Origin: an uncultured Spirochaetota bacterium
Lineage (GTDB): Bacteria > Spirochaetota > Brevinematia > Brevinematales > JAOACQ01
Assembly: GCA_963768055.1 (NCBI GenBank)
Contig: CAVYGN010000001.1
Coordinates: 1,600,001-1,664,000, forward strand
Direction: 5' to 3'
Length of the DNA: 64,000 bases
In this document: positions 1 to 64,000 of the stretch, one piece after another
Position numbering within the stretch: position 1 is the stretch's first letter
Layout: every line of letters starts with the position of its first letter
The notes under the pieces: generated by a model
Databases searched by the model: none
The model's input: only the letters and a program-made list of their open reading frames with translations
Told to the model about the DNA's origin: nothing
Made by a program: the position numbers and the translations under genes

Positions 1-1
1 A

Positions 2-1771
2 ATTTCCGGAAAAATTGATATAGTCAGCCTGAAATCATTTTTTAGTTATTTTGTTAAATTCGGCTTTAAAAAAAGCATAAAAAAAATTTTTAATTCCTTT
101 AATAAATTTGACCGCCAGATATCATATTTTAAAAATAATCAGCCCGATAAAAATGAATTGATAAATCAGGCGAATTATAAATTCGACTATCGGCCCCTTA
201 TCAGCATATTGGTTCCGGCTTATAATACTCCGGTAGTTTTCCTTAAACAATTGCTTGATTCGGTGATAAATCAAACCTATTCGAACTGGGAACTCTGCAT
301 TGCCGACGGGAGCAGCAATGATGAAACCGTTAAATTTTTAAAAAATTCAGCCGATCTGCAAAAAAATATTAAAATTGTTTTCCTGGGATCGAATCTCGGC
401 ATAGCGGGAAACACAAAAAAGGCGTTTGAAATTTCAAAAGGTGAATATATCGTTCTTCTCGACCACGATGATTATCTCTCGCCGGATGCATTATATGAAG
501 TAGTAAAAACCGTTAATAAATACAGGGATGTCGATTTTCTTTACAGCGACCGTGTGATTTTCTCAAATGAAACAAATAAAATAATCGGATGCCATTACCT
601 TCCCGCGTTCAGCCCGGATTTGTTAAGGGCTTACAATTACGCAAGTCATCTTAACGGATTTTCCAGATGGGTGATCGACAGGGCCGGTTTTGAAAGAGAG
701 GGTTATGATGGAAGCCAGGACTATGATTTTGAACTTCGTGTCGTAGAATCTTCAAGAAGAATAGTGAACATACCCAGGGTTTTGTATTTCTGCCGGGCCA
801 GCGAAGGTTCGGTGGCTTTTAATCCCGGAAGCAAGATGTATGCCTATGAAGCCGGACGAAAAGCGATTGGGGAGCATATTAATAGGATCGGGTATCCGGG
901 TGAAGTCGAATTTCTAGAGGAAACATTTTCATATAAGATTAATTATATTATAAAGGACAATAAAAGAGTTTCTATTATAATACCGAATAAAGATCACGCG
1001 TCGGATCTGGAAAGATGTCTTAAATCGATTGTCGAGAAAACCTCTTATATGAATTTTGATATTAATGTGATCGAAAACAACAGTGAAACCGAAGGAATAT
1101 TCCCGAATTATGAGAGGATGAAAAAAGAATATAAAATAAATGTTTTAAATTATCCGGACAAAGGATTTAACTTTTCCGCAATCAATAATTGGGCGTCGGA
1201 TCGTGTCGAGGGAGATTATCTGGTGCTGCTGAACAATGATACTCAGGTAATTTCCGGAAACTGGCTGGAAGAAATGCTGATGTTCGCCCAGCGGGGCGAC
1301 ATAGGGGCCGTCGGCGCAAAGCTGTACTACCCCGATGATACTATTCAACACGCGGGCCTTGTTATCGGATTGGGCGGTTCGATCGCTTCGCATTATGATT
1401 ATAGAAAAAGCAGATATGAAGCCGGATATATGAACAGATTGCTTTTGCCTCAAAATTACACCGCGGTTACGGCGGCATGTCTGATGGTTAAAAAGGAAGA
1501 TTATAAAAAAGTGAACGGCCTTGATGAAGTGAACTTTAAAATAGGTTTAAATGACGTTGATTTTTGCCTGAAGTTAAGGGAAATCGGAAAAACAAACGTA
1601 TTGACGCCGTATGCCGAATTATATCACTTTGAAAGCGTTTCACGGGGATTGGATGAGACGGGGCCTAATGAGGAAAGATATAAAACGGAAAGAGATTATT
1701 TCCGGAAAAAATGGGAAAAATATTTTTTAAACGGCGACCCCTATGACAATCCCGGTATTCTGGCGGTATAA
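2..1771 (+). CDS. Bi-domain family 2 glycosyltransferase (5' end outside window)
   Basis: Two GT2 modules (SILVPAYN...LLDHDD...QDYD and SIIIPNKD...LLNND...DVDFCL). The frame is open without stops from base 2, so the real start lies left of the window; the track's TTG at 158 is not the start. Confidence 0.9.
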   Translation: MSGKIDIVSLKSFFSYFVKFGFKKSIKKIFNSFNKFDRQISYFKNNQPDKNELINQANYKFDYRPLISILVPAYNTPVVFLKQLLDSVINQTYSNWELCIADGSSNDETVKFLKNSADLQKNIKIVFLGSNLGIAGNTKKAFEISKGEYIVLLDHDDYLSPDALYEVVKTVNKYRDVDFLYSDRVIFSNETNKIIGCHYLPAFSPDLLRAYNYASHLNGFSRWVIDRAGFEREGYDGSQDYDFELRVVESSRRIVNIPRVLYFCRASEGSVAFNPGSKMYAYEAGRKAIGEHINRIGYPGEVEFLEETFSYKINYIIKDNKRVSIIIPNKDHASDLERCLKSIVEKTSYMNFDINVIENNSETEGIFPNYERMKKEYKINVLNYPDKGFNFSAINNWASDRVEGDYLVLLNNDTQVISGNWLEEMLMFAQRGDIGAVGAKLYYPDDTIQHAGLVIGLGGSIASHYDYRKSRYEAGYMNRLLLPQNYTAVTAACLMVKKEDYKKVNGLDEVNFKIGLNDVDFCLKLREIGKTNVLTPYAELYHFESVSRGLDETGPNEERYKTERDYFRKKWEKYFLNGDPYDNPGILAV

Positions 1772-1780
1772 GAGGTATAA

Positions 1781-3016
1781 ATGACTTATTATTTTACAAG
1801 TATAACGGCAAGTTACATGGCCAAGGCGAGAGTTTTGTGCGAAACGCTTAAAAAATTCAATAAGGATGCAATTTTTGTTCTAAGCATAGCCGATTCTATT
1901 CCCGAATCCGTCGATTTAAAAAATGAATTATTCGACCATGTCATTATGGCCGATACGCTCGACAGTATAGGCAACAAAAACATCTTCTTTTTTAAACATA
2001 CCGTGACCGAATTATGCACCGCGCTCAAACCTTTTATTGCCCTGGAAATAATAAAACGTTTTAATGCAGGGAAAATAATTTATCTTGATCCCGATATAGC
2101 GGTGTTTTCAGAGTTAAGCGAACTTGAATCCATGCTTGATAAATACAGCATGATTTTTACTCCGCATCAGCTCCAGCCGGAGGATGAAGACCATTATATA
2201 AGGCACAATGAAATATTGTTTTTAAAACGCGGCACATACAATTTAGGCTTTTTTGCCGTTAAAGCCGACGGGGAAGGCGTCCGGTTCCTTAACTGGTGGA
2301 GCAGCCGTTTGCTTAATTATTGCTTTGACGACAATTACGAGCTTCTGGAAGCGCTTGAAAAAAAAGGGCTGCTCGGGATGTTTACGGACCAGAAATGGAT
2401 CGATCTGGTCCCGTCGTTTTTCGATAATTACCATATTTTAAAGGACCCTGGTTATAATGTCTGCACCTGGAACCTGACCAGAAGGGTTATAAAATTGACC
2501 GGAACCGGAGATTACCTCGTGGATGGAAAACCTTTGCGATTTTTTCATTTTTCCGGCTTCGATACCAAAGGCCATCATATTGAAATGCAGAAAATAATTA
2601 ACTATAGGCCGTTTAACAAAAACGCAATGTTATTGACAGATTGGTACGAAAAAGAGCTGGATAGTCATGGGCAAAAAGATTTTGAATCCATCGCCTGGGC
2701 TTACTCGAAATATTCCAACGGTTTAAAGATCGATCATAAAGACAGGAAAATATTGCATATAAGAAACGATCTTTATAATCACTTTGATAACCCGTTTGAA
2801 ATAACCAAGGGTTTTTGCTATTTTAAATGGGTAAGAAGGGGGGAATATTCACGATATTACAGGTTGAGAAAAAAGCTGCATCTCTTCAACAGTTTTAAGA
2901 ACACAGTTAAATTGCTGTTTCCTCCTTATACAAAAAGAAGGGATTGGGCCAAACACGTATATATAATATACTTAAAAATCAAAACCCGTTTTAAAAGAAA
3001 TCCCTGGAATATATGA
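1781..3016 (+). CDS. Glycosyltransferase, GT-A fold (GT8-like)
   Basis: ELCTALKP, IYLDPD (DxD), YNLGFF, FTDQKWIDL and FFHFSG motifs; GAGG RBS upstream. Confidence 0.8.
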   Translation: MTYYFTSITASYMAKARVLCETLKKFNKDAIFVLSIADSIPESVDLKNELFDHVIMADTLDSIGNKNIFFFKHTVTELCTALKPFIALEIIKRFNAGKIIYLDPDIAVFSELSELESMLDKYSMIFTPHQLQPEDEDHYIRHNEILFLKRGTYNLGFFAVKADGEGVRFLNWWSSRLLNYCFDDNYELLEALEKKGLLGMFTDQKWIDLVPSFFDNYHILKDPGYNVCTWNLTRRVIKLTGTGDYLVDGKPLRFFHFSGFDTKGHHIEMQKIINYRPFNKNAMLLTDWYEKELDSHGQKDFESIAWAYSKYSNGLKIDHKDRKILHIRNDLYNHFDNPFEITKGFCYFKWVRRGEYSRYYRLRKKLHLFNSFKNTVKLLFPPYTKRRDWAKHVYIIYLKIKTRFKRNPWNI

Positions 3017-3107
3017 CGTCAGTTCCAAAAACCCCCTGACCGTGTACTTTTAATAAAAAATACATTATAATAACGTTCAAAAAGCGAACCGGTGCAGGAG
3101 TTGTAAA

Positions 3108-3674
3108 ATGCCCTTTTTAGGTACAGACATTCCCGATGTTTTGATATATGAACCGAAAGTCAGCGAGGACGGAAGGGGATATTTTTTCGAAAGTTATAAC
3201 CGCCGCGTTTTCGAAGAAGCGGGGATAAAAAATGAGTTTGTTCAGGACAACCAGTCTTTATCAGGCTTTGGAGTTATCCGGGGGCTTCATTATCAATTGA
3301 ACCCGCATGCACAGGCGAAAATAGTAAGGGTCCTTACCGGGACCGTACTGGATGTTGCCGTCGATATACGCAAAGGTTCGCCCTATTTCGGCCAATGCGT
3401 GTCGGTGGAATTGTCCGGAGAAAACAGGCGCCAGTTATATATACCGCGGGGTTTCGCCCATGGATTCGCGGTTTTGAGCAAAACAGCCGAATTCTTTTAC
3501 AAGTGCGATAATTACTATAATCCGTCTCATGAGGCTGGAATTAATTACAAAGACCCGGAACTCGATATCGATTGGAAAATCGATCCTTCTTTAATCGTAA
3601 TTTCTAAAAAAGACTCGGACCTGCCTCTCCTGGCTGATGCTATGAATAACTTTATCTACGGAGAGGGCCTATGA
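3108..3674 (+). CDS. rfbC: dTDP-4-dehydrorhamnose 3,5-epimerase
   Basis: DGRGYFFE, QDNQSLS, RGLHYQ, GFAHGF motifs. Confidence 0.97.
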   Translation: MPFLGTDIPDVLIYEPKVSEDGRGYFFESYNRRVFEEAGIKNEFVQDNQSLSGFGVIRGLHYQLNPHAQAKIVRVLTGTVLDVAVDIRKGSPYFGQCVSVELSGENRRQLYIPRGFAHGFAVLSKTAEFFYKCDNYYNPSHEAGINYKDPELDIDWKIDPSLIVISKKDSDLPLLADAMNNFIYGEGL

Positions 3675-4525
3675 CCGTTCTTGTGACGGGTGCTAACGGG
3701 CAGCTCGGCAGCGAGATCAGGAAACTTTCTGAAAATCTGACAGGCGTTTCTTTTATTTATACGGATGTTGATAACCTCGATATAACGGACCCGTTGTTCC
3801 TCGACTCGTATTTTAAAAAGATACAAGCCGGCATTGTAATAAACTGCGCCGCGTACACGGCGGTGGACAGGGCGGAAACCGAAAAAAAAGCCGCCCATGC
3901 TATAAATTCTCAGTCTTGCGCATACCTGGCCCGCTTATCGGTAAAATATGGCTTCAGGCTGCTGCATATATCGACAGATTTTGTTTTCGACGGCAAAAAA
4001 TCCACCCCGTATATTGAAACCGATAAACCGCATCCCGTTTCGGTTTACGGCCGGACCAAGCTCGAGGGTGAAAAACACATAATATCCGCGGGCGGCAGTT
4101 ATATAATTATAAGAACATCCTGGCTATATTCTTCCATGGGAAATAATTTTGTAAAAACCATCCTGAAGGCGTCCCGTGAAAGGGAAGAGCTCAGGGTTGT
4201 CTACGACCAGACAGGCGGGCCCACATATGCCCGCGATCTCGCGTCGGCGATACTGCAGATACTTCCGGATTTCAAGGCCGGCACAAGGGAAATTTATCAT
4301 TACTCCAACGAGGGCGCCGCATCGTGGTTTGATTTCGCAAAAGCAATTTGCGAATTCGCCCTCGTCAAAACTCCGATCGCCCCGATCCTGACCCGTGATT
4401 ATCCTGCCCCGGCGCGCAGGCCCTCATACAGCGTTTTATCCAAGGAAAAGATAAAACGGGAATACGGGCTGAAAATCCCTTACTGGCGTGATTCCGTTAA
4501 AGACTGCATTAACCTTTTAACGTGA
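3671..4525 (+). CDS. rfbD: dTDP-4-dehydrorhamnose reductase
   Basis: GANGQLG, NCAAYTAVD, ISTDFVFDG, YGRTK motifs. Confidence 0.97.
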   Translation: MTVLVTGANGQLGSEIRKLSENLTGVSFIYTDVDNLDITDPLFLDSYFKKIQAGIVINCAAYTAVDRAETEKKAAHAINSQSCAYLARLSVKYGFRLLHISTDFVFDGKKSTPYIETDKPHPVSVYGRTKLEGEKHIISAGGSYIIIRTSWLYSSMGNNFVKTILKASREREELRVVYDQTGGPTYARDLASAILQILPDFKAGTREIYHYSNEGAASWFDFAKAICEFALVKTPIAPILTRDYPAPARRPSYSVLSKEKIKREYGLKIPYWRDSVKDCINLLT

Positions 4526-4534
4526 GGGCAGTTT

Positions 4535-5563
4535 ATGGCAAAATCGAAAAGTTTGAAAACCATACTTATAACAGGCGGAGCCGGATTTATAGGATCAAAT
4601 TTCATTCCCTACTTTCTTGAAAAATACCCGGGATACTTTATCATAAATCTCGATAAGCTTACATACGCCGGAAATCCCGTCAATTTAAAAGAGGTTTCCG
4701 GCAACCCCCGCTACCGATTTGTAAAGGGGGATATCCGCGACAGGAACCTTCTTGACTCCCTTTTTAAAACTTCCGACATAAGAGGGGTTATACATTTCGC
4801 GGCCGAGTCGCATGTCGATAATTCGATCGCCCGCCCGGCCGAATTCATACTGACTAACGTAATGGGGACTTTCAACCTGCTGGAAGCCGCCCGGAATAAC
4901 TGGATGCACAGGCCCTTTTTATATAAGGAAGAATATGCGGGCTGCAGATTCCACCATATTTCGACCGACGAGGTTTACGGAAGCCTGGGTGAAACGGGCT
5001 TATTTACCGAATCGACTCCTTATGCCCCGAATTCCCCGTACAGCGCATCGAAAGCCTCAAGCGATATGCTTGTCAGGGCTTACAACCGGACGTACGGCCT
5101 GGATACGGTCACGACCAATTGTTCCAACAATTACGGCCCCAAGCAGCACATGGAAAAACTTATTCCGACGATTATCAGGAAGGCTTTATTCGGCGCATCC
5201 ATCCCGATTTACGGAGACGGCAAAAATATAAGGGACTGGCTTTATGTCGGGGATCATTGCACCGGAATAGACCTGGCTTTCCATAAGGGCGAACCGGGCG
5301 GGACTTACAACATCGGCGGGCATAACGAAATGACAAATATAGAAATCGCGCTTAAGGTTTGCTCGATCATGGATTCGGAAAAGCCGGCTGGAGACGGAAA
5401 ACCCCGCCGTGAACTTATCTCATATGTCGAAGACCGGGCGGGCCATGACCGGAGATACGCTATTGACGCAAGCAAAATCGAAAACGAATTGGGGTGGAGA
5501 GCAGCGGAAAATTTCAATTCGGGAATCGTTAAAACCGTAAAATGGTATCTTGATAACATTTAA
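4535..5563 (+). CDS. rfbB: dTDP-glucose 4,6-dehydratase
   Basis: TGGAGFIGS, DKLTYAG, HFAAESHVD, STDEVYG, YSASK, DRAGHDRRY motifs. Confidence 0.97.
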   Translation: MAKSKSLKTILITGGAGFIGSNFIPYFLEKYPGYFIINLDKLTYAGNPVNLKEVSGNPRYRFVKGDIRDRNLLDSLFKTSDIRGVIHFAAESHVDNSIARPAEFILTNVMGTFNLLEAARNNWMHRPFLYKEEYAGCRFHHISTDEVYGSLGETGLFTESTPYAPNSPYSASKASSDMLVRAYNRTYGLDTVTTNCSNNYGPKQHMEKLIPTIIRKALFGASIPIYGDGKNIRDWLYVGDHCTGIDLAFHKGEPGGTYNIGGHNEMTNIEIALKVCSIMDSEKPAGDGKPRRELISYVEDRAGHDRRYAIDASKIENELGWRAAENFNSGIVKTVKWYLDNI

Positions 5564-5564
5564 A

Positions 5565-7361
5565 TTACCAGGGCTTGAATATGATCCCCCGTTCAAACAT
5601 CAATTCCCTTATTTTATCGACTCCGGTTTCGGTTTCAGCGGTAAGCAGCACCAGATCCGTAGCAATATCCGTATCCGGTTCACCGACCCAGATAATATGT
5701 ATAAGATTTTCATCAAGCACTGTTTTCATGATATCCAGATCGTCCTGCGTCAGCCCGACTGCCGTTATCACGAGTATGATCCCCGCATCCATCATAAGAA
5801 AGGCGACTTCAGCGAGCCGGCGAATGTGCTCTTCCCGGTATTTTTTATGGTCGTGGTTGAGATCCGCATCGACGCCGTAAAGAATATTGCCGATGCCGAG
5901 GAAATATATGAATTTCCCTTCCTGGAACAAGATTTCCTCAAGCCTCTTGGCCAGTTTTTTTTTGCCGACGTCTTTATCCCCGGTGATCACCAGCAATGCG
6001 GATTTCTGGCTGTACCGTTCAGCTCTCTGTACTGAAGGTATGGCGCTCTTTTCCCATTTGTAATTGCGGAGTATTACTTTTTCCCGGACTTCGCTCTGCT
6101 CGTCAGGCAGGCTTTCACGGACTATGCCGCCGCCGGAAATTTCATATGCCTCGACAATAACGAATCTCCCCGTTTCAGGAATATCATTATTCAGGTCGAA
6201 TGCTATAGGCGTTCTCAGGCGGATAATGCATTCCCCCACATCATTCCGGTTGACTTTTTCGGCATTTTCAACGAATGAAAGCGTGGAAGCGTCGATCAGG
6301 CGGGGTATCGACTCGATGCGGCATGGCACTTTCGCCGTCCCCAGCTTGAACAGGTATTCCTTGTTTTTCTCAAGCGGATTTCTTCCCAGCCAGAAGAGAT
6401 TTACTCGCAAGCGCATAGAGACCAGGGGTTTTACCTCGCGGATTTTCGCAATAATTTCACCCCGGGTTACATAAATTTGTTCATCCATTGTAAAACCCGC
6501 TGCATAGCCTGCTTCCAATCCCGCTATACTGGAGCTGCCGGATGCTTCAATGGATTTTATCCTGTTTTTCTTTCCGGACGGATAAAAAACAATTTCATCC
6601 CCTGTCTGTATGCTTCCGGTCTCGATCGTTCCCGCCACGATTCTGCGATTATCTCCGTATTTCGTGAATTTATAGACATCCTGGACCGGCATCCGGAAAG
6701 GCTTGTTTGACCTGTCCTTTTCATTTTGAAAGGAATCCAGAGAATTAAGCAATGTAAGGCCCTCATACCAGGGCATATTAAATCCGGCTGACGCGATATT
6801 ATCGCCGCAAAAACCGCTGACCGGAATAAAGGAATTTGGCCGGATCGATATGCTTTTTAAAAATTCCGAAAATTCTCTTTCAATTTCCCCGAATTTATCC
6901 CGGCTGTAGCCGGCAAGATCCATTTTGTTGACAAGGACGATAACCTGGCGGATGCCGAGCATTGATAAAAGATATCCATGCCTCCTGGAATTTTCTTTAA
7001 TTCCTTCCGCGGCATCGATTACGAGAAGCGCCGCTTCGGCCCTTGAAGCGCCGGTGACCATATTCTTTAAAAATTCGATATGGCCCGGGGCATCGAGAAT
7101 TATATAATTTCTTTTTTCTGTTTTAAAAAAAACACGCGCAGTATCTATGGTTATCCCCTGCGCCTGCTCGTCTTTCAAAGCATCGATCAAAAAAGCGTAT
7201 TCAAACGGTTTTGAATTTCTCTCGCAGTTTGCCCGGACCTGTTCGAGCTTTCCCTGCGGAAGCGAATGAGTGTCCGCCAGAAGTCGGCCGACAATGGTGC
7301 TTTTTCCATGGTCGACATGACCGACGATCACAATATTCATGTTTTCTTTTTCATCTGTCAT
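5565..7361 (-). CDS. cysN: Sulfate adenylyltransferase large (GTPase) subunit with degenerate C-terminal APS-kinase-like domain
   Basis: [25 protein letters not shown]-motifs; the C-terminal domain resembles CysC but with altered P-loop; adjacent to cysD. Confidence 0.93.
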
Positions 7362-7378
7362 TATAGATCTCCTGATCC

Positions 7379-8260
7379 TTACATGTAGCCGTCTCGCCTC
7401 AGCGTCTCGAGGCCGCCGCAGTCATCCCTGTCCTGGGCGCGTCCCGAACGTTCGGCAATATCGGCAAACTTCCCGGTTTTTAATTCGGCAATAATTTCAG
7501 CCGGATTCCTTGCATCCGAATCGACCGGAAAAGTGCAGGGATAGCAGCCGAGCGAACGGTAGCGTTTTCCTTCCCCCTGGTTATAATAGAGTGAAACCGT
7601 TGGTATTTTTTCCCTTTCGATGTATTCCCAGATATTGACCTCCGTCCAATCCAATAAAGGATGAATTCGAAGGTGCGTTCCCGGGGCAAAGTCCGTCTTG
7701 AACTGGTTCCAGAATTCGGGGGGCTGGTCCCCGATCTTCCAGATATTTTCCTTATCGCGGGGTGAAAAATAACGTTCTTTCGACCGGGATCCTTCCTCAT
7801 CGGCCCGCACACCGACAATTACTCCCGTAAAAGCCCCCGAACCTTTTTCCAGGTCGTACCGCCCTGTCTGCAGGTTCAGCCTGTAGCGTTTCCCGCTTCC
7901 ATTGAGAGTATTCCGGAGGGCTGCCGTTTTAAGATTACTGCAGCAGGTGATCCTGTCGACATTTCCGTCGGGAAAGGTTTCTTTTTTCATCAGGGCTTCT
8001 TCATTTTTACCGAAAATCATTGTGAGCCGGTATTCCATTGCCAATCTATCGCGGTATGCGATCATTTCAGGGATTTTATAAGTCGTGTCGATATGAACAA
8101 GGGGAAACGGCACATGCCCGAAAAACGCTTTCCTTGTAAGCCATAAAAGCGTTGTGCTGTCTTTACCGATAGACCAGAGCATGCAGAGATTCTTAAAATT
8201 CGCATAGGCTTCCCGGATAATATGTATGCTTAAATTTTCCAATTTATCCAGATGATTCAT
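7379..8260 (-). CDS. cysD: Sulfate adenylyltransferase small subunit
   Basis: WSIGKDS PP-loop, [29 protein letters not shown] motifs. Confidence 0.95.
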
Positions 8261-8881
8261 TCATGGCTCCTGTTTTTCCATAAAACTTAAAAAATGATTT
8301 TTTTCAAGATAACTAAAAATCAAATCCGACGCGTTTTCCGGCGTTTCGCTGCCCGAATCTATGATGATCTCGGGTTTTTTGGGTTCTTCATATGGGTCTG
8401 TAATTCCTGTGAAATTTTTGAGCTCGCCTTTCCTCGCTTTTTTATACAACCCTTTAGGGTCCCTCGATTCGCAAATATCGAGTGAACATTTTACATAGAT
8501 TTCAATAAATTCGCCATTTTCGACCAGTTTTCTCACTTTATCGCGGTCTTCCCGGTAAGGGGAAATAAAAGCGGTTATTACTATTATACCGGCGTCGATA
8601 AAAAGTTTCGACACTTCGCCGATCCGCCTGATATTTTCTTCGCGGTTTAACTGATCGAAGCCCAGGTCCCGGTTTAGCCCGCACCGGATGTTGTCTCCGT
8701 CGAGGAGATATGTATGGATTCCGCGTTTGTACAATTTCCGGTCTAAAAACCGGGCTATAGTCGACTTGCCGCTGGCGGACAGGCCGGTAAACCATATGAT
8801 CGCGGAAGAATGGCCGTTCAGCCTGCGTCTCTCTTCTTTCACAACGGATAACTGATAAGGATATAAATTGTTTTCAGACAT
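8261..8881 (-). CDS. cysC: Adenylyl-sulfate (APS) kinase
   Basis: WFTGLSASGKST, LDGDNIR, FISPY, RDPKGLY, NFTGITDPYE motifs. Confidence 0.97.
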   Translation of the reverse strand: MSENNLYPYQLSVVKEERRRLNGHSSAIIWFTGLSASGKSTIARFLDRKLYKRGIHTYLLDGDNIRCGLNRDLGFDQLNREENIRRIGEVSKLFIDAGIIVITAFISPYREDRDKVRKLVENGEFIEIYVKCSLDICESRDPKGLYKKARKGELKNFTGITDPYEEPKKPEIIIDSGSETPENASDLIFSYLEKNHFLSFMEKQEP

Positions 8882-8882
8882 T

Positions 8883-9647
8883 TCAGCTTATCACTCCTTT
8901 AATATACTCTTTTGTCAATTCCTGTTTCGGGTTCTCGAAAATCTGCCCGGCTGTACCGGATTCCACAAGCTCGCCCATATACATAAAGATGACATGATCC
9001 GCTATTCTTTTTGCCTGCCTCAAAATATGTGTTACGAATACAACGGTGTAGTTTTCTTTCAATTTAAGGAGGGTTTGTTCGATATAACGGCTTGAAAAAG
9101 GGTCCAGAGATGATGTGGGTTCGTCCCCCAGAATAATTTCGGGTTCTACGGCAAGACCCCTGGCCAGGCAAAGCCTCTGCTGCTGGCCCAGAGAAAGTCT
9201 TGACGCGGGTGAGTGGAGCCTTTCTTTTACCTCTTCCCAGAGATTTACCATTCTCAGATATTTTTCAACTATTCCATTAACGGATTTTCTGCCTCTCAAG
9301 CCATGGATTCTCGGGCCGTAGGCTATATTATCAAATATCGACATCGGCAATGGCGAGGGTTTTTGAAGTAAAAGTCCCATTTTTTTCCTGATCCCGGTAA
9401 CATCCGCATGGGGGTCAAGAACATTTTCACCGTCGACAATGATTTCCCCGTTTATTGTAACATTTTCTTCCAGATCGATCAAACGGTTAAATGATTTAAG
9501 CAGGGTGGATTTACCGCAGCCGGAAGGACCGATGATCACTGTCACCTTCTTATCCGGAATAACGAGAGATATGTCTTTCAACGCTTCAATTTTGCCGAAT
9601 TTAACGTTCAAATGGTTTACTATAATATGGGATCGATTTTCAGTCAT
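8883..9647 (-). CDS. pstB: PstB-like oxyanion ABC transporter ATPase
   Basis: GPSGCGKST, LSLGQQQRLCLAR, DEPTSSLDP, T.EYI.G C-terminus typical of PstB. Confidence 0.88.
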   Translation of the reverse strand: MTENRSHIIVNHLNVKFGKIEALKDISLVIPDKKVTVIIGPSGCGKSTLLKSFNRLIDLEENVTINGEIIVDGENVLDPHADVTGIRKKMGLLLQKPSPLPMSIFDNIAYGPRIHGLRGRKSVNGIVEKYLRMVNLWEEVKERLHSPASRLSLGQQQRLCLARGLAVEPEIILGDEPTSSLDPFSSRYIEQTLLKLKENYTVVFVTHILRQAKRIADHVIFMYMGELVESGTAGQIFENPKQELTKEYIKGVIS

Positions 9648-9659
9648 ATACTCCGCACC

Positions 9660-10511
9660 TTATTTGATCGTATTTTTAGCCAATTTCAAATTTAGAATTC
9701 GTATAATTACATTGATAATAAATATAAAAACGGTAAGTATTAAAGCGGCTGAATAAGCCCTGTTCTGAACCTCCGGGTATGGCGTCCCCAATTGGAAAAA
9801 TATTGCAAGCGGCAGGGTGGCGGCAGGCGAAAAAAGGGAATCCGGAATGTTATCCGTAAATCCGGCCGTATATAAAACTGAAGCTGCGTCTCCCACTCCC
9901 CTTCCGAAAGCGATTATTATAGCTGTAAGCAGCCCCGGCAAAGCCTGCCTTATAACAACCCTGAAAGCCGTTTCGAACCGGGTCGCGCCCAGGGCGAAGG
10001 ATGCACAGGTTAATTCCTTTGAAACAAGGGCAACGACTTCATCAAGCATCCTGGCGAGGATAGGCAGGACTAAAAGAGCTACGGTTACTATTCCTCCCAG
10101 AAGGGAGACTTTCAAACCCAGATAAAGCATTAAAGAAAATCCGAAAGCCCCGTAAACAATGGATGGAATACCCCATAAAACATCGAAGCAAAAGCGGGTT
10201 ATTTGAACAAGCAATGAATTTTTTTTTGCGAAAATATGGAGGTAAAGGATTATAGGCAGGGAAATCAGCAATCCAAGAATTACTCCACCCAATCCGATAT
10301 AAGCCGATCCTATTATCGCATTTAAAATCCCGCCCTTCCTGCCGGTATAAAAGCCTCCCTGCGGTGTTTTAAGGATCATATCCCAGTTAAAACCCTTGAT
10401 CCCTTTTGACAGTATTGTAAAAAGGATCATGCAGAGAAGTGCAAGAATGATAAAAGAACAAAACCGCATTAAAAAAACAAAAATCCTTTCTTCCAATTTT
10501 CTCATGTTCAT
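9660..10511 (-). CDS. pstA: PstA-like ABC permease
   Basis: GGILNAIIGS, GIPSIVYG, ALGATRFET, GRGVGDAA; six TM helices. Confidence 0.88.
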   Translation of the reverse strand: MNMRKLEERIFVFLMRFCSFIILALLCMILFTILSKGIKGFNWDMILKTPQGGFYTGRKGGILNAIIGSAYIGLGGVILGLLISLPIILYLHIFAKKNSLLVQITRFCFDVLWGIPSIVYGAFGFSLMLYLGLKVSLLGGIVTVALLVLPILARMLDEVVALVSKELTCASFALGATRFETAFRVVIRQALPGLLTAIIIAFGRGVGDAASVLYTAGFTDNIPDSLFSPAATLPLAIFFQLGTPYPEVQNRAYSAALILTVFIFIINVIIRILNLKLAKNTIK

Positions 10512-11422
10512 AAACGGAGCCCTTTTTCAATTCTTAAAAGCATCCATCGGGAAACAACGTTGAAAAAGATCACTACGGCAAGTAAAATTAGCGCCGCCAG
10601 CATCAGTGCGGAATCGAAAAGCGGGATTGAAAGCATCTCCCCGTAACTGTTTGCAATCAGTGCGGGCAGGGGATATACGGGATCGAATATCGAATGGGGG
10701 ATCTTTGCCACATTTCCGGCAACCATTAAAACAGCCATAGTCTCGCCGAAAGCCCTCGACATTGCAAGCACAACTCCGGCCACTATGCCCGGAAAATTTT
10801 TCCTCAGGATTACGTTTTTAACTGTTTCCCATTTGGTAGCGCCGACGGCTAATGAAGCCATCCTGATTTCTACCGGCACTGTGCGGAATATTTCAACGAA
10901 TATATTCACCATTACAGGTATGATCATCACCGCAAGCACGATAGACGCCGATAACATGGAGTATCCGGAAACATTGATCCCCAGATAAGGGGCTATAGTC
11001 TCTTTGACCCATGGAACGATCACTAAGACCCCCCACAATCCGAAAACGACCGATGGAATTCCCGCTAAAAGATCGACCATAGGAATGAAAAAATTCCGCA
11101 ATGTTTTGGATGCATATTCCGAAAGATATATCCCGGTTAAAAGGCATACCGGAACCGCCAGAATAAGGGCGCCGAAAGTTACCCAGACAGTGCCGGTTAT
11201 AAAAGGCAGAAAACCGAACTTTCCTTTCATCGGATGCCAATTTTCAGAAAAGAACAATTTTGAAAGAGGATTTTCACGCAGGATCGGCAGCGATTTTACT
11301 AAAAGCAGTATAAATATGAAAATTAACAGGAACCAGCAAAAAAAGACCAGGAGCCTTGCGCTGTTTTCAAATAAACGGTCTTTTAAAATCCTGAAGTATG
11401 GCGCCATTTTCAAGCCCGTCAA
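10508..11422 (-). CDS. pstC: PstC-like ABC permease
   Basis: FGFLPFITGT, LAGIPSVVFGLWG, SRAFGETMAVLMVAGN motifs; an alternative start is the ATG at 11407. Confidence 0.9.
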   Translation of the reverse strand: MTGLKMAPYFRILKDRLFENSARLLVFFCWFLLIFIFILLLVKSLPILRENPLSKLFFSENWHPMKGKFGFLPFITGTVWVTFGALILAVPVCLLTGIYLSEYASKTLRNFFIPMVDLLAGIPSVVFGLWGVLVIVPWVKETIAPYLGINVSGYSMLSASIVLAVMIIPVMVNIFVEIFRTVPVEIRMASLAVGATKWETVKNVILRKNFPGIVAGVVLAMSRAFGETMAVLMVAGNVAKIPHSIFDPVYPLPALIANSYGEMLSIPLFDSALMLAALILLAVVIFFNVVSRWMLLRIEKGLRL

Positions 11423-12363
11423 AAGCCGATTTTCTTCATCTGTTCCTGAATCCTGGATTCCTCAATAGGAACGTAACCGGTTTCTTCGATATACTTCCTT
11501 CCCTGTGTCAGCGCCCACTTTACGAATTCTATAACAATCTTTTTGTGGGGCCTGCCCTTGAAGGCAAAATACAGGTCCCGGGCCGGAGGCGAAGGATATT
11601 TGTTTTCAGAGATCGCTTTTGTCAATTCAAAAAGACTATGATAAAAATCCTCATCCGCATCGATTTTCCCGTTCCCGTTTATATCGATCGGCAGTACGGC
11701 TATTCCCGGGATCGGCTGCCCTGTTCTGAAGTCGTAAGCAAAACTTATATTGTTATACCCGATGCCGAAGGTGTCTTTTTTTACCGCTTCAACAACCCCC
11801 GGATCGCCGAAAACCCCGACCCCTTTCAAATCCTCCTGATTTTTTCCAAGGTATGCCGCCCAGGTGCTGGCTGCTCCGCATGAATCGGAACGGGTATAAA
11901 TATTGATAGTGTCGTTTTTATTGTATCTGTAAAGTTCTTCCCAGCGCGACACCGAACCTTCTATGAAAATTTGTTTGAACTGCTTCTTTTTTAAACCCGA
12001 TTCCCGGATTTTCCCCAGCAACGGATTATTCACATTTACCGTACATACAACCGCATCGCGGGCCATGGCGATCCAGGTTATACCCTTATCTTCTTCGATC
12101 TTCGAAATTTCCCTGGATATGCTCCCGATGTCCGCCATTCCGGTAAGCGTATCCACCATACCCTTTCCTGCCCCGGCCGCCGATATATCGAATTTTACAT
12201 CCGGGTGGATTTTTTTGAATTCTTCCGCCCATTTGACTTCCATAGGGTACAGGGCAAAAGCCCCGGAAATTGTGATTGTTTTTTCCGGAGAACCGCCGCT
12301 GCCGCACGAACATACAATCATTGCAAAAAATGTAAGGAATACGGCCCGATAAAATTTACTCAT
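11419..12363 (-). CDS. PstS-family substrate-binding lipoprotein with atypical ligand residues (possibly sulfate-binding)
   Basis: PstS-fold motifs recognisable (ISGAFALYP, AGAGKG, DIGSISR, TRSDSCGAA, GIGY, YP). ATG at 12363 follows a GAGG RBS; lipoprotein-type signal ending in IVCSC. Confidence 0.85.
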   Translation of the reverse strand: MSKFYRAVFLTFFAMIVCSCGSGGSPEKTITISGAFALYPMEVKWAEEFKKIHPDVKFDISAAGAGKGMVDTLTGMADIGSISREISKIEEDKGITWIAMARDAVVCTVNVNNPLLGKIRESGLKKKQFKQIFIEGSVSRWEELYRYNKNDTINIYTRSDSCGAASTWAAYLGKNQEDLKGVGVFGDPGVVEAVKKDTFGIGYNNISFAYDFRTGQPIPGIAVLPIDINGNGKIDADEDFYHSLFELTKAISENKYPSPPARDLYFAFKGRPHKKIVIEFVKWALTQGRKYIEETGYVPIEESRIQEQMKKIGF

Positions 12364-12388
12364 ATATACCTCAAAAATTAAGATTATG

Positions 12389-12793
12389 CTAGATAAAATC
12401 ATGAAGGCTTAAATTCTCCAGCCGGGCAGATATATAATCCCTGATATCTTTCATAACTGCAAGGACTTTTTTTTCATTCTCAATCGGGGTATGCTCAAAA
12501 AAATAGGTGCTGACGGACTCGGTCGGCGCTAGTGCGCCGTCCATTAACCTGATAACCTGGGCCAGTGAAATATCCTTCGGATCTCTGGCAAGCTTATAGC
12601 CGCCGCTGGAACCCCTTTTGGTCTTTATGATTGAATTTTGCTTTAACAGCAGGAATAACTGCTCCAGGTATTTTTTTGAAATATGGTATTGCCGGCAGAT
12701 AGCCTCGATTTTGACATATTCATGTTCGTCTTGATTGCGCGCTATATACAGCAGGGCCAGCAGGGAATATTCGCTTTTTGTCGTAAGCTTCAT
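12389..12793 (-). CDS. Rrf2-family transcriptional regulator (CymR-like, no Fe-S cysteine triad)
   Basis: MKLTTKSEY, YLEQLF, RGSSGGYKLAR, DISLAQVIRLMDG; lacks the IscR-type C-terminal cysteines. Confidence 0.93.
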   Translation of the reverse strand: MKLTTKSEYSLLALLYIARNQDEHEYVKIEAICRQYHISKKYLEQLFLLLKQNSIIKTKRGSSGGYKLARDPKDISLAQVIRLMDGALAPTESVSTYFFEHTPIENEKKVLAVMKDIRDYISARLENLSLHDFI

Positions 12794-12820
12794 ACCTTGT
12801 CCGTATACAAGTTTAGTTAT

Positions 12821-12849
12821 AGTATAGGCAAGGTATAGAAGCCTGTCAA
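12821..12849 (-). promoter_or_regulatory. Sigma70-type promoter for the rrf2-pst-cys operon
   Basis: Minus strand TTGACA (12849-12844), 17 nt, TATACT (12826-12821); overlapped by an imperfect inverted repeat at 12792-12836. Confidence 0.7.
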
Positions 12850-12869
12850 GTTAGGAAAGCATATCGCTA

Positions 12870-13520
12870 TCAGCCTATCCAGAGTCCTTCTATGCGAACC
12901 TGAAATCCGTCTTTGATTTTGAATAAAGCGTTAACAAGGCCGCAATGACGCCACTGGAGCATGCAATATCGCGGAAGGAAATAATACCTTTTCCCGATTT
13001 CCAGATTTACCCGGCTGTTCCTTACAATCCCTTCGTAAGCGGTCGTATTATAATACCCGATGTTGATGCCTCTTTCCCTGGCCTGTAGCGGCCCGGTTAC
13101 ATTCCAGACAACCGTTCCGTTAAAATAATCGGGTTCATCGACGATAACACCCGCATGAGTGACCGGGCATCCGCAGGAAATCCAGGCGGGTCTTCCGTAA
13201 ATTACATCCCCTCTTTTTAGCTTCAATTTTTCCACATTTGTAGGATTAAAAAGGATGATCGTTTCTCTCGGGCCAAGATCCTCTTTAAAGGTCTCCAGAA
13301 CAAAATCGTATTCCCGTTCCAGATTATCTTTCCAGCTTATGTTATTTAAAGATTCCTCAATCCGGCCGGTTCTGTCCGATTTTTCTTCATTAAATATGCA
13401 TCTTTCAAGTAATTCCGAATTATTCGAAGCGGAATCAGCCAATTCATTACAGGTTTTAAATCCGCAAATTCCGCAGTTTTTCCCCGGCAGTTTGAATTCA
13501 CTGTTTTGATCCATATTCAT
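12870..13520 (-). CDS. Uncharacterised Fe-S-binding protein
   Basis: N-terminal LPGxNCGxCGFxTC...C motif like the RnfB/CdhE FeS domain; further SCGCP and CMLQWRHCG cysteines. Confidence 0.8.
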   Translation of the reverse strand: MNMDQNSEFKLPGKNCGICGFKTCNELADSASNNSELLERCIFNEEKSDRTGRIEESLNNISWKDNLEREYDFVLETFKEDLGPRETIILFNPTNVEKLKLKRGDVIYGRPAWISCGCPVTHAGVIVDEPDYFNGTVVWNVTGPLQARERGINIGYYNTTAYEGIVRNSRVNLEIGKRYYFLPRYCMLQWRHCGLVNALFKIKDGFQVRIEGLWIG

Positions 13521-14215
13521 TCCCCTCTATAAAAAATATTCGAATCCAGCGGCCTCAGGACTCCATGATGCGCCTCTTTGCCGATCTCTTTCTTGCCTAC
13601 GCATATCGTGCAGGTGCCTACCGGAGGATTGCCTTTAAGCAGAATCGGATAGTGGAGGTTTTCAACATCCATGATCTTTTGCGAAACATAACCGATATTG
13701 ATTCCATGAAGGGCGTCGCTTTCTATTACAGGGACCGAGGCGGTTTCCTCTATTGTAGCGCGAAATACTTCACGCTCCGCCTGTGAAACCAGATCTATCT
13801 TTGTAACGACGGCAATATCGGCCAGGGATAGCATGGGACCGATCTTCCTCGGCAGGTTCATGCCGCTGGTCGCTTCTATGACGACAATTCCGAGGGCATG
13901 GTCGATATAAGGCGAACAGCGCAGGCACAATCCGGCCGTTTCCACGATCAGGATATCGGAAGACTCATTGACAGCCCATTTGATAGCGTCGCCCAGAACA
14001 ATGACATTGCAGTGGTCGGGGCAAAGATCGCCGGAATATACCTTCTTTGTCGGGATTCCGAATTCCTGATGGATAATAGAATCTTCATCCGCAAATTGCA
14101 CGTCTATTTTAAGATAACTGACCCTGAGATTTTCTTTCTGCAATTTTTTAATAACCTGTTTGATGACGGTTGTTTTACCGCTGGTAGGCGGCCCTGCGAA
14201 AATAGCTGCTTTCAT
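13517..14215 (-). CDS. HypB/UreG-like (G3E) GTPase
   Basis: GPPTSGKT P-loop, LCPDHC, ETAGLCLRC, TKID G4 motif, C-terminal CTIC. Confidence 0.85.
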   Translation of the reverse strand: MKAAIFAGPPTSGKTTVIKQVIKKLQKENLRVSYLKIDVQFADEDSIIHQEFGIPTKKVYSGDLCPDHCNVIVLGDAIKWAVNESSDILIVETAGLCLRCSPYIDHALGIVVIEATSGMNLPRKIGPMLSLADIAVVTKIDLVSQAEREVFRATIEETASVPVIESDALHGINIGYVSQKIMDVENLHYPILLKGNPPVGTCTICVGKKEIGKEAHHGVLRPLDSNIFYRGE

Positions 14216-15036
14216 TGTATGTTTTCCCCCTTTGACATACTATATCCGAATGCTATGAGCCTCTCATTCAGCATATCTTCAGTCAATCTTTCTCCATTGC
14301 GGATCTGTTTTCGGAAATATAGTATAATATCGTCCAGTTTTTTGATCTCTTCCGCAACCCTGAGTTCTTCATCATGGGCCATTATCAGCTGCTGCATAGC
14401 GCCGTTTTTCATAACGACACGGTAATCCGAAAGCAGGGCTATTCTCGGGTCATGCGTGACAAAAATAAATATTTTTTCATACTTTTTAAGAAGCTCAAGG
14501 GCCTTGGTCCGGTGTATTCCCGCATTCTCGATTTCATCCAGCAGTATGATCGGAGAATTACCTATTATTACGGCATCCGCGATGAGAAGGGCCCGGGTCT
14601 GGCCTCCCGAAAGCTCCGTCATTTTATTGTGGACCTCTATGGGTTCTCCGGTCAGCTGGTTTGAAAAATCCAGTGTTTCCTCGATTATCGAATCCGGCCT
14701 CAATGTCTTCCTTATCCGCGCATGTTTCGTTAAAAAGTCGCTGACATTCAAATCTGAAAGAAAATTAGTATGCTGGGTTATGAGGGCGATCGGATGGAGG
14801 GAAGGTTCAAGCGTTCTGCTGTTCGCTGTTCTCTCGCCGTTGATAAAAATCTTCCGTCGCGTCGGTGTGTTGTCGTTTGCAAAGAGTTCGATGTCGTTGA
14901 TCAAGGTGGTTTTTCCCGACCCCGTAGGTCCGACAATACTGATAATGTCGCCCATTTTTAAAGTGATTTCAGCGATCTTGTCCGGTTCGCCTTTTTTGCC
15001 GATTCCGCCGATAATCGTAAGCGATTGAATTTCCAT
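14212..15036 (-). CDS. Stand-alone ABC ATPase (no adjacent permease)
   Basis: GPTGSGKT, LSGGQ, ILLDE, THD motifs; 4-bp overlap with the GTPase gene. Confidence 0.85.
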   Translation of the reverse strand: MEIQSLTIIGGIGKKGEPDKIAEITLKMGDIISIVGPTGSGKTTLINDIELFANDNTPTRRKIFINGERTANSRTLEPSLHPIALITQHTNFLSDLNVSDFLTKHARIRKTLRPDSIIEETLDFSNQLTGEPIEVHNKMTELSGGQTRALLIADAVIIGNSPIILLDEIENAGIHRTKALELLKKYEKIFIFVTHDPRIALLSDYRVVMKNGAMQQLIMAHDEELRVAEEIKKLDDIILYFRKQIRNGERLTEDMLNERLIAFGYSMSKGENIQ

Positions 15037-15080
15037 AGTTATCTCCCCTATATTAAAATATTCAATACTGAAATTTTATT

Positions 15081-16238
15081 TCACCTCGACCATATCGAAT
15101 TCAGGTTTTTTATGCTTTTTAAAAGAATATCAAGAAAACGGTCAATATCTTCCTCCGTTGTCTGCCTCCCAAGAGTAATGCGCAATGCCCCGATAGATTG
15201 AACAGGATTGCGGCCGATAGCTGCCAGCACATGAGATATTTTTTTTGAATTTGACGAACATGCTGAACCTGTTGAAACGCATATTCCTTCCCGGTCCAAC
15301 GCCATGAGCAAATTCGGGGCCTGTCCTTCGAGGCCGTTAAACCCTATATTAACATTATTGGGAAGGCGGATATCCCTATGCCCGTTCAGGTAAGCCGATG
15401 AAATATTTTCAATAACGGTTCCGATAATTCTATCTCTCAGCGCCTGGAGCCGCCCGGACTCATCCTCTAAACCTTCTAAACACAGCCGGACGGCTTTTGC
15501 AAAACCGACAATTCCGGGAACATTTTCAGTCGATGAGCGCATCCCGTATTCCTGCCCTCCGCCATGCTGCCATGGCGTCAATTTTATTCCATTCCGGATA
15601 TATAATGCGCCTATTCCCTTCGGACCATAAATTTTATGGGAATTGATCGTCGCCAGATCGACATTAAATTTTTCAACGTCGAAAGGAATTTTGCCGAACG
15701 ATTGGCATGCATCGGTATGAAAACAGACTCTGTTTTCCCGGCAGAACCTGCCTATTATTTCAATCGGTTGTATGACGCCGATTTCGTTATTGGCATGCAT
15801 AACGGACACCAAAATGGTTTCCGGAAGAAAACTGTTTTTCAACCGGTCGGTATCGATAAGCCCGTCCGAATCGACCGGGATAAAAGAAATATTAAAACCC
15901 TGGGTCTGGAGCCATTTGCATGAATTAATAATGCAATCGTGTTCGATCGCAGAAACAATTATATGATTCCCTCTTGCCCTGTTGGCGAAGGCATATCCTT
16001 TCAGTGCCAGATTATTGGATTCCGTCCCTCCCGAGGTAAATACCAATTCTTCAGCATAAGCGCTAATAGAGGAAGCTATCTCCATCCTGGCATTTTTTAC
16101 CGCTTCATGCGCTTCGAATCCTTTACTATGAAGGCTGGAGGGGTTTCCAAAACCTTCTGAAAAATACGGCATCATAGCCTGAAGGACCCTGCCGTCCATA
16201 GGAGTTGTAGCCGCGTTATCCAGATAAATTGCTTTCAT
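15081..16238 (-). CDS. iscS: Cysteine desulfurase, IscS/NifS group
   Basis: YLDNAATT, FTSGGTESNN, NNEIG, HTDACQ, SHKIYGPKG, STGSACSS (catalytic Cys). Confidence 0.93.
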   Translation of the reverse strand: MKAIYLDNAATTPMDGRVLQAMMPYFSEGFGNPSSLHSKGFEAHEAVKNARMEIASSISAYAEELVFTSGGTESNNLALKGYAFANRARGNHIIVSAIEHDCIINSCKWLQTQGFNISFIPVDSDGLIDTDRLKNSFLPETILVSVMHANNEIGVIQPIEIIGRFCRENRVCFHTDACQSFGKIPFDVEKFNVDLATINSHKIYGPKGIGALYIRNGIKLTPWQHGGGQEYGMRSSTENVPGIVGFAKAVRLCLEGLEDESGRLQALRDRIIGTVIENISSAYLNGHRDIRLPNNVNIGFNGLEGQAPNLLMALDREGICVSTGSACSSNSKKISHVLAAIGRNPVQSIGALRITLGRQTTEEDIDRFLDILLKSIKNLNSIWSR

Positions 16239-16264
16239 GATTTTCTCTCTATAAAAAAATAATA

Positions 16265-16320
16265 ATTGTATATAAAGTCCATAGACAATATATATTATAT
16301 CAAATCCGATGTTTTGTCAA
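16265..16320 (-). promoter_or_regulatory. Promoter and palindromic operator upstream of the desulfurase operon
   Basis: Minus strand TTGACA (16320-16315), 17 nt, TAATAT (16297-16292), followed by the dyad ATTGTCTAT-N7-ATATACAAT (16289-16265). Confidence 0.6.
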
Positions 16321-16436
16321 TAATTATTTTAAAATTATTTTAAAAGATTGTTTTACTTATTTAATTTCAAATTATATAATATTTAATCATTCCCGAATTA
16401 AATATACGAAAATCAAAAAATCATTAAGGATTCAGC

Positions 16437-17480
16437 ATGGAACAAAAATTAGATAAAAAATGTATGTTCGTCCTCGGCATGCACCGGAGCGGGACTTCGC
16501 TTGTAATGGGCGCATTAAATAAAATGGGCGTTTATCTGGGCAATGATTTGTTAAAACCTACTGCGGACAATCCGAAAGGTTATTTTGAAAATCAAAATCT
16601 GGTCGATATCGATGAGAAAATATTATCCTGTTATAATTCATCATGGGATGATTTATTGATCCTCGATAACGATTTTGCAAAAAATGAAAAGTTCGAACAG
16701 ATATTGATCGATATAAAACAATTTATTGAAAAGGAATTTGCCGGCATTCCTGTTTTCGGATTGAAGGATCCCCGATTGTGCAGGCTTCTTCCATTTTGGG
16801 ACAGTGTTTTGACAAAAATGAAAATACAGGAATATTTTATAATACCCCTGCGCAATCCCCTTGAAATAGCCGCCTCCCTTGAAAATAGAGATGGATTCAG
16901 CCTGGAAAAATCTTTTATTCTCTGGATGAATCACATGTTTGAAGCTGAATTATATACAAGAGGAAAGAACCGTATTTTTATAAATTATGACTACCTGCTT
17001 AAGCAGCCGGAAACCGCTGTCGAATCTATTATAAAAAAATTAAATATCGATTATTTAACGACTTACCGGCAAATGAAATCCGAATTGGATGATTTATTTG
17101 ATCCGGACCTGAAACATTTTAATATGCCGGATATAAGGGGCGATAAACGGCTTATTGAACTTGTCCATGAATTTCATATTTCTTTACTTAATTTGTCGCA
17201 CGACGATATGTCCGAAAAGGAATTGATTAAAATAAATGAACAAAGGGAAAGATATTATAAACAGCACCGTTTTTTTTATAACAGGGATTTGGTAGATTTA
17301 TTGAACTTATTGAAAGAAACCAAGATCATTAATCATAATTTGACTGTTGAATTATGGAATACAAACAGCCTGTTGCAGGAAAAAGAAAAAATAATAGATG
17401 AAATTTATAATTCAAGAGGCTGGAAATTAATTACAAAATACCGGGAAATAAAGCTAAAGATTTTTCCGAAACATGGTTAA
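16437..17480 (+). CDS. Sulfotransferase-family protein with C-terminal coiled coil
   Basis: LGMHRSGTS PAPS-binding loop, NPKGYFE, LKDPRL, RNPLE; helical tail ending in NSRGWKL. Confidence 0.85.
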   Translation: MEQKLDKKCMFVLGMHRSGTSLVMGALNKMGVYLGNDLLKPTADNPKGYFENQNLVDIDEKILSCYNSSWDDLLILDNDFAKNEKFEQILIDIKQFIEKEFAGIPVFGLKDPRLCRLLPFWDSVLTKMKIQEYFIIPLRNPLEIAASLENRDGFSLEKSFILWMNHMFEAELYTRGKNRIFINYDYLLKQPETAVESIIKKLNIDYLTTYRQMKSELDDLFDPDLKHFNMPDIRGDKRLIELVHEFHISLLNLSHDDMSEKELIKINEQRERYYKQHRFFYNRDLVDLLNLLKETKIINHNLTVELWNTNSLLQEKEKIIDEIYNSRGWKLITKYREIKLKIFPKHG

Positions 17481-17592
17481 CAGCGCCCTTCTCTGCCTCT
17501 ATACCGGCCTGTGAACATTTTAACCGCATCTGCTGCAGCCTTGAAAACGAATAGATTACGTGAAGTTATCGGGAGATGATCGGAAATCTTTC

Positions 17593-17621
17593 TTGAAATA
17601 TTATGCTTTTTAATTTATAAT
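17593..17621 (+). promoter_or_regulatory. Sigma70-type promoter for wzm-wzt
   Basis: TTGAAA, 17 nt, TATAAT. Confidence 0.6.
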
Positions 17622-17678
17622 TTATGTTATTTTCAGGGGCTAAGGTAAGCGTATCAAAATAAAAATTTTTGAGGCGGC

Positions 17679-18458
17679 ATGTTTAAGGAAATTCAGGAAG
17701 CGTTCAAATACAGATTTGTCATACAAAACTATGTTTATACCAATCTCAAACTGAAATACAGAAGATCCCTGCTGGGTTACTTATGGGCCGTCATTGCTCC
17801 CATGTTCAGATATCTGGTAATCGGCATAGTATTTTATTATATCTCCAAAATGAGGGACCCGCATTATTTCGGATTTATGTTTATGGGATCGATATTTTAC
17901 AGTTATATGACCGTAGTGCTTCTGGCCAGTACTAATGTTTTCATTCAAAACGAAATGTATATTAAAAAAATTTACGTGCCTAAACTTGTATTCGTGCTGA
18001 ACATTATTTTTTATGAAATGGTTAATTTCGCATTGGTTTTGCTCGGCATTATACTTCTGGGCCTTATTTTAGGCCAGCTGCAATTATCCTTTTATATGTT
18101 TATGATGATCTATGCCGTAATAATCACAACCTTTTTTTTAATAGGATGGGCCGCCATATTGGGGGTTATTACCATCTATTTCAGGGATTTGACGCATATG
18201 CTGGACATACTCCTTCAGGCCGTTTATTTCGCGACCCCGATCCTTTATTCGGTAGCGATTTTACCTAAAACATTTGCCGGCCTTGTCAAGCTCAACCCTT
18301 TTTATTATTTTGTGGAATTATTCAGGGTGCCCGTGCTCCAGCAAAAGTTTCCCGATCCCGACATCCTGCTGGTAACATTCGGCCTGTCGGTTCTGTCGTT
18401 CTTTTTAGGACTGATGATATTGAAAAAGTTTAACAATAGAATTGTATTCAAATTATAA
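17679..18458 (+). CDS. wzm: Polysaccharide ABC exporter permease
   Basis: KYRRSLLGYLW, FRDL, YFATPILY, LNPF motifs; six TM helices. Confidence 0.92.
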   Translation: MFKEIQEAFKYRFVIQNYVYTNLKLKYRRSLLGYLWAVIAPMFRYLVIGIVFYYISKMRDPHYFGFMFMGSIFYSYMTVVLLASTNVFIQNEMYIKKIYVPKLVFVLNIIFYEMVNFALVLLGIILLGLILGQLQLSFYMFMMIYAVIITTFFLIGWAAILGVITIYFRDLTHMLDILLQAVYFATPILYSVAILPKTFAGLVKLNPFYYFVELFRVPVLQQKFPDPDILLVTFGLSVLSFFLGLMILKKFNNRIVFKL

Positions 18459-18470
18459 GGACTTGAAAAT

Positions 18471-19274
18471 ATGAACCCTAAAGATTGTAAAATAAAGTTT
18501 GAAAACGTTTCACTTACATATGACCTCTACTATGATAAAACAACATCTCTTAAAGAGTTCCTCATCAATTTAGTTGTTAGAAGAAAATATGTTGAAAAAA
18601 AATTAGGCAAGTTGAACGCATTGAACAAGATCAACCTGGAAATCGAGCATGGGCAAAGACTCGGCGTAATCGGCTTGAACGGGGCCGGCAAGAGCACCCT
18701 TCTCAAAGTAATAGCCGGACTTTTAAAACCCACAGAAGGCAATATTGAAATTTTCGGAAATGTACAGCCTTTAATAGAAGTTGGGGCCGGTTTTAACATG
18801 GAATTCAGCGGAAGGGAGAATATTTATTTTAACGGAGCGATGCTCGGGTTCTCGAAAAAGGAAATAAAGGAAAAAGAGGAAGAGATCATAAAATTTTCAG
18901 AACTGGATAGATTCATCGATGTGCCGGTTAAATATTATTCATCTGGAATGATCTTGAGACTGGCTTTTACGATCGCGACCATAATTCATCCCGAGATATT
19001 GGTTCTGGATGAAATAATATCAGCGGGAGATATCGAGTTTATCCAGAAAGCCAAGGAAAGGATCAATAAACTGCTTAGTTCCGCAAAGATACTTGTGATT
19101 GTAAGCCATGACCTGGGTTTGATAAAGTCGTTAGCCTTACGGACAATCGTCCTGGAACATGGAGAGATAATTTTTAACGGTGAGACGAAAGAGGCGATTG
19201 AATTTTATCATGATAAGGCATTAAGAGATATGGAATCAAGAAAAATCAAGGAATCCCAGAATGCGGGGAAATGA
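18471..19274 (+). CDS. wzt: Polysaccharide ABC exporter ATPase (no C-terminal carbohydrate-binding domain)
   Basis: GLNGAGKST, SGRENI, PVKYYSSGM, LDE, VSHD; only 267 aa. Confidence 0.93.
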   Translation: MNPKDCKIKFENVSLTYDLYYDKTTSLKEFLINLVVRRKYVEKKLGKLNALNKINLEIEHGQRLGVIGLNGAGKSTLLKVIAGLLKPTEGNIEIFGNVQPLIEVGAGFNMEFSGRENIYFNGAMLGFSKKEIKEKEEEIIKFSELDRFIDVPVKYYSSGMILRLAFTIATIIHPEILVLDEIISAGDIEFIQKAKERINKLLSSAKILVIVSHDLGLIKSLALRTIVLEHGEIIFNGETKEAIEFYHDKALRDMESRKIKESQNAGK

Positions 19275-19303
19275 TAATTTCAACCAATAAATGTCCGCCC
19301 CGA

Positions 19304-20239
19304 TCATATAAAAAAGAAAAGACCCATTGTCCTGGCGAATCCGCTTTTATAAAAACCGTTTACTAATAATTTCCAGCGTTTAGTAAAAAAATTACAACCG
19401 TTTATATTCGCATAATCGGAAATTATTTTTTGATTTTTTGGGCTCAACCTGTTCTTATTTAATTTATAAAAAACCGCCGCCTGTCTCTGGTCGCTTTGAA
19501 TATTCGCTTTGATTATTTTTTTCTTATTGATAAAAGTATCGATAATATAAGTTGAGTTGAATTTGGAAGATCCGATCGCGTTTTCCCTATGCTGTCTGTA
19601 AAATACCAGGGGATCCGCTATATAACCTATCCTGCCGAAAGCCGCCGCCGTAATAGCCATCCACCAGTCATGTATCCTCGCCTCAGCGGGAAAGGGAACT
19701 GCATATTCCTTTAGCTTCCTGTTGACGATTACCGTACAGCCGGTCACTATGTTCTGTACGAGCAGGCGGTTTAAACTCTTTCCTATGTCAGGATTTAAAC
19801 GCTGGTAATGCCAATAAGACCTGTCGAGTATATTCAGGTCTTCATCGACAACCGTCAAATCCGAATGCGCCAACAAGGGAATATCCTTCCCATACTCGTC
19901 TTCCATTTTTTTTATCTCTTTATAGGACCTTCCGACCTTTTCAGGCAGCCACCTGTCGTCCTGGTCGCAGAGCATAATATAATCGGCGGTGGAGGCGTCG
20001 AGAAGTCTTTCGTAATTTTTTATTATTCCAAGCCTTTCACCGCCGGATGTTATCAAGACGAACCTGCCTGGGTTGTCTTTTAAATAACTTCCCAGTATTT
20101 CAGGGCTGTCATCCGCCGAACAGTCATCCCGGATGATTAATTTCCAGTCGTCAAAGTCCTGTTTAATTATCGAATCCAGCAGTACTTTAAGATATTGTGC
20201 CCCGTTATAAACCGGAAGAAGGATATCGATACTGTGCAT
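19304..20239 (-). CDS. Family 2 glycosyltransferase (rhamnosyltransferase-like)
   Basis: YNGAQYL, RDDCS, CDQDDRW, VTGCT, HDWW, YRQH motifs. Confidence 0.9.
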   Translation of the reverse strand: MHSIDILLPVYNGAQYLKVLLDSIIKQDFDDWKLIIRDDCSADDSPEILGSYLKDNPGRFVLITSGGERLGIIKNYERLLDASTADYIMLCDQDDRWLPEKVGRSYKEIKKMEDEYGKDIPLLAHSDLTVVDEDLNILDRSYWHYQRLNPDIGKSLNRLLVQNIVTGCTVIVNRKLKEYAVPFPAEARIHDWWMAITAAAFGRIGYIADPLVFYRQHRENAIGSSKFNSTYIIDTFINKKKIIKANIQSDQRQAAVFYKLNKNRLSPKNQKIISDYANINGCNFFTKRWKLLVNGFYKSGFARTMGLFFFI

Positions 20240-20360
20240 TGTTATTTCTCCAGCAGTATTATTTTAACCTGCAATTGCCGTTTGGGCAAGTATAGCCGGT
20301 AGTCTAGTTCGCCCCTCTATATTTTGAAAATAATCTGTTTTTGATTCATAATCTCCAGGT

Positions 20361-21638
20361 ATGATTTCAAGCGAAAAATCACGGTTAATTGAAATATCAG
20401 CGTTTTTACTTTTATTCATATTATTGTTCATCATATTCTCAAGGGGGCTCTTCGAATTCCTGACAGGTTCGAAGCAGGCCGCTTTCCTTGTTCAATTTAT
20501 TTCCACACTGGCCGTATTGATCTTCTCCGCTGTAATTTCAGGCTTTTCTATTAAAAATATAAAAGGCGCTTTCTTCTATTTCTTTATATCGTTTACTGCG
20601 GTTGTGGTAGTCAGCAGCATTATTACGCTGGTCAGGTTCGGGTTCGTTTATGAAATAGCTTTTTATTCGGCGGTCATGCTTTACCTTTTTTTTATTTTCT
20701 CTTTTTTCAGCATGGTATCAAGCCGGGAAATTATATGGATCGACAGGATAGCTTACAGCGTTCTTATTACAGGCATTATCCTCCTGGCGTTCGCACTATT
20801 TGAAACATCGATAGAACTGACAAAATTTCCCGGCGAGGCGATGTCGCTGGGCCTGCATGGCAATCTTTACAGGCCGGCTTCTTTTACCGGCAGTTATCTC
20901 CATTTTCCGATAATAATGCCCCTTTTCGGCGCGATCGTTCTTCGTTTCATCCGGCAAAAACGTCTGAAAATTTTCGGCCTGATATTCCTTATCGTTCCTT
21001 TTTTATATTTTTCCCGCTCCGGTATGGTGATCAGCGTATTTGCGCTTATCGGGTTCTTATCCGCAACTTTATTTAAAACGATCCGGAATAAAGCAAATTT
21101 GAAAATTATAATACCCTCTCTCTCGGCCATTCTCATTGCCGCAATTATAATATTATTTATACACCCTTTAAGGTCGTATATCGTTTCCATGATCGACCGT
21201 GTTCTCATTATTAACGACAAGGGCAACCTGACAAGATACTCCATATGGTCTTCTGCATTCCTGGCCTTTTCAAAAACCCATTATTTTTTCGGGGAATATA
21301 CCGGTTTTTCCAGCAATATCATCAATAATTTTTTCAATAACGGATCGATGCGCATTCCTTCGTCTGTAGGCGGCCTTGTCCTGGAATCCGGGTTTCTCGA
21401 ACTGCTTGTCAGCTACGGCCTTCTCGGAACTATAATATACTATGGCGGAATGATCCTCGCGATAGCGTCGAATATAAAAAGGGGGGAGATGCTTTTATCT
21501 TTAACAATGGCGGGAGCTGTCATCCAGACCCTGTTTTACCAGTCCGTAGAAATATTGCCTTTTATATTCTGCTTTTCAATTATCCAGTTTATGGCTAATT
21601 CTTCAGCTAAAATTCAAGTCGAGAGGAAAAATGCTTGA
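20361..21638 (+). CDS. O-antigen ligase/polymerase-like (Wzy/WaaL-like) membrane protein, paralog 1
   Basis: About 12 TM helices, RPASFTGS, FSRSG, RYSIW, ES...L..YGLLG pattern typical of the Wzy_C/WaaL class. Confidence 0.7.
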   Translation: MISSEKSRLIEISAFLLLFILLFIIFSRGLFEFLTGSKQAAFLVQFISTLAVLIFSAVISGFSIKNIKGAFFYFFISFTAVVVVSSIITLVRFGFVYEIAFYSAVMLYLFFIFSFFSMVSSREIIWIDRIAYSVLITGIILLAFALFETSIELTKFPGEAMSLGLHGNLYRPASFTGSYLHFPIIMPLFGAIVLRFIRQKRLKIFGLIFLIVPFLYFSRSGMVISVFALIGFLSATLFKTIRNKANLKIIIPSLSAILIAAIIILFIHPLRSYIVSMIDRVLIINDKGNLTRYSIWSSAFLAFSKTHYFFGEYTGFSSNIINNFFNNGSMRIPSSVGGLVLESGFLELLVSYGLLGTIIYYGGMILAIASNIKRGEMLLSLTMAGAVIQTLFYQSVEILPFIFCFSIIQFMANSSAKIQVERKNA

Positions 21639-22990
21639 CTAATAATAAAACACAAATTTTTTTAAATTCTTTTCTTTTCCTTTTTTTGTTCGCCATCTTT
21701 TCAAGAGGGTTGATCGAATTCCTGACAGGATCGAAACAAACTGCTTTTATAATTCAATTTGCGGCGCTCCTTGGGGTTCTCATCTTCCTTGTAGTAATTT
21801 CGCATATCGAGATAATTGGCTTCAACAGGCTGTATTTAATTATTTTCATCGGTTTTACCCTGGTTGCGGTTATAAGTGGTATTATAACGGATCTTCGCTT
21901 TCATTATTTCAGGGAAATATTTCTATTTTCAGGGGTAATAATTTTCCTTTATTTCATTTTCCTGTTTTTAAATGTAATTTCAACCGGTGAGGAATGGCCC
22001 GGACGGATAGCTTGCTGCCTTTTCATAGCCGGGATCATACTCGCCTCTTTCGCCTGCGCAGAATGGCTTGTCAAGTTCATCTATTTCAGGGACACCCAAT
22101 TCGCGGACTGGCTTACAACTTCGACATTTTTCAGCCATGGAAAGACTCTTTCCCTGCCGGCATATTATTACATGTCGATACCGGGTAAAGGCACGGTGCA
22201 TGTAGGCCATCTATGGCTTGCCCGTCCAGCCTCTTTAATTGGCAGCTACCTCCACTTCCCTATCATATTGCCGCTTATCGGCGTAATAACCTACCGGTTT
22301 ATAGCTAAAAGATATGCCCGTATAATATCACTTATTTTTATAATCGTACCTTTTCTATTATTTTCCCGTTCCGGAATAATAATAAGTTCCTTTGCCCTTC
22401 TAGGCCTTATAATCAGCCGGGTTAATAAAATGCATATTAATTTCAGCAGGCTGGTTAAAATTTCAATTATATCCCTGGCGGCGATCGCGATTTTTTCTGC
22501 CCTCTTTATGCTGATCAATCCTGTGAGAACATATGTTATATCATTGATCGCCCGAATATTCAATTTCAGCGATATCGGAAATACGGTCAGGTATTCCATT
22601 TGGTCGACAGCTTTAAGGGTTTTGTCAAAAACAAACCTGGTTTTTGGGGAATTCACTGGTTTTTCAAGCAATATAATCAAAAATTTTTTTAACAACGGGG
22701 CGATGGCCGTTGAATCTCCTCTCGCAACGACCACCCTCGAATCGGGGCTTCTTGAAATCCTAACAAGTTTCGGACTGCTGGGCGCTCTTCTCTATTATGC
22801 CGGTTTAATGCTGCCCGTATATGAAAATTTTAAAAAGAGTGAAATCTTTATAGTTTTTACTATGATCGGGGTCATTATCGAGACGCTTTTTTATCAATCC
22901 GTCGAGATATTGCCTTTCGTTTTCATTCTGTCGTTAATGCTTTTCCTGGTCAAGTCCGCGATCCCTTCGAAGATTCAAAAAAACTTATAA
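21635..22990 (+). CDS. O-antigen ligase/polymerase-like membrane protein, paralog 2
   Basis: Shares long motifs with the upstream gene (EFLTGSKQ, GSYLHFPII, TGFSSNII, TLFYQSVEILPF). Confidence 0.7.
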   Translation: MTNNKTQIFLNSFLFLFLFAIFSRGLIEFLTGSKQTAFIIQFAALLGVLIFLVVISHIEIIGFNRLYLIIFIGFTLVAVISGIITDLRFHYFREIFLFSGVIIFLYFIFLFLNVISTGEEWPGRIACCLFIAGIILASFACAEWLVKFIYFRDTQFADWLTTSTFFSHGKTLSLPAYYYMSIPGKGTVHVGHLWLARPASLIGSYLHFPIILPLIGVITYRFIAKRYARIISLIFIIVPFLLFSRSGIIISSFALLGLIISRVNKMHINFSRLVKISIISLAAIAIFSALFMLINPVRTYVISLIARIFNFSDIGNTVRYSIWSTALRVLSKTNLVFGEFTGFSSNIIKNFFNNGAMAVESPLATTTLESGLLEILTSFGLLGALLYYAGLMLPVYENFKKSEIFIVFTMIGVIIETLFYQSVEILPFVFILSLMLFLVKSAIPSKIQKNL

Positions 22991-24041
22991 TGGCCTTAAT
23001 GAAATCGTCCTTTCCGTCCGCAACGATAAGCCTTCCCATGTCGGGAATTCCTTCGGCCCCCACGCTTGTAGTTATTACAGGAAGGCCCGCTTCCAGGCAT
23101 TCGAGGACCTTTACCTTTATGCCGGCGCCCAGGCGCAGGGGCACTACGGCCGCTTCGGCTTTCTCGAAATACTCGAGCGGATTTTCGACAAAACCCGTTA
23201 CTTCGATGTTTTTCGAGCCTAGCTTTTTTATATTTTCAGGCGGGTTAGCCCCGGCTATATATAATTTCGAATCGGGAAATTTATCGAGGATAGCCGGGAA
23301 TATTTCTTCCGTAAACCATAAAACCGCGTCCCTGTTTTCAGGCCTGTTCATAGCTCCCCAATACAAAAGGCTGTGCTTCTCGATCCTGTCCCTGTTTGTT
23401 TTTTTAAAGATCGAGTCGACATAGGGTTGTATCAATTCTATTTTATTTTCCGGTATACCGTCGTCCAGGAGTATTGCCTTGTCCTTGTCATTGTGAAGAA
23501 TTATTTCATCCATTTTCCCTATAACGCCGAGTTCCCATTTTTTTTGCCTTCCGTATTCCAGGGAATACAGGATCCTTAAAAGCCCTTTTTTCAGGAGTTT
23601 GCGCCTTTCGTAGGACTGGTATGTCAGGTCATGCTCGCTGTAAACGGTTCTAACCTTGCCGGTAATGTATTGCCTGTAATACCCGGACGCTGTAAACTCG
23701 AAATGGACTGTCCTGAAGTTAATTCTCTCCTGTAATTCCCTTATTTTACCGGCTGCCCTGATATTTGCTCTTGAAGCGGTCCTTAAAGGCAGAGAGGGGT
23801 GAAGGATTATACCCCTGATCCTCGAGAACAGGCTAACAGGAAACAGGAAAAATTCCCTGCAGAATGCATAATCGTCCCTGCAGAAATATTTTTTTTCAAG
23901 ATCGTTCATGAAAAATACCGCGGTAATATTATAATCCATGCTCAAGCCGCTCAGTATCGAATAAGCTGTTTTGTGTCCCGCCTGGGGCACCCGGAGCGAC
24001 GGCAGGTGGGTCGAAATATAGAGAAGATCGGGTTTTATCAA
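22950..24041 (-). CDS. Family 4 glycosyltransferase
   Basis: VVPLRLGAGIKVKVLE...GLPVITTSVGAEG. Likely TTG start at 24041 overlapping the upstream stop, with a purine-rich RBS. Confidence 0.88.
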   Translation of the reverse strand: MIKPDLLYISTHLPSLRVPQAGHKTAYSILSGLSMDYNITAVFFMNDLEKKYFCRDDYAFCREFFLFPVSLFSRIRGIILHPSLPLRTASRANIRAAGKIRELQERINFRTVHFEFTASGYYRQYITGKVRTVYSEHDLTYQSYERRKLLKKGLLRILYSLEYGRQKKWELGVIGKMDEIILHNDKDKAILLDDGIPENKIELIQPYVDSIFKKTNRDRIEKHSLLYWGAMNRPENRDAVLWFTEEIFPAILDKFPDSKLYIAGANPPENIKKLGSKNIEVTGFVENPLEYFEKAEAAVVPLRLGAGIKVKVLECLEAGLPVITTSVGAEGIPDMGRLIVADGKDDFIKAIISFFESSKGSRT

Positions 24042-25090
24042 GATTCCCCCTTCCCGGCCGCGACCGAGCTGATCAGATCCAGCCATTCCTCTCTGAATTT
24101 CTTATATGAATAATATTTTTCAGCGTATTGCCTGGATTTTACTGAAAATTCATCGTATCCATGCATGATCAGCTCTATGCGTTTAATATATTCCTCCGGC
24201 GCGCTTTCATCCCATCCATGCACGACAAATTCCGGTATAAACACTTTCAAATGCGCTCCTATTCCGACATCGCTCATAACTACAGGTGTACCGCATGCCA
24301 TCGCCTCGAGGGGCACGAGCCCGAAGGATTCGAACCTGCTGGGGAATAATACAAGGCTGTACCGGTTGTATAATTTTATTAATTCATCGGTCTTTACAGT
24401 CCCGAGATAACCCAGTTTTTCATCACCTTTTTTATTTGTAACACAATCTATCGATACGCCTAAACCCGCCAGTTTTTCAAGAATATCGAACCCTTTCCCG
24501 TAATAATCGTAACGCCCGACAAACAGGCACCGCCCGTTTTTAACAACCCCGGGGTCTTTTTTGAATTTATCGGTATTTACGCAGTTATAGATCACCCTGT
24601 CTACATGAATACCGCCCTTTTCCAGGAAAGTTTTTACAAAATCCGAAACACAGACCACGAATTTTCCCCTTGAGCTGTAATACTCAAGGAGGGTGCCGCG
24701 GATAAACGCCAGCCTCTTTTTAATACTTTTATCCATGCCTGGATAGTTTTCCCTGTAGCCGTATGAGGAGAAATGAAAAAGGTCAATAGCGGCAGGGTGG
24801 CGGACGCCGAACCCGTACATACCCGAAGCGATTACAAGGTCGTATTTTTTCGATCTCGCCGCCTCCCTGAAAACCCTCATCGTAGCATAAGGTTCTCCTA
24901 TAACCAGGCGCAGAAAGGGGTTTATCCGGAGCTTGAGGCCGGCTGCGTCATCAATGCCCCAGATATCGACATGATGCCCTTCTCCCTTTAAAATTGAAGA
25001 AAGCATATTCTGTATCGTTTCCGCCCCGCCGGTTATGCCGGCACCTTCATCGGGAAATCTGTTATAGCGTGTGATAATTGCGATATTCAT
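24038..25090 (-). CDS. Family 4 glycosyltransferase
   Basis: FVGR...KG, PSRFESFGLVPLEAMACGTPVV (EX7E) motifs. Confidence 0.92.
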   Translation of the reverse strand: MNIAIITRYNRFPDEGAGITGGAETIQNMLSSILKGEGHHVDIWGIDDAAGLKLRINPFLRLVIGEPYATMRVFREAARSKKYDLVIASGMYGFGVRHPAAIDLFHFSSYGYRENYPGMDKSIKKRLAFIRGTLLEYYSSRGKFVVCVSDFVKTFLEKGGIHVDRVIYNCVNTDKFKKDPGVVKNGRCLFVGRYDYYGKGFDILEKLAGLGVSIDCVTNKKGDEKLGYLGTVKTDELIKLYNRYSLVLFPSRFESFGLVPLEAMACGTPVVMSDVGIGAHLKVFIPEFVVHGWDESAPEEYIKRIELIMHGYDEFSVKSRQYAEKYYSYKKFREEWLDLISSVAAGKGES

Positions 25091-26097
25091 AAACGCGCCT
25101 TCATGCGCTTATTACGGATAATTTTTTTAACGGAAAAAGCTAAAAATGAAAGGTTTTGATATAAACCCCTTTTTGTAAAGGGGAAAAACCTGTATTCTTT
25201 TAAAGACGCTTTTTTGTTTTTAAGGAAAACGGGCCTGTTGTTTTTTATAAAAGAATTGTAGGCGGCTGTAAGATAACCGTCCGCCTTATTTTTCCGGTAA
25301 TCGGTATTATCGATATATCCGCTAAGGCCCGGGCTGCTTTTTAAAAAATCATCCATAACTTTAAAAAAAGCAGGTAAATCTTCGCTTCTTTCCCAATATG
25401 AAGAACCCTGTCCGGCCGTTCTTCTATAGTTTAATAAAGGCTCGTCGATAATCGCCATTGAATAACCCTTGTTCATAATCTTAAGCCATAATTCAAGGTC
25501 TTCATTGGATGGATAATTGTTGGTAAAACCTCCCGACTGTTCAAAAATATTTTTACGGGTCATAAAACTCGGGCAGGCGAAAAAATTTCCCGTTTTAATC
25601 AAAAAAGGGAGGTAATCGTTTAAATATCCCTGAAAACAGCCTAATTCACGGTTCAGCAAACCCGATCTTTCAAGGCCGCGGTAAATGGACGGACAACGAA
25701 AAGACGCCGGGTATTCCCCGTAAAATTCCCTGAACCTGGTAAAAACACCCCCTGAGTCCGGAATTCTGTCAAGAATAAATTTCTCCCTTTCAACAATACC
25801 GGGTTCGTAGATATCATCGGCGTGATAGACCGCTATAAAACCTGAACCTGCATGCCGGACGGCTTCGCTGATATTCCTTACATATCCTATATTATCCGTG
25901 TTTTTAAAATACCTGATCCTTTTGTCTTTCCTTTCAAATTCGGAGATTATCCCCGCCGTGCCGTCGGTCGAGTCGTTATCGCTGATAATAATTTCAATAT
26001 TCCCGTAGGTTTGCTCCAGGAGGCTTGACAGCGTCTTTCCTATATATCTCCCGGCATTGTATGCCGGTATGCAGACCGAGACCAGATCTTCTTTCAT
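25087..26097 (-). CDS. Family 2 glycosyltransferase
   Basis: VSVCIPAYN, SDNDSTD, HADD, EDLELW motifs. Confidence 0.9.
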   Translation of the reverse strand: MKEDLVSVCIPAYNAGRYIGKTLSSLLEQTYGNIEIIISDNDSTDGTAGIISEFERKDKRIRYFKNTDNIGYVRNISEAVRHAGSGFIAVYHADDIYEPGIVEREKFILDRIPDSGGVFTRFREFYGEYPASFRCPSIYRGLERSGLLNRELGCFQGYLNDYLPFLIKTGNFFACPSFMTRKNIFEQSGGFTNNYPSNEDLELWLKIMNKGYSMAIIDEPLLNYRRTAGQGSSYWERSEDLPAFFKVMDDFLKSSPGLSGYIDNTDYRKNKADGYLTAAYNSFIKNNRPVFLKNKKASLKEYRFFPFTKRGLYQNLSFLAFSVKKIIRNKRMKARL

Positions 26098-27653
26098 TAT
26101 AAAAATTTACTCCGTATAGCTTTGAATTGGGCGAATATGTATTCCTTCAGCTCCCGGGGGATAAACAGGTAGCTTAAGAATATATAAGCCGACAGGATTA
26201 CTAATCCGCCGCCCAGGCGGAGCAATACTAAATTTACCTGAAGCTGAAGGGCCAATCCCAGCGCTATGAGCGGTATGATAACAAGAAACAAATGCCTGGC
26301 GATCGCTCCTACGTCATATTTTAACATGGATCCGCTGCTTTTAGCCAGTATAAGGGGGGACAGCCATGTCTGGGCGCAGAGGGACCCGAGAATGCCCCCC
26401 ATGGCCACACCGGCAAGCCCGAACCACTTTGACAGCAAAATAGCTGCTCCTATATGTATCAGTGCGTCCATCCATCCCATAAGATAAAAATATTTCGTAT
26501 AATTGAACGATATGATAAGGAAATTATTAAGGTTGACCATCGTTGAAAGATAGCAGAAAAAGCCGAAGATGAAAACTATCGGTAATCCTGCGTATCCGTC
26601 TTTCCCGACCCACCAGAGAACAAAATCCTTGACGAACAGGACCCCTCCGAGCCACATCATTCCCCCTATCAGCATCGCGAAAAATTGAAAATTCCTGTAT
26701 GTTTTATTCAGCCAGGCCCAGTTATGATTACCGAACTCCTTGCCCAGTATCGGGGCGAGCGAACCGTAGAACATCGTACCAATGTTTATCATGATGCTGA
26801 AAAGCTTGAAGGTTATCGAATATGGGGTCACTTTGCCGACCGACATCAGATTCGAAATGATGAAATTATCGACGCTGTTAATAACCAGCGAAGCGAAACC
26901 GAAAACAGTCAGTCGTATCCCGGTAGTGATTATACTTCTATACCTCAAATCCTCCGGGGAAAGCGAGGCAGGCTGAATATCCATGGCCTTCGTTTCAGTC
27001 TCCCTTCCCTTCCTGTAGACAAAGATATAAAAATAGAGCAGTTTCACAATATTTAAAAAGAGTGTAATCAATCCTATGCATAACGCGAAAGTCACCAGGG
27101 TCCCACGGAAATATATGACAAGACACATAGCGATGAGATTTATAAAACTCCCGAAGATCCTGAACAGGTTGTCGATGTAAAGCTTCTGGAATCCTGAAAA
27201 AGCGGACGATACCAGCGCAAAAGGCCAGTTAATAAAATAGAATGCCGCGAACACAAGGACCGATACATATGTTTCCTGAATCATTTCCGGCGGGATTTTT
27301 CCGAGCAGGTTTATCCATCCTTTATAATACAGATTGACAAGGAAAAAAATCAGGGAACTTACCATAATTGCTATTAAAAGCATAAAAGCAGAGCGCTTCA
27401 AAATTTTAATCTTATGCTTAAATTCCGGATTTTTAGCCATAAGTATCGAAGCCGAAGTCTCAATACCGAGGCTCGAAATGCCCAGATAAAAAACCACCGA
27501 TGTTATAAGCGCCCAGATACCATATTTTTCAACCTTCCAGTATGAAAGGCTTAACGGGGGCAGTATAAACCCCGCAATGATTGCAGAGAATGTTGCACCG
27601 TAGTTCGAAATAAGATTGAATAAATAATTTGTTTTATTGCCTTTCATTTTCAA
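26097..27653 (-). CDS. wzx: Wzx-type oligosaccharide flippase (MOP family)
   Basis: About 13 TM helices; YGIWAL, DNFIIS, FGLAGVA motifs; located in the GT operon. Confidence 0.85.
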   Translation of the reverse strand: MKMKGNKTNYLFNLISNYGATFSAIIAGFILPPLSLSYWKVEKYGIWALITSVVFYLGISSLGIETSASILMAKNPEFKHKIKILKRSAFMLLIAIMVSSLIFFLVNLYYKGWINLLGKIPPEMIQETYVSVLVFAAFYFINWPFALVSSAFSGFQKLYIDNLFRIFGSFINLIAMCLVIYFRGTLVTFALCIGLITLFLNIVKLLYFYIFVYRKGRETETKAMDIQPASLSPEDLRYRSIITTGIRLTVFGFASLVINSVDNFIISNLMSVGKVTPYSITFKLFSIMINIGTMFYGSLAPILGKEFGNHNWAWLNKTYRNFQFFAMLIGGMMWLGGVLFVKDFVLWWVGKDGYAGLPIVFIFGFFCYLSTMVNLNNFLIISFNYTKYFYLMGWMDALIHIGAAILLSKWFGLAGVAMGGILGSLCAQTWLSPLILAKSSGSMLKYDVGAIARHLFLVIIPLIALGLALQLQVNLVLLRLGGGLVILSAYIFLSYLFIPRELKEYIFAQFKAIRSKFL

Positions 27654-28656
27654 TGCCTAAATTTTTTATAATAAGCTCGATAAAAGCTTCGGCTGAAAAG
27701 GGCCTGATTTTATCACTGTTTACGAAGTCCCTTATGCTTGAAAGGTACCCCTCATATTCGGAGGGCAGCATTCCTTTCATATAACTATAAAGTTCTTCAT
27801 AGGTCTTGAAATTCCTTTTATCTATAAATGTGCCGGGAGGGATAAAATCTAAAACATTTGGGGCTCCTAAATAAACCGGAACGCACTGTGCGAAGAAGCA
27901 GTCGAATATCTTTTCAGTGATATAGCCGGGGATGTCCCTTGCGTTTTCATAGCATATCGAAAAATAATATTTCTCCAGCACATTTTTTTTATTCGGTATT
28001 CTTCCCCTGTAGCTGCTGTAACCCCTGTAAAAGATCCTCCTGAGCGTCTCGAAACGGTTGAGCCTCCCTAACGGCCTCGTGAATGTCCTCCTGTCCCAGC
28101 CTATGCCGTAAAGGTCGAATTCCTCAGGATGGTTCGATTCGTACCACCGAATTGCCTTATCACGTTCGGAATAGAGTTCGCGCGGATCGCTGTTCTTTTT
28201 ATTGCCGGCGATCATCGTGCAGAATTTTTCTTTCCGGCCATCAGGGGGTAACAGCTTCTCAGGCACCCTGACGGAGAGCCGGAATTTAAAATATTTAACA
28301 TTGTCGACCCAGTCATCCCTGTATGTAAAAACCTTTTTAAAATAACGGTGGTTATTCCTGTCGGCGTTCGCCGGGTATACGATTTCCACCTCGGTTAAAA
28401 AGAGGTAAAGGTCTTTCATGCCGCTCAATTTGGCGAGGTCTATCCGGGGGGAGCCGGGATAATCGATAAATATGATGCTGTCGAAATCTTCGGGAGGAAA
28501 CATATCAATCGTATCGATCTCAATTCCCCTGTCATTAAGCGACTGCTTCAGAAGGATCAGAGGATAACCTATTTCATCCCCGATAGAGTAAGCCGCCGGG
28601 TCGAATATCCTGTTTTCCGCGAAATTCTCATAATTGTTCCATATACCTATATGCAT
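27634..28656 (-). CDS. Family 10 glycosyltransferase (alpha-1,3/4-fucosyltransferase-like)
   Basis: Y.FSICYEN...GYITEKIFD...VPVYLG GT10 motif. Confidence 0.88.
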   Translation of the reverse strand: MHIGIWNNYENFAENRIFDPAAYSIGDEIGYPLILLKQSLNDRGIEIDTIDMFPPEDFDSIIFIDYPGSPRIDLAKLSGMKDLYLFLTEVEIVYPANADRNNHRYFKKVFTYRDDWVDNVKYFKFRLSVRVPEKLLPPDGRKEKFCTMIAGNKKNSDPRELYSERDKAIRWYESNHPEEFDLYGIGWDRRTFTRPLGRLNRFETLRRIFYRGYSSYRGRIPNKKNVLEKYYFSICYENARDIPGYITEKIFDCFFAQCVPVYLGAPNVLDFIPPGTFIDKRNFKTYEELYSYMKGMLPSEYEGYLSSIRDFVNSDKIRPFSAEAFIELIIKNLGIENERQ

Positions 28657-28664
28657 CTAAACCC

Positions 28665-30884
28665 CTATTTCAGCCTGTATAAGACCCTTCCCCTGTCGGG
28701 TCTGGAAAAATAATCGGTTTCCGTAATAACCGGTTTCTCCGGAATTACCGCCTGGCGAAGATCATCCCCCGCGACCCTGGCAAAGGGACCATTTTTATCT
28801 TCTAAAAAACCGATTGTTTTACTTTTGATCCTGCTCAAAACGGCAGTCCTGTCCCCCTGGATGGGACCGACTTCGATATAACGTATATTCTTATTTTTGA
28901 GAAATTCGATCCACTTTGCATAATCCGCCGGGTCCGGGATAAGGGGATAAACAGGTATATTCAATCTTTTCCCGTAGAGGGGATAGTATATATCGCAGAA
29001 TAAAAATCCGACCGATTCGTTTGTCCTTATATGTTCGTCGATGTATTGAGGGATCGAGCCGTAAAAAGCGAAACGGTGAACGTCCCTCTCCTTCTGTATA
29101 AAATAAACGGGTATTGCCAGGAAAATAACAAGTAAAACTATCCCTGATAAAAAAGGGATATATCTCTTGCCCTCTGAAATATCCTTCAAATAGCGTATTA
29201 TCGGGTTGTCGTAACAAAAGACCGCCCATAACGCGATCGCCAGGCCGGATATTGCCGCGTAGGGAACGGTTATAACCGCCAGATTGACAAAGATAGGCAG
29301 AAACATGCCGGGATTTTTATTTAATAAAGCCGTTAAACTGTTTATATCCGAAGAGAATACAAGGTTCCTGTTATACCGTATGGTATCTACAATGATAATA
29401 TTGAACAGCCCTGCAAGGACGCATAAGGCGGTAAGTGAGATTATTACCGGTTTTTTAATTTTCAGCCTGAATAAGGCTATTCCCGAGAGCACGCATAAAG
29501 CCGACATAAAAGGGAATGCGTACCGGAAAGCGAAACCGATCCATTGCGTCAGTGGATTATCGGCTGAAAACGGCGTGTTCCAGTATAGAAACACGGCGGC
29601 AAGGGAAAGGGCTGAAAAAAACAGAATAGAACCTCGCTGGAACCTGCCGGCCCTATTGAAAAATAGCAGTACGATCGAACCCAGGCTTAATACGGCGATC
29701 GCGAGGAAGGGAAGCTGGAGCCTTTTAATTATCTCTATACCGATGATTTTCCAGTGCAGAGGATTCCCCCAGTTGAAGAGATGGATCAGGGTAAGGTAGG
29801 ATAGATCCCCGGCGCTGACACTGCCCGGGAACACTGTTTTGCCGAACAGGCTGATTTTAACGAAAGCCAGGGGATTACCCGTATCGATAAGGTTTTTAAA
29901 ATACCAGAAAAACCCTATAAAAGGACTGGAGACGATAAAAAGGGCCAGGACGGGGATTGAAAATGAAACCGACCCGTATTTTTTTGTAACTAAATTAATA
30001 ATGATCACTGCAAGAAGCAGGACAAAAAGCAGGAACCCGTAAGGCAGCCCGGAAGCCTTGATCCCCAGGATCATTATTATTGAAAAAAACGTCATCAGGA
30101 CGCAATTTACATTGCTGGTTTTGTAATGGAGATAGACAAAATAAACTCCGGCCATGAAAAAAGCCGCAAAAGCCAGGTCGATATGAAAGGTGTTTACAGT
30201 ATTAAGGATCTCAGGTATTGATAGAAGCAGAATGGATGAAGAAATGCAGATGAATTTCCCCGCCCCCGCCTCCCTCAATATAAGATATACACTGAGTCCC
30301 AGAATAGCCCAGGAAATCAGGTTGGGCATGGCGGCGAACATGTCGCTGCCGAAGGGGAGGATGAAAAGCGAGCAGAGGACCTCCCAGTTATAGGGATATG
30401 GAATCTGAAGATGCCCCCACAGGGAGCCGCTCTGGTACCACGAAACTATCGCGGGAAGGTGAAAAGCCAGCGTATCGCTGTCGCCTGCGGGATACAACGA
30501 TAATTTTAATAAAAGCGAAGCGGATGCGATTAATATAAACAGTATCGGGAATTTTTTTTTGCCCTTCAAACCCGGAATTGTAAATTTTTTCGGGTGCAGC
30601 CGCAGACCGTTTTCATATAAAAGGAACGATCCTGCAAAAAAGAGCAAGAGCTCTGTCAAAGTCACCGCTGTTAAGTTAAACAAACCTGCTACGCCCAAAA
30701 TTATCCCGGTTAAGATCTCGAGGAGGCACCAGAAAAAAGCCAGGACCATCAGCCGGCTGGCAAAACCGTCGTTCGCCGTTCCGCGGGTCAGGCCGAGTGT
30801 AAAGAACAACGAAAGGGGGAGCGCGCCTGCCAGGATGGCTAAAAATAATAAAAGGGCCCGCAGTAAATGAAGGATTTCCATCAA
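28665..30884 (-). CDS. Large polytopic membrane protein, GT-C-like (lipid-phosphate-sugar dependent)
   Basis: Many TM helices, DSDTLAFHLP and YPYNWE loop, WYFKNLIDTGNP; directly after gtrA/gtrB-like genes. Confidence 0.6.
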   Translation of the reverse strand: MMEILHLLRALLLFLAILAGALPLSLFFTLGLTRGTANDGFASRLMVLAFFWCLLEILTGIILGVAGLFNLTAVTLTELLLFFAGSFLLYENGLRLHPKKFTIPGLKGKKKFPILFILIASASLLLKLSLYPAGDSDTLAFHLPAIVSWYQSGSLWGHLQIPYPYNWEVLCSLFILPFGSDMFAAMPNLISWAILGLSVYLILREAGAGKFICISSSILLLSIPEILNTVNTFHIDLAFAAFFMAGVYFVYLHYKTSNVNCVLMTFFSIIMILGIKASGLPYGFLLFVLLLAVIIINLVTKKYGSVSFSIPVLALFIVSSPFIGFFWYFKNLIDTGNPLAFVKISLFGKTVFPGSVSAGDLSYLTLIHLFNWGNPLHWKIIGIEIIKRLQLPFLAIAVLSLGSIVLLFFNRAGRFQRGSILFFSALSLAAVFLYWNTPFSADNPLTQWIGFAFRYAFPFMSALCVLSGIALFRLKIKKPVIISLTALCVLAGLFNIIIVDTIRYNRNLVFSSDINSLTALLNKNPGMFLPIFVNLAVITVPYAAISGLAIALWAVFCYDNPIIRYLKDISEGKRYIPFLSGIVLLVIFLAIPVYFIQKERDVHRFAFYGSIPQYIDEHIRTNESVGFLFCDIYYPLYGKRLNIPVYPLIPDPADYAKWIEFLKNKNIRYIEVGPIQGDRTAVLSRIKSKTIGFLEDKNGPFARVAGDDLRQAVIPEKPVITETDYFSRPDRGRVLYRLK

Positions 30885-31423
30885 TCAAAGGCCCCCGCTT
30901 TTTTTTTATTGAATACGAAAAGCTTGTTCAGCAGAAAAGCAATCGCCGCCAGGGGAAGTATCAATATGGCGCCCGAGATATAAGCGGACACATGCAGCAT
31001 ATCGAAAATTTTGAGCCCGCCTACGTTTATGCCGTATACTACCGCGTAAACCGCAAAAAAGCGGAAGATAAGGCGTATGTCATGGACATTGAAAACCAGC
31101 CTGCCGACCGTCTGGAAATTAAAAAGTATCCCCGCTGCGGTGCTGATTAAAGCGGCTATCGAATAATGCAATTTTAAAAATATCAGGAAAGCGAAGGCCG
31201 AATATCCGAAAAGAGTGTTGAGTCCCCCTACGATGAGAAAACGCAGGAACAGGACCCTCAATAATTTTTTAATTAAGGGCACTTCTAATAACCCCCGGAC
31301 AAGCCGGGATAAACGCCTTTTCAAGGCGGCAAGGTAGTGCCCATAGGGCGAATTGATAACAATTAGTACAATTTTATTCTTGAATTCAAAAATTGTTTTT
31401 GGAACCACCCTTAACTCAATCAA
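30881..31423 (-). CDS. GtrA-family flippase
   Basis: RFLIVGGLNT, NF...RLVF, FLLNKLFVF; four TM helices. Confidence 0.88.
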   Translation of the reverse strand: MIELRVVPKTIFEFKNKIVLIVINSPYGHYLAALKRRLSRLVRGLLEVPLIKKLLRVLFLRFLIVGGLNTLFGYSAFAFLIFLKLHYSIAALISTAAGILFNFQTVGRLVFNVHDIRLIFRFFAVYAVVYGINVGGLKIFDMLHVSAYISGAILILPLAAIAFLLNKLFVFNKKKAGAFD

Positions 31424-32351
31424 AATTCACTCTCTCTTTTTCAATGACCAGAGGCCTGTTTTTAACCTGCGTATAGATAGCACCGATATATTCGCCTATA
31501 ACGCCGATAAAAAAAAGCTGAACGGAAGAGAAGAAGAACAGGCCTATAACCAGGGGAGCTATTCCCACATTGAAATTCTGCCAGTAAATAAGCTTGTAGA
31601 CGAAATAACCTATCGCCACCAGGAGGCTGATTATAGCCACGCCGAAGCCGATAAAACTCGCAAGCCTCAGGGGTATTTTGCTGTGATTGACAAAGCCCAG
31701 CATGGCCATATCGTAAAGGGTGTAAAAGTTATTCTTGGTCTTTCCGCCGTATCTTTTCGGCTGGACATAAGGGATTTCCGCGCGGTTGAAACCGAGCTCC
31801 GATACAAGCCCCCTGAAGTACGGATAGGGTTCGTTCAAATTCCTGAGGACCTCTATAAATTTCCTGTCGTAAAGGCCGAACCCAGTAAAATTGCTTATAT
31901 GTTCGGATTCCGAAAGCTTTTTGATCAGGGCATAGTACATTTTCCTTACGGCGAATATCAGCGGGTTTTCCCTGCTCTTCTTCTTTACCCCTATGACAAT
32001 GCTAAAGCCCTCTTCCCATTTTTTAATAAAATCGGGTATCATCGACGGGGGGTCCTGGAGGTCGCAGACAAGCGATATGACCGCGTCGCCCCCCGCCTGG
32101 AGCATGCCATGGAACGGGGACCGGATGTGACCGAAATTGCGGATATTGACGATAATTTTTATATTTTTATCGGCGCCGGCAATTTTTTTCAGGATTATGA
32201 CCGTATTATCCGTCGAACAGTTATCGATAAATATATGCTCGTAGCGGTATTGAGGAAGTTTATCGAAGACCGACTTCACCAGCTTGTACACTTCCTCGAC
32301 ATTGTCCTGTTCATTGTAGCAGGCCGTAAGGACGCTTATAAGTTTTTTCAT
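31416..32351 (-). CDS. GtrB-like polyprenyl-phosphate glycosyltransferase (GT2)
   Basis: CYNEQDNV, RNFG, CDLQDPP, two C-terminal TM helices, GEYIG...VKNRP. Confidence 0.92.
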   Translation of the reverse strand: MKKLISVLTACYNEQDNVEEVYKLVKSVFDKLPQYRYEHIFIDNCSTDNTVIILKKIAGADKNIKIIVNIRNFGHIRSPFHGMLQAGGDAVISLVCDLQDPPSMIPDFIKKWEEGFSIVIGVKKKSRENPLIFAVRKMYYALIKKLSESEHISNFTGFGLYDRKFIEVLRNLNEPYPYFRGLVSELGFNRAEIPYVQPKRYGGKTKNNFYTLYDMAMLGFVNHSKIPLRLASFIGFGVAIISLLVAIGYFVYKLIYWQNFNVGIAPLVIGLFFFSSVQLFFIGVIGEYIGAIYTQVKNRPLVIEKERVNFD

Positions 32352-32572
32352 ACTATTTTCTTACCTCTGCAAGGACCGCACACGCGAAATCCCTCGATAA
32401 TATTCTAAAGAAAGACGGATTTTTGAGCAAATTGTCCGGCTGAACGAAAAAAATCCGCGGATGGCACAGATTCCCCCCTTTGGGGGGAAGCAGATGAACA
32501 TAATTAATGTTAAGTTCAATCATTATTTAAAACACAAAAAAGATTTTGACAATTTAATGTTAAATAATTAGA

Positions 32573-33334
32573 ATGAAACATAAAAACAAAGAGGCAAAAT
32601 TTATAAAATTTCTAACGATGATATTTTATATTTTCATGTTCATTACAATATCTGTCTCAATATATGCTGATGATAAAGTTGGCGGAAAACTTTATTATAT
32701 TGATGTAACCGGGCTCGAGATTACTAAGCCCCTATACTATAGTCCCAAATATTTCAGAAACCTTAATGATTTTCAGTTAAACCATTTTATGTTTCCTATG
32801 ATAGGTTTTATGGCTGTACTAAGTAATCTTGCAGATATTATAACAGAATTCGATATAACAAATATAAAAGGGGAGTACTACTCGTCAGCTTATATCTTAA
32901 TAACTGCGGATTATACAAACTCAATCAGCAATAAATATAAAAATGATCCTTCAACATCTTCTCTTGAGCCAATATTACAATGGGATATACAGAATGCGAT
33001 TACTAATTTTAATGAAATGGGCGAGAAATTTCAGAGAATCAAGGATGATTTCTATTATATTATGGGAAATGATAAAAATTACTTTATCGGACCGGTTAAT
33101 ACAAGTGATGATTTATATATATATAAAAAATTTAAAATAAATGGCAACGATTGGTACTGGATAGCGCAATTTGCCCCGTATTCTGATTATGCTAGGGAAA
33201 ATGGCAAAATTGAAGGTTTAAATTATTTTTTTTATCACTTTGAAAAAGGGATAAGATATAGTATATATATAGGCAAAGGGAAAGAATTCGACGCTTTGAA
33301 ATTCCTTGAACGCTTTAAGCTGACAGGAAAATAA
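32573..33334 (+). CDS. Hypothetical exported protein (paralog A; possible orphan immunity protein)
   Basis: N-terminal hydrophobic signal ending SIYA; AT-rich; clear paralog of the IS-split gene downstream. Start uncertain because the ATG overlaps a TTGACA-17-TAGAAT promoter. Confidence 0.7.
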   Translation: MKHKNKEAKFIKFLTMIFYIFMFITISVSIYADDKVGGKLYYIDVTGLEITKPLYYSPKYFRNLNDFQLNHFMFPMIGFMAVLSNLADIITEFDITNIKGEYYSSAYILITADYTNSISNKYKNDPSTSSLEPILQWDIQNAITNFNEMGEKFQRIKDDFYYIMGNDKNYFIGPVNTSDDLYIYKKFKINGNDWYWIAQFAPYSDYARENGKIEGLNYFFYHFEKGIRYSIYIGKGKEFDALKFLERFKLTGK

Positions 33335-33399
33335 TGTCGGATTGTTGAATAAAGGCTAGTTTTCCCCAAATGGTGAAATTCAAGCTTTCCAATACTGAA
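33335..33399 (+). repeat. 65-bp direct repeat, copy 1 (copy 2 at 36782-36846)
   Basis: 63/65 identical by manual alignment; each copy begins immediately after the stop codon of a paralog. Confidence 0.95.
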
Positions 33400-33912
33400 T
33401 TGATTGACTGGGCTCTAAACTACAATGGAGGCTACGTTCCTGTGATATTTAATTCACAACCTAATGGAGGTAATTGAAATGAGGCAGTTTCAAATTTTAT
33501 TATTTTTTCTAGCTATTGCTGGTGGTGTTTATTCGCAGGAACATGTGGGCGGTAAACTGTACACGATTAATGTAATGGGACTTAAGGTAGAAAATCTAAC
33601 TAATTTTAGTTATAGTCATGAATTCATAGATCAAATTATTAGGAATGGGCATGAAGACAAATTTTATGAAGAAAATATAGAATTAGCAAATATGGCAGCA
33701 TTGGGATATTTAGCGGACAGTATAACAAAGTTTCGTATAAAAAATATAGCATATATTTTGGTAACAGCCGATTTTGTTAATGTTGTTTATAAAAATAAAG
33801 AGGATGCCGGACTGTCGAGGACCGGGTAGATTCCCCAGTGGCAGGGGCATGAGATTCCCCACCTTTTCCCGAAAAATACCGTTCTTGATTTTAGAGAGAA
33901 ATCATAAAACTT

Positions 33913-34659
33913 TCAAATAGTTTTCCCTTCCTTCCGGAAAGATTTTCCATCTTTGGATTTTACCAGGATTTTAATTGAGCCTGAAACAAGGCGGTCAAGC
34001 ATAGCCCCTCCAATCACAGGATCAGGGAAGATTGCCAGCCAGTCCTCCGGAGGCCGGTTGCTTGTCAGAATAATGGACCTGTTTCCAAGCCTTTCATCGA
34101 CAATCCGGTATAGGTATTCCGTTTCTTCATTGTCGAGTTTTTTAAATCCGAAATCGTCTATTATCAGGAGGTCTGTTTTAATACACTTTCTGAATAGAGT
34201 ATTCTTAAACATAAGCTTTTCGCTTTTCAAGTCTTCAAGAAGAACCGCGGCTTTCTTGAAAAGAACTGTGTTTCCTCTTCTGCAGGCCTCATGGCCGACT
34301 GATTTTGCAATGCATGTTTTACCTATGCCGGGAGGCCCGGCGATGACAACAAACTGTCTCATATCCATGAAACGGCAGGACGCGATTTCACGAATAAGCC
34401 TTGAAGGGATAGCGCTCTCATTGAAATTAAAATCAAACCCCTCGAAAGTGTTTTCCTGGCCGAACTTCGCTTCTCTCAGCCTCTTTTTGAGCATGTTATT
34501 ATCCCTCTGGCATAATTCATCCTGAACTAACAAAGAGAAAAATTCTCCATAGTCCAGGTTTGATTCTTGAGCCTCCCTGATCCGCATAGGAAGGTTGAAT
34601 AGCATCCCAGGAAGCTTTAACCTCCTTAAGTTTGCCTCAAGCTGATTCTGATGTTCCAT
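33913..34659 (-). CDS. istB: IS21 helper AAA+ ATPase
   Basis: LKLPGM, GPPGIGKT, LLIIDDFG, LTSNRP, LDRL motifs. Confidence 0.95.
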   Translation of the reverse strand: MEHQNQLEANLRRLKLPGMLFNLPMRIREAQESNLDYGEFFSLLVQDELCQRDNNMLKKRLREAKFGQENTFEGFDFNFNESAIPSRLIREIASCRFMDMRQFVVIAGPPGIGKTCIAKSVGHEACRRGNTVLFKKAAVLLEDLKSEKLMFKNTLFRKCIKTDLLIIDDFGFKKLDNEETEYLYRIVDERLGNRSIILTSNRPPEDWLAIFPDPVIGGAMLDRLVSGSIKILVKSKDGKSFRKEGKTI

Positions 34660-34677
34660 ATTTCCTCCTCATTATCT

Positions 34678-36221
34678 CTATTGAAAGTAATAGCTGCCGT
34701 CCCTGGTCATTTCAGACCCTTCTTCTGAAATTTCAAACAGGGTGTCCTGTTTATCCTTTCCTTCATTTTCCATCCAGCTTTTGAATAGTTTGGGATCGGT
34801 TATTTTTGCCGATATTGCTCTTTCACAGACTTTATTAAAGTATTCTTCTTTCGAGAATGTTTCCATTACACTTAAGAACCCCAGGGCCCTCCGGCAATTC
34901 AGATTAGCATGAACAGCAAGGATTTGAAAGATCAACTGGTATGCGGCTTCTCCGTATTTCCTCGACTGGTCTAATAAATACTTGGGGTATCCCCCGGATA
35001 GCATCTCCCTTGTATTCTCCGGAAAATCAGTCTTTTCATATGCTGCATGTCCTCTTGGTACGACAAATTCCCGGATAAGTTTGTACTGGAAGAAGATCTT
35101 CACTAAATTGCCGGTTCTCCTGACAAAGACTTCCTCTCCACGATACCTGGGAGGCAGGGAATACCTCTTTTTCTCGAACTGGACAAATTGGTCCGGGTGT
35201 ACCTTGGCCTTTTTCCATACGGGAGTCTTAAACCTTTCTTCAGGAAGCTTCTTAAGCAGGGGCTTCTCTATCGTTTCAAATACCTCTATTGGTTTCAAAC
35301 CTGTTGTTCCATGGTTCCTCATCCCGTATTCATACCTGCACCATTCCAGAGCTTTGATGTTTAATTCCTTTAACGAGGCTCCGGGATTAAGGGCTTTAAG
35401 TTTTCTGAAAAGCTCTCTGGCAACAGGGACCATTCTCTCTATCTTGGCTTTATCCTTTGGTTTCCTTACCCTGCAAGGATCAAGAAAAGTATTGTAATAC
35501 TCCGCATAATCAGCATATGCCTGATTATATTTAGGATCGTAAAGGTCCGGTGATATGATGCCGGTTTTCAGATTGTCCAGGGATATTCTTACAGGCACAC
35601 CGCCGTAAAACTCCAGCATATCCACATTGCTTTCAACGAATGATTCCTGGTTTTGTGAATAGACATATTGAACAAATGGCAGCCTTGAACTCGACATTAT
35701 TCCGATAAAAGACTGCACGATCTTGTTGTGCCCCAGGTATTCCATTGTGCCGGCCCTGCCGTAGTCAAGCTGGATCTCCTGACCAGGGTTAGTTTCAATC
35801 CGGATGGTTTCCTTTAATTCTTTAGCTGTAAGGCCGCTCTTTATCGAGAATCTCTTGAAACTTGTATAGCTTATGTCCAGATTATGCCTTATACAGACAA
35901 CTTCAAAGGCTGTCTTGGGTTTCATTCCGTTTTTCGGGTCATTTATGAGCCCGTACAGCTCATCTTTATATCGTTCAAGTATGCTTGTGCCTTATTTTCA
36001 TTTTTTGGAGGCCCTACAAAGGGGCGTTTCAGATGGAATTCTTCCCGGCTTATTGTTTCTCCCGCCTTTTCAAAGCCGTAATCGATAATTTTTTGAATCG
36101 CTAGTCGGACTGTTTTCCTATCCCTGTTTTCCTGTTCGGAAATTTCACTTATGCTTTGATCGGCTTTCCATCGTCTGTAAATGTCATAGTAATCCTGTTC
36201 GTTCATAAATCTGTACCCCAT
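34678..36221 (-). pseudogene. istA: IS21 transposase, frameshifted near 35985
   Basis: The N-terminal HTH ORF (36221-35943) and the DDE ORF (QLDYG, DNLKT, KAKIER; 35925-34678) are in different frames. Adding one base at CAA/AGC gives the continuous AQSILERYKDELYGLINDPKNGMKPK. Confidence 0.88.
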
Positions 36222-36781
36222 CCATTCCCCTCCGGTTTTTTCCGGAGAGTATGTTTGATTTTTTAGATTCTGAACAGGAAAAGGTGGGTGGGGAATCTCA
36301 TGGCCCTGGATGCTAAAAAGTGGGGAATGTGGTGGCCCTGACCCTGGGGAATCTCATGGCCCTATTTTGCCTTTTTACTGGGGAATCTGGGTGGCCCCGG
36401 ACAGCCGGACCATATTTAACCCTAGAACCTGCTCTGCAAACAGACATGCGAACTGCGGTTACTAACACAAATGATAAAAAATTTTTAAAGGTTAAAGATA
36501 ATTTTTATGAAGCAATCGGAAAAGATAAGAAATACTTTCTGGGTACGATAGGTTTTGATACCTATATTTTTAATAGTGTAGTTATTATTGGGTTAAACTG
36601 GTATTGGGAGGCAGAATTTGATGCAAATAATGCAAACGATTCGGATAATGGGAAAGGACAGGGGGTATTGTACTATTTTTATCATTTTGATAAAGGGGTA
36701 AGATATTGTGTATGTATGATACATGATAAAGATTTCGACTCGTTGAAATTCATGGAACGTTTTAAGTTGACTGGAAAATAA

Positions 36782-36846
36782 TGTCGGATTGTTGAATAAA
36801 GGCTAGTTTTCCTCAAATGGTGAAATTCAAGGTTTCCAATACTGAA
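36782..36846 (+). repeat. 65-bp direct repeat, copy 2
   Basis: Matches 33335-33399 with 2 mismatches; overlaps the truncated hicA on the minus strand. Confidence 0.95.
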
Positions 36847-36878
36847 ATTATTTCCCTTGATGAGTAAAGCTTAGACAT
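36813..36878 (-). pseudogene. hicA: Truncated HicA-like toxin (21 aa)
   Basis: MSKLYSSREIISVLETLNFTI* matches the HicA N-terminal helix but stops before the catalytic GSH motif; start overlaps the hicB stop. Confidence 0.7.
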
Positions 36879-37080
36879 TGATTTTTTCTCTTCCGATAAA
36901 AATATTATTAATTTCAGGCAATTCAACTTCATCCTCAAAGTAAAGTTCAACCGCTTCTTTAAGGTTATTTGCGGCTTCGTCAATGGTTTTTCCAAAAGAG
37001 GAAACATTGACATTCAGACATTGCGAAACATAGTATTCCCCTTCCTGCCAGACTACAAAATCTACTTCCTTTTCCTGCAT
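36871..37080 (-). CDS. hicB: HicB-family antitoxin (short form)
   Basis: VWQEGEYYVSQC...SFGKTIDEAANNLKEAVELYFE; AGGAG RBS. Confidence 0.88.
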   Translation of the reverse strand: MQEKEVDFVVWQEGEYYVSQCLNVNVSSFGKTIDEAANNLKEAVELYFEDEVELPEINNIFIGREKINV

Positions 37081-37197
37081 ATTTATCTCCTGTAAAAAAT
37101 GATAATGTTAATTGATCCTTAAATCAAGTTTTATTTTTGGTCATTAATGTTGGCTTCCATCAACAGTCTTTGACAAACAACAAAATTTGATAAGATT

Positions 37198-37226
37198 TTG
37201 ACAAGCAATTGTTAATTAATTAAAAT
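37198..37226 (+). promoter_or_regulatory. Sigma70-type promoter upstream of the RHS module
   Basis: TTGACA, 17 nt, TAAAAT. Confidence 0.5.
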
Positions 37227-37287
37227 CTAAGAATAAAAAAGTCTCAAGTTTTGATTATAGGGCTAAGGGAATTTTGTATTCGACGGA

Positions 37288-38829
37288 GTGAACCGGATCG
37301 CCGCCATTTCGGAAACGGCGGCCAGCACGGTTTTCTACCTGCATACCGATAATGTCGGTTCTACTACCCTTGTCACTACCGCTAATGGAACCGCTTACCA
37401 GAAGATAATTTATGCAAACTACGGCGCGATCTACAAGGCCTGGGACTCCGGGTCGGGAAGCTGGAATTCCCCGAATTCAGGGACCCTTTCAGACATCGGG
37501 AACTACGCGTTTACGGGCCAGGAAATAGACGGCGATACGGGGCTTTTATACTGCGGAGCGCGCTACTACGACCCGGATATCGGGAGATTTATCTCGGCAG
37601 ATTCACATGTCGACGGCAAGGGCCTCGATACTCAGGGATATAACAGGTATTCATATGCGAGAAACAACCCGATCGTTTATAATGATCCGAGCGGGCATGA
37701 CTGGTTGAATGATTTGTTTGGGGGCTGGAATAAAACTGTAGAGGGTATTATTGGAGCTGTAGTTATATTAGCCGGTATAATTTCAGTATGCAGCCCCGAT
37801 TTCTACGGCTCCTCAGCGGTTAGCAATTCAGTTGGATCTTTATTAATTACAATTGGGTATACAATGCTTTGCTACGCATTTAATGATCCGCAAGCTGCTC
37901 AAATAGAAACCACACCAGGCGATATACCAGTAGGACCAGATCCAGGTAACAATGGTCCTGGAGGCGGTGGCGGGGATAACAATGGCGGAAATAATAATGG
38001 AAACGGCGGCAATGGTAATGGAGGCTACCCGATCCCCGGAATCGGGGGCATGGGGTATCCAGGCGATACCACTACTGATCCCACTACTGTAAATGGCAAT
38101 ATTAACAATGCTGATCCCAATAACCCTAATTCAACGGCAGGAACATCAGGGGTTACATATAATAACGACATATCATGGCAGAACTGGTATAATCCTAGCT
38201 TCAATTATACCGCTGGCGGCACCTCACCAAACCTTACAACAACTGGCGATATAATCTATGATTATAACGGATTACAAACTTACGTTAATAATCAAACTCA
38301 AGCACCGGAGCCATGGTTTAATGTAGGAGATACTTCGGCTGCCGGTTTTTCAGACATGGTTGGTCCAGGATATTATATTTTGACCAGGGATATAGGTGGT
38401 GGTGTGTTTGACACATTTGGTTTAACTGATCCAGTACATTCAGCCTCTTTATTAGTATATACTAATTACGATGGAACAACTAATTTCCTCGCAGATGAGC
38501 TTATGCCAAGTAATGGTATGATCGTTTGGGGAGATGGATATTACCTAAAAACATTTTCAGGAGTCTTTAATATCAATGATTCAAATTATAATAATTTTTA
38601 TAATGAAATGTATAAATATAATTTTACCGTTTATGGACCTATGAATACTGGGAACGGTAATTATGGCCCAAATTTAGTCGATGAAATGAGTAATAATCTG
38701 AATAATTGGGGCCATCCTGCATATTGGTTCTTAGGTGGGCAAAACTGCAACAATTTGTCAGAGTATCAGTATAACACTCTATTTCCCGGCTCAATTTGGC
38801 CAAAAATTCCAGGAGCAGTAGGTCAATAA
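37288..38829 (+). CDS. Orphan RHS repeat-associated core with C-terminal putative toxin domain
   Basis: YLHTDNVGS, FTGQEID...LLYCGARYYDPDIGRFISAD, NRYSY, NNPIVYNDPSG core; no upstream YD-repeat body (in-frame stop at 37264). Confidence 0.9.
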   Translation: MNRIAAISETAASTVFYLHTDNVGSTTLVTTANGTAYQKIIYANYGAIYKAWDSGSGSWNSPNSGTLSDIGNYAFTGQEIDGDTGLLYCGARYYDPDIGRFISADSHVDGKGLDTQGYNRYSYARNNPIVYNDPSGHDWLNDLFGGWNKTVEGIIGAVVILAGIISVCSPDFYGSSAVSNSVGSLLITIGYTMLCYAFNDPQAAQIETTPGDIPVGPDPGNNGPGGGGGDNNGGNNNGNGGNGNGGYPIPGIGGMGYPGDTTTDPTTVNGNINNADPNNPNSTAGTSGVTYNNDISWQNWYNPSFNYTAGGTSPNLTTTGDIIYDYNGLQTYVNNQTQAPEPWFNVGDTSAAGFSDMVGPGYYILTRDIGGGVFDTFGLTDPVHSASLLVYTNYDGTTNFLADELMPSNGMIVWGDGYYLKTFSGVFNINDSNYNNFYNEMYKYNFTVYGPMNTGNGNYGPNLVDEMSNNLNNWGHPAYWFLGGQNCNNLSEYQYNTLFPGSIWPKIPGAVGQ

Positions 38830-38854
38830 TAAGATAAGCAATAGTGGAGGGAAT

Positions 38855-39421
38855 ATGTTAAAATTTATGGGGTTTGTTATAATTGCTGTGTTATTGTTTG
38901 TAACATATTTTTTCTTTATTGGAAATCGTACAAAGATGTTTGCAGTGAAAGGATATGAAAATATTGTTAATTGGGAAGGTCCTGCTGAAAGAGATAGAAA
39001 AATAATTATAGATGATAATAATATTTTTATTCAGTATACAGTTTTATTCTTAGCAGATAGGATAAATTCATCATATTCTTATCTAACAATAAAAAACAAA
39101 ACAGCAAAAAATTTAAAAATATTAAAAGTTGAATTTTATCACATTTTTAAAAGCGAATCCTTAGAAAATACTTACACAAACAAAGGGTCTATCGGAAAAG
39201 ATAGATATACAGATATTCAACCTCCTTTAATATTAAGCAGTAAAATTAACCAGGCATTTTTTAATTTTACCTCCAATAAAGTGAGCAAGGGCTTCAACGT
39301 CGGTGATATAATTAACGTTATGGTGGAAGTAGAATATGAAGTTAACGGTCAGGTTTTAACCGTCAATGAAAATATTCCAATTGTTGTGCAGATGAGGAAA
39401 ATTCCAATTGCCTGGTTTTAA
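38855..39421 (+). CDS. Hypothetical membrane-anchored protein, putative cognate immunity protein
   Basis: 25 nt after the RHS stop, GGAGG RBS, N-terminal hydrophobic helix, same AT-rich composition as the toxin tip. Confidence 0.6.
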   Translation: MLKFMGFVIIAVLLFVTYFFFIGNRTKMFAVKGYENIVNWEGPAERDRKIIIDDNNIFIQYTVLFLADRINSSYSYLTIKNKTAKNLKILKVEFYHIFKSESLENTYTNKGSIGKDRYTDIQPPLILSSKINQAFFNFTSNKVSKGFNVGDIINVMVEVEYEVNGQVLTVNENIPIVVQMRKIPIAWF

Positions 39422-39919
39422 CAATACAGCACGTAAAGTGAAAGAAAAATAGATATGTCTCAAATTTTTTACTAGGAAAAGGTATTTTAACCTAATTTAT
39501 GTTATAACAATAATCATGTTGCTTAGTGAACATTGTTATTATTTTAAACATATGTCCTACGGCAACCTACTATCATCAGGTACAAAATTAAAAAAGGCAA
39601 GTTGATTTTCTTATCTATCTCAAATCCCGGTGATTTGAAGGGAAATATTGCATTTATCAGCCGTGATATGGGATTACAATGACAAATGGTATCATTGACA
39701 AAAGGTTCCCGGTCGGCATAAAATTCAAAGGCGTATATTTAATTTTGCAGGGAAATCAATAGCGCATATCGAAAGAAATGTCTTTTGCACAAAACCGGTA
39801 ATTAGCTTTCATTTACAGATTGTTGAAAGGTAATATGGTGTACGCCGGTTCTTCGTTTGACTAATAAAAAGCAATGCTATAAACAATTTGCATAAGAATA
39901 GATCTTCTTGAGGCATCGA

Positions 39920-40053
39920 ATGCCGAGAGTATTGTATATTAATGGTTTCCGGTTTTTCTTTTTCAATAATGAACGGAACGAGATGCCGCATTTCATATTA
40001 TAATCTCCGATCTGGAACTATTAAAGGAGGCATGGCATGGATACTTCGGTTAG
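39920..40053 (+). pseudogene. DUF4160-like gene with internal deletion
   Basis: N-terminus MPRVLYINGFRFFFFNNERNEMPH (stops at 40003) and out-of-frame C-terminus ELLKEAWHGYFG* (40015-40053) match both ends of DUF4160 proteins. Confidence 0.75.
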
Positions 40054-40291
40054 ATCAGGGCCGTTTTCAATATCAGCAAGAGCTATAGATGTAAAGACCA
40101 CAAAAGAAGAATTATCAGTATATCTCGAGGATGGAAGGAAATTGTCTGTCCCTCTGGAATGGTTTCCGAGGCTGCGGGACGCTACGGAAGCAGAGCTGGC
40201 TGATTGGGAATTTATCGGCGGCGGCATCGGCATTCACTGGGAAAAGCTTGACGAGGACATTTCAGTCCGCGGGTTGCTGGAATCGGAATAG
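40037..40291 (+). CDS. DUF2442-family protein (putative antitoxin)
   Basis: LEDGRKLSVPLEWFPRL...GGGIGIHWEKLDEDISV.GLL; GGAGG RBS. Confidence 0.88.
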   Translation: MDTSVRSGPFSISARAIDVKTTKEELSVYLEDGRKLSVPLEWFPRLRDATEAELADWEFIGGGIGIHWEKLDEDISVRGLLESE

Positions 40292-40414
40292 AAATCAGGA
40301 GAAATACCCTCTTGTTGGAGGTGTTTTTTCAATCCTAGAAGAAGAATTGAAGAATAAAATAGACCTTTTTACTGGTGAATCTGGGTGACAGATTGCATAT
40401 TGATCGATTCGGCC

Positions 40415-42226
40415 CTATTCGCTCTCATCAAGCAGGGGCACTATCATGTTCTCCCTTAATTCCTCCCTGCTCAGGAAGGGATAAAGATCCTCCAGGGGCT
40501 TGGAAATGATCCTGCCGTCCGGAAGCTTTTGAGAAGAAAGTTTCGGCTTGAATTCGTAATCCTCAGGAAGTTTAAGCTCGCAGATCAAGGGCCCGGCATG
40601 GCTTAAAACATCCTTTATCCGGTTTTTCAAATCTTTCTGGTTTTCAATAACCATTGACGGAATTCCGTAAGCGTCCGCTATTTTCCTTATATCCGGAAAG
40701 CCGACGCCCGTCGACGGATCCGTGCCTGTCCGCCTCCCGAAGAAATTGTCCTGGGTCTGCTTGATCGAGATATATCCGTTATTATTAAAATAAAATAATT
40801 TTATGGGAAGCCTGAAAGAAGATACCGTCATTAATTCCTGGATATTCATCTGAAGACTGCCGTCCCCGCAAAGGCAGATCACGTCTTTTTTATTGCCGGC
40901 GAAACATGCTCCTATCGCGGCGGGCAGATCGTAACCCATCGCGGCGCAGCCGGAATTCCAGATCACCCTCTGCCCTTTCCTGACAATCCCGTTCTGGAAA
41001 TACGCTATGCTGGGAGTGGCGTTGCCCGCAACAACTATTGCATTATCAGGGAGGCATTCGCTTAATACCGAACAAAAAAAGTACGGATCTATACGGGAAT
41101 CCTCTCGTTTGTTCTCTTCAGGAACGATAAAATACCTGTTTTTCCTTTCTATGCACCAGTCGAGCCATCCGGACCAATCAGGGAGTTTTAATCTGCCCAT
41201 AGCGCCTGTCAAATTATCAAGAAATGCTCCCGCATCGGCCAGGATAGAAATATCGGGGACCATCGTATTTTTCAGTAATTCGGATTTATCGATATCGACG
41301 ACGATCTTTTTTGCTGAACGCGCGAAATACCGGTATGAATAGCTGATCTGGCGGATATTGTTCCTCGATCCGACCGACAGCAATAAATCCGCGTTTTGCA
41401 GCGCGAAATTGCCGCTCCGGTTGCCTATTGTGCCGATCCTGCCGGCAAATAGAGGATTACCGGTTTCAATTAAATCAAAACCGTTAAAACTGCTGAGGAC
41501 CGGAATTTTGATTTTTGAGATAAAATTATTTAATTTATCTATCGCATGCGCAAGGCGGATTCCATGACCGGCTAAAAATACCGGCCTTTTCGATTCAAGA
41601 ATTTCTTTTATTACTGTTTGCAGCTGGGAACCGGATGGATTTATGCCGGCGTCTATCGGATTTTTTATAGTCGAATCAGATGACAGTTTGTTTTCATCTA
41701 CCTGGGCGGACTGCACGTTCATCGGTATATCCAGCCAGACGGGCCCCGGCCTCCCGGACAATGCTATTCCGATTGCTTTATCCAGTTCTTCACGGATTTT
41801 CATAGGATCGGTGACCATTTTTGCATACTTGGTAAGCGGCCTTACGACACTTATAATATCAGTTTCCTGATCGCCCAACTGCCTCAGGGAAATATCCGGC
41901 TGTGAGTAAATTGTGGTCTCGAATTTCACCTGTCCGGAAATATACAATACGGGGACCGAGTCGGTCCATTGACCCATCAATCCTGTCAGGGTATTTAAAC
42001 CTCCGGGGCCCGTAGTGACGTTTACAACTGCAAGTTTGCCTGTCGTCCTTGCATAACCCTCGGCGGCTATGGCGCAAGCCTGTTCATGGTGATTGAAAAC
42101 ACATTCTATACCCGGGCAAAAGCCGAACGCGTCATTGAGATGCATCGCTCCGCCCCCGGTTACCATAAAAACATGTTTAACTCCGATTTTATTAAGATAT
42201 CCCGCAATAAAATCAGCCAAACGCAT
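40415..42226 (-). CDS. ThDP-dependent acetolactate-synthase-like enzyme (YerE-like sugar branching carboligase)
   Basis: HHEQA, TTGPG, GDGS...NN ThDP motif; last gene of the dideoxysugar operon; no ilvN/ilvH. Confidence 0.88.
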   Translation of the reverse strand: MRLADFIAGYLNKIGVKHVFMVTGGGAMHLNDAFGFCPGIECVFNHHEQACAIAAEGYARTTGKLAVVNVTTGPGGLNTLTGLMGQWTDSVPVLYISGQVKFETTIYSQPDISLRQLGDQETDIISVVRPLTKYAKMVTDPMKIREELDKAIGIALSGRPGPVWLDIPMNVQSAQVDENKLSSDSTIKNPIDAGINPSGSQLQTVIKEILESKRPVFLAGHGIRLAHAIDKLNNFISKIKIPVLSSFNGFDLIETGNPLFAGRIGTIGNRSGNFALQNADLLLSVGSRNNIRQISYSYRYFARSAKKIVVDIDKSELLKNTMVPDISILADAGAFLDNLTGAMGRLKLPDWSGWLDWCIERKNRYFIVPEENKREDSRIDPYFFCSVLSECLPDNAIVVAGNATPSIAYFQNGIVRKGQRVIWNSGCAAMGYDLPAAIGACFAGNKKDVICLCGDGSLQMNIQELMTVSSFRLPIKLFYFNNNGYISIKQTQDNFFGRRTGTDPSTGVGFPDIRKIADAYGIPSMVIENQKDLKNRIKDVLSHAGPLICELKLPEDYEFKPKLSSQKLPDGRIISKPLEDLYPFLSREELRENMIVPLLDESE

Positions 42227-43318
42227 TTATAAACCCCTTTTATAGATTAAATCCTTCAATTCTTCGTTATAAGCGTAAGGGCTGTCTATATCCTCGATTT
42301 TTATAGGTTCATCCCTGTTAATCGCCTTCAATAAAACTTCACCGGACATTAATTCCCGGCATGAAATCTGGCCTTTCAGCAGCGGCACTGCCATATAAAT
42401 GTCATCGTTTATCAATGCATGCTTGAGGGTGTAACCGGCCGGCAGGTCGCGTTTCGCATATACGCCCCTGACCAATCCGTCCAGATATTCTATTTCAGCT
42501 TTACTTTGAGGCCGGAAATCGCTTCCCGGAGAACCGCTCATTTCTTTTGCTTTTTTAAAGGCCTTGATCCAAGTATCGATCTGGTGAGGCTGCGAGCAAT
42601 AAGGAGAAATTTTATAGCCCTCCTCTTCAATATCGATATGTCTTTCATAAGTTCTCGCGCCCTTTGCATATGCTATCAAAATTGAAGAAGCCCAATCATG
42701 GTATTCATGGGTCGAATAACCTATAACATGATTCGGATAACGTTTTTTCAGGAAATCGATCTGGTTTAAATTCAAATCCGCATCCTCCGACGGGTATAAG
42801 GACACGCAATGATTTATTGCCAGAGGTATATTTCTGTTTTCAAAAAAAGTCACCAGATCGTCCAGATCCTTCAGGGACGCCCCGCCGATCGAAACGATAG
42901 TCGGTTTTCTGCACTTTGCCACCGCTTCAATAAGGGGCCAGTCGTTCATGTCGGAACTGGCGATTTTCAGTATTTGAACCCCCAGGTCGCTGCATAAATC
43001 GACCGATTTTTCATCAAACGGCGTGCACATTGTTATACAGCCCGATTTTCTTGTTTCTTCGATCAATTTGCCGTATTCATCGACGCTCAGTTGCGTATCC
43101 AGAGTTTTTTTTATGTATCTTATATCGTTACGGTTAACATAATCTTTATGAATAAAATTTTTCACATCCCTGAATTGAAGTTTGATAGCCGCACGGACAT
43201 TGTTAAAACGTATAATTTTAGAAAATTCACCGATTATCTTCAACCCCCTGTCGACCTTTCCCCAGTGGTTGTTTGCCAATTCCAGAACAAATAAATCTTC
43301 AAAAAGATCCCTGTTCAT
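42227..43318 (-). CDS. NeuB-family PEP-dependent synthase with C-terminal SAF/AFP-like domain
   Basis: ELANNHWG, IKLQ, TPFD, KIASSD, HCVSLYP, GYSTH, ERH motifs. Confidence 0.9.
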   Translation of the reverse strand: MNRDLFEDLFVLELANNHWGKVDRGLKIIGEFSKIIRFNNVRAAIKLQFRDVKNFIHKDYVNRNDIRYIKKTLDTQLSVDEYGKLIEETRKSGCITMCTPFDEKSVDLCSDLGVQILKIASSDMNDWPLIEAVAKCRKPTIVSIGGASLKDLDDLVTFFENRNIPLAINHCVSLYPSEDADLNLNQIDFLKKRYPNHVIGYSTHEYHDWASSILIAYAKGARTYERHIDIEEEGYKISPYCSQPHQIDTWIKAFKKAKEMSGSPGSDFRPQSKAEIEYLDGLVRGVYAKRDLPAGYTLKHALINDDIYMAVPLLKGQISCRELMSGEVLLKAINRDEPIKIEDIDSPYAYNEELKDLIYKRGL

Positions 43319-43984
43319 TTAAACCTCCAAGTTTAATAACGTAAGCAGCTGGCGCATTTTATCCAGCCTGTAATCGGGATTTTCAGAATTTAACTCTTCC
43401 CGGTCTCCATATCCCCCGTAAAAAGCGGCGCTGATGCAGCCCTTATTCCTGGCTGAACGGATATCGGCGGCTGTATCGCCGATAACTACAGTTTCTTCCC
43501 CTTCTATCTGCCATTTATCAAGCAAATCCTGTATTATATCATCCTTTGAATCGTAACTTTTTACCCCGCCGCTCGCGGTAAAAACATCCTGGAAAAAGCC
43601 TCTCAGTCCGAATTTAACCAGTAGCCTTTCCGTCGGAATAAAAGGTTTATTGGTCGCGACAAATATCTTCTTTTTATTATGAACGATTCTTAAAATTTCT
43701 TCAACACCGGGATATATACGTGAGAAAGGATAATCAGACGTATCATAGCCTGTCCTGAAACCCGATAAAATTTTTTCCCTCATTTCAATCGATAAATCCG
43801 GGTCGATATTTTCGATCATTTTCTTTACCGGCGGTCCTATACGCAGCTTCTTTTTATTCTCCTCGCTTAAAATAAAACCGTTTTTATAAAAAGAAGATAC
43901 GATCGTATCGATAATATCCTGCGCAGTATCTATCAAAGTCCCGTCAAGATCGAAGACAAGGTTCTTTATTTTTATTCCGTTCAT
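43319..43984 (-). CDS. HAD-family phosphatase
   Basis: FDLDGTL, ATNK, IGDT..D motifs; ATG at 43984 lies just after the upstream stop. Confidence 0.9.
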   Translation of the reverse strand: MNGIKIKNLVFDLDGTLIDTAQDIIDTIVSSFYKNGFILSEENKKKLRIGPPVKKMIENIDPDLSIEMREKILSGFRTGYDTSDYPFSRIYPGVEEILRIVHNKKKIFVATNKPFIPTERLLVKFGLRGFFQDVFTASGGVKSYDSKDDIIQDLLDKWQIEGEETVVIGDTAADIRSARNKGCISAAFYGGYGDREELNSENPDYRLDKMRQLLTLLNLEV

Positions 43985-43988
43985 AGAG

Positions 43989-44870
43989 TTACTTGTCAAT
44001 GAGCAATTTATTGCGGTCGATAGCCGGCTTGTTATTTTCATAGTAAGCCATCAAATCTTTAATAGAATCATCAAGGGGGGTAAATCCAAGATTTTTCATC
44101 TCTTTCTTCAATCTGAAGTTGTCGCCGCTATATTCCATACCCATTCCCGGCAAAGCGGCCCGGATCGGAATATTCTTGCCGGACAATTTTAATATTTTAC
44201 CGGCTATATCCAGCAATTCGACAGCGCTGTCGGGAGTCACATTATAGGCGTGGAACAAAGGGGTTTCTTCGATGAAATATTCCAGGACCGGCATCAAATC
44301 GTCAATATACAGATAATCGAAACGCCTGTTTTGATTCATTGTCATAGGCAGGCCGAATATCGCTTTGCAGATCATATTCGAAATAAACCGGATGGCATAA
44401 TCCTCATATTTACCGAAGATCCCGAATATCCTTAAATCGTAAATATTACCGCCTCTTTCAATAAACCGGTCGATAACATATTTGGAGAGCCCATGTTCGT
44501 CAAGCGGTACGTGCGTGCCGGCGTATTCTTCTTTCATTTTCGGCTGATAGTATCTCATATCGTAAACCGCCCCCGAACCCGTGACGATCATCTTGCTGTA
44601 ATAATCGGCGTTGCGGGCCAGGTTGAAGAAGATCCTCGTATTGGTATAAAAGATCCCGGCGGGGTCCTTCGCGTTCCTGTGCCCGGGCTTTGCCGCCGCA
44701 TGGATTATAACATCTATTTTATTATTTTTGATATAATCCCTGACCGAATTTTCATCCATAAGCTCGAGTTCCTTATGGCCCGGCGCTTTGATAGTATACT
44801 TGCGGGCGAGGGCGGATTCCAGTATGTTCCTGCCGATAAATCCGCTGCCCCCGGTCAGAAATATATTCAT
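43989..44870 (-). CDS. NAD-dependent epimerase/dehydratase/reductase (extended SDR)
   Basis: TGGSGFIG, HAAA, GSGAVY, HGLSK (His replaces the usual Tyr of YxxxK), FDYLYIDD. Confidence 0.88.
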   Translation of the reverse strand: MNIFLTGGSGFIGRNILESALARKYTIKAPGHKELELMDENSVRDYIKNNKIDVIIHAAAKPGHRNAKDPAGIFYTNTRIFFNLARNADYYSKMIVTGSGAVYDMRYYQPKMKEEYAGTHVPLDEHGLSKYVIDRFIERGGNIYDLRIFGIFGKYEDYAIRFISNMICKAIFGLPMTMNQNRRFDYLYIDDLMPVLEYFIEETPLFHAYNVTPDSAVELLDIAGKILKLSGKNIPIRAALPGMGMEYSGDNFRLKKEMKNLGFTPLDDSIKDLMAYYENNKPAIDRNKLLIDK

Positions 44871-44880
44871 CTTTATACCT

Positions 44881-45579
44881 TCATTCCCATTCGTCGGTCC
44901 TGACGAATACTTCAGGGACTCCTTTATCGAGCATGTACCGCTTAAAATTAAGGGTCATGACCGGAGGCCCTGAAATAAAGAACACAGAGCCGGCAGAGCC
45001 GGCGGGGTTTTCGTTCAAAATCCTTGCTATATCGAGCATGCCCTTGTCTTCCTGGTCTATTATAAAAGCCCGGAATGACGGATTGATCTCTTTCGCTTTT
45101 GCAATCTCTTTATCATATATATAATAATCTTTCGACCGAACGCCTAAATAAAGCCTCGGATTTGCATACTCCGCGAACAGGCCGCTTGTAAAAAGGGAAA
45201 GGAAAGGCGTAACGCCGGTGCCTCCCGCTATAAATACGGTTTTATCTTTAGAATGGGGCCTGCTGAAAAGCTCTCCGTAAGGCAATTTAAGCCACAGGTT
45301 TTTTCCTGCAGCGATCTCTCCGGCCATCCTTCCGGTAAAAACCCCTTTTACAGAATAAGTGATTTTAATCATACTGTCGCTCTCGCAGGTCTGCATGGAG
45401 AAACACCTGGACTCGGGCCATGGGGCGGACGGGTCGTATTTATCCAGCGCAAGGTGGAGGAATTGGCCGGGCAGGTATTTATAGGGTTTATCCAGGCTCC
45501 GCATCGACAATGTGAATATTCCCGGAAAATGCGGGGTAACGCACTCGACCCGGGAAAGGTATTTTTTTATAATCGCCAT
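44881..45579 (-). CDS. FAD/NAD(P)-binding reductase (E3/DdhD-like, lacking 2Fe-2S domain)
   Basis: PGQF, RCFS, PYG, FIAGGTGVTPF, SGPPVM FNR-type motifs; directly after the E1 gene. Confidence 0.8.
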   Translation of the reverse strand: MAIIKKYLSRVECVTPHFPGIFTLSMRSLDKPYKYLPGQFLHLALDKYDPSAPWPESRCFSMQTCESDSMIKITYSVKGVFTGRMAGEIAAGKNLWLKLPYGELFSRPHSKDKTVFIAGGTGVTPFLSLFTSGLFAEYANPRLYLGVRSKDYYIYDKEIAKAKEINPSFRAFIIDQEDKGMLDIARILNENPAGSAGSVFFISGPPVMTLNFKRYMLDKGVPEVFVRTDEWE

Positions 45580-45581
45580 AT

Positions 45582-46886
45582 CTAACCCGTGTAATCTTTC
45601 ATAAAGTCGTTTACCGCGCTTTCTATGTACCGGAGCATATCCTCCGTCATGCCCGGGTATGTGCCCAGGAAAAAGGTATTGTTCATTATATAATCGGTAT
45701 TTACAAGGCTTCCCGCAGTCCTGTAATTGACCCCCTCGAAAAAAGGCTGCCTCGTCATATTTCCCGCGAAAAGATAACGGGTTTCGATGAGTTTTTCGTT
45801 CAAATGCCTTACCAGTGCGTCCCTTTTAAAGGGGGTCCCTTCCTTTAAAGTTACGATATACGCGAACCATGCCGGGTCGGAGTTTTCCGAGGCCTCGGGG
45901 ATTATAAAATATTTGTCGTACCTTCCGAAGATCCGGCAGTACGATTTGAAATTTTTCTTTCTTTTCTCGCAGAAATCCTTAAGCCTGTCCATCTGGGCGC
46001 TTCCTATGGCCGCCTGTATATCCGTCATCTTCAGGTTATAGCCGGCCTCCGAATAAACATATTTATGATCGTAACCCTCCGGCAGGGTCCCGAACTTCTG
46101 GCTGAACCTTTTTCCGCATGTATTGTTCTCGCCGCTGCCGCAGTAGCAGTCCCTTCCCCAATCCCGGAGCGACCTGATTATCCTGGCCAGTTCGTCGTCA
46201 TTAGTGACTACAGCCCCTCCCTCTCCCGTCGTTATATGATGGGCGGGATAAAATGATATAGTCGACATATGCCCGAACGTACCGGTATACATGCCCTTGT
46301 AAGTACTTCCGAAAGAGTCGCAATTGTCCTCGATCAGCCAGAGGCTGTTCTTTTTGCATATATCCGTTACGGCGTCTAAATTATACGGATTGCCGAGAGT
46401 ATGCGCCAAAAAAACGCACCTGGTTTTCGGGCCTAAGGCCTTCTCCAGCATTTCAATATTTATATTGTATGTGCCCAGGTCGACATCCGCAAAAACAGGG
46501 ATCAGACCGTTCTGGATAACGGGCGTAACTGTGGCCGGAAAGCCTGCCGCCACGGAAATAACCTCGTCTCCGGCCTTAAGCCTTTTATCGCCCAATCTTT
46601 TCGAAGTCAGGGCCGTAAGGGCAAGAAGGTTCGCCGAGGAACCGGAATTGGTAAGTATGACATTGGAAACCTGCAGAAAATCCGATATCTTTTCGGAAAA
46701 TTCCTCCGCGAAACGGCCTTCGGTCAGCCAGAAATCCAGGCTGGCCTCTATGAGTTTCAGCATTTCCCTCTCGTCAAAAACCCTTCCCGCGTACCTGACG
46801 ATATCCTTACCGGGCATGAATTTCCTGTTTTTATAATTATCTTCATAATAGCGTTTTACAAGCCCGGAGATTTCACTATCCAGCAT
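45582..46886 (-). CDS. rfbH: CDP-4-keto-6-deoxyglucose 3-dehydrase (E1)
   Basis: NSGSSANL, HTLGN, EDNCD, SFYPAHHITTGEGG, RDWGRDCYC...NTC, YDHKY. Confidence 0.95.
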   Translation of the reverse strand: MLDSEISGLVKRYYEDNYKNRKFMPGKDIVRYAGRVFDEREMLKLIEASLDFWLTEGRFAEEFSEKISDFLQVSNVILTNSGSSANLLALTALTSKRLGDKRLKAGDEVISVAAGFPATVTPVIQNGLIPVFADVDLGTYNINIEMLEKALGPKTRCVFLAHTLGNPYNLDAVTDICKKNSLWLIEDNCDSFGSTYKGMYTGTFGHMSTISFYPAHHITTGEGGAVVTNDDELARIIRSLRDWGRDCYCGSGENNTCGKRFSQKFGTLPEGYDHKYVYSEAGYNLKMTDIQAAIGSAQMDRLKDFCEKRKKNFKSYCRIFGRYDKYFIIPEASENSDPAWFAYIVTLKEGTPFKRDALVRHLNEKLIETRYLFAGNMTRQPFFEGVNYRTAGSLVNTDYIMNNTFFLGTYPGMTEDMLRYIESAVNDFMKDYTG

Positions 46887-46899
46887 CGATGCTTCCCCC

Positions 46900-49239
46900 T
46901 TATTCCAGCTTTTTATAATAAAACATAGTCCCTGTCCTGTCTGCTATTTTATAATTCTTATCAAGCAAAGTCTTTATAAATGAAAAATAATTATCGTCGA
47001 CCGGCGAAAGATCGTCGAGGAACACTTTCGGCCTTGAGGTTTCAAGAATGCTGCTAAGCCTCCCGGCGTCGTCTCGGGTAAATAATTCAATAAAACCCGG
47101 ATTAAAAGCGGATATTGTCCTGCTGTCGTTCAAATACATTCCTTCGAAACTCCTGGAGAGGACGATGATTTTTTCACCCCTGGCCGCATATTTTTTTATG
47201 AAAGCTATATTATCTTTAAGGAAGTCGCCCCCGCCGGAAGGAATTTTAGAAAACTCGAATACGCAGTTCCTTTTGAAAATCAGGTCGTAGATACCTCCCG
47301 AATTCGAGAAAATATCGATAAATGAAAACGAAAGAATGAAAATAATAGTCCCCGCAAAAAAAGCGGCGGATATATGACGGGACCTTTTTATTTCGGACAA
47401 AAGAAGGTCGGCGAATATGGCTATTAAAATAAAAAAATAGCTCCATACGTTGACAAGGTTCCAGTTATGGCTTCTTCCCCCATAGTAAACGAAGGTTCCC
47501 GTCCCGACAAGGCTTACAAGGAAGATAATCGCCGCATTTTTGTCGATCCTGTTGTTAATAAAAGCTGCAAAAGCATAAAGAAAACCGATTAGGTAAGTTA
47601 AAACTACTATATTCCAGGGGTGAAGAAGCGGCATCGGAAGCATACCGAAACCCAGGCCCGAAAAAAGGGAAATTGTTGAAAACATTTTCATTAAATCGGG
47701 GAAACTCCCGTAAAACAAGCGGATTGAAAGAGAGTATAATGCTAAAGAAATAAAGAGGATCAAGGCCGCGTTTATAAAATGAAGAATTATCCTGATTGCG
47801 GTTTTCTTAAAATCCAGGTTTTCCAGTTCCAGGTAGCATAAATAAAACAGCCATGATAAGAAAACGACAGTCCCTGTATCCGGGTTCCATAAAACCGAGA
47901 TTGAAGATAATATGAAAGAAAGATAATAAAGCCGTTTTTTCCTGTATTCAAAATATAAGGCTGAAATCATCAAAAGCAGCATGGGGAAGATAAACCTCAA
48001 GGGATGATACTGGAAATAAAAATCCCATGTCATTATTTTGCCGAAAAGATAGCCGAGAAACACGATCGAAGTGAAGCATAAAAAGACAATCGTCCTGTTA
48101 TCGATAATTTTATGCAGAAAAATCAAAAGGAACCCGAAAGACAGGCACAGCAGGACTGACATCACGATAGAAAAGCTAAGAATGGAGAGGCCGGTTAGGT
48201 TGAACAGGGGGACCAGAAATTGGGGATACAGACCGTAAGTATTTGTAAAACCGCTGACAAGCAGCGGAACGCCGGCGGCGGCCTGAGTCACGGAATAATA
48301 TACCGCGGAGAAGCTCCAGAGCGAGTTGAACATTCTTTCGGCGTCGAATTTAGTCATGAGATTTATAAAATTGAAATCGATATTAAATATGTTAATAGCC
48401 GGAATCAGGAGAAATATATATGCATAAACAGCAGAAAAAACAATTTTTAAACCCCTGTTTATCTTTCCATCAGCGGGATATTTCATTAAAAAGAAAAATA
48501 TTGCCGGGAATATTATTAGGCTGTAAATAGAAAACTGCAGGTATGGCAGGGATTTTAAAAAATAGAACTGGACGTTAAGAAGATTATGGTCGGGATCGCT
48601 GTGAAGGAGCCCTGCCAGGGCGAGACCCAGGAATGCCGGAAAGCTTGCCGGAAAGGCGATCGAAAATATCCGCCCGGTATTTTTACTGCTTTGTTTGCTA
48701 AAAACGGTTTTAAAAAAAATGTAAAAAACAAATGCAAATACAGGCAACAGGATAAGCCCTGTACCGAAGATCAATCTTTCAAGGGGCTTGGGCTGAAAAA
48801 TCCCGGGATCCAGGATCGATACTTCGGATGCTTTTTTCAGGATCGCCCCGATATCGGGATGGTAGAATTTTGTAATTATGAAAGCGATTATGATAAATAA
48901 TAAAATAGCCGAACACAGGCTGAATATAAAGTATAGGTATTCTCTTTTAAATCCGGTTAAGTCTTCGGGATCCGCAGGCGGGGTTTTAAATCCCGGCAGT
49001 TTTATAAATTGAAAAAACAGGGCCCATAAAAAAAGAATAGCCCCGAATTTAACGCTTTCCCAGCCCAGGGTCTTCAATTTATCCGCCCAATCGGCAGCCG
49101 CCGCTTTGCCTTTAAGCAATGAGCCGCCGTGAAGCAGCAGGCTTGAGAAATCCCTGTCGTTGATAACGGCGAGACCCAGAAGAAGAAAAAGGAATCCTGC
49201 AAGGAACAGGAAAACGCTGCGAGGTTTGATCACAATCAT
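46900..49239 (-). CDS. Large polytopic membrane protein, GT-C-like
   Basis: More than 15 hydrophobic helices, YG.YP and WNPDTG loops, soluble C-terminal domain. Start uncertain (49239, 49260 or 49302). Confidence 0.55.
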   Translation of the reverse strand: MIVIKPRSVFLFLAGFLFLLLGLAVINDRDFSSLLLHGGSLLKGKAAAADWADKLKTLGWESVKFGAILFLWALFFQFIKLPGFKTPPADPEDLTGFKREYLYFIFSLCSAILLFIIIAFIITKFYHPDIGAILKKASEVSILDPGIFQPKPLERLIFGTGLILLPVFAFVFYIFFKTVFSKQSSKNTGRIFSIAFPASFPAFLGLALAGLLHSDPDHNLLNVQFYFLKSLPYLQFSIYSLIIFPAIFFFLMKYPADGKINRGLKIVFSAVYAYIFLLIPAINIFNIDFNFINLMTKFDAERMFNSLWSFSAVYYSVTQAAAGVPLLVSGFTNTYGLYPQFLVPLFNLTGLSILSFSIVMSVLLCLSFGFLLIFLHKIIDNRTIVFLCFTSIVFLGYLFGKIMTWDFYFQYHPLRFIFPMLLLMISALYFEYRKKRLYYLSFILSSISVLWNPDTGTVVFLSWLFYLCYLELENLDFKKTAIRIILHFINAALILFISLALYSLSIRLFYGSFPDLMKMFSTISLFSGLGFGMLPMPLLHPWNIVVLTYLIGFLYAFAAFINNRIDKNAAIIFLVSLVGTGTFVYYGGRSHNWNLVNVWSYFFILIAIFADLLLSEIKRSRHISAAFFAGTIIFILSFSFIDIFSNSGGIYDLIFKRNCVFEFSKIPSGGGDFLKDNIAFIKKYAARGEKIIVLSRSFEGMYLNDSRTISAFNPGFIELFTRDDAGRLSSILETSRPKVFLDDLSPVDDNYFSFIKTLLDKNYKIADRTGTMFYYKKLE

Positions 49240-49240
49240 A

Positions 49241-50314
49241 TTAATGCCCGCTATTTTCATATTCTTCAATCTGTTTAAGGCTGACTTCAAGCATGTCTTC
49301 ATTATTCCGGTAAGCTTTTATCCAGCCGACTATTTTATCGATAGCCGTTTCAAGCTTCCAGCGCGGGCGCCAGTCTAGTTTATGCCTGGCCTTGGTGCAA
49401 TCAAGCTTCAGATATCCGGCTTCATGGGGCCCTTCGCCTGAAACTATCCTGTATCGGGCGCCTTCGCCCCATTTTTCACAGATTTTTTTTACTATCCATT
49501 CAACCTGCCTGGCGTCTTCATCGTCGGGCCCGAAATTCCAAGCCTCGGCGTAAAGCGGCCCTTCCTCATAGAGATTTTTTGAAAGCTGAAGGTAGCCTTG
49601 AAGCGGTTCCAGGACATGCTGCCAGGGCCGTATTGCAGCCGGATTTCTTATCAGTATCTCTTCGCCCTTTAAAATCGCCCTGACGATATCCGGTACCAGC
49701 CTGTCAACGGCCCAATCGCCGCCGCCGATAACGTTCCCGGCCCTTGCCGAGGCAATTGCAGTTTTATGGGATTTCCCGTAACCGGCAGGGTTGAAATATG
49801 AATTGCCGTATGCAGATACGACCAGCTCCGCGCAGGCCTTGCTGGAACTGTAAGGGTCGTACCCCCCGAGACGGTCGGACTCCCTGTATCCGTACACCCA
49901 TTCCCTGTTTGAATAACATTTATCGGTAGTTACAATAACGGCCGATCTTACGCTTTCGGTTTCCCTGACGGCTTCGAGGATATTGACTGTGCCGATCACG
50001 TTGGTTTCATAAGTCAGTTTGGGCTCCCTGTACGACTCGAGAACGAGGGGCTGGGCGGCCATATGGAAAACGATCTCGGGTTTCATCCCGGCCATCAGCC
50101 GCTTGAGGTTTTTATCGTCAAGGATGTTCCCTATATTGTGGTTGATAAATTTTTTCAATCCCGATATTTCGAAAAGCGAAGGGTCGGTGGGCGGTTCAAG
50201 GGACAGACCTGTAACCTCGGCGCCCATTTTATTCAGCCACATGCATAGCCATGAACCCTTAAAACCCGTATGCCCGGTTACAAATACCCTTCTGCCCCTG
50301 AAAAAATCATTCAT
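49241..50314 (-). CDS. rfbG: CDP-glucose 4,6-dehydratase
   Basis: VTGHTGFKGSW, HMAAQPLV, TTDKCY, DPYSSSK, RAGNVIGGGDW, RPWQHVLEP; ATG at 50314 overlaps the rfbF stop. Confidence 0.96.
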   Translation of the reverse strand: MNDFFRGRRVFVTGHTGFKGSWLCMWLNKMGAEVTGLSLEPPTDPSLFEISGLKKFINHNIGNILDDKNLKRLMAGMKPEIVFHMAAQPLVLESYREPKLTYETNVIGTVNILEAVRETESVRSAVIVTTDKCYSNREWVYGYRESDRLGGYDPYSSSKACAELVVSAYGNSYFNPAGYGKSHKTAIASARAGNVIGGGDWAVDRLVPDIVRAILKGEEILIRNPAAIRPWQHVLEPLQGYLQLSKNLYEEGPLYAEAWNFGPDDEDARQVEWIVKKICEKWGEGARYRIVSGEGPHEAGYLKLDCTKARHKLDWRPRWKLETAIDKIVGWIKAYRNNEDMLEVSLKQIEEYENSGH

Positions 50315-51083
50315 TCCAGACCTTCCAGCCGGCATTTCCGGAATTCCAGAGATTTTCGAGATCGATCTTGTCCCTGAGCGTATCCATCGGTTTCCAGAAT
50401 CCATGGTGCTTATAGGCCATCAGATGCTTATCTCCGGCGAGCCTTTCGAGGGGTTCGTGTTCCCAGATAGTCGAGTCCCCTTCTATGTAATCGAAAATCT
50501 GCGGTTCGAGAACAAAAAAGCCCCCGCTAACCCAGGCCCCGTCGCCCCTCGGCTTTTCCTCGAAAGAAAGGACATGGCCGCCGTCGTCAAGGTTAAGGGC
50601 GCCGAAACGCCCTGAAGGCTGTACCGTCGTCAGGGTTGCGTATCTTCCATGATCTTTGTGGAATTTTAAAAGTCCGGGAATATCGATACAGGCGACCCCG
50701 TCTCCGTAAGTCATCATGAAGGTCTCGTTTTCGAGGTATTTCCGGACCCTTTTGATCCTTCCCCCGGTCATGGTGCTCTGCCCGGTATCGATGAGCGTTA
50801 CATTCCAGGGCTCCACGTTTGTCTGATGGATTTTGATCGAGTTCTCCTTTAGATCTAAAGTTACATCGGACCTGTGAAGATAATAATTTGCAAAATATTC
50901 CTTGATCATGTAACCCTTATAGCCAAGGCAGATAATAAAATCGTTAAAGCCGAAATGTGAATATATTTTTAAGATGTGCCATAGAATAGGCTGGCCGCCG
51001 ATTTCAACCATGGGTTTCGGCCGCAGTTCTGTTTCCTCGGTAAGCCGGGTCCCGAGACCGCCGGCCAGTATCACTACTTTCAC
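50307..51083 (-). CDS. rfbF: Glucose-1-phosphate cytidylyltransferase
   Basis: LAGGLGTRL, PKPMVEIG, MTGGRIKR, TYGDG, GFWKPMDTLRD; GTG start at 51083 (or 51092). Confidence 0.96.
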   Translation of the reverse strand: MKVVILAGGLGTRLTEETELRPKPMVEIGGQPILWHILKIYSHFGFNDFIICLGYKGYMIKEYFANYYLHRSDVTLDLKENSIKIHQTNVEPWNVTLIDTGQSTMTGGRIKRVRKYLENETFMMTYGDGVACIDIPGLLKFHKDHGRYATLTTVQPSGRFGALNLDDGGHVLSFEEKPRGDGAWVSGGFFVLEPQIFDYIEGDSTIWEHEPLERLAGDKHLMAYKHHGFWKPMDTLRDKIDLENLWNSGNAGWKVWNE

Positions 51084-51160
51084 ACAATTCACCTGTTCCG
51101 TTAGGTTTGATAATACACCTAATTATATGCCGATTATCATGATAAGTCAAGAACCTGTCA

Positions 51161-51248
51161 GGAGGATTTCTCGGAGCTGCGCTCCTCGAAATGACGGAGC
51201 GACTGTCATTTCGAACGCAGTGTTCGTCCTGTAAGGAAGAAATCCTCC
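51161..51248. repeat. Nested palindromic (REP-like) intergenic element
   Basis: GGAGGATTTCT/AGAAATCCTCC outer stem; GGAGC/GCTCC and TCGAAATGAC/GTCATTTCGA inner stems. Confidence 0.7.
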
Positions 51249-51249
51249 C

Positions 51250-53433
51250 CTAGTTTGTCAATATAGTTATCCGGCCGTATCCGTAAAACAGGCTGTAAAA
51301 ATAACGGGTCTGGACAATCCTCTTTATATAATCCCTCGATTCTTCGTAATCCAGGCATTCTATCCAGAGTTCGTTATCATATAAGTATTTCTTTTTCCAG
51401 CGGTTTGCGGCGGGTTCTCCCGCATTGTAGGCGGCAAGGGCGCATGGATAGTTGTGGCGGTACTTCCTGAACAGATAATTCAAATGAAAGGCCCCGATTT
51501 CCAGGTTGTCCCTGAAATCATAACAGTCGTATTCTTCCTTCTTCATATTTTTTTTAATGATGTCGGCAGTCGCCGGCATAAGCTGGGCCAGACCCGCGGC
51601 CCCTACGGGAGAGATCGAACTCTTGTTGAAATGGCTTTCCTCCCTGAATACCGAAAGGGACCAGAGAGCGTCGTTGGTGTTTTTTGAAAAAGCCAGAACA
51701 TCGTCGAAATAAAGCAGGGGATACAATGCTTTTTTCAATTTTTCATCCAGGAGAGGATAGTATTCCCTTCCACCGCAGAGTTTCGTTATATAAATGTTGA
51801 GCCTTGCCAGAGCCACACCGTCAAGCCCCAGAGCCCTGTAAAAATCCCCATAGTTTAACGCCGCTTTATATCTGCTGAGAGGGTCCGTAATTCTTCTTTC
51901 AAGGATATTGAAAATCTCATGATTATAGCTGAGCAAACCCCTGTTTACAAAAGAGAACCATTTCATGGGAATGATCCCCGCATCGTCGGAAAAAGTTTTA
52001 CTTAACTCCTCCCGGAAATCATTCTCAAGCCTAGATTTGTCAGTTGAAAATTCCGTATCGTTAAGGGCGGTAAATGAGCTTAGCCTGTCCGCAGGGGCCA
52101 TATGGATATTATTCTTTCTGAAATCGGCTATTTCAGAGTTGTAGATATTGGAAAAGGAGGAACGAAGGCTTGACTCGTAATTTCCCGAAACTATTCCCTC
52201 AAAAGTAAAGGGATGGTATAGATATACCTTAAGGAAGCTTGAATAAGCCGATGAGTTGTCCCCGTCGATCAAATCGAAAAGGGCGTTTACATAAAGAAAA
52301 TATCCGTCGTTTTCATTTTTTTTCAGCATCGCCAGGGCGAAATTCCTGGCCCAAGCCCTGTTATTCTGTAAAAGGATCCTGAAAATCCTCCTGTTGCCGC
52401 CTTCATCGATTCCGCCCTTTAAATCTTTTACCCAGGCGTATAGTTCGTCAGGCTTATGCAATTTATCAAGCACTCTGATCCAATCCGAAGCGAGTTCTAA
52501 AGGGTATTTTTCCATAACCTTCCTGAGTAAAAGATAAGCTTCCCCGTTACGGCCATGTTCCTGGAGAATACTGGAGAAAAACTCCGCAATATCCGCGGTA
52601 TATTTCCCCCGGTTGAATCCGTCGTCAAATAATTTCATCGCCCCGGCAAAATCCCCCTTCCTGCATAAAAGGAAAAGGCGGTTCCGGAATATAAGGTCCT
52701 CGTCGTTGGTATATTGTGCGTATCTATTCAGGAGGTAGCCGGCTTTATCGTCCATATTGAATTTATAAAATACGCCGAGCGAGGGTATCAGCCGGTCGGC
52801 GGGAATTCTGTCCAGATCGTTTTGTCCGATAAGGTTGGTTATCCCGGTAAACACTATGTTGAAATCTTTTTCATCGATGAAATTGAATATATTCGAAAAT
52901 AAATCATGCTTGCCCTGGACGATATACGAAAAAGTCCTGTACATAATTGCGGAGGAATTTGTCTGTTTTAATTTTGCCAGCAGATCGAAATTACCTGTCC
53001 TCCATTCGTACAGGAGATAAATTTTAAAAACATCATCATAGTATATCGATCCCGGATCGAGCCGATTGAAGAGGCCGGTTATGCCCTGATTATTTGTCTG
53101 AAAGGTATTTAAAACGAGAGAAAAGAAATAAATATAATTGTCCCTGAAAAATCCCGATTCGGGAAATATGTTAAAACTGTCGGGTGTGATCTTCGAGAAC
53201 TCCTCCGACGCGTTTTTATAGTCTTTCAGTTCCTGGTAATCCCTCCCGAGAAGATAAATCCCGATGGGAGTTAATGAACTGTTCGTATCAAGCAGCGCAA
53301 TGGACCGGCGGTAACTGCCCTCCTTGTAAAGTTTGAGTGCGTCATCGAAATTATCCGGGTAAATATAGCCGTAAATTAAAAAAAACAATAAGACGACAGG
53401 AAGGGCCTTCATGCAAATCTCGCCAAAGAACAT
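51250..53433 (-). CDS. Soluble lytic transglycosylase (Slt-like, TPR-like N-terminus)
   Basis: C-terminal REES, GLAQLMP.TA, AAYNAG, ESRDYIKR motifs; signal peptide. Confidence 0.9.
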   Translation of the reverse strand: MFFGEICMKALPVVLLFFLIYGYIYPDNFDDALKLYKEGSYRRSIALLDTNSSLTPIGIYLLGRDYQELKDYKNASEEFSKITPDSFNIFPESGFFRDNYIYFFSLVLNTFQTNNQGITGLFNRLDPGSIYYDDVFKIYLLYEWRTGNFDLLAKLKQTNSSAIMYRTFSYIVQGKHDLFSNIFNFIDEKDFNIVFTGITNLIGQNDLDRIPADRLIPSLGVFYKFNMDDKAGYLLNRYAQYTNDEDLIFRNRLFLLCRKGDFAGAMKLFDDGFNRGKYTADIAEFFSSILQEHGRNGEAYLLLRKVMEKYPLELASDWIRVLDKLHKPDELYAWVKDLKGGIDEGGNRRIFRILLQNNRAWARNFALAMLKKNENDGYFLYVNALFDLIDGDNSSAYSSFLKVYLYHPFTFEGIVSGNYESSLRSSFSNIYNSEIADFRKNNIHMAPADRLSSFTALNDTEFSTDKSRLENDFREELSKTFSDDAGIIPMKWFSFVNRGLLSYNHEIFNILERRITDPLSRYKAALNYGDFYRALGLDGVALARLNIYITKLCGGREYYPLLDEKLKKALYPLLYFDDVLAFSKNTNDALWSLSVFREESHFNKSSISPVGAAGLAQLMPATADIIKKNMKKEEYDCYDFRDNLEIGAFHLNYLFRKYRHNYPCALAAYNAGEPAANRWKKKYLYDNELWIECLDYEESRDYIKRIVQTRYFYSLFYGYGRITILTN

Positions 53434-55013
53434 TAATTCGTTTCGAAAAGCAGGTCTAAGAAACCCCTTTCTACATTGACTTTTTTTACTATAATATTGA
53501 CGCTGTCTCCCAGCGTATACTTTTTCCTGGATTTTTTCCCTACCGCGCAGTAATTCTTTTCATCATAATAATAATAATCGTCATCCATATCGCCGTACCT
53601 GACCAGGCCTTCTACGCCGAACATCTTGATCTGTACAAAAATTCCGAACGATGAAACGCCGGTGATCATGCCGTCGAATTTTTTATTGACCTTACCCTCC
53701 ATAAAGCGTATGGATTTTATCTTGTAAAAATCCCTTTCGGATTCCATGGCGACCCTTTCCATAGTTGAAATATGATCGGCGATTTTTCTTAATTCGTCCT
53801 CGCTGTATTCGGAATTGGGCGCTTTATCCTTCATAATTGAATTCTTGATAAGCCTGTGAACGATAAGGTCGGCATAGCGCCGTATAGGGGATGTAAAATG
53901 TGTATAGAATTCGAAGCCCAGGCCGAAATGGCCTATATTGTCGGTATCGTACCTGGCCTGCTGCATGGAACGAAGTAGAAGCTGGCTGACAAGTTCCTTG
54001 TGAGGTTTATTCTTCGATTCGTCAAGGACCCTCTGGAGTTCCAGGGGCGAGGGAATAGGCACTCCGTAAATTTTATGGCCTAGTTTAAGAGCCAGCCTTA
54101 CAAAATCCTGGATTTTTTCAGGGGTCGGTTCGCTGTGGATCCTGTATATCGATTTGCCTTTTTCGGCGAGGAATTTCGCGGTCGTCTGATTCGCTACAAG
54201 CATGAATTCCTCTATGATCCTTTCCGAGTTCAGGCGGTCCTTCAGCCAGAATTTAACCGGTTCGCTGTTTTCATCCAGAACGCATTTCTGTTCCCTGAAA
54301 TCAAGGTCGATGGCCCCTTCCCTGATCCTTTTTTTATATAATATCTGATATAGCTCGTTCATTTCGGATAAACTTTTCCTTAGTTCAGGCGAGGGATATT
54401 CCTCCCTGCCGTCCAGATAGTCCTGTACTTTCTCATAGGTAAGCCTATAACTTGTATGTATCACGGATTCATGCAGAGAATATTTAGTTACAGCCCCGTT
54501 TGTATCTATATCCATTATAATTGAGAGGGTAAGCCTGTCTTCACCGGGATTAAGACTGCAGATACCGTTTGAAAGCTTTTCCGGGAACATTGGAACGACC
54601 CTGGTAATAAAATAAAAGCTGTTGGCTCTTTTCTGAGCTTCCCTATCCAGGTGGGAACCCTTGCGGACATAATAAGAGACGTCGGCGATGTGGACCCCTA
54701 ATTTCCAGCCCCCGGCCGTTTTTTCGATAGATACGGCATCGTCAAGGTCCTTGGCATCGGCTCCGTCTATGGTAAACACCATACTCCGGCGCAAGTCGAG
54801 ACGCCTGCCTGTTTCCGGGAGTTCGATACCGGCAGGGATCGACTCCGATTCCTTCAGGGCATTCTGGGGAAAGTTTTCTCTGATCCTGTATTTTTCTAAT
54901 ATCGAATTAAAATCTTCCGCAGCGGATGATTTTTTCCTTTTTTCCATGAACCGTTTATCTACCGGGGTTCCATCCGCTCTCATTTTACCCTTTTTTTCAT
55001 TCCGAAGCGCCAA
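53433..55013 (-). CDS. rnr: Ribonuclease R / RNB-family exoribonuclease (RNB + S1, short N-terminus)
   Basis: TIDGADAKDLDDA, HIADVS, IEEFM..AN, HFTSPIRRYADL, C-terminal S1; TTG start with AGGAG RBS. Confidence 0.88.
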   Translation of the reverse strand: MALRNEKKGKMRADGTPVDKRFMEKRKKSSAAEDFNSILEKYRIRENFPQNALKESESIPAGIELPETGRRLDLRRSMVFTIDGADAKDLDDAVSIEKTAGGWKLGVHIADVSYYVRKGSHLDREAQKRANSFYFITRVVPMFPEKLSNGICSLNPGEDRLTLSIIMDIDTNGAVTKYSLHESVIHTSYRLTYEKVQDYLDGREEYPSPELRKSLSEMNELYQILYKKRIREGAIDLDFREQKCVLDENSEPVKFWLKDRLNSERIIEEFMLVANQTTAKFLAEKGKSIYRIHSEPTPEKIQDFVRLALKLGHKIYGVPIPSPLELQRVLDESKNKPHKELVSQLLLRSMQQARYDTDNIGHFGLGFEFYTHFTSPIRRYADLIVHRLIKNSIMKDKAPNSEYSEDELRKIADHISTMERVAMESERDFYKIKSIRFMEGKVNKKFDGMITGVSSFGIFVQIKMFGVEGLVRYGDMDDDYYYYDEKNYCAVGKKSRKKYTLGDSVNIIVKKVNVERGFLDLLFETN

Positions 55014-55025
55014 TTTTATCTCCTG

Positions 55026-55358
55026 TCAGTCTATGATATCGATGATATTTCCTTTGCCTTCTTCTTTGGGCGCGGGCTTGTAAGGCTCTTTCTCCTGGTT
55101 GCCCTTTTTCCTCTTTTCCTTCAGACCGGCTTTTTCGCCCTTTTTTCTTTCGCCGGATTCGGGGTTTATCTTATTAAAATCCGCTGAATACTGTTCCATA
55201 TTTTTGACTTTAACATTCGTCTCATTGGATTCTACACGGTTCTTTTCATAGCTCATCATCTGGCCGCTCTGGGCGGCGTTAGTATGGCGTGCTATATTTT
55301 CAGAATGTTCGGGGACTTTTGAAAAAAGAACCTGAAGATCAATAGGTAATACGCTCAT
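55026..55358 (-). CDS. Hypothetical protein (110 aa)
   Basis: GAGG RBS; MSVLPIDLQ...GKGNIIDI termini resemble a small conserved family often found near motility genes. Confidence 0.75.
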   Translation of the reverse strand: MSVLPIDLQVLFSKVPEHSENIARHTNAAQSGQMMSYEKNRVESNETNVKVKNMEQYSADFNKINPESGERKKGEKAGLKEKRKKGNQEKEPYKPAPKEEGKGNIIDIID

Positions 55359-55373
55359 AGGCGCCTCTTATTG

Positions 55374-55753
55374 AAAGCAGGCTTGTAAGCCGGGTTCTGT
55401 TACGGGAAACATCTATCTTGATTTATTCTTACGAATAAATTCCAGCGGTTTACCCGCACTCCAAACCGCAAAGCCGCGGCAGAGGAATGCCTATTTAACC
55501 TTGCATACGAGGGGGCTTGCCATGCCGGACAGCTTATGCCGTCCGCGGTGGTCTCTTAAACCGCCTTTTCACCCTTATCTCCGACCAGTAAACCGGTCAG
55601 AGACGGTATATTTTCTGTGGCGCTTTCCATCCCCGCCATTTTTTTGGACGGGGTCCGGCTCTTAACCGGCCTCCTGCTTTTCTATGCCCGGACTTTCCTC
55701 TTCGCACCTTTTTGTAATCCAAAGCAGTGCGAAGCGTTTCCCCAGCCTGCTTT
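55374..55753 (-). ncRNA. rnpB: RNase P RNA, bacterial type A
   Basis: Minus strand: AAAGCAGGC...GCCTGCTTT P1 helix, GAGGAAAGTCCGGGC, GAAAGCGCCACAGAAA, GGGTGAAAAGG, ACAGAACCCGGCTTAC conserved regions. Confidence 0.97.
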
Positions 55754-55798
55754 ACCTATATTATATATTGCTATTTAAAAGCTCTTTTGTCAAGTCTT

Positions 55799-56722
55799 TC
55801 ACTGCATAGCCGGACGGGCGGGATAATTTACAAAAGCGATTTCTTTTACGCTTAAGGCCGGATACAATTCCATTACGTTAAGGTTTCTTTTGCCATGCCT
55901 GATCTCAAGATATACTCCGCTATCGTTTGATTCTACAATCCCCGCGCTGCCGATCTCCTGCTCCTCGGAAACCGCTTCTCCCTCACCCACCTTTCTTTCG
56001 CCAAGATAACCGTAAACGGCGAAAAGATCGTCCCCGTAATCGATGATAATAACATTATTGTATCCGTTCATCCTGCCTGAAAACCTGACTATGCCTTTCT
56101 GAATGCTTTTAATCTTCGTATCTTTATTTAAGAATACGATCACTCCCCTTCCCTTGTTCCTGACCTGTTTTACCTCACCCAGATCGGCGGGAGGGAGAAA
56201 TTTTTTGTCTTTTATTTTGTTGCTGTCTTTAGAGATTATCTCGTTTGTCCGGAAATTCGGTCTTCTTGTAATGAAATATTCGGAATACTCTCTTGATTTG
56301 TTCTGTAAAGGTTTAGCCTGTAAAGGATTATTCATATTGTTTTTTATAATTGGAAGCGATAATACCTGTCCTTCATTAAGATTGCCGTCATAGAGTTTAT
56401 TGATCTTTTTTACAATTTCGGATTTGACACCGTAATCACGCGTTATCTTTGAAAGGTTGTCGCCCTTCCTGACTACATATCTGATCATCCTATCAGGTAT
56501 AGTAAGCACCTGGCCCTGCATTATTTTGCCTGCCCGGGAAAAGTTTATGGAAGAGATGACATCGCATGGAACATTGAATTTTTTTGAAATGCTCCACAAT
56601 GTATCCGATTTTTTTACCCTATATTCAAGAGCATGGCCCTGAATAGCTATAATGATAAAAATAATAAAAAGGGTGAAATTGCGATAAAAATGAATAATAT
56701 CAGCCCCCTTGTCAATATACAC
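55799..56722 (-). CDS. LysM + M23-like domain protein (NlpD/EnvC-like, probably non-catalytic)
   Basis: Two LysM repeats (YRVKKSDTLWSIS, YVVRKGDNLSKI); C-terminal M23-like domain lacking the HxxxD/HxH zinc ligands. Confidence 0.85.
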   Translation of the reverse strand: MYIDKGADIIHFYRNFTLFIIFIIIAIQGHALEYRVKKSDTLWSISKKFNVPCDVISSINFSRAGKIMQGQVLTIPDRMIRYVVRKGDNLSKITRDYGVKSEIVKKINKLYDGNLNEGQVLSLPIIKNNMNNPLQAKPLQNKSREYSEYFITRRPNFRTNEIISKDSNKIKDKKFLPPADLGEVKQVRNKGRGVIVFLNKDTKIKSIQKGIVRFSGRMNGYNNVIIIDYGDDLFAVYGYLGERKVGEGEAVSEEQEIGSAGIVESNDSGVYLEIRHGKRNLNVMELYPALSVKEIAFVNYPARPAMQ

Positions 56723-56761
56723 ATAATTGTCGGTAACTGACAGCCGGTTCTGAACCTATAA

Positions 56762-56800
56762 CAAAATCGGCTCCACCTCCTATAAAGGGGCGGAGCCGAT
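56762..56800 (-). terminator. Probable intrinsic terminator downstream of the sugar ABC ATPase
   Basis: ATCGGCTCCGCCCC...GGTGGAGCCGAT hairpin followed by a short T run on the minus strand. Confidence 0.55.
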
Positions 56801-56813
56801 GTATAAACGACTT

Positions 56814-56950
56814 CTTAAGGGCGGTTCCAAAAGCTCAACTCTTCAAAAATTTAAAAAATTGAAGCTAATAATTCCGCCCTATGGGCCCTACCTTGCTGCC
56901 CCAAAGGGCTTGTCCCCGTAAGGGGGGCAGTTTTTAGAAGGGCCCTTAAG
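56814..56950. mobile_element. MITE-like element (137 bp)
   Basis: 19-bp imperfect terminal inverted repeats CTTAAGGGCGGTTCCAAAA / TTTTAGAAGGGCCCTTAAG (16/19); no ORF inside. Confidence 0.55.
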
Positions 56951-56955
56951 TATTT

Positions 56956-58062
56956 TCAGATAATAGACATCTCGGTTTCATTATCGAACAAATGAGCATT
57001 TTTAAGATCGAATATGAAATTAACATTCGTGTCGCCTATATGAAGAACGACCGACGGATCATACTTCGCGGTAAACGAAGTATTTGAGGTTGAGAAGAAT
57101 ATATGTTCTTCCGAACCGAGATGTTCGACGATTTCCACGTTGCCGACCCCGATATTGTTGTCAAGCTGGCTGTGGAATGTCGTTTTATCGTAAATATCCT
57201 CCGGCCTGATGCCGAATGTAGCATCTTTATTGATATAAGCCCTGGCTTTGTCAAGGAATTGGCCGGGCAATTTCATCTGAAAGTCCTTGAAATCGGCCCA
57301 AAGAGCGCCATGTTTTTCGGATAAAGTCACATTGAAAAAATTCATAGGCGGCGTACCTATGAAACCGGCTACGAACTTATTGATAGGATTCGAATATACT
57401 TCCATCGGGGAACCTATCTGCTGAATGAGCTGATTGTTCATAACCACGATTTTTGTTCCCATTGTCATAGCTTCAAGCTGGTCATGCGTAACATAAATCG
57501 AAGTAACTTTCAGTTTCGCATGGAGCTTGATAAGCTCGGCCCTCATCTGGACCCTGAGCTTCGCATCAAGGTTAGAAAGGGGTTCGTCGAACAGGAACAC
57601 TTTGGGTCTTCTCGTGATGACTCTTCCTATAGCAACTCTCTGTTTCTGACCGCCCGAAAGGGCCCTGGGTTTTCTCTTGAGATAATCGGTTATGTTTAGA
57701 GTCGTAGCTGCGTCCATTACTCTTTTTTTGATCTCTTCCTTGGGATAGTTCCTGAGCCTGAGTCCGAACGCCATATTTTCTTCAACAGTCATGTGGGGGT
57801 AAAGAGCATAGTTCTGGAAAACCATCGCTATGTCCCTGTCTTTAGGCTGCTTGTTATTGACAAGCACATTGTCGATAAAGATCTCGCCCTCGGAAATTTC
57901 TTCAAGGCCGGCGAGCATTCTCAGGGTTGTGGACTTGCCGCAGCCGGAAGGTCCGACAAGAATGACGAATTCCCTGTCCTTGATCTCGAGGTTAACGTCT
58001 TTAACCGCAACAACACCTCCTTCATAAACTTTAGTGACGTGTTTAAACAACACTTCAGCCAT
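56956..58062 (-). CDS. Sugar ABC transporter ATPase (MalK/MsmX/UgpC family)
   Basis: GPSGCGKST, VFQNYALYPHM, LSGGQKQR, DEPLSNLDAKLR, C-terminal TOBE; no permease nearby. Confidence 0.95.
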   Translation of the reverse strand: MAEVLFKHVTKVYEGGVVAVKDVNLEIKDREFVILVGPSGCGKSTTLRMLAGLEEISEGEIFIDNVLVNNKQPKDRDIAMVFQNYALYPHMTVEENMAFGLRLRNYPKEEIKKRVMDAATTLNITDYLKRKPRALSGGQKQRVAIGRVITRRPKVFLFDEPLSNLDAKLRVQMRAELIKLHAKLKVTSIYVTHDQLEAMTMGTKIVVMNNQLIQQIGSPMEVYSNPINKFVAGFIGTPPMNFFNVTLSEKHGALWADFKDFQMKLPGQFLDKARAYINKDATFGIRPEDIYDKTTFHSQLDNNIGVGNVEIVEHLGSEEHIFFSTSNTSFTAKYDPSVVLHIGDTNVNFIFDLKNAHLFDNETEMSII

Positions 58063-58337
58063 CTGTATCCTCCTAATTTTTTTTAATAGAATTTAAGGCA
58101 TATTACTAATTTTACAATCAATATTTTAAAGGGAAAAACAAAATGGTCAATATTTTAACAGTAAAAAATAAATTATATTATTATAAATCATTAATGCCTC
58201 AATAATCAACACTTTAAATGAAATATTGCAAAATAATTATCATTTTCTGCTGAAAAATGCATTTCAACCGCGAAGAGTCCGGTGGGGATGGCTGGGAAGC
58301 CGGCGGCCAAAAACGGTCCCTTTCATACCTTTTTACA

Positions 58338-58366
58338 TTGACAAAAAACCGGCTCTTTTATAAGAT
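58338..58366 (+). promoter_or_regulatory. Sigma70-type promoter for the cNMP-purB-mutS operon
   Basis: TTGACA, 17 nt, TAAGAT. Confidence 0.65.
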
Positions 58367-58466
58367 ATTTGAGGGCGCTTCTAATCCTTCGGCCCTGCGG
58401 GCACCTTCGGCACCCTTACAGGCGCCTTCGGCCCTTCGGATAGGAAGCTCCCATAGAGAGGTTCCC

Positions 58467-59723
58467 ATGGCCGCTGGAGTCTTCAGTCTCATCCGGTTCA
58501 GGAAAGGGGCTTATATTCTTATGGAAGGTCAGCCCGAAAATAAAGATTTCTATATAATCAAAAATGGGGCGGTCAGGGTAAGCAGTACGATCAATTTCTC
58601 GGAAAAACAATCTAAAGACGGTACTGTAGTCCTTAATCCCGGAGATTTCTTCGGTGTAATTTCCTGTATGGCAAGGCGTCCCAATCTGGAAACGGTTTCA
58701 GCCGAAGAAGAAACCATGGCTGTAGCAGTACCCAGTAATAAATTCGGCCTATTGATTGAAAATAGTCCGGCTATAGCAATGAAAATCATCCGTTATTTCA
58801 GCCGCCTGCTGAGATATTACGACTCTTTTTTATCAGGAATGATTTCTAAAACCTCCTTACCGGGTATTGATGAGGACTGTCCGGACAGCTTGTTCCAGCT
58901 TGGAGAATATTTCTTAAAAAAAGGGAATCCTCCGTATGCCGGCTACGCATATCTTCAATTCATCAGTGCGCTGCCGGACAGCCCGAACTGCGACAGGGCA
59001 AGGGAAAGGCTGCAGAAGATAGATAAATCATCCATAAAAATCTCTCCTAAAAAAGATGGAAATATCTTCATTTATGACAGCAAGCAGGTAATATTCCTTC
59101 AGGGTGAAACCGGCCATGCCCTGTATGTGATCCAGGAAGGCGAGGTAAAAATTACAAGATTTTACAACGACCAGGAGATACTGTTAGGGGTCCTGAAAAA
59201 AGGAGATATTTTTGGAGAAATGGCTATTCTGGAAGATAAGCCGAGAAATGCAAACGCTTTTGCCAACGACGGGCTTAAATTAATGCTTATCACAAAACAG
59301 AATTTCGATTTTGTCGTTCATAATTATCCGCAGATTGCTACAAAAATTATTGAAATGCTTTCGGACAGGATCTGGATCATATACCGCCAGATGATCAACA
59401 TGCTTATAACAAATCCCGAAACCAAGTTATACGATGCATTATACACACAGCTTCTGAAAAACAGGGTATCCCTTGGGAAAAGGCCCTACACTTTCGATTT
59501 CGGAGCCGAGGATCTTCTGAAATTCTCCGGGATGCTGGATGAAGAAGGCTGGGCAATGTGGAAAAACCTCAAGCAGAGCGATAGAGATATCGGCGTTTCA
59601 CCCGAAGGGAAAATAGTATATGAGGATATTTCGCATATCGAGCACAAGATCAATAAAATCCTCAGGCAGAGGGAAATAAATGAAAACTTGATGTCAAAAG
59701 CCCAGGAAGACGGGGGGCTTTGA
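58467..59723 (+). CDS. Tandem cyclic-nucleotide-binding domain protein with central TPR
   Basis: Two cNMP domains (PGDFFG...RP; GDIFGEMA...PRNA) flanking a TPR-like helix pair; ATG 58467 has a GAGG RBS and lies downstream of the promoter. Confidence 0.88.
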   Translation: MAAGVFSLIRFRKGAYILMEGQPENKDFYIIKNGAVRVSSTINFSEKQSKDGTVVLNPGDFFGVISCMARRPNLETVSAEEETMAVAVPSNKFGLLIENSPAIAMKIIRYFSRLLRYYDSFLSGMISKTSLPGIDEDCPDSLFQLGEYFLKKGNPPYAGYAYLQFISALPDSPNCDRARERLQKIDKSSIKISPKKDGNIFIYDSKQVIFLQGETGHALYVIQEGEVKITRFYNDQEILLGVLKKGDIFGEMAILEDKPRNANAFANDGLKLMLITKQNFDFVVHNYPQIATKIIEMLSDRIWIIYRQMINMLITNPETKLYDALYTQLLKNRVSLGKRPYTFDFGAEDLLKFSGMLDEEGWAMWKNLKQSDRDIGVSPEGKIVYEDISHIEHKINKILRQREINENLMSKAQEDGGL

Positions 59724-61147
59724 TGGGCGTCTATAACAATCCGCTTGAAACAAGGTATGCGTCAGCTGAAATGCTGGAGCTTTTTTCGGAAGAAACGAAG
59801 TTCCTGACATGGCGGGACTGCTGGATCGCCCTGGCAGAGGTTGAAAAAAAACTCGGGCTCAATATTACTTCCGGACAACTGGAAGACCTCCGGGTTAACA
59901 GGAGCAATCTAAATATTGAAAGAGCCAGGGAGATTGAAAAAGAGATCCATCATGATGTGATGAGCCATATCCGGGCTTACGGAGAAGCCGCTCCCAGCGC
60001 AGGGGGTATTTTACACCTCGGAGCTACTTCGGCCTTTGTGACTGATAATACCGATATGATAATTTTCAGGAAAGCCCTGTTCCTGGTAAAAAAACGCCTG
60101 GTTACCCTGATCGGGACATTGAAAAACAAGTGCATGGAATACAAGGGATTACCGGTGCTGGGGTACACCCATCTCCAGCCTGCACAGCCTACGACCCTCG
60201 GCAAGCGCTTCAGTCTCTGGCTGTACGACCTCTTTCTCGACTTTAACGAACTTGAACGCCTCATATCCGGACTTACAGCGCTCGGGGTTAAAGGAACAAC
60301 CGGCACACAGGCGAGTTTTATGGAACTCTTCGATAATAACGACGAAAAGGTAAAACAGCTCGATAAACTTGTTGCGAAGAAATTGGGTTTTAAAAAAAGT
60401 ATACCGGTCAGCGGCCAGACGCTGACAAGAAAATACGATGTCCGGATCCTGGAAGTCCTTTCCGGTATCGCCCAGTCGGCTCACCGTGCGGCTAACGACA
60501 TTAGAATGCTCCAGCATAGTTCGCAGCTCGAAGAACCTTTCGATAAAAAACAGGTCGGATCTTCCGCAATGCCTTATAAACGGAATCCTATCCTTGCCGA
60601 AAGGATGACTTCCCTTGCGCGTTATCTTATGAACGACGTTCAGAACGCCGTATATACCTATTCATGCCAGTTCCTCGAAAGAACGCTCGATGATTCGGCT
60701 AACCGCCGTATTTCCATGGCCGAGGGCTTTCTCGCCGCGGATTCAATCCTGATCATATACCAGAAATTGATCGGCGGGCTTAATGTTTATCCTGAAGTCA
60801 TAAAAGCCCATCTCAAGAACAATCTCCCGTTTTTCGCAACGGAAAATATTTTAATGAAAGCGGTTAAAAAAGGAGGCGACAGGCAGGAACTCCATGAAGC
60901 CGTACGCTCTTTCGCAATGAAAGCTGTCGAAGCGGCAAGAAAAGGACTGCATTACGACATGCTCTCCGAGATGAAAAATAGCGGCATGTTCAAATTGACG
61001 GATAAAGAATGGAATACCGTTTCAGATTACAGCATTTATACAGGAAGGGCTGAAAAACAGGTGGAAGAATTCGTCAGTGAATACATCGACCCTATTTTGA
61101 ATGAAAATAAAGATTTTCTAGGTTCGAAAGCCGAGATACGGGTCTGA
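59720..61147 (+). CDS. purB: Adenylosuccinate lyase
   Basis: HHDVM, HLGATS, GYTHLQPAQ, GSSAMPYKRNP, ERTLDDSA. Confidence 0.96.
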   Translation: MMGVYNNPLETRYASAEMLELFSEETKFLTWRDCWIALAEVEKKLGLNITSGQLEDLRVNRSNLNIERAREIEKEIHHDVMSHIRAYGEAAPSAGGILHLGATSAFVTDNTDMIIFRKALFLVKKRLVTLIGTLKNKCMEYKGLPVLGYTHLQPAQPTTLGKRFSLWLYDLFLDFNELERLISGLTALGVKGTTGTQASFMELFDNNDEKVKQLDKLVAKKLGFKKSIPVSGQTLTRKYDVRILEVLSGIAQSAHRAANDIRMLQHSSQLEEPFDKKQVGSSAMPYKRNPILAERMTSLARYLMNDVQNAVYTYSCQFLERTLDDSANRRISMAEGFLAADSILIIYQKLIGGLNVYPEVIKAHLKNNLPFFATENILMKAVKKGGDRQELHEAVRSFAMKAVEAARKGLHYDMLSEMKNSGMFKLTDKEWNTVSDYSIYTGRAEKQVEEFVSEYIDPILNENKDFLGSKAEIRV

Positions 61148-63783
61148 TGGACAGCATTCAAATGACCCCTATGGTCAGACAATATAACGATATTAAATCA
61201 CGCCACCGAGATAAGATCCTCCTGTTCCGGGTCGGTGATTTTTATGAGATGTTCTTCGACGACGCCAAAGAAGCGGCGAGGGTTCTCAATATAGCCCTTA
61301 CCTCGCGCAACGATATGCCCATGGCCGGTTTTCCCCACCATGCGTCATCTCAGTATATTCAAAGACTCATCGCTGCCGGGAAAAAGGTGGCTATTTGCGA
61401 ACAGCTCGAGGACCCGTCAAAGGCAAAGGGGCTTGTTAAACGGGATATCGTCAGCATAGTCACTCCGGGGACCCTTATCGACGAAAATTATCTGGGGAAA
61501 AAACAGAACAACTTCCTGCTCTCTTTATACAGCGAAGACGGAAATATCGGCCTTACATTTTTTGACGTCTCGACGGGAGACCTTTACTCGCTTTCAAAAA
61601 ACGGCGGGAAATCGCCATCGGACACCTTGCGTATCCTTCAGGATGAGATCGAGAAATTTTCTCCCTCGGAAATCATATTTAACGGAAAATTAAAAGCCGA
61701 GCATGGGCTTTTTCACGAACTTGAAGGGACGGGGGTCCTCCATGAGGCTTTCCCCGAATGGTATTTCGGTAACTTTTTAGATTCAGACAGGTTTCTTGTT
61801 CTCCCTGACGGGGCGGCCGGCGATCCCCTGATAAAAAAAAGCATCCTGGGCGCTTTCCACTACATTTCCGAAACCAGGGGGGAAAACCCGGAAAGCGATA
61901 ACACCGTCCTTTTTAAAAATCTCCAGGTATCGCTTGACTCTATCCATATAATCAGCGGTAAAAATACCGTCGAGCTCGATGATTTTACCATAAGAAACCT
62001 TGAACTTGTTAAAAATATGCAGGACGGCGGGAAAAAATATACCCTTCTCGATATTCTCGACAGTACCATGACCCCTATGGGAGGAAGACTGCTCAGGCAA
62101 TGGATTTTAATGCCCCTGTACGACTCGAAGGAAATTTATGAAAGACAGAACTGCATTGAGGCATTTTTTGACAATGGAATGCTCGTATCGGAAATAAGGG
62201 CGGTCCTTGAAAAAATAAGCGATATAGAAAGGCTTTCATCCAGGATAGCCCTTAGAAGGGTAATCCCGAAGGAGTTGATTTCACTGTCATTTTCTTTGAA
62301 GCAATCCTTGATCATAAAGTCACGGCTCACCAGGGAGGCCGATCTGAAGCATCTTGGAGAACGGCTTGACGATCTAAGCAAAATATGCACGCTTATCGAC
62401 TCGTCAATAATTGAAGAACCGTCATCGACTTTCGGCGGCGATGTAATTAAGGCCGGGTTTAATGAAGAACTCGATTCAATCCGCGCAGTAATGCGCGAGG
62501 GAAGGGATTTCATACTTAAGCTCCAGGAAAGCGAGAGAATAAAAACCGGTATATCTTCGCTGAAGATCAAATACAACAACATCTTCGGTTACTTCATAGA
62601 GATAAGCAAGGCAAATACGGACAGCGTGCCCGGGCATTACATCAGGAAACAAAGCCTCGTAAACGCAGAGCGCTATACAATCCCCGAACTTTCCGAACAC
62701 GAAGCGAAAATAAACAGCGCATCGGAAAAAGTCATGAAACTTGAAGAGGAAATTTTCAACCTCGTAGTGGAAGAAATTTCTGAAAACTCAAGGCTCCTTC
62801 AGAAATTAGCGCATACGGTCGCCATCATTGACGTTTACTCGAATTTCGCGCTCATAGCAAGGGAAAACGATTATACCAAGCCCCTGATAAACGACGGCGC
62901 CGAATTCTACATAAAGGACGGAAGGCATCCTGTTGTCGAAAAGTACCTGGGCAGAAATCTTTTCGTTCCCAACGATACCCTGCTTGACGACGAAGATAAC
63001 AGGATAATTATTCTGACCGGCCCGAACATGGCGGGAAAATCCACCTATTTGCGTCAAAACGCATTGATCGCCCTTATGGCCCAGGTCGGCAGCTATGTTC
63101 CGGCAAGGGAAGCGCGGATCGGGATGGTAGACAGGATATTCACGAGGATCGGGGCTTCCGACAACCTTGCCCTCGGCAGGTCCACATTCCTGGTGGAAAT
63201 GCAGGAAGCGGCAAACATCATTCACGGATCGAGTTCTAAAAGCCTTATAATAATGGATGAACTGGGGCGCGGTACATCGACATACGATGGGCTTTCGATA
63301 GCCTGGTCGGTTATAGAATACCTTCATGACCATAACACGAATACGGGCAGGACCCTGTTTGCGACTCATTATCATGAGCTCACCAGGCTGGGCGGGAAAA
63401 AGGGGATCAGGAATTACAATATAGCCGTAAGGGAATACGGCGACGAACTTATATTTCTACGGAGGGTTATCGAAGGCCCTTCCGACAGAAGCTACGGCAT
63501 TTACGTGGCAAGGCTTGCAGGGATCCCCCTTGAAATAATCGATAGGGCTAAGATCATACTCGAAACGCTTGAGGCCGAAGGCGACAAGGCCGGAGAGAGA
63601 ATAGAAACTATATTCGACAAAAAATACAGGAAGCCCTGCGAGAGAAAATCGTCTTCGGAAATCGGGCTTTTTGCAGACCCCTCGTATAAGAATGTAATCG
63701 ATAAAATTCAGAACATCGATATAAACAGAATAACACCCCTGGAAGCTATAGCTTTTCTCGCTGAAATAAAAAAACTGGTTTGA
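61147..63783 (+). CDS. mutS: DNA mismatch repair protein MutS
   Basis: TPMVRQY, GDFYE, GRHPVVE, TGPNMAGKST, STFLVEM, DELGRGT, FATHYHEL. Confidence 0.98.
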   Translation: MDSIQMTPMVRQYNDIKSRHRDKILLFRVGDFYEMFFDDAKEAARVLNIALTSRNDMPMAGFPHHASSQYIQRLIAAGKKVAICEQLEDPSKAKGLVKRDIVSIVTPGTLIDENYLGKKQNNFLLSLYSEDGNIGLTFFDVSTGDLYSLSKNGGKSPSDTLRILQDEIEKFSPSEIIFNGKLKAEHGLFHELEGTGVLHEAFPEWYFGNFLDSDRFLVLPDGAAGDPLIKKSILGAFHYISETRGENPESDNTVLFKNLQVSLDSIHIISGKNTVELDDFTIRNLELVKNMQDGGKKYTLLDILDSTMTPMGGRLLRQWILMPLYDSKEIYERQNCIEAFFDNGMLVSEIRAVLEKISDIERLSSRIALRRVIPKELISLSFSLKQSLIIKSRLTREADLKHLGERLDDLSKICTLIDSSIIEEPSSTFGGDVIKAGFNEELDSIRAVMREGRDFILKLQESERIKTGISSLKIKYNNIFGYFIEISKANTDSVPGHYIRKQSLVNAERYTIPELSEHEAKINSASEKVMKLEEEIFNLVVEEISENSRLLQKLAHTVAIIDVYSNFALIARENDYTKPLINDGAEFYIKDGRHPVVEKYLGRNLFVPNDTLLDDEDNRIIILTGPNMAGKSTYLRQNALIALMAQVGSYVPAREARIGMVDRIFTRIGASDNLALGRSTFLVEMQEAANIIHGSSSKSLIIMDELGRGTSTYDGLSIAWSVIEYLHDHNTNTGRTLFATHYHELTRLGGKKGIRNYNIAVREYGDELIFLRRVIEGPSDRSYGIYVARLAGIPLEIIDRAKIILETLEAEGDKAGERIETIFDKKYRKPCERKSSSEIGLFADPSYKNVIDKIQNIDINRITPLEAIAFLAEIKKLV

Positions 63784-63811
63784 TAATATTTAATGCCGAT
63801 CGGAGGATAAA

Positions 63812-64000
63812 ATGCGGAATGCATTACTGGTATTGCCTTTGTTAATATTGCTTTTTACAGGATCATGCTCTTTAACTCCCGGCAACGGAAACAACAGCGG
63901 CGGCGGCGGAACCTCAAGTTCCCAGGGCAGCGGGCTGGCAATGACGCCGCAAATGGGGTGGAACAGCTGGAATGTTTTCGGGGGCAATATAAATGAAGTA
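63812..64000 (+). CDS. GH27 alpha-galactosidase-like lipoprotein (5' part; runs off window)
   Basis: Not in the ORF track. GGAGG RBS, then MRNALLVLPLLILLFTGSC (lipobox), a Gly/Ser linker, and GLAMTPQMGWNSWN, the GH27 N-terminal signature. Confidence 0.88.
   Translation, partial: MRNALLVLPLLILLFTGSCSLTPGNGNNSGGGGTSSSQGSGLAMTPQMGWNSWNVFGGNINEV

Follow-up and report, generated by a model that had tools for sequence, protein, structure and literature searches.

A divergent Pst-type ABC cassette encoded with sulfate-activation genes, and its probable specificity for sulfate

The E. coli phosphate transporter PstSCAB (PDB 9K3S/9K3X; PstS of the 1IXH family) has the same four components, in the order S-C-A-B, as the cassette described here, and within its permease PstC Arg237/Glu241 and PstA Arg220 hold the anion, according to the published account (PMC12976172). 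The Ser-type PstS proteins, including C. perfringens PBP-1 (4Q8R/4GD5), Synechocystis Sll0540 (9L8J) and SphX, have a serine, followed by an arginine, at the position of E. coli Asp56, and bind phosphate without that aspartate (PMC13614923; PMC5381212). Sulfate uptake by the SulT family (Sbp/CysP-CysTWA, TC 3.A.1.6) is ATP-driven, binding-protein-dependent and cys-encoded, as we propose for the present system. The Sbp pocket is said, after Pflugrath and Quiocho, to rely on main-chain NH donors and to contain no proton acceptor, a chemistry shared by the pocket proposed here. E. coli CysPUWA carries thiosulfate, sulfate and analogues. A precedent for recruitment of a phosphate-transporter homolog to sulfate is the B. 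subtilis CysP, a PiT-family protein encoded within a cys operon and described as carrying sulfate (PMC5840216); it is a single-polypeptide secondary carrier, in contrast to the ABC system with a binding protein considered here.

The window analysed is a 64-kb stretch of DNA (64,000 nucleotides) from an uncultured Spirochaetota bacterium. Family assignments, based on Pfam and NCBIfam profile scores, gave the following features:

16437..17480, plus strand: candidate sulfotransferase, a possible PAPS consumer (weak full-length PF13469 match)
12792..12849, minus strand: candidate promoter and operator, within the 76-bp intergenic space that precedes the Rrf2 gene (pattern matches only)
12389..12793, minus strand: Rrf2-family transcriptional regulator, 134 aa (PF02082, 102 bits; TIGR00738, 111 bits, cut-off 73.3)
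11419..12402, minus strand: PstS-like substrate-binding lipoprotein with altered anion pocket, 327-aa open reading frame (PF12849, 98.7 bits)
10508..11422, minus strand: PstC-type permease (TIGR02138, 276.3 bits, cut-off 196.45)
9660..10511, minus strand: PstA-type permease (TIGR00974, 199 bits, cut-off 193.45)
8883..9647, minus strand: PstB-type ABC ATPase (TIGR00972, 328.7 bits, slightly below the cut-off of 343.2)
8261..8881, minus strand: CysC, adenylyl-sulfate kinase (PF01583, 235.5 bits; NF003013, 284.7, cut-off 163)
7379..8260, minus strand: CysD, sulfate adenylyltransferase small subunit (NF003587, 336.5 bits, cut-off 195)
5565..7361, minus strand: CysN, sulfate adenylyltransferase GTPase subunit (TIGR02034, 339.4, cut-off 336.1)

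The eight minus-strand genes form a closely packed unit in the order Rrf2, PstS-like, PstC, PstA, PstB, CysC, CysD, CysN, with one base (8882) between pstB and cysC and none between cysC and cysD; these coordinates match the order and spacing given in a preliminary description of this DNA. The start at 12363 is likely the true start of the PstS-like protein, giving a 314-aa form (P0002). CysN carries a partial C-terminal APS-kinase-like domain (PF01583 at residues 454–554, 44.3 bits, profile positions 2–103 of 152). The same description had noted the absence of phoU and phoB from the unit, and neither PhoU nor PhoB is encoded anywhere in the 64-kb window; those of the genome lie on contig 2, in a canonical phoB-pstS-pstC-pstA-pstB-phoU locus. 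On TIGR00975 the canonical PstS reaches 361 bits, and it has the motifs GAGATFPYP, IGSGGG, GASDAP and HRSDGSGTT, and the canonical PstB scores 351 on TIGR00972, against the 328.7 of its window counterpart. Identities between the two sets are low (binding protein 22%, PstC 36%, PstA 31%, PstB 41%), and by sequence comparison the window set is a second, divergent Pst paralog and not the phosphate system of this genome.

Both window permeases exceed the PstSCAB equivalog cut-offs and keep the equivalents of PstC Arg237/Glu241 and PstA Arg220, the last within GRG[IV]GDAAS in the cassette versus ARITGETAP in the canonical protein. The binding protein, in contrast, fails both PstS models (TIGR02136, 103.1 against 206.6; TIGR00975, 65.7 against 205). 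Its AlphaFold model (pLDDT 87.8) nevertheless supports a PstS fold, the PDB fold matches all being phosphate-binding proteins among the matches listed, to rank 43. The best sequence matches of solved structure are Ser-type PstS proteins (E 6e-18 to 1.5e-12), which share with the window protein the Ser-Arg pair at the Asp56 position and an Arg-x-Asp in the second lobe, and the subfamily appears to derive from this branch.

The binding protein contains the motifs SGAFALYP, AGAGKG, SISRE, YTRSDSCGAA and PSPPARD, among which are all four (GAFAL, AGAGKG, GSISR and RSDSCGAA) that the preliminary description had paired by hand with those of PstS. HMMER alignment to solved PstS proteins agrees with that pairing, but the placement of Asp56 was off by one residue: on the basis of the PBP-1 structure (PMC5381212), E. 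coli Asp56 aligns with the serine of SISR and not with the arginine. A serine at this position is common to all Ser-type PstS proteins, and because these also lack Asp56 yet bind phosphate, its loss alone is not diagnostic. What is diagnostic, as we read the alignment, is that the remaining five hydroxyl ligands are gone. In the window protein the phosphate-ligand positions are occupied by Ala, Phe, Ala, Ala, Ser, Arg, Cys, Gly and Ala, and where PBP-1 uses Ser-Thr-Ser, Ser41, Ser129 and Thr131 the subfamily has Ala-Phe/Trp-Ala, Ala, Cys and Ala. Every member examined carries substitutions at five of the six hydroxyl ligands; the Arg-Asp pair and one serine are kept. This bears out the earlier claim that nearly all hydroxyl and carboxyl ligands were gone and the arginine retained. 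Across 23 aligned members (49–80% identity) the pocket motifs vary little or not at all: Ser13, the proposed proton acceptor, is alanine in 23 of 23; the Thr12 position holds Phe, Trp or Tyr; and the pocket cysteine is nearly invariant, with alanine instead in some members (P0064, P0065). The subfamily carries, in addition, a PSPPAR motif and a conserved loop, DxNGNGKID; neither is present in the genome's canonical PstS, the protein aligned over these regions. The five lost Ser/Thr hydroxyls include the proposed acceptor for the HPO4(2-) proton, and such a pocket should favour a fully ionised tetrahedral oxyanion.

The binding-protein subfamily, which is large and as yet unnamed, is conserved across bacteria and archaea, with members in at least 595 species genomes. 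Source annotations label its members phosphate-binding, a label that had been anticipated, as erroneous, from automated pipelines, and literature searches found no description of such a system. Neighbourhoods were compared at 80 loci from many phyla. Routine linkage of homologs with the GA[FW]AL/CGA signature to phoU had been named beforehand as an observation that would count against sulfate, and phoU lies beside the cassette at none of these loci. Sulfate-activation genes occur within 10 kb of the cassette at 7/80 loci in several phyla (about 0.5% expected by chance) and an Rrf2 gene precedes it at 18; enrichment next to cysDNC and Rrf2 had been proposed as a check. The sulfur neighbours are CysD/CysN (6 loci), Sat (1, L062), PAPS-reductase-like proteins (4) and sulfite reductase (2). 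In other lineages, complete operons for assimilatory sulfate reduction begin with this cassette. The order at L050 is binding protein-PstCAB-PAPS reductase-CysD-CysN-sulfite reductase-siroheme synthase, and at L071 (ANME-1) binding protein-PstCAB-CysD-CysN. Counting against a sulfate function, 73 of the 80 cassettes stand away from sulfur genes. Most consist of the four genes alone or accompanied by a porin or two-component system, and the porin (39 loci) and LuxR-type two-component system (19 loci) are uninformative as to substrate.

Co-occurrence extends the association beyond adjacency. CysD was found in 53 of the 80 carrier genomes and Sat in 18 of the other 27, 71/80 in total; the nine with neither, which are MAGs of uncertain completeness, count against sulfate, and at least three of them have intact cassettes (L018, L026, L065). 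In a 301-genome sample of the phylum (binding protein in 18, CysD in 96, Sat in 15), every genome with a complete cassette has CysD (14/14, within 6 kb in five), whereas among the 283 that lack the binding protein CysD or Sat occurs in 97 (34%), a contrast that treats related genomes as independent and so overstates the statistics. Within one genus, four CysD-bearing genomes keep the full cassette (L100, L102, L104, L105), and three congeners, 92–99% complete and without CysD and Sat, have lost the permease genes and retain just the binding-protein gene, as an orphan with the same genes on either side (L108, L109, L111). Cassette-type PstC is absent from these three, with 35–37% identity to the query against 56–59% in two controls. 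Relatives without the cassette have a PiT-family permease in the same cys-operon slot (L115, L116), a recruitment of the type known from B. subtilis CysP.

The pocket, the lack of PhoU and the co-occurrence with CysD or Sat together support the earlier proposal of a sulfate (or thiosulfate) importer evolved from the Pst scaffold, and all the checks suggested earlier that computation could address came out in its favour. We consider it likely that the cassette is an ABC importer that has changed from phosphate to sulfate as its substrate, although these data do not separate sulfate from thiosulfate. Such an importer would be distinct from Sbp/CysPUWA, as was claimed at the outset: it belongs to another ABC family, the window permeases scoring 42 (CysT) and 25 bits (CysW) against cut-offs of 246 and 329, its pocket differs from that of Sbp in retaining an arginine, and the genome has no TIGR00971 or PF13531 binding protein. 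A genome search found no SulP, Sbp/CysP-type, Na_sulph_symp (DASS) or SBP_bac_11 protein, a gap that favours the sulfate reading; against it, one PiT-family and two CitMHS-family transporters are present and could carry sulfate. If the assignment is correct, this is a type of sulfate importer that has gone unrecognised and that databases list under phosphate transport.

That the cassette imports a different or wider range of oxyanions of sulfur or selenium (thiosulfate, sulfite, selenate), sulfate being no more than one among them, seems unlikely to us. The nearly invariant cysteine and large aromatic residue are not obviously needed for sulfate, a cysteine desulfurase cluster lies upstream of the cassette in the window and such a cluster near four others (L023, L025, L048, L097), cysteine synthase occurs near 4/80 loci, and downstream of the L065 cassette lies a chromate transporter gene. 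Sulfate itself, however, is what the fused enzymes (CysDN, Sat, CysC) act upon; complete cassettes go together with CysD or Sat, neither of which would be required for use of thiosulfate or sulfite; and the cysteine is dispensed with in P0064 and P0065.

Continued phosphate import, through a second Pst system of low affinity or different regulation whose cys adjacency would reflect co-regulation or chance, is very improbable. The equivalog-level scores of PstC and PstA, nearly matched by PstB, the phosphate-binding fold matches among those listed and the example of the Ser-type proteins are in keeping with it; the kept arginine, single serine and membrane arginines would suit phosphate too, and a VTC-domain gene near L024 is a phosphate theme that counts against sulfate. 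Yet the proposed proton acceptor is among the ligands replaced throughout, the cassette has no phoU or Pho-regulator link at 80/80 loci (OmpR-type regulators, at 7, are only 24–35% identical), a full pstSCAB-phoU set with phoB is already resident, and nothing would explain why the cassette is kept and lost together with CysD.

Slightly less credible again is uptake of organic anions that bear a sulfonate, sulfate-ester or phosphonate head group, which the arginine and main-chain NH groups would grip while the new hydrophobic residues accommodated the remainder: the Ser/Thr to Ala, Phe/Trp and Cys replacements do make the pocket more hydrophobic, but desulfonating, sulfatase and C-P lyase genes are absent from the recurrent neighbours and the fused enzymes require inorganic sulfate. 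Least probable is molybdate or tungstate, since, although both are fully ionised tetrahedral oxyanions that would fit a pocket without proton acceptor, the carriers include methanotrophic and methanogenic archaea needing Mo or W, and no SBP_bac_11 protein of ModA/WtpA type is encoded here, no Mo-cofactor or Mo/W enzyme gene occurs either in the neighbour clusters common to three or more of the 80 loci or in the further 62 operon neighbours that were scanned, the DMSO-reductase-family molybdopterin domain (the sole Mo/W family searched) was not found in this genome (94.75% complete) or in four congeners, and the CysD/Sat association would go unexplained.

For the preferred sulfate importer, descended from a Pst system via the Ser-type binding-protein branch, we envisage a lipoprotein that binds sulfate between its two lobes, the cleft offering a pocket of main-chain NH donors, one serine and the retained Arg-Asp pair. 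The PstC/PstA-type pair, with its two kept arginines, would move the anion inward at the expense of ATP hydrolysed by the PstB-type subunit, and CysDN and CysC, from the same transcript, would convert it to PAPS.

The regulator at the head of the unit had been called CymR-like. Its Rrf2 family membership stands, but it is neither a CymR nor an IscR equivalog, scoring below cut-off on both models (75.5 against 195 and 77.6 against 207.55), and with one cysteine in its whole sequence it has no IscR-type three-Cys cluster site. A consensus scan upstream of its gene identified a candidate promoter, TTGACA-17-TATACT (11/12 matches). A perfect 8-nt inverted repeat, ATACCTTG/CAAGGTAT, with arms 29 nt apart, is a putative operator. 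This cluster-less protein probably controls the unit.

Searches of the genome found no PAPS reductase or sulfite reductase, so the imported sulfate probably feeds PAPS for sulfation in this organism, with PAPS probably serving the surrounding polysaccharide locus as sulfuryl donor. The candidate sulfotransferase matches PF13469 at E 0.0013 (19.5 bits, cut-off 27) over profile positions 3–213 of 216, and its N-terminal GMHRSGTS and later KDPR resemble PAPS-binding loops. Its gene adjoins an ABC-2 polysaccharide exporter within a glycosyltransferase locus.

The window carries eight minus-strand open reading frames (ORFs) arranged head to tail from 12793 to 5565, identified by ORF calling and scored against Pfam and NCBIfam profiles.

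Genes of the operon in order (all minus strand; profile score versus model cut-off)
Rrf2 regulator, 134 aa, Rrf2 superfamily member
11419-12402, PstS-like binding protein, 327-aa ORF
PstC-like permease, 304 aa, TIGR02138 276.3 bits versus 196.45
PstA-like permease, 283 aa, TIGR00974 199 bits versus 193.45
PstB-like ATPase, 254 aa, TIGR00972 328.7 bits versus 343.2
CysC, 206 aa, NF003013 284.7 bits versus 163
CysD, 293 aa, NF003587 336.5 bits versus 195
5565-7361, CysN, 598 aa, TIGR02034 339.4 bits versus 336.1

Successive genes overlap by 4 bp or are separated by 0–25 bp, with a single base between pstB and cysC, which bears out the preliminary description of one tightly packed Rrf2-pstSCAB-cysCDN unit. 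The PstC- and PstA-like proteins pass their NCBIfam models, the PstB-like protein is a near miss at the equivalog level, and the sulfate activation proteins CysD, CysN and CysC all score above their cut-offs. The binding protein, with PBP_like_2 (PF12849, 98.7 bits) as its sole Pfam match, falls below both PstS models (TIGR00975, 65.7 bits versus 205; TIGR02136, 103.1 versus 206.6). The SulT models are likewise not reached (CysT, 41.8 versus 246.1; CysW, 25 versus 329.1; sulfate ATPase subfamily, 133.8 versus 342.75), and no Sbp/CysP-type binding protein (TIGR00971, PF13531) is matched anywhere in the genome, in agreement with the proposal that the importer is distinct from Sbp/CysPUWA. The cassette resembles the SulT systems (Sbp/CysP-CysTWA) in its operon link to sulfate assimilation genes, being joined here to cysC-cysD-cysN. 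It resembles PstSCAB (PhoT family) in having PstC and PstA at model cut-offs and in keeping the anion-coordinating arginines, but differs in lacking a PstS-model match, the phosphate ligand set and a phoU/Pho link. Residues 454–554 of CysN form a partial APS-kinase-like C-terminal domain (profile positions 2–103 of 152), even though the operon has a complete CysC gene two places earlier; the CysN tail may be what is left of a CysNC fusion, either degenerate or regulatory.

The same genome (two contigs, 3.69 Mb, 94.75% complete) has a canonical phosphate system on contig 2, in the order phoB, an unassigned 410-aa gene, pstS, pstC, pstA, pstB and phoU, the last being the sole PhoU of the genome. 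Its PstS scores 361 bits against TIGR00975 and carries the motifs GAGATFPYP, IGSGGG, GASDAP and HRSDGSGTT. The window's four Pst-like proteins are paralogs of this system, with identities of 22% (binding protein), 36% (PstC), 31% (PstA) and 41% (PstB).

An AlphaFold model of the binding protein (23 sequences; mean pLDDT 87.8) confirms that its scaffold is that of PstS: all Foldseek rows against the PDB listed to rank 43 are phosphate-binding proteins, at 11–22% identity. By HMMER, the best matches of solved structure are Ser-type PstS proteins, 4GD5/4Q8R from C. perfringens and 9L8J from Synechocystis; residue by residue, the binding protein derives from this type. In 4Q8R (PBP-1) the phosphate ligands comprise main-chain NH groups (Thr12, Ser13, Ser41, Gly130 and Thr131), side-chain hydroxyls (Ser11, Thr12, Ser41, Ser59, Ser129 and Thr131) and Arg125; the phosphate proton is probably accepted by Ser13, and Ser59 occupies the position of E. 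coli Asp56 (PMC5381212). The HMMER alignment places Ala-Phe-Ala, Ala, Ser, Arg and Cys-Gly-Ala at the PBP-1 ligand positions of the window's protein. Five of the six hydroxyl ligands have thus been lost, as has the proposed proton acceptor, and what is kept is the equivalents of Ser59 and Arg125, Gly130 and the Asp following the Arg. The phosphate ligands of E. coli PstS are Thr10, Ser38, Asp56, Arg135, Ser139 and Thr141, and the binding protein has neither this set nor that of PBP-1. Nor does it conform to the Ser-type PstS pattern: the Ser is kept (S83 in P0002, the 314-aa form of the protein), and the N-terminal Ser-Thr-Ser is replaced by Ala-Phe-Ala. The preliminary description had set Asp56 opposite the Arg of the SISR motif, which is wrong, the true partner being the Ser just before it; genuine Ser-type PstS proteins, whose phosphate binding is less selective (PMC5381212; PMC13614923), therefore share the loss of Asp56. 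The remainder of its residue reading, with the hydroxyl ligands replaced and the Arg kept, stands. A subfamily-conserved loop at residues ~225–241 of P0002, PIDxNGNGKIDxDEDFY, is absent from the canonical PstS of the same genome. We take this loop to resemble the calcium-binding DxNxNGxID loop.

In the E. coli Pst structure, attention falls on PstC Arg237 and Glu241 and PstA Arg220, the arginines of which coordinate the anion (PMC12976172). Equivalents of all three are present in the cassette permeases; the PstC arginine position is Arg or Lys in the eight commonest motif variants printed (56 of 66 orthologs), and each of the eight variants printed for PstA (49 of 64 orthologs) has Arg at its position. 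The kept arginines are neutral between phosphate, sulfate and the rival substrates. A Ser130-to-Gly change in PstA was considered as cassette specific and rejected, as the canonical PstA of the same genome also has Gly.

A word-indexed search found at least 7160 relatives of the binding protein at E ≤ 1e-5 among 8000 candidates scored. The 120 matches listed are 48–100% identical to it, and the listed relatives carry SGA[FWY]A[LI]YP wherever their N-terminal region is visible. In a 23-member alignment (49–80% identity to the window's protein) SGA-x-ALYP, GAGKG, S-R, R-x-D-x-x-G-A and P-x-PPAR are invariant and the pocket Cys is nearly so. A pattern scan of one genome per species returned at least 601 stretches, at least 595 of them confirmed by tblastn. 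Among the best 80 of these at least 595, going by their record titles, the bacterial carriers belong to Bacteroidales and relatives, Ignavibacteriales, Aminicenantes, Planctomycetes, Omnitrophota, Chrysiogenales and others, and the archaeal carriers are ANME-1, ANME-2, Methanoperedens and a Methanomicrobiales archaeon; one carrier is titled Anaerophaga thermohalophila DSM 12881. When representatives at 50% identity were searched exhaustively with HMMER, 167 clusters matched at E ≤ 1e-30 and 860 at E ≤ 1e-10. Beyond the subfamily the motifs shift, with ordinary Ser-type signatures (GSTT...SGT) appearing at ~35% identity. Neighbouring PstS-like groups (proteins P0125–P0274) have other pocket motifs, such as SSSTKG with MYSK and FTRSDLSG, or GTG-x-G with P-x-x-LCR; such motifs suggest that the PstS scaffold may carry several uncharacterised anion specificities. 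Relatives are named at source ‘phosphate transport system substrate-binding protein’, ‘PstS family phosphate ABC transporter substrate-binding protein’ or ‘substrate-binding domain-containing protein’, and the labelling as phosphate transport foreseen in the preliminary description is indeed seen.

The 80 best carrier loci were collected with up to 10 kb on each side, and their ORFs were compared with the window's proteins and with the canonical PstS, PstB, PhoU and PhoB; neighbours were clustered and cluster representatives searched against Pfam, and of the 118 same-strand operon neighbours still unassigned, 62 were then searched as well.

Genes at the 80 carrier loci (number of loci)
PstC-, PstA- and PstB-type genes 3′ of the binding protein: 70, 65 and 63, many loci ending at a contig edge
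PhoU: 0
OmpR-type regulators, 24–35% identical to PhoB: 7
Alginate_exp-like barrel flush with the cassette: 27
Porin_O_P-like barrel: 12
LuxR-type response regulator: 19
HisKA_3 kinase: 15
Rrf2: 18

Routine linkage to phoU, which would have spoken against a sulfur role, is thus not seen, and sulfur is the only recurrent metabolic theme among the 80 neighbourhoods. CysD and CysN are each encoded at six loci (L050, L051, L069, L071, L079 and L081), and PAPS-reductase-like and cysteine synthase-like (PALP) genes at four loci each. The L050 operon (Ignavibacteriales) reads binding protein-PstCAB-PAPS reductase-CysD-CysN-SiR-CysG, siroheme synthase included; in L062 (Phycisphaerae) an ATP sulfurylase lies directly 3′ of PstB, and in L081 a thioredoxin and a sulfite reductase-TusA fusion lie near the cassette. 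Of the neighbours for which a test of enrichment had been proposed, CysDN or Sat are found at 7/80 loci and Rrf2 at the number tabulated. A sulfate-activating enzyme within 10 kb in 7/80 loci compares with ~0.5% expected by chance, assuming one sulfate-activation locus per ~4 Mb genome. Off-theme neighbours include a VTC-domain gene near L024, a chromate transporter 3′ in L065 and many unrelated housekeeping genes. An outer-membrane barrel gene abuts the cassette in 39/80 loci (within the range L014–L093), with none at the window's locus; it probably encodes a dedicated anion porin.

Carriage of the cassette can also be set against the capacity for sulfate activation. CysD scores above the model cut-off in 53 of the 80 carrier genomes (30/40 and 23/40), and Sat is present in 18 of the 27 CysD-less carriers (5/10 and 13/17), so that 71/80 can activate sulfate. 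The nine with neither, metagenome-assembled genomes without a stated completeness, include a 1.0-Mb assembly, several short contigs, the apparently disrupted cassettes L035 and L052 and at least three intact cassettes (L018, L026 and L065). Across 301 genomes sampled evenly from the window's phylum, which are related to one another and for which we give counts only, without a test statistic, the binding protein is found in 18, CysD in 96 and Sat in 15, the Sat-positive genomes overlapping neither the CysD list nor the carriers. Seventeen foreign carrier loci were fetched; the cassette is complete in 14 genomes, the window's own included, and CysD is present in 14/14, within 6 kb of the cassette in five (G000, G181, G213, G228 and G297). 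CysD or Sat is found in 97/283 (34%) of the sampled genomes without the binding protein.

The remaining carriers in the sample are incomplete loci. In G070 (89% complete) a 2.1-kb contig fragment holds the binding protein, one PstC/PstA-type gene and a weak PAPS-reductase-like frame, and the genome lacks CysD. Three genomes of one genus, G083, G218 and G268 (92–99% complete), have no CysD or Sat even at E ≤ 0.001, and have the binding-protein gene alone (loci L108, L109 and L111), with the same flanks as the full Rrf2-binding protein-PstCAB unit of the congeneric locus L102. With the window's PstC as query, two CysD-bearing congeners yield orthologs of 56–59% identity adjacent to the binding protein, and G083, G218 and G268 yield only the canonical PstC (35–37% identical). 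Within this genus, therefore, the permeases and sulfate activation are either co-present (four genomes) or co-absent (three). The orphan binding proteins, left after loss of Rrf2 and PstCAB, are open frames that match four of the five subfamily motif patterns, the exception being GGAGKG; they may be decaying or re-used, e.g. as sensors.

The regulator at the head of the operon, described as a CymR-like Rrf2, does belong to the Rrf2 superfamily (111 versus a cut-off of 73.3), but falls well short of the CymR equivalog model (75.5 versus 195). Having only one Cys, it lacks an IscR-type three-Cys cluster site, as does CymR. Cassette-linked Rrf2 proteins are heterogeneous, with one to eight Cys each, so no single sensing mode can be derived from them. 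The 76-bp gap 5′ of Rrf2 contains two candidate elements, a sigma-70-like promoter and an inverted repeat of 8 nt, both being consensus or pattern matches only. Directly 5′ of Rrf2 and co-oriented with it (12870-16238, minus strand) are genes for a NifS-type cysteine desulfurase, a permease-less ABC ATPase, a CobW/HypB-like GTPase and a PF04060 ‘FeS’ protein. The same four-gene set adjoins the cassette in L023, L048 and L097, and L025 has three of the four, NifS being absent; the set may form a maturation module for sulfur or metal clusters, so far undescribed, that is tied to the importer.

These comparisons confirm the gene layout and motifs reported for the window and, as far as sequence can carry it, support their interpretation as a Pst-derived, non-phosphate importer of sulfate. 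The cassette very probably does not serve phosphate, and its substrate is likely to be sulfate, alone or with close analogues. A broader range of sulfur or selenium oxyanions, which would fit the aromatic residue and the Cys conserved in the pocket as well as the cysteine desulfurase cluster that recurs 5′ of the cassette, seems rather improbable. Retained phosphate specificity is unlikely in view of the pocket changes, the second, canonical system, the PhoU-free loci and the co-loss with CysD. An organic sulfonate or phosphonate, for which there are no supporting neighbour genes, would be a surprising substrate. Molybdate or tungstate would be slightly more surprising still, being unsupported by gene context, and no DMSO-reductase-family molybdopterin domain, the only Mo/W enzyme family searched, is found in this genome or four congeners.

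The sulfate-transporter families named in the relevant part of one review are SulT, SulP, DASS, CysP/PiT and CysZ, with no Pst type among them there (PMC5840216), and the pertinent passages of papers on ANME and on a sulfate-assimilating methanogen give putative transporters only and leave the uptake step vague (PMC6286981; PMC10322725). We found no description of a Pst-type sulfate importer in the full-text literature, subscription journals lying outside its coverage. On balance we favour the view that the cassette represents a sixth prokaryotic sulfate-uptake family, a PhoT-type (Pst-type) ABC importer with a binding protein re-specified from phosphate to sulfate, present in at least 595 species of bacteria and archaea, most of them anaerobes and with ANME-1, ANME-2 and Methanoperedens among them, and labelled throughout as phosphate transport. 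Such a family would supply assimilatory sulfate reduction and PAPS-dependent sulfation, and would be one of several PstS-like subfamilies with rebuilt pockets that may bind other anions. If so, hundreds of genomes read as having two phosphate pumps have one phosphate and one sulfate pump, and nutrient-cycle inferences from metagenomes would change, because pstS counts serve there as phosphate-stress markers. The sulfate importer would also fill the place of the missing transporter in sulfate-assimilating and polysaccharide-sulfating anaerobes, and would be a natural case of few pocket substitutions turning an anion receptor that is among the most selective known toward its main competitor.

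In the window's own genome, a profile search found no SulP (PF00916), Sbp/CysP (TIGR00971), Na_sulph_symp (PF00939), SBP_bac_11 (PF13531) or NIR_SIR sulfite reductase; one PHO4 and two CitMHS transporters are present, their substrates unassigned. In cassette-less relatives the corresponding slot of the cys operon is taken by another carrier: L115 (same family) and L116 (same order) have a PiT-family permease there, and L117 a formate/nitrite-family channel. The PiT/PHO4 permease genes (L115, 7276-8241; L116, 11087-12058) lie between a PAPS-reductase-like gene and cysK-cysD-cysN; they likely encode CysP-type sulfate permeases, and have no counterpart in the window's genome at E ≤ 1e-5. By tblastn with queries from related loci, cysteine synthase is found in this genome, and PAPS reductase, sulfite reductase, Sat and the PiT type of the relatives' cys operons are not; the operon therefore makes PAPS without a detectable route to sulfide.

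Surrounding the operon is a polysaccharide locus that includes rml genes, numerous glycosyltransferases and an ABC-2 exporter (17679-19274), and the PAPS may serve here to sulfate a surface polysaccharide. Within the polysaccharide region there is also an IS21-type pair (33913-35925, minus strand), made up of a transposase with a Mu-transposase C-terminal domain and an IstB-like ATPase. Beside the exporter, a 347-aa protein (16437-17480, plus strand) gives a weak end-to-end match to Sulfotransfer_3 (E 0.0013, below cut-off) and is a candidate consumer of the operon's PAPS.

Follow-up and report, generated by a model that had tools for sequence, protein, structure and literature searches.

A spirochete operon with a NeuB-like synthase as candidate source of a CDP-activated, long-branched 3,6-dideoxyhexose

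YerE-like thiamine diphosphate (ThDP) enzymes take hydroxylated 2-oxoacids from pyruvate aldolases in the routes to erwiniose and caryophyllose (Steitz et al. 2022, PMC9306805). In that paper, ErwE, MMAR_2332 and MyGE use hydroxylated 2-oxoacid donors and ErwE rejects pyruvate. JanthE of Janthinobacterium sp. HH01 uses long and hydroxylated 2-oxoacid donors with ketone acceptors (PMC12188165, PMC12247030), and the available portion of PMC12188165 reports no physiological substrates for it. In the YerE/YerF pathway to yersiniose A in Yersinia pseudotuberculosis, the acceptor is made by ddhA-D equivalents, branched at C4 by a ThDP enzyme and then ketoreduced; the descriptions in the available parts of PMC9306805 and PMC12247030 include no NeuB or HAD genes. 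An operon from an uncultured spirochete shares this acceptor route and would share the ThDP branching at C4 and the later ketoreduction. YerE prefers pyruvate, which leads to a two-carbon branch, unlike the long branch that we propose for the operon.

Gene content and layout of the operon

ORF calls and profile searches of the window (the whole stretch of 64,000 nucleotides that was analysed; C1:1600001-1664000 of the genome) revealed nine intact genes, tightly packed on the minus strand (51092..40415). The first two, rfbF for a glucose-1-phosphate cytidylyltransferase (50307..51092; TIGR02623, 438.5 bits, cut-off 300.25) and rfbG for a CDP-glucose 4,6-dehydratase (49241..50404; TIGR02622, 497.4 bits, cut-off 278.45), were well above their profile cut-offs; the TIGR02622 match begins at residue 34, and the start of rfbG is likely M31 (50314). 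They are followed by a gene for an 800-aa multi-helix membrane protein (46900..49302, likely start 49239), rfbH for the E1 enzyme, CDP-6-deoxy-4-keto-glucose 3-dehydrase (45582..46886; NF011936, 671.5 bits, cut-off 423), and genes for a 232-aa FNR-like NAD(P)H-flavin reductase (44881..45579), a 293-aa extended SDR (43989..44870; PF01370, 86 bits) and a HAD-IA phosphatase with a DxDGT motif (43319..44041, likely start M20 at 43984; PF13419, 85.6 bits). The last two genes encode a PEP-dependent synthase from a distinct clade of the NeuB family (42227..43318; PF03102, 138 bits) and a YerE-like ThDP carboligase (40415..42226; PF02776, PF00205 and PF02775). By their coordinates, the NeuB-like gene abuts both the HAD and the ThDP gene with 0 bp between them. 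The SDR and HAD genes are about 4 bp apart if HAD begins at M20, the gaps are 10 bp between reductase and SDR, 2 bp between rfbH and reductase and 13 bp between membrane protein and rfbH, and at the two upstream junctions (rfbF/rfbG and rfbG/membrane protein) the genes overlap slightly or are 1 bp apart. The order and close packing described in the first-pass annotation were thus borne out by both ORFs and profiles. Just 5′ of rfbF, the sigma-70-like TTGACT-17-TATAAT (51122..51150, minus strand) is the best promoter-like site of the region at 11 of 12 positions, as a consensus match only.

The chemistry of the RfbF, RfbG and RfbH families toward CDP-4-keto-3,6-dideoxy-D-glucose is established. 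The 232-aa reductase does not contain the 2Fe-2S (ferredoxin) domain of E3; its FNR-family matches were weak, PF00175 was its sole Pfam family, and a homologue with 63% identity lies directly 3′ of rfbH in two related spirochete loci. We presume that this short flavin reductase substitutes for E3. The 800-aa membrane protein had no Pfam or NCBIfam match. When its AF2 model (pLDDT 89.9, pTM 0.86) was searched against the PDB with Foldseek, all 14 matches with E≤0.001 were GT-C enzymes (ArnT, DPY19, PglB, AglB, AftA and OST STT3), indicating a GT-C glycosyltransferase fold. Among the 1295 representative relatives in the family of this membrane protein, some bear a C-terminal Laminin_G_3 domain.

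The SDR is a candidate side-chain ketoreductase, analogous to YerF. Alignment revealed that the Tyr of its YxxxK motif is replaced (HGLSK) and that its clade has His or Gly at the position of this catalytic residue. Homologues with 52-63% identity were found in the cassettes of four loci (L015, L016, L019 and L037) and in a same-genus genome (G003). The HAD protein is phosphoglycolate-phosphatase-like, with 100 bits against a cut-off of 225. Of the 22 other loci with a HAD gene, 19 have it 5′ of the NeuB-like gene at a distance of 0-69 bp; in one related locus HAD and SDR are fused.

The NeuB-like synthase and the ThDP enzyme

The NeuB-like protein has the PF03102 TIM-barrel followed by a SAF-like C-terminal domain, as do the NeuB, PseI and LegI synthases and 3g8r, the Chromobacterium violaceum 'SpsE' known by structure only, which was also its closest PDB match (2.4e-67). 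PEP and metal ligands are common to all of them: alignment with Neisseria meningitidis NeuB showed that equivalents of E25, K53, Q55, K129, S132, S154, S213, H215, E234 and H236, which we take to be these ligands, are retained, while Asp247 is not. In contrast to these synthases, the operon protein scored only one third of the equivalog cut-offs, with 113.7 bits for NeuB and 115.1 bits for PseI against 399.65 and 340.25, respectively, and it lacks NeuA or NeuC partners, being linked instead to ThDP genes. Members of its clade share a conserved C-terminal tail with RGL at its end. Elsewhere in the genome, flagellar genes surround the gene for a second NeuB of canonical type (TIGR03569, 309.6 bits). 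We propose that the operon protein is a 3-deoxy-2-ulosonate synthase that makes the donor.

The closest solved relatives of the ThDP enzyme are JanthE (PDB 8rph/8rpi/8rpj) and PpYerE (5ahk). The best PDB match was JanthE 8rph (9.9e-117, 394 bits), spanning residues 2-598 including the C-terminal tail, followed by 5ahk (2.6e-75, 257 bits). The JanthE match is below orthologue level, and where JanthE has CDG the operon enzyme has the canonical GDG. By profile score the enzyme is not an acetohydroxyacid synthase (AHAS): it reached 346.9 bits where the cut-off is 538.35. Two true AHAS genes lie elsewhere in the genome (857.8 and 675.1 bits), one of them followed by the only ilvN of the genome (C2:744665, directly 3′ of the canonical, housekeeping ilvB).

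Linkage to ThDP genes and the probable fate of the proposed ulosonate

To follow the NeuB-like clade in other genomes, 80 loci were fetched, of which 62 held a relative of at least 50% identity. Forty-four loci from other species had at least 3 kb on either side of the NeuB-like gene (full-flank loci). Among these, 41 had a ThDP gene at up to 8 kb, 38 at up to 3 kb and 21 at up to 300 bp; rfbH was near in 32, rfbF in 22, HAD in 15 and a GT2 gene in 24 (8 kb). Since HAD is present in only 15, dephosphorylation would not be a universal step. The order varied, from ThDP-HAD-NeuB and NeuB-ThDP to HAD-NeuB-SDR-ThDP in a same-genus genome and SDR-HAD-NeuB-ThDP here. Cassette loci came from Pseudomonas, Acidovorax, Acidobacteriota, Chloroflexia, Verrucomicrobia, Omnitrophota, Planctomycetes, Saccharibacteria, Actinomycetota and Bacteroidales. 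The co-occurrence of this NeuB clade with ThDP and rfbH genes, which the first-pass annotation had asked to be examined, therefore holds across many phyla. The cassette was present in 7 of 41 genomes searched (that of the window and 40 relatives) and in one of four same-genus genomes, at only 69% identity. It is transferred horizontally as one block, so the 44 loci are not independent; moreover, genes for different sugars commonly lie side by side in O-antigen-type loci, so linkage alone does not prove a single pathway.

Downstream of the operon lie, on the same strand, a GtrB/ArnC-like GT2 gene (31416..32351) and an adjoining gene for a GtrA-like small membrane protein (30881..31423; PF04138, 52.4 bits). 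The GT2 is 60-69% identical to the cassette-linked GT2 proteins of the 24 full-flank loci and scored 187.6 bits for PgfS and 122.7 bits for ArnC, each under its cut-off. It is likely a polyprenyl-phosphate transferase for the branched sugar.

Could the ThDP enzyme be a plain decarboxylase that supplies an aldehyde to the NeuB-like enzyme? The chain would then be extended to a higher ulosonic acid, and the CDP-dideoxyhexose genes would be mere neighbours. Some of the 12 full-flank loci without rfbH within 8 kb do keep the NeuB-ThDP pair, but rfbH accompanies it in the other 32, JanthE and PpYerE are carboligases acting on ketones, and the resulting acid would have no activating enzyme present; we regard this as highly improbable. 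The linkage would be explained equally well if the ThDP enzyme acted first and, with a donor such as glyoxylate or hydroxypyruvate, gave the CDP-ketosugar a short branch carrying an aldehyde, which the NeuB-like enzyme would extend with PEP to a carboxylated branch. NeuB enzymes do require an aldehyde acceptor, but to our knowledge the known members use free sugars, never nucleotide sugars. The HAD gene directly upstream of the NeuB-like gene also suggests that the substrate or product is a small phosphorylated molecule, and the donor for erwiniose, in the available part of PMC9306805, is a pre-formed hydroxy-oxoacid, pyruvate being rejected. This reverse order is accordingly quite doubtful.

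Activation of a free ulosonic acid was then considered. A six-frame search upheld the absence of CMP-ulosonate synthetase, NeuC and ilvN from the window, and no NeuC (PF02350) match was found anywhere in the 3.69-Mb genome (94.75% complete). The sole CTP_transf_3 match, at C1:890948-891583, is about 750 kb from the operon and scored 75 bits, below KdsB grade (cut-offs 193-255). It lies 44 kb from the canonical-type NeuB among flagellar genes and is therefore no obvious partner of the operon NeuB. A CTP_transf_3 relative occurred in just 2 of the 80 loci, and in all three other whole cassette-bearing genomes KdsB was the only strong CTP_transf_3 gene.

These results bear on the possibility that two sugars are made for the same glycan: CDP-yersiniose, by the ThDP enzyme with pyruvate and SDR reduction of the two-carbon branch, and a KDN-like acid, by the NeuB-like enzyme and HAD through a phosphorylated intermediate, activated by the CTP_transf_3 protein. 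Ulosonic acids are the normal products of the NeuB family, and a synthase with a phosphatase resembles the KDN-9-P and Neu5Ac-9-P routes, but the phosphatase of the KDN route is of the KdsC-like type and the operon HAD is a capped HAD-IA. The one CTP_transf_3 gene, whose specificity is unassigned, could serve such a route, but its distance, the rarity of its relatives in cassette loci and the tie of the NeuB clade to ThDP genes argue against it. Although rfbF/G/H with ThDP and SDR genes equal the published yersiniose gene set (PMC9306805, in its available part), we consider two sugars unlikely. The genome search instead favours the NeuB product as 2-oxoacid donor for the ThDP enzyme, the reading put forward in the first-pass annotation, which is supported in silico by both the linkage and the scarcity of CMP-transferases.

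Proposed pathway and comparison with known systems

Based on homology and gene linkage, we propose, with a probability of roughly 0.6, that the product of the operon is a CDP-activated 3,6-dideoxyhexose, a rare sugar with a long hydroxylated 4-C side chain of the caryophyllose/erwiniose type. RfbF, RfbG and RfbH, probably with the short flavin reductase, would form CDP-4-keto-3,6-dideoxy-D-glucose. The NeuB-like enzyme, judged by its family membership and conserved PEP/metal residues, would condense PEP with an aldose of central metabolism, free or phosphorylated, to a 3-deoxy-2-ulosonate or its phosphate. The HAD phosphatase would remove a phosphate either before coupling or, as the HAD-SDR fusion in a related locus may suggest, after it. 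The ThDP enzyme, by its homology to YerE-like enzymes and its gene linkage, would decarboxylate the ulosonate and transfer the resulting acyl-anion equivalent to the C4 position of the CDP-ketosugar, and the 293-aa SDR would reduce the 1′-ketone, the weakest step of the pathway. The GtrB-like GT2 and the GT-C enzyme would probably pass the sugar via polyprenyl phosphate onto a surface glycan.

The 'unifying scheme' clusters in the available part of PMC9306805 are those for erwiniose (ErwE/ErwF/ErwI/ErwJ, Pectobacterium atrosepticum), caryophyllose (MMAR_2331/2332, Mycobacterium marinum) and gastriose (MyGE/MygI/MygF). Like them, the operon combines CDP-4-keto-3,6-dideoxyglucose genes with those for a YerE-like ThDP enzyme, for an NAD(P)H reductase and, as proposed here, for a maker of a 4-hydroxy-2-oxoacid, and a 4-C-(1-hydroxy-2-deoxy-3-hydroxy...) branch would be expected. 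It differs in that its SDR is atypical, without the YxxxK Tyr, and its E3 truncated, and in that its oxoacid maker would be a NeuB-family enzyme with a HAD rather than a pyruvate aldolase; the one HpcH/HpaI-like gene of the genome is about 745 kb from the operon. No published description of a NeuB-fed variant was found in the part of the literature covered. The long C-branched aurantose of a Spirochaeta aurantia glycolipid, attributed to a presumed 'SpirE' (PMC12247030, in its available part), resembles the proposed sugar in product type only, and it makes such a product plausible in the phylum. The chemistry would thus not be new in kind: most likely, a sialic-acid synthase relative makes the side chain where published pathways use an aldolase, a PEP-dependent NeuB-like enzyme and a phosphatase replacing the pyruvate aldolase.

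An intact CDP-3,6-dideoxysugar operon beside a surface-glycan locus

The spirochete genome (3.69 Mb, 94.75% complete) is assembled in two contigs, C1 and C2, and contains the spirochete hallmarks FlcA flagellar collar, BB0259-type lytic transglycosylase and LIC_10271-type hydrolase, all identified with protein models. The gene set described in the first-pass annotation was confirmed: nine intact ORFs occupy the minus strand from 51092 to 40415 with gaps of 0–13 bp or short overlaps, and the operon is real and intact. A promoter-like site, found as a consensus match only, lies directly upstream of rfbF. When the proteins were analysed by profile search, only three reached curated equivalog cut-offs, namely glucose-1-phosphate cytidylyltransferase (RfbF, 438.5 bits; cut-off 300), CDP-glucose 4,6-dehydratase (RfbG, 497.4 bits; cut-off 278) and RfbH (671.5 bits; cut-off 423). 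The remaining ORFs encode a membrane protein of 800 aa without a family, an FNR-like reductase (232 aa), an extended SDR (293 aa), a HAD-IA phosphatase, a NeuB-family protein and a three-domain ThDP enzyme. The reported absence of NeuA/KdsB, NeuC and ilvN also held in a search of the window. No RNA sequencing runs were listed; six DNA-type runs came from two studies.

The 800-aa protein is encoded between rfbG and rfbH. Its predicted model had a pLDDT of 89.9, and all 14 Foldseek matches at E≤0.001 were GT-C enzymes (TM 0.31–0.44), indicating that the modelled protein has a GT-C membrane fold. GT-C glycosyltransferases carry a catalytic acidic residue in their first external loop and draw on a polyprenyl-phosphate sugar donor; alignment A2 revealed a conserved P150-E151...E154. 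A search of the ESM Atlas with this protein gave unnamed clusters and, beyond these, just a weak lead to PMT_2.

The first 32 kb of the window form a surface-glycan locus rich in glycosyltransferases, which also contains rml and sulfate-activation genes and an ABC-2 exporter. At 5565–12402 a CysN/C-like fusion, CysD and CysC adjoin this locus with a sulfate-type ABC importer, an arrangement hinting that the glycan may be sulfated; the ORFs scanned included no recognisable sulfotransferase. A GT2 gene at 31416–32351 encodes a protein 60–69% identical to the GT2 enzymes that accompany the NeuB-like and ThDP genes in other genomes, and has as neighbours a GtrA-like gene and a further gene for a large membrane protein. 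This arrangement suggests that the sugar is exported via polyprenyl phosphate. Two large ORFs without a Pfam family are also present in the glycan locus, at 28665–30884 (739 aa) and 26097–27653 (518 aa). The former follows the GtrA and GT2 genes like a GtrC-type partner and did not clearly resemble the 800-aa GT-C protein.

The operon is separated from the GT2 and GtrA genes, its likely cognate partners, by an 8-kb stretch (32400–40400), whose G+C content is about 34–35% at the ends (32–34 kb and 38–40 kb) and 41–43% between them, compared with 41.5% for the genome. It contains an IS21 element (istB, 33913–34659; istA-like, 34678–35925) and a DUF2442 gene (40037–40291) beside several family-less ORFs. 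It resembles mobile DNA that has entered the glycan locus, and it may have split one original locus in two.

The ThDP enzyme and the NeuB-like protein

The ThDP enzyme matched PF02776, PF00205 and PF02775, corresponding to the N, central and C domains, and alignment revealed a GDG-type cofactor motif (GDGS...N). The best PDB match was JanthE (8rph, 394.3 bits over residues 2–598, including the C-terminal tail), followed by 5ahk (257.5 bits), which we take to be PpYerE; the best AHAS chain scored 233.6 bits. PpYerE is named as a solved YerE-like structure in the review PMC12247030. We considered whether the gene could be a spare AHAS and rejected this, since the protein scored 346.9 bits on the AHAS large-subunit model, below the cut-off of 538.35, and two genuine AHAS genes are present on the other contig (857.8 and 675.1 bits). 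These true ilvB genes are at C2:742956 and C2:1114860, and the only ilvN of the genome, at C2:744665, directly follows one of them. The ThDP gene itself shares an operon with rfbF, rfbG and rfbH, the genes for CDP-4-keto-3,6-dideoxyglucose. Collectively, these data argue that the protein is a predicted YerE-like sugar-branching enzyme and not an AHAS.

The NeuB-like protein carries a PF03102 domain (138 bits) and fell below the equivalog cut-offs for both NeuB (113.7 versus 399.65 bits) and PseI (115.1 versus 340.25 bits). Its closest solved relative was the uncharacterised 3g8r (2.4e-67), with true NeuB and PseI structures at 1e-16 to 1e-18, so by sequence the protein is assigned to a separate clade of the NeuB family. 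This clade is very large and well conserved: all 8000 scored candidates, hence at least 8000 relatives, matched at E≤1e-20, and the best 120 of them were 69–73% identical to the window protein. Named members include Microcystis and Terriglobales. To compare residues, a clade member was aligned to N. meningitidis NeuB and then to the window protein. Equivalents of E25, K53, Q55, K129, S132, S154, S213, H215, E234 and H236 were kept and that of D247 was not; from the NeuB structure literature, these are presumably residues binding PEP, metal and sugar. In addition, a second, broken NeuB-like copy with seven in-frame stops was seen in the genome of a relative (locus L099, G023:C39). A third PF03102 match of the spirochete genome (C2:1382257) proved to be a DAHP synthase.

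It had been proposed that the NeuB-like product is not a sialic acid, and the genome-wide search for a CMP-ulosonate synthetase was in favour of this. It returned a single CTP_transf_3 gene (PF02348, 128 bits; 233 aa), located some 750 kb away from the operon and nearer to a second, canonical-type NeuB; its product scored 75 bits on KdsB models with cut-offs of 193–255. The canonical-type NeuB (C1:934753–935748, or 9753–10748 of locus L006 of the same genome; TIGR03569, 309.6 bits) lies 44 kb from the CTP_transf_3 gene, beside a short flagellin-N-like ORF and FlcA. This location suggests that it belongs to a separate nonulosonic-acid pathway, perhaps flagellar, and we infer that a nonulosonic acid for the flagellum is a likelier client of the CTP_transf_3 enzyme than the product of the operon's NeuB-like protein. 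No match to PF02350, the NeuC family, was found in the whole genome.

Linkage of the genes across genomes

We then analysed the surroundings of NeuB-like relatives by scanning one genome per prokaryote species, and kept the best 80 of 81 confirmed loci. A relative at ≥50% identity was present in 62 of the 80, and 44 of the 62 had at least 3 kb on both sides. Among these 44 full-flank loci, which are not independent samples because the cassettes move horizontally as blocks, the distance from the NeuB-like gene to a ThDP homologue was at most 8 kb in 41, at most 3 kb in 38 and at most 300 bp in 21, and rfbH was present in 32, in agreement with the co-occurrence expected from the first-pass annotation. 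Since AHAS-like genes number only a few per genome, the probability of chance adjacency was estimated at well under 1%. The same loci contained the 315-aa GT2 (24 of 44), rfbF (22), a Methyltransf_23 protein (18), HAD (15) and an FkbM methyltransferase (13); at the thresholds used, none of the other 80 loci gave a match to the 800-aa protein. A clustered ThDP gene was missing from 10 of the 62 loci, six of which were too short in flank on at least one side, and one of these six (L029) ends inside a ThDP gene. Locus L047, with almost 10 kb downstream and 1 kb upstream, had no clustered ThDP gene, L070 had a 28% ThDP relative, and L060 and L068 had none in view.

The cassette was present in 7 of the 41 genomes searched (the spirochete's own and 40 relatives), including one of four same-genus genomes, at 69% identity. 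Gene order varied by lineage, with HAD-NeuB-SDR-ThDP in the same-genus genome versus SDR-HAD-NeuB-ThDP in the window. In Pseudomonas putida-group loci (L020, 17321–18172; also L032 and L033) the cassette was observed a few kilobases from a flagellin gene and a FabH-like gene, and may be part of a flagellin glycosylation island. In a sample of 401 genomes from the order to which an Acidovorax carrier of the cassette belongs, eight had a NeuB-like relative, and six of the eight matches were in open frames of 504–510 aa; the one of these six that was scanned (L114) was a NeuB-cupin fusion. In five of six loci (L113–L116 and L118) the ThDP gene adjoins a NeuB relative of about 40% identity, and SDG replaces the canonical GDG, recalling the CDG of JanthE. 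None of these ThDP enzymes was JanthE itself (417 bits to 8rph).

Relatives of the CTP_transf_3 protein, with that of the window genome as query, were found in 2 of the 80 cassette loci (L062 and L068). Each of three whole cassette-bearing genomes (carrying L035, L017 and L012, respectively) had a single strong CTP_transf_3 gene, which was KdsB by equivalog cut-off and lay far from the cassette, other matches scoring 24–28 bits. These results indicate that in those genomes the NeuB-like product lacks a dedicated activation enzyme.

In 19 of the 22 other loci with a HAD gene, this gene preceded the NeuB-like gene by 0–69 bp, and a PDB sequence search with the HAD protein returned generic HAD-IA phosphatases only. 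The operon contains no helper gene besides the phosphatase, suggesting that an aldose phosphate of central metabolism is the aldehyde substrate. The cassette of a Spirochaetota MAG (L079, 4800–16135) encodes a NeuB-cupin fusion (507 aa) and a HAD-SDR fusion (527 aa), with a split transketolase inserted between rfbF and rfbG; given the latter fusion, dephosphorylation could precede or follow coupling. A dehydroquinate-synthase-like gene adjoins the NeuB-like gene in six loci (L014, 4790–5875, and five others), and such a neighbour would fit a DAHP-like phosphorylated product. A more elaborate reading, which we consider unlikely, is that the NeuB-like protein would be a second, non-homologous 'DAHP-type' synthase for the condensation of PEP and an aldose phosphate of central metabolism, erythrose-4-phosphate for example. 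The ThDP enzyme would couple the still-phosphorylated heptulosonate to the CDP-ketosugar, and the HAD would then strip the terminal phosphate on the nucleotide sugar. The resulting 12-carbon sugar, bearing a pentahydroxyhexyl branch, would be one not yet described. The relatives in which HAD is fused to SDR, or replaced by a dehydroquinate-synthase-like enzyme, would together with methyltransferase variants represent a modular system, spread over more than 10 phyla, by which the side-chain terminus is diversified.

The 293-aa SDR (43989–44870), a candidate YerF analogue, has a Gly-rich NAD(P) motif (TGGSGFIG) and, of the Ser-Tyr-Lys triad, the Lys of YxxxK. The catalytic Tyr of YxxxK is His in the window (HGLSK) and in loci L019, L015 and L037, and Gly in L016, while a Tyr directly after the Lys is conserved in the alignment of the clade; most other cassettes carry a canonical SDR of about 350 aa in its stead. 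The 232-aa reductase matched PF00175 and FNR-family NCBIfam models over residues 7–224, consistent with an FNR-like FAD/NAD(P)H module, with no 2Fe-2S ferredoxin-domain match and no Cys cluster in the sequence; E3 (AscD/DdhD) carries a plant-type 2Fe-2S ferredoxin domain. A homologue 63% identical to the reductase directly follows rfbH in two related spirochete loci, and a PDB sequence search with the protein returned generic FNR-like reductases only.

The predicted donor pathway and known systems

The best-supported reading, to which we give a probability of roughly 60% on purely comparative-genomic grounds, is that the NeuB-like product serves as the 2-oxoacid donor of the ThDP enzyme, as was first proposed. 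Long-branched 3,6-dideoxy sugars such as caryophyllose, erwiniose and aurantose are rare surface antigens, and, to our knowledge, the donors of their side chains have been established for aldolase-type clusters alone. Should the NeuB-like protein be the donor synthase, a function would be assigned to a large and so far uncharacterised part of the sialic-acid-synthase family, and the annotation 'N-acetylneuraminate synthase' would be wrong in thousands of genomes (at least 8000 relatives at E≤1e-20, including Microcystis). Furthermore, the natural donors of the biocatalytically interesting YerE/JanthE-like enzymes would become predictable from gene context, as would undescribed branched sugars in spirochetes, pseudomonad flagellin islands and many uncultured phyla.

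Another spirochete, Spirochaeta aurantia, makes the long-branched sugar aurantose, and an in-silico study reported more than 200 YerE-like clusters (PMC12247030); the natural donors of JanthE were stated to be unknown (PMC12188165). Steitz et al. 2022 propose, and demonstrate in part, a unifying scheme in which a hydroxylated 2-oxoacid is joined to CDP-4-keto-3,6-dideoxyglucose by a YerE-like enzyme, with a YerF-like reductase acting afterwards, to give erwiniose, caryophyllose and gastriose (PMC9306805). The clusters concerned rely on a pyruvate aldolase (ErwI, MMAR_2331 or MygI) for the oxoacid, and ErwE rejects pyruvate (PMC9306805). The supplement of that paper contained no 'neuraminate', 'sialic', 'NeuB' or 'phosphatase', and we found no description of a NeuB-type donor variant in the literature searched; Krug et al. 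2024 and Lanza et al. 2024, with their supplements, may already list NeuB-type neighbours. The kind of pathway is already known, and the variant with NeuB in place of the aldolase is apparently not in print.

Nonulosonic-acid synthase loci (NeuB/PseI/LegI) differ from the window in having a cognate CMP-synthetase and upstream sugar-modifying genes such as NeuC or PseB/C. The clusters of the Steitz scheme share with the operon the deoxy-ketosugar genes, a ThDP enzyme and an NAD(P)H oxidoreductase, the last being atypical here. They also have an adjacent pyruvate aldolase of the BphI or HpcH/HpaI type, whereas the operon has none, and the genome has a single HpcH/HpaI-like match, at C1:895373, about 745 kb away. 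A PEP-dependent condensation of the NeuB type yields the same 2-oxo-3-deoxy-4-hydroxy motif, and the NeuB-like protein would thus be a chemically equivalent replacement of the aldolase.
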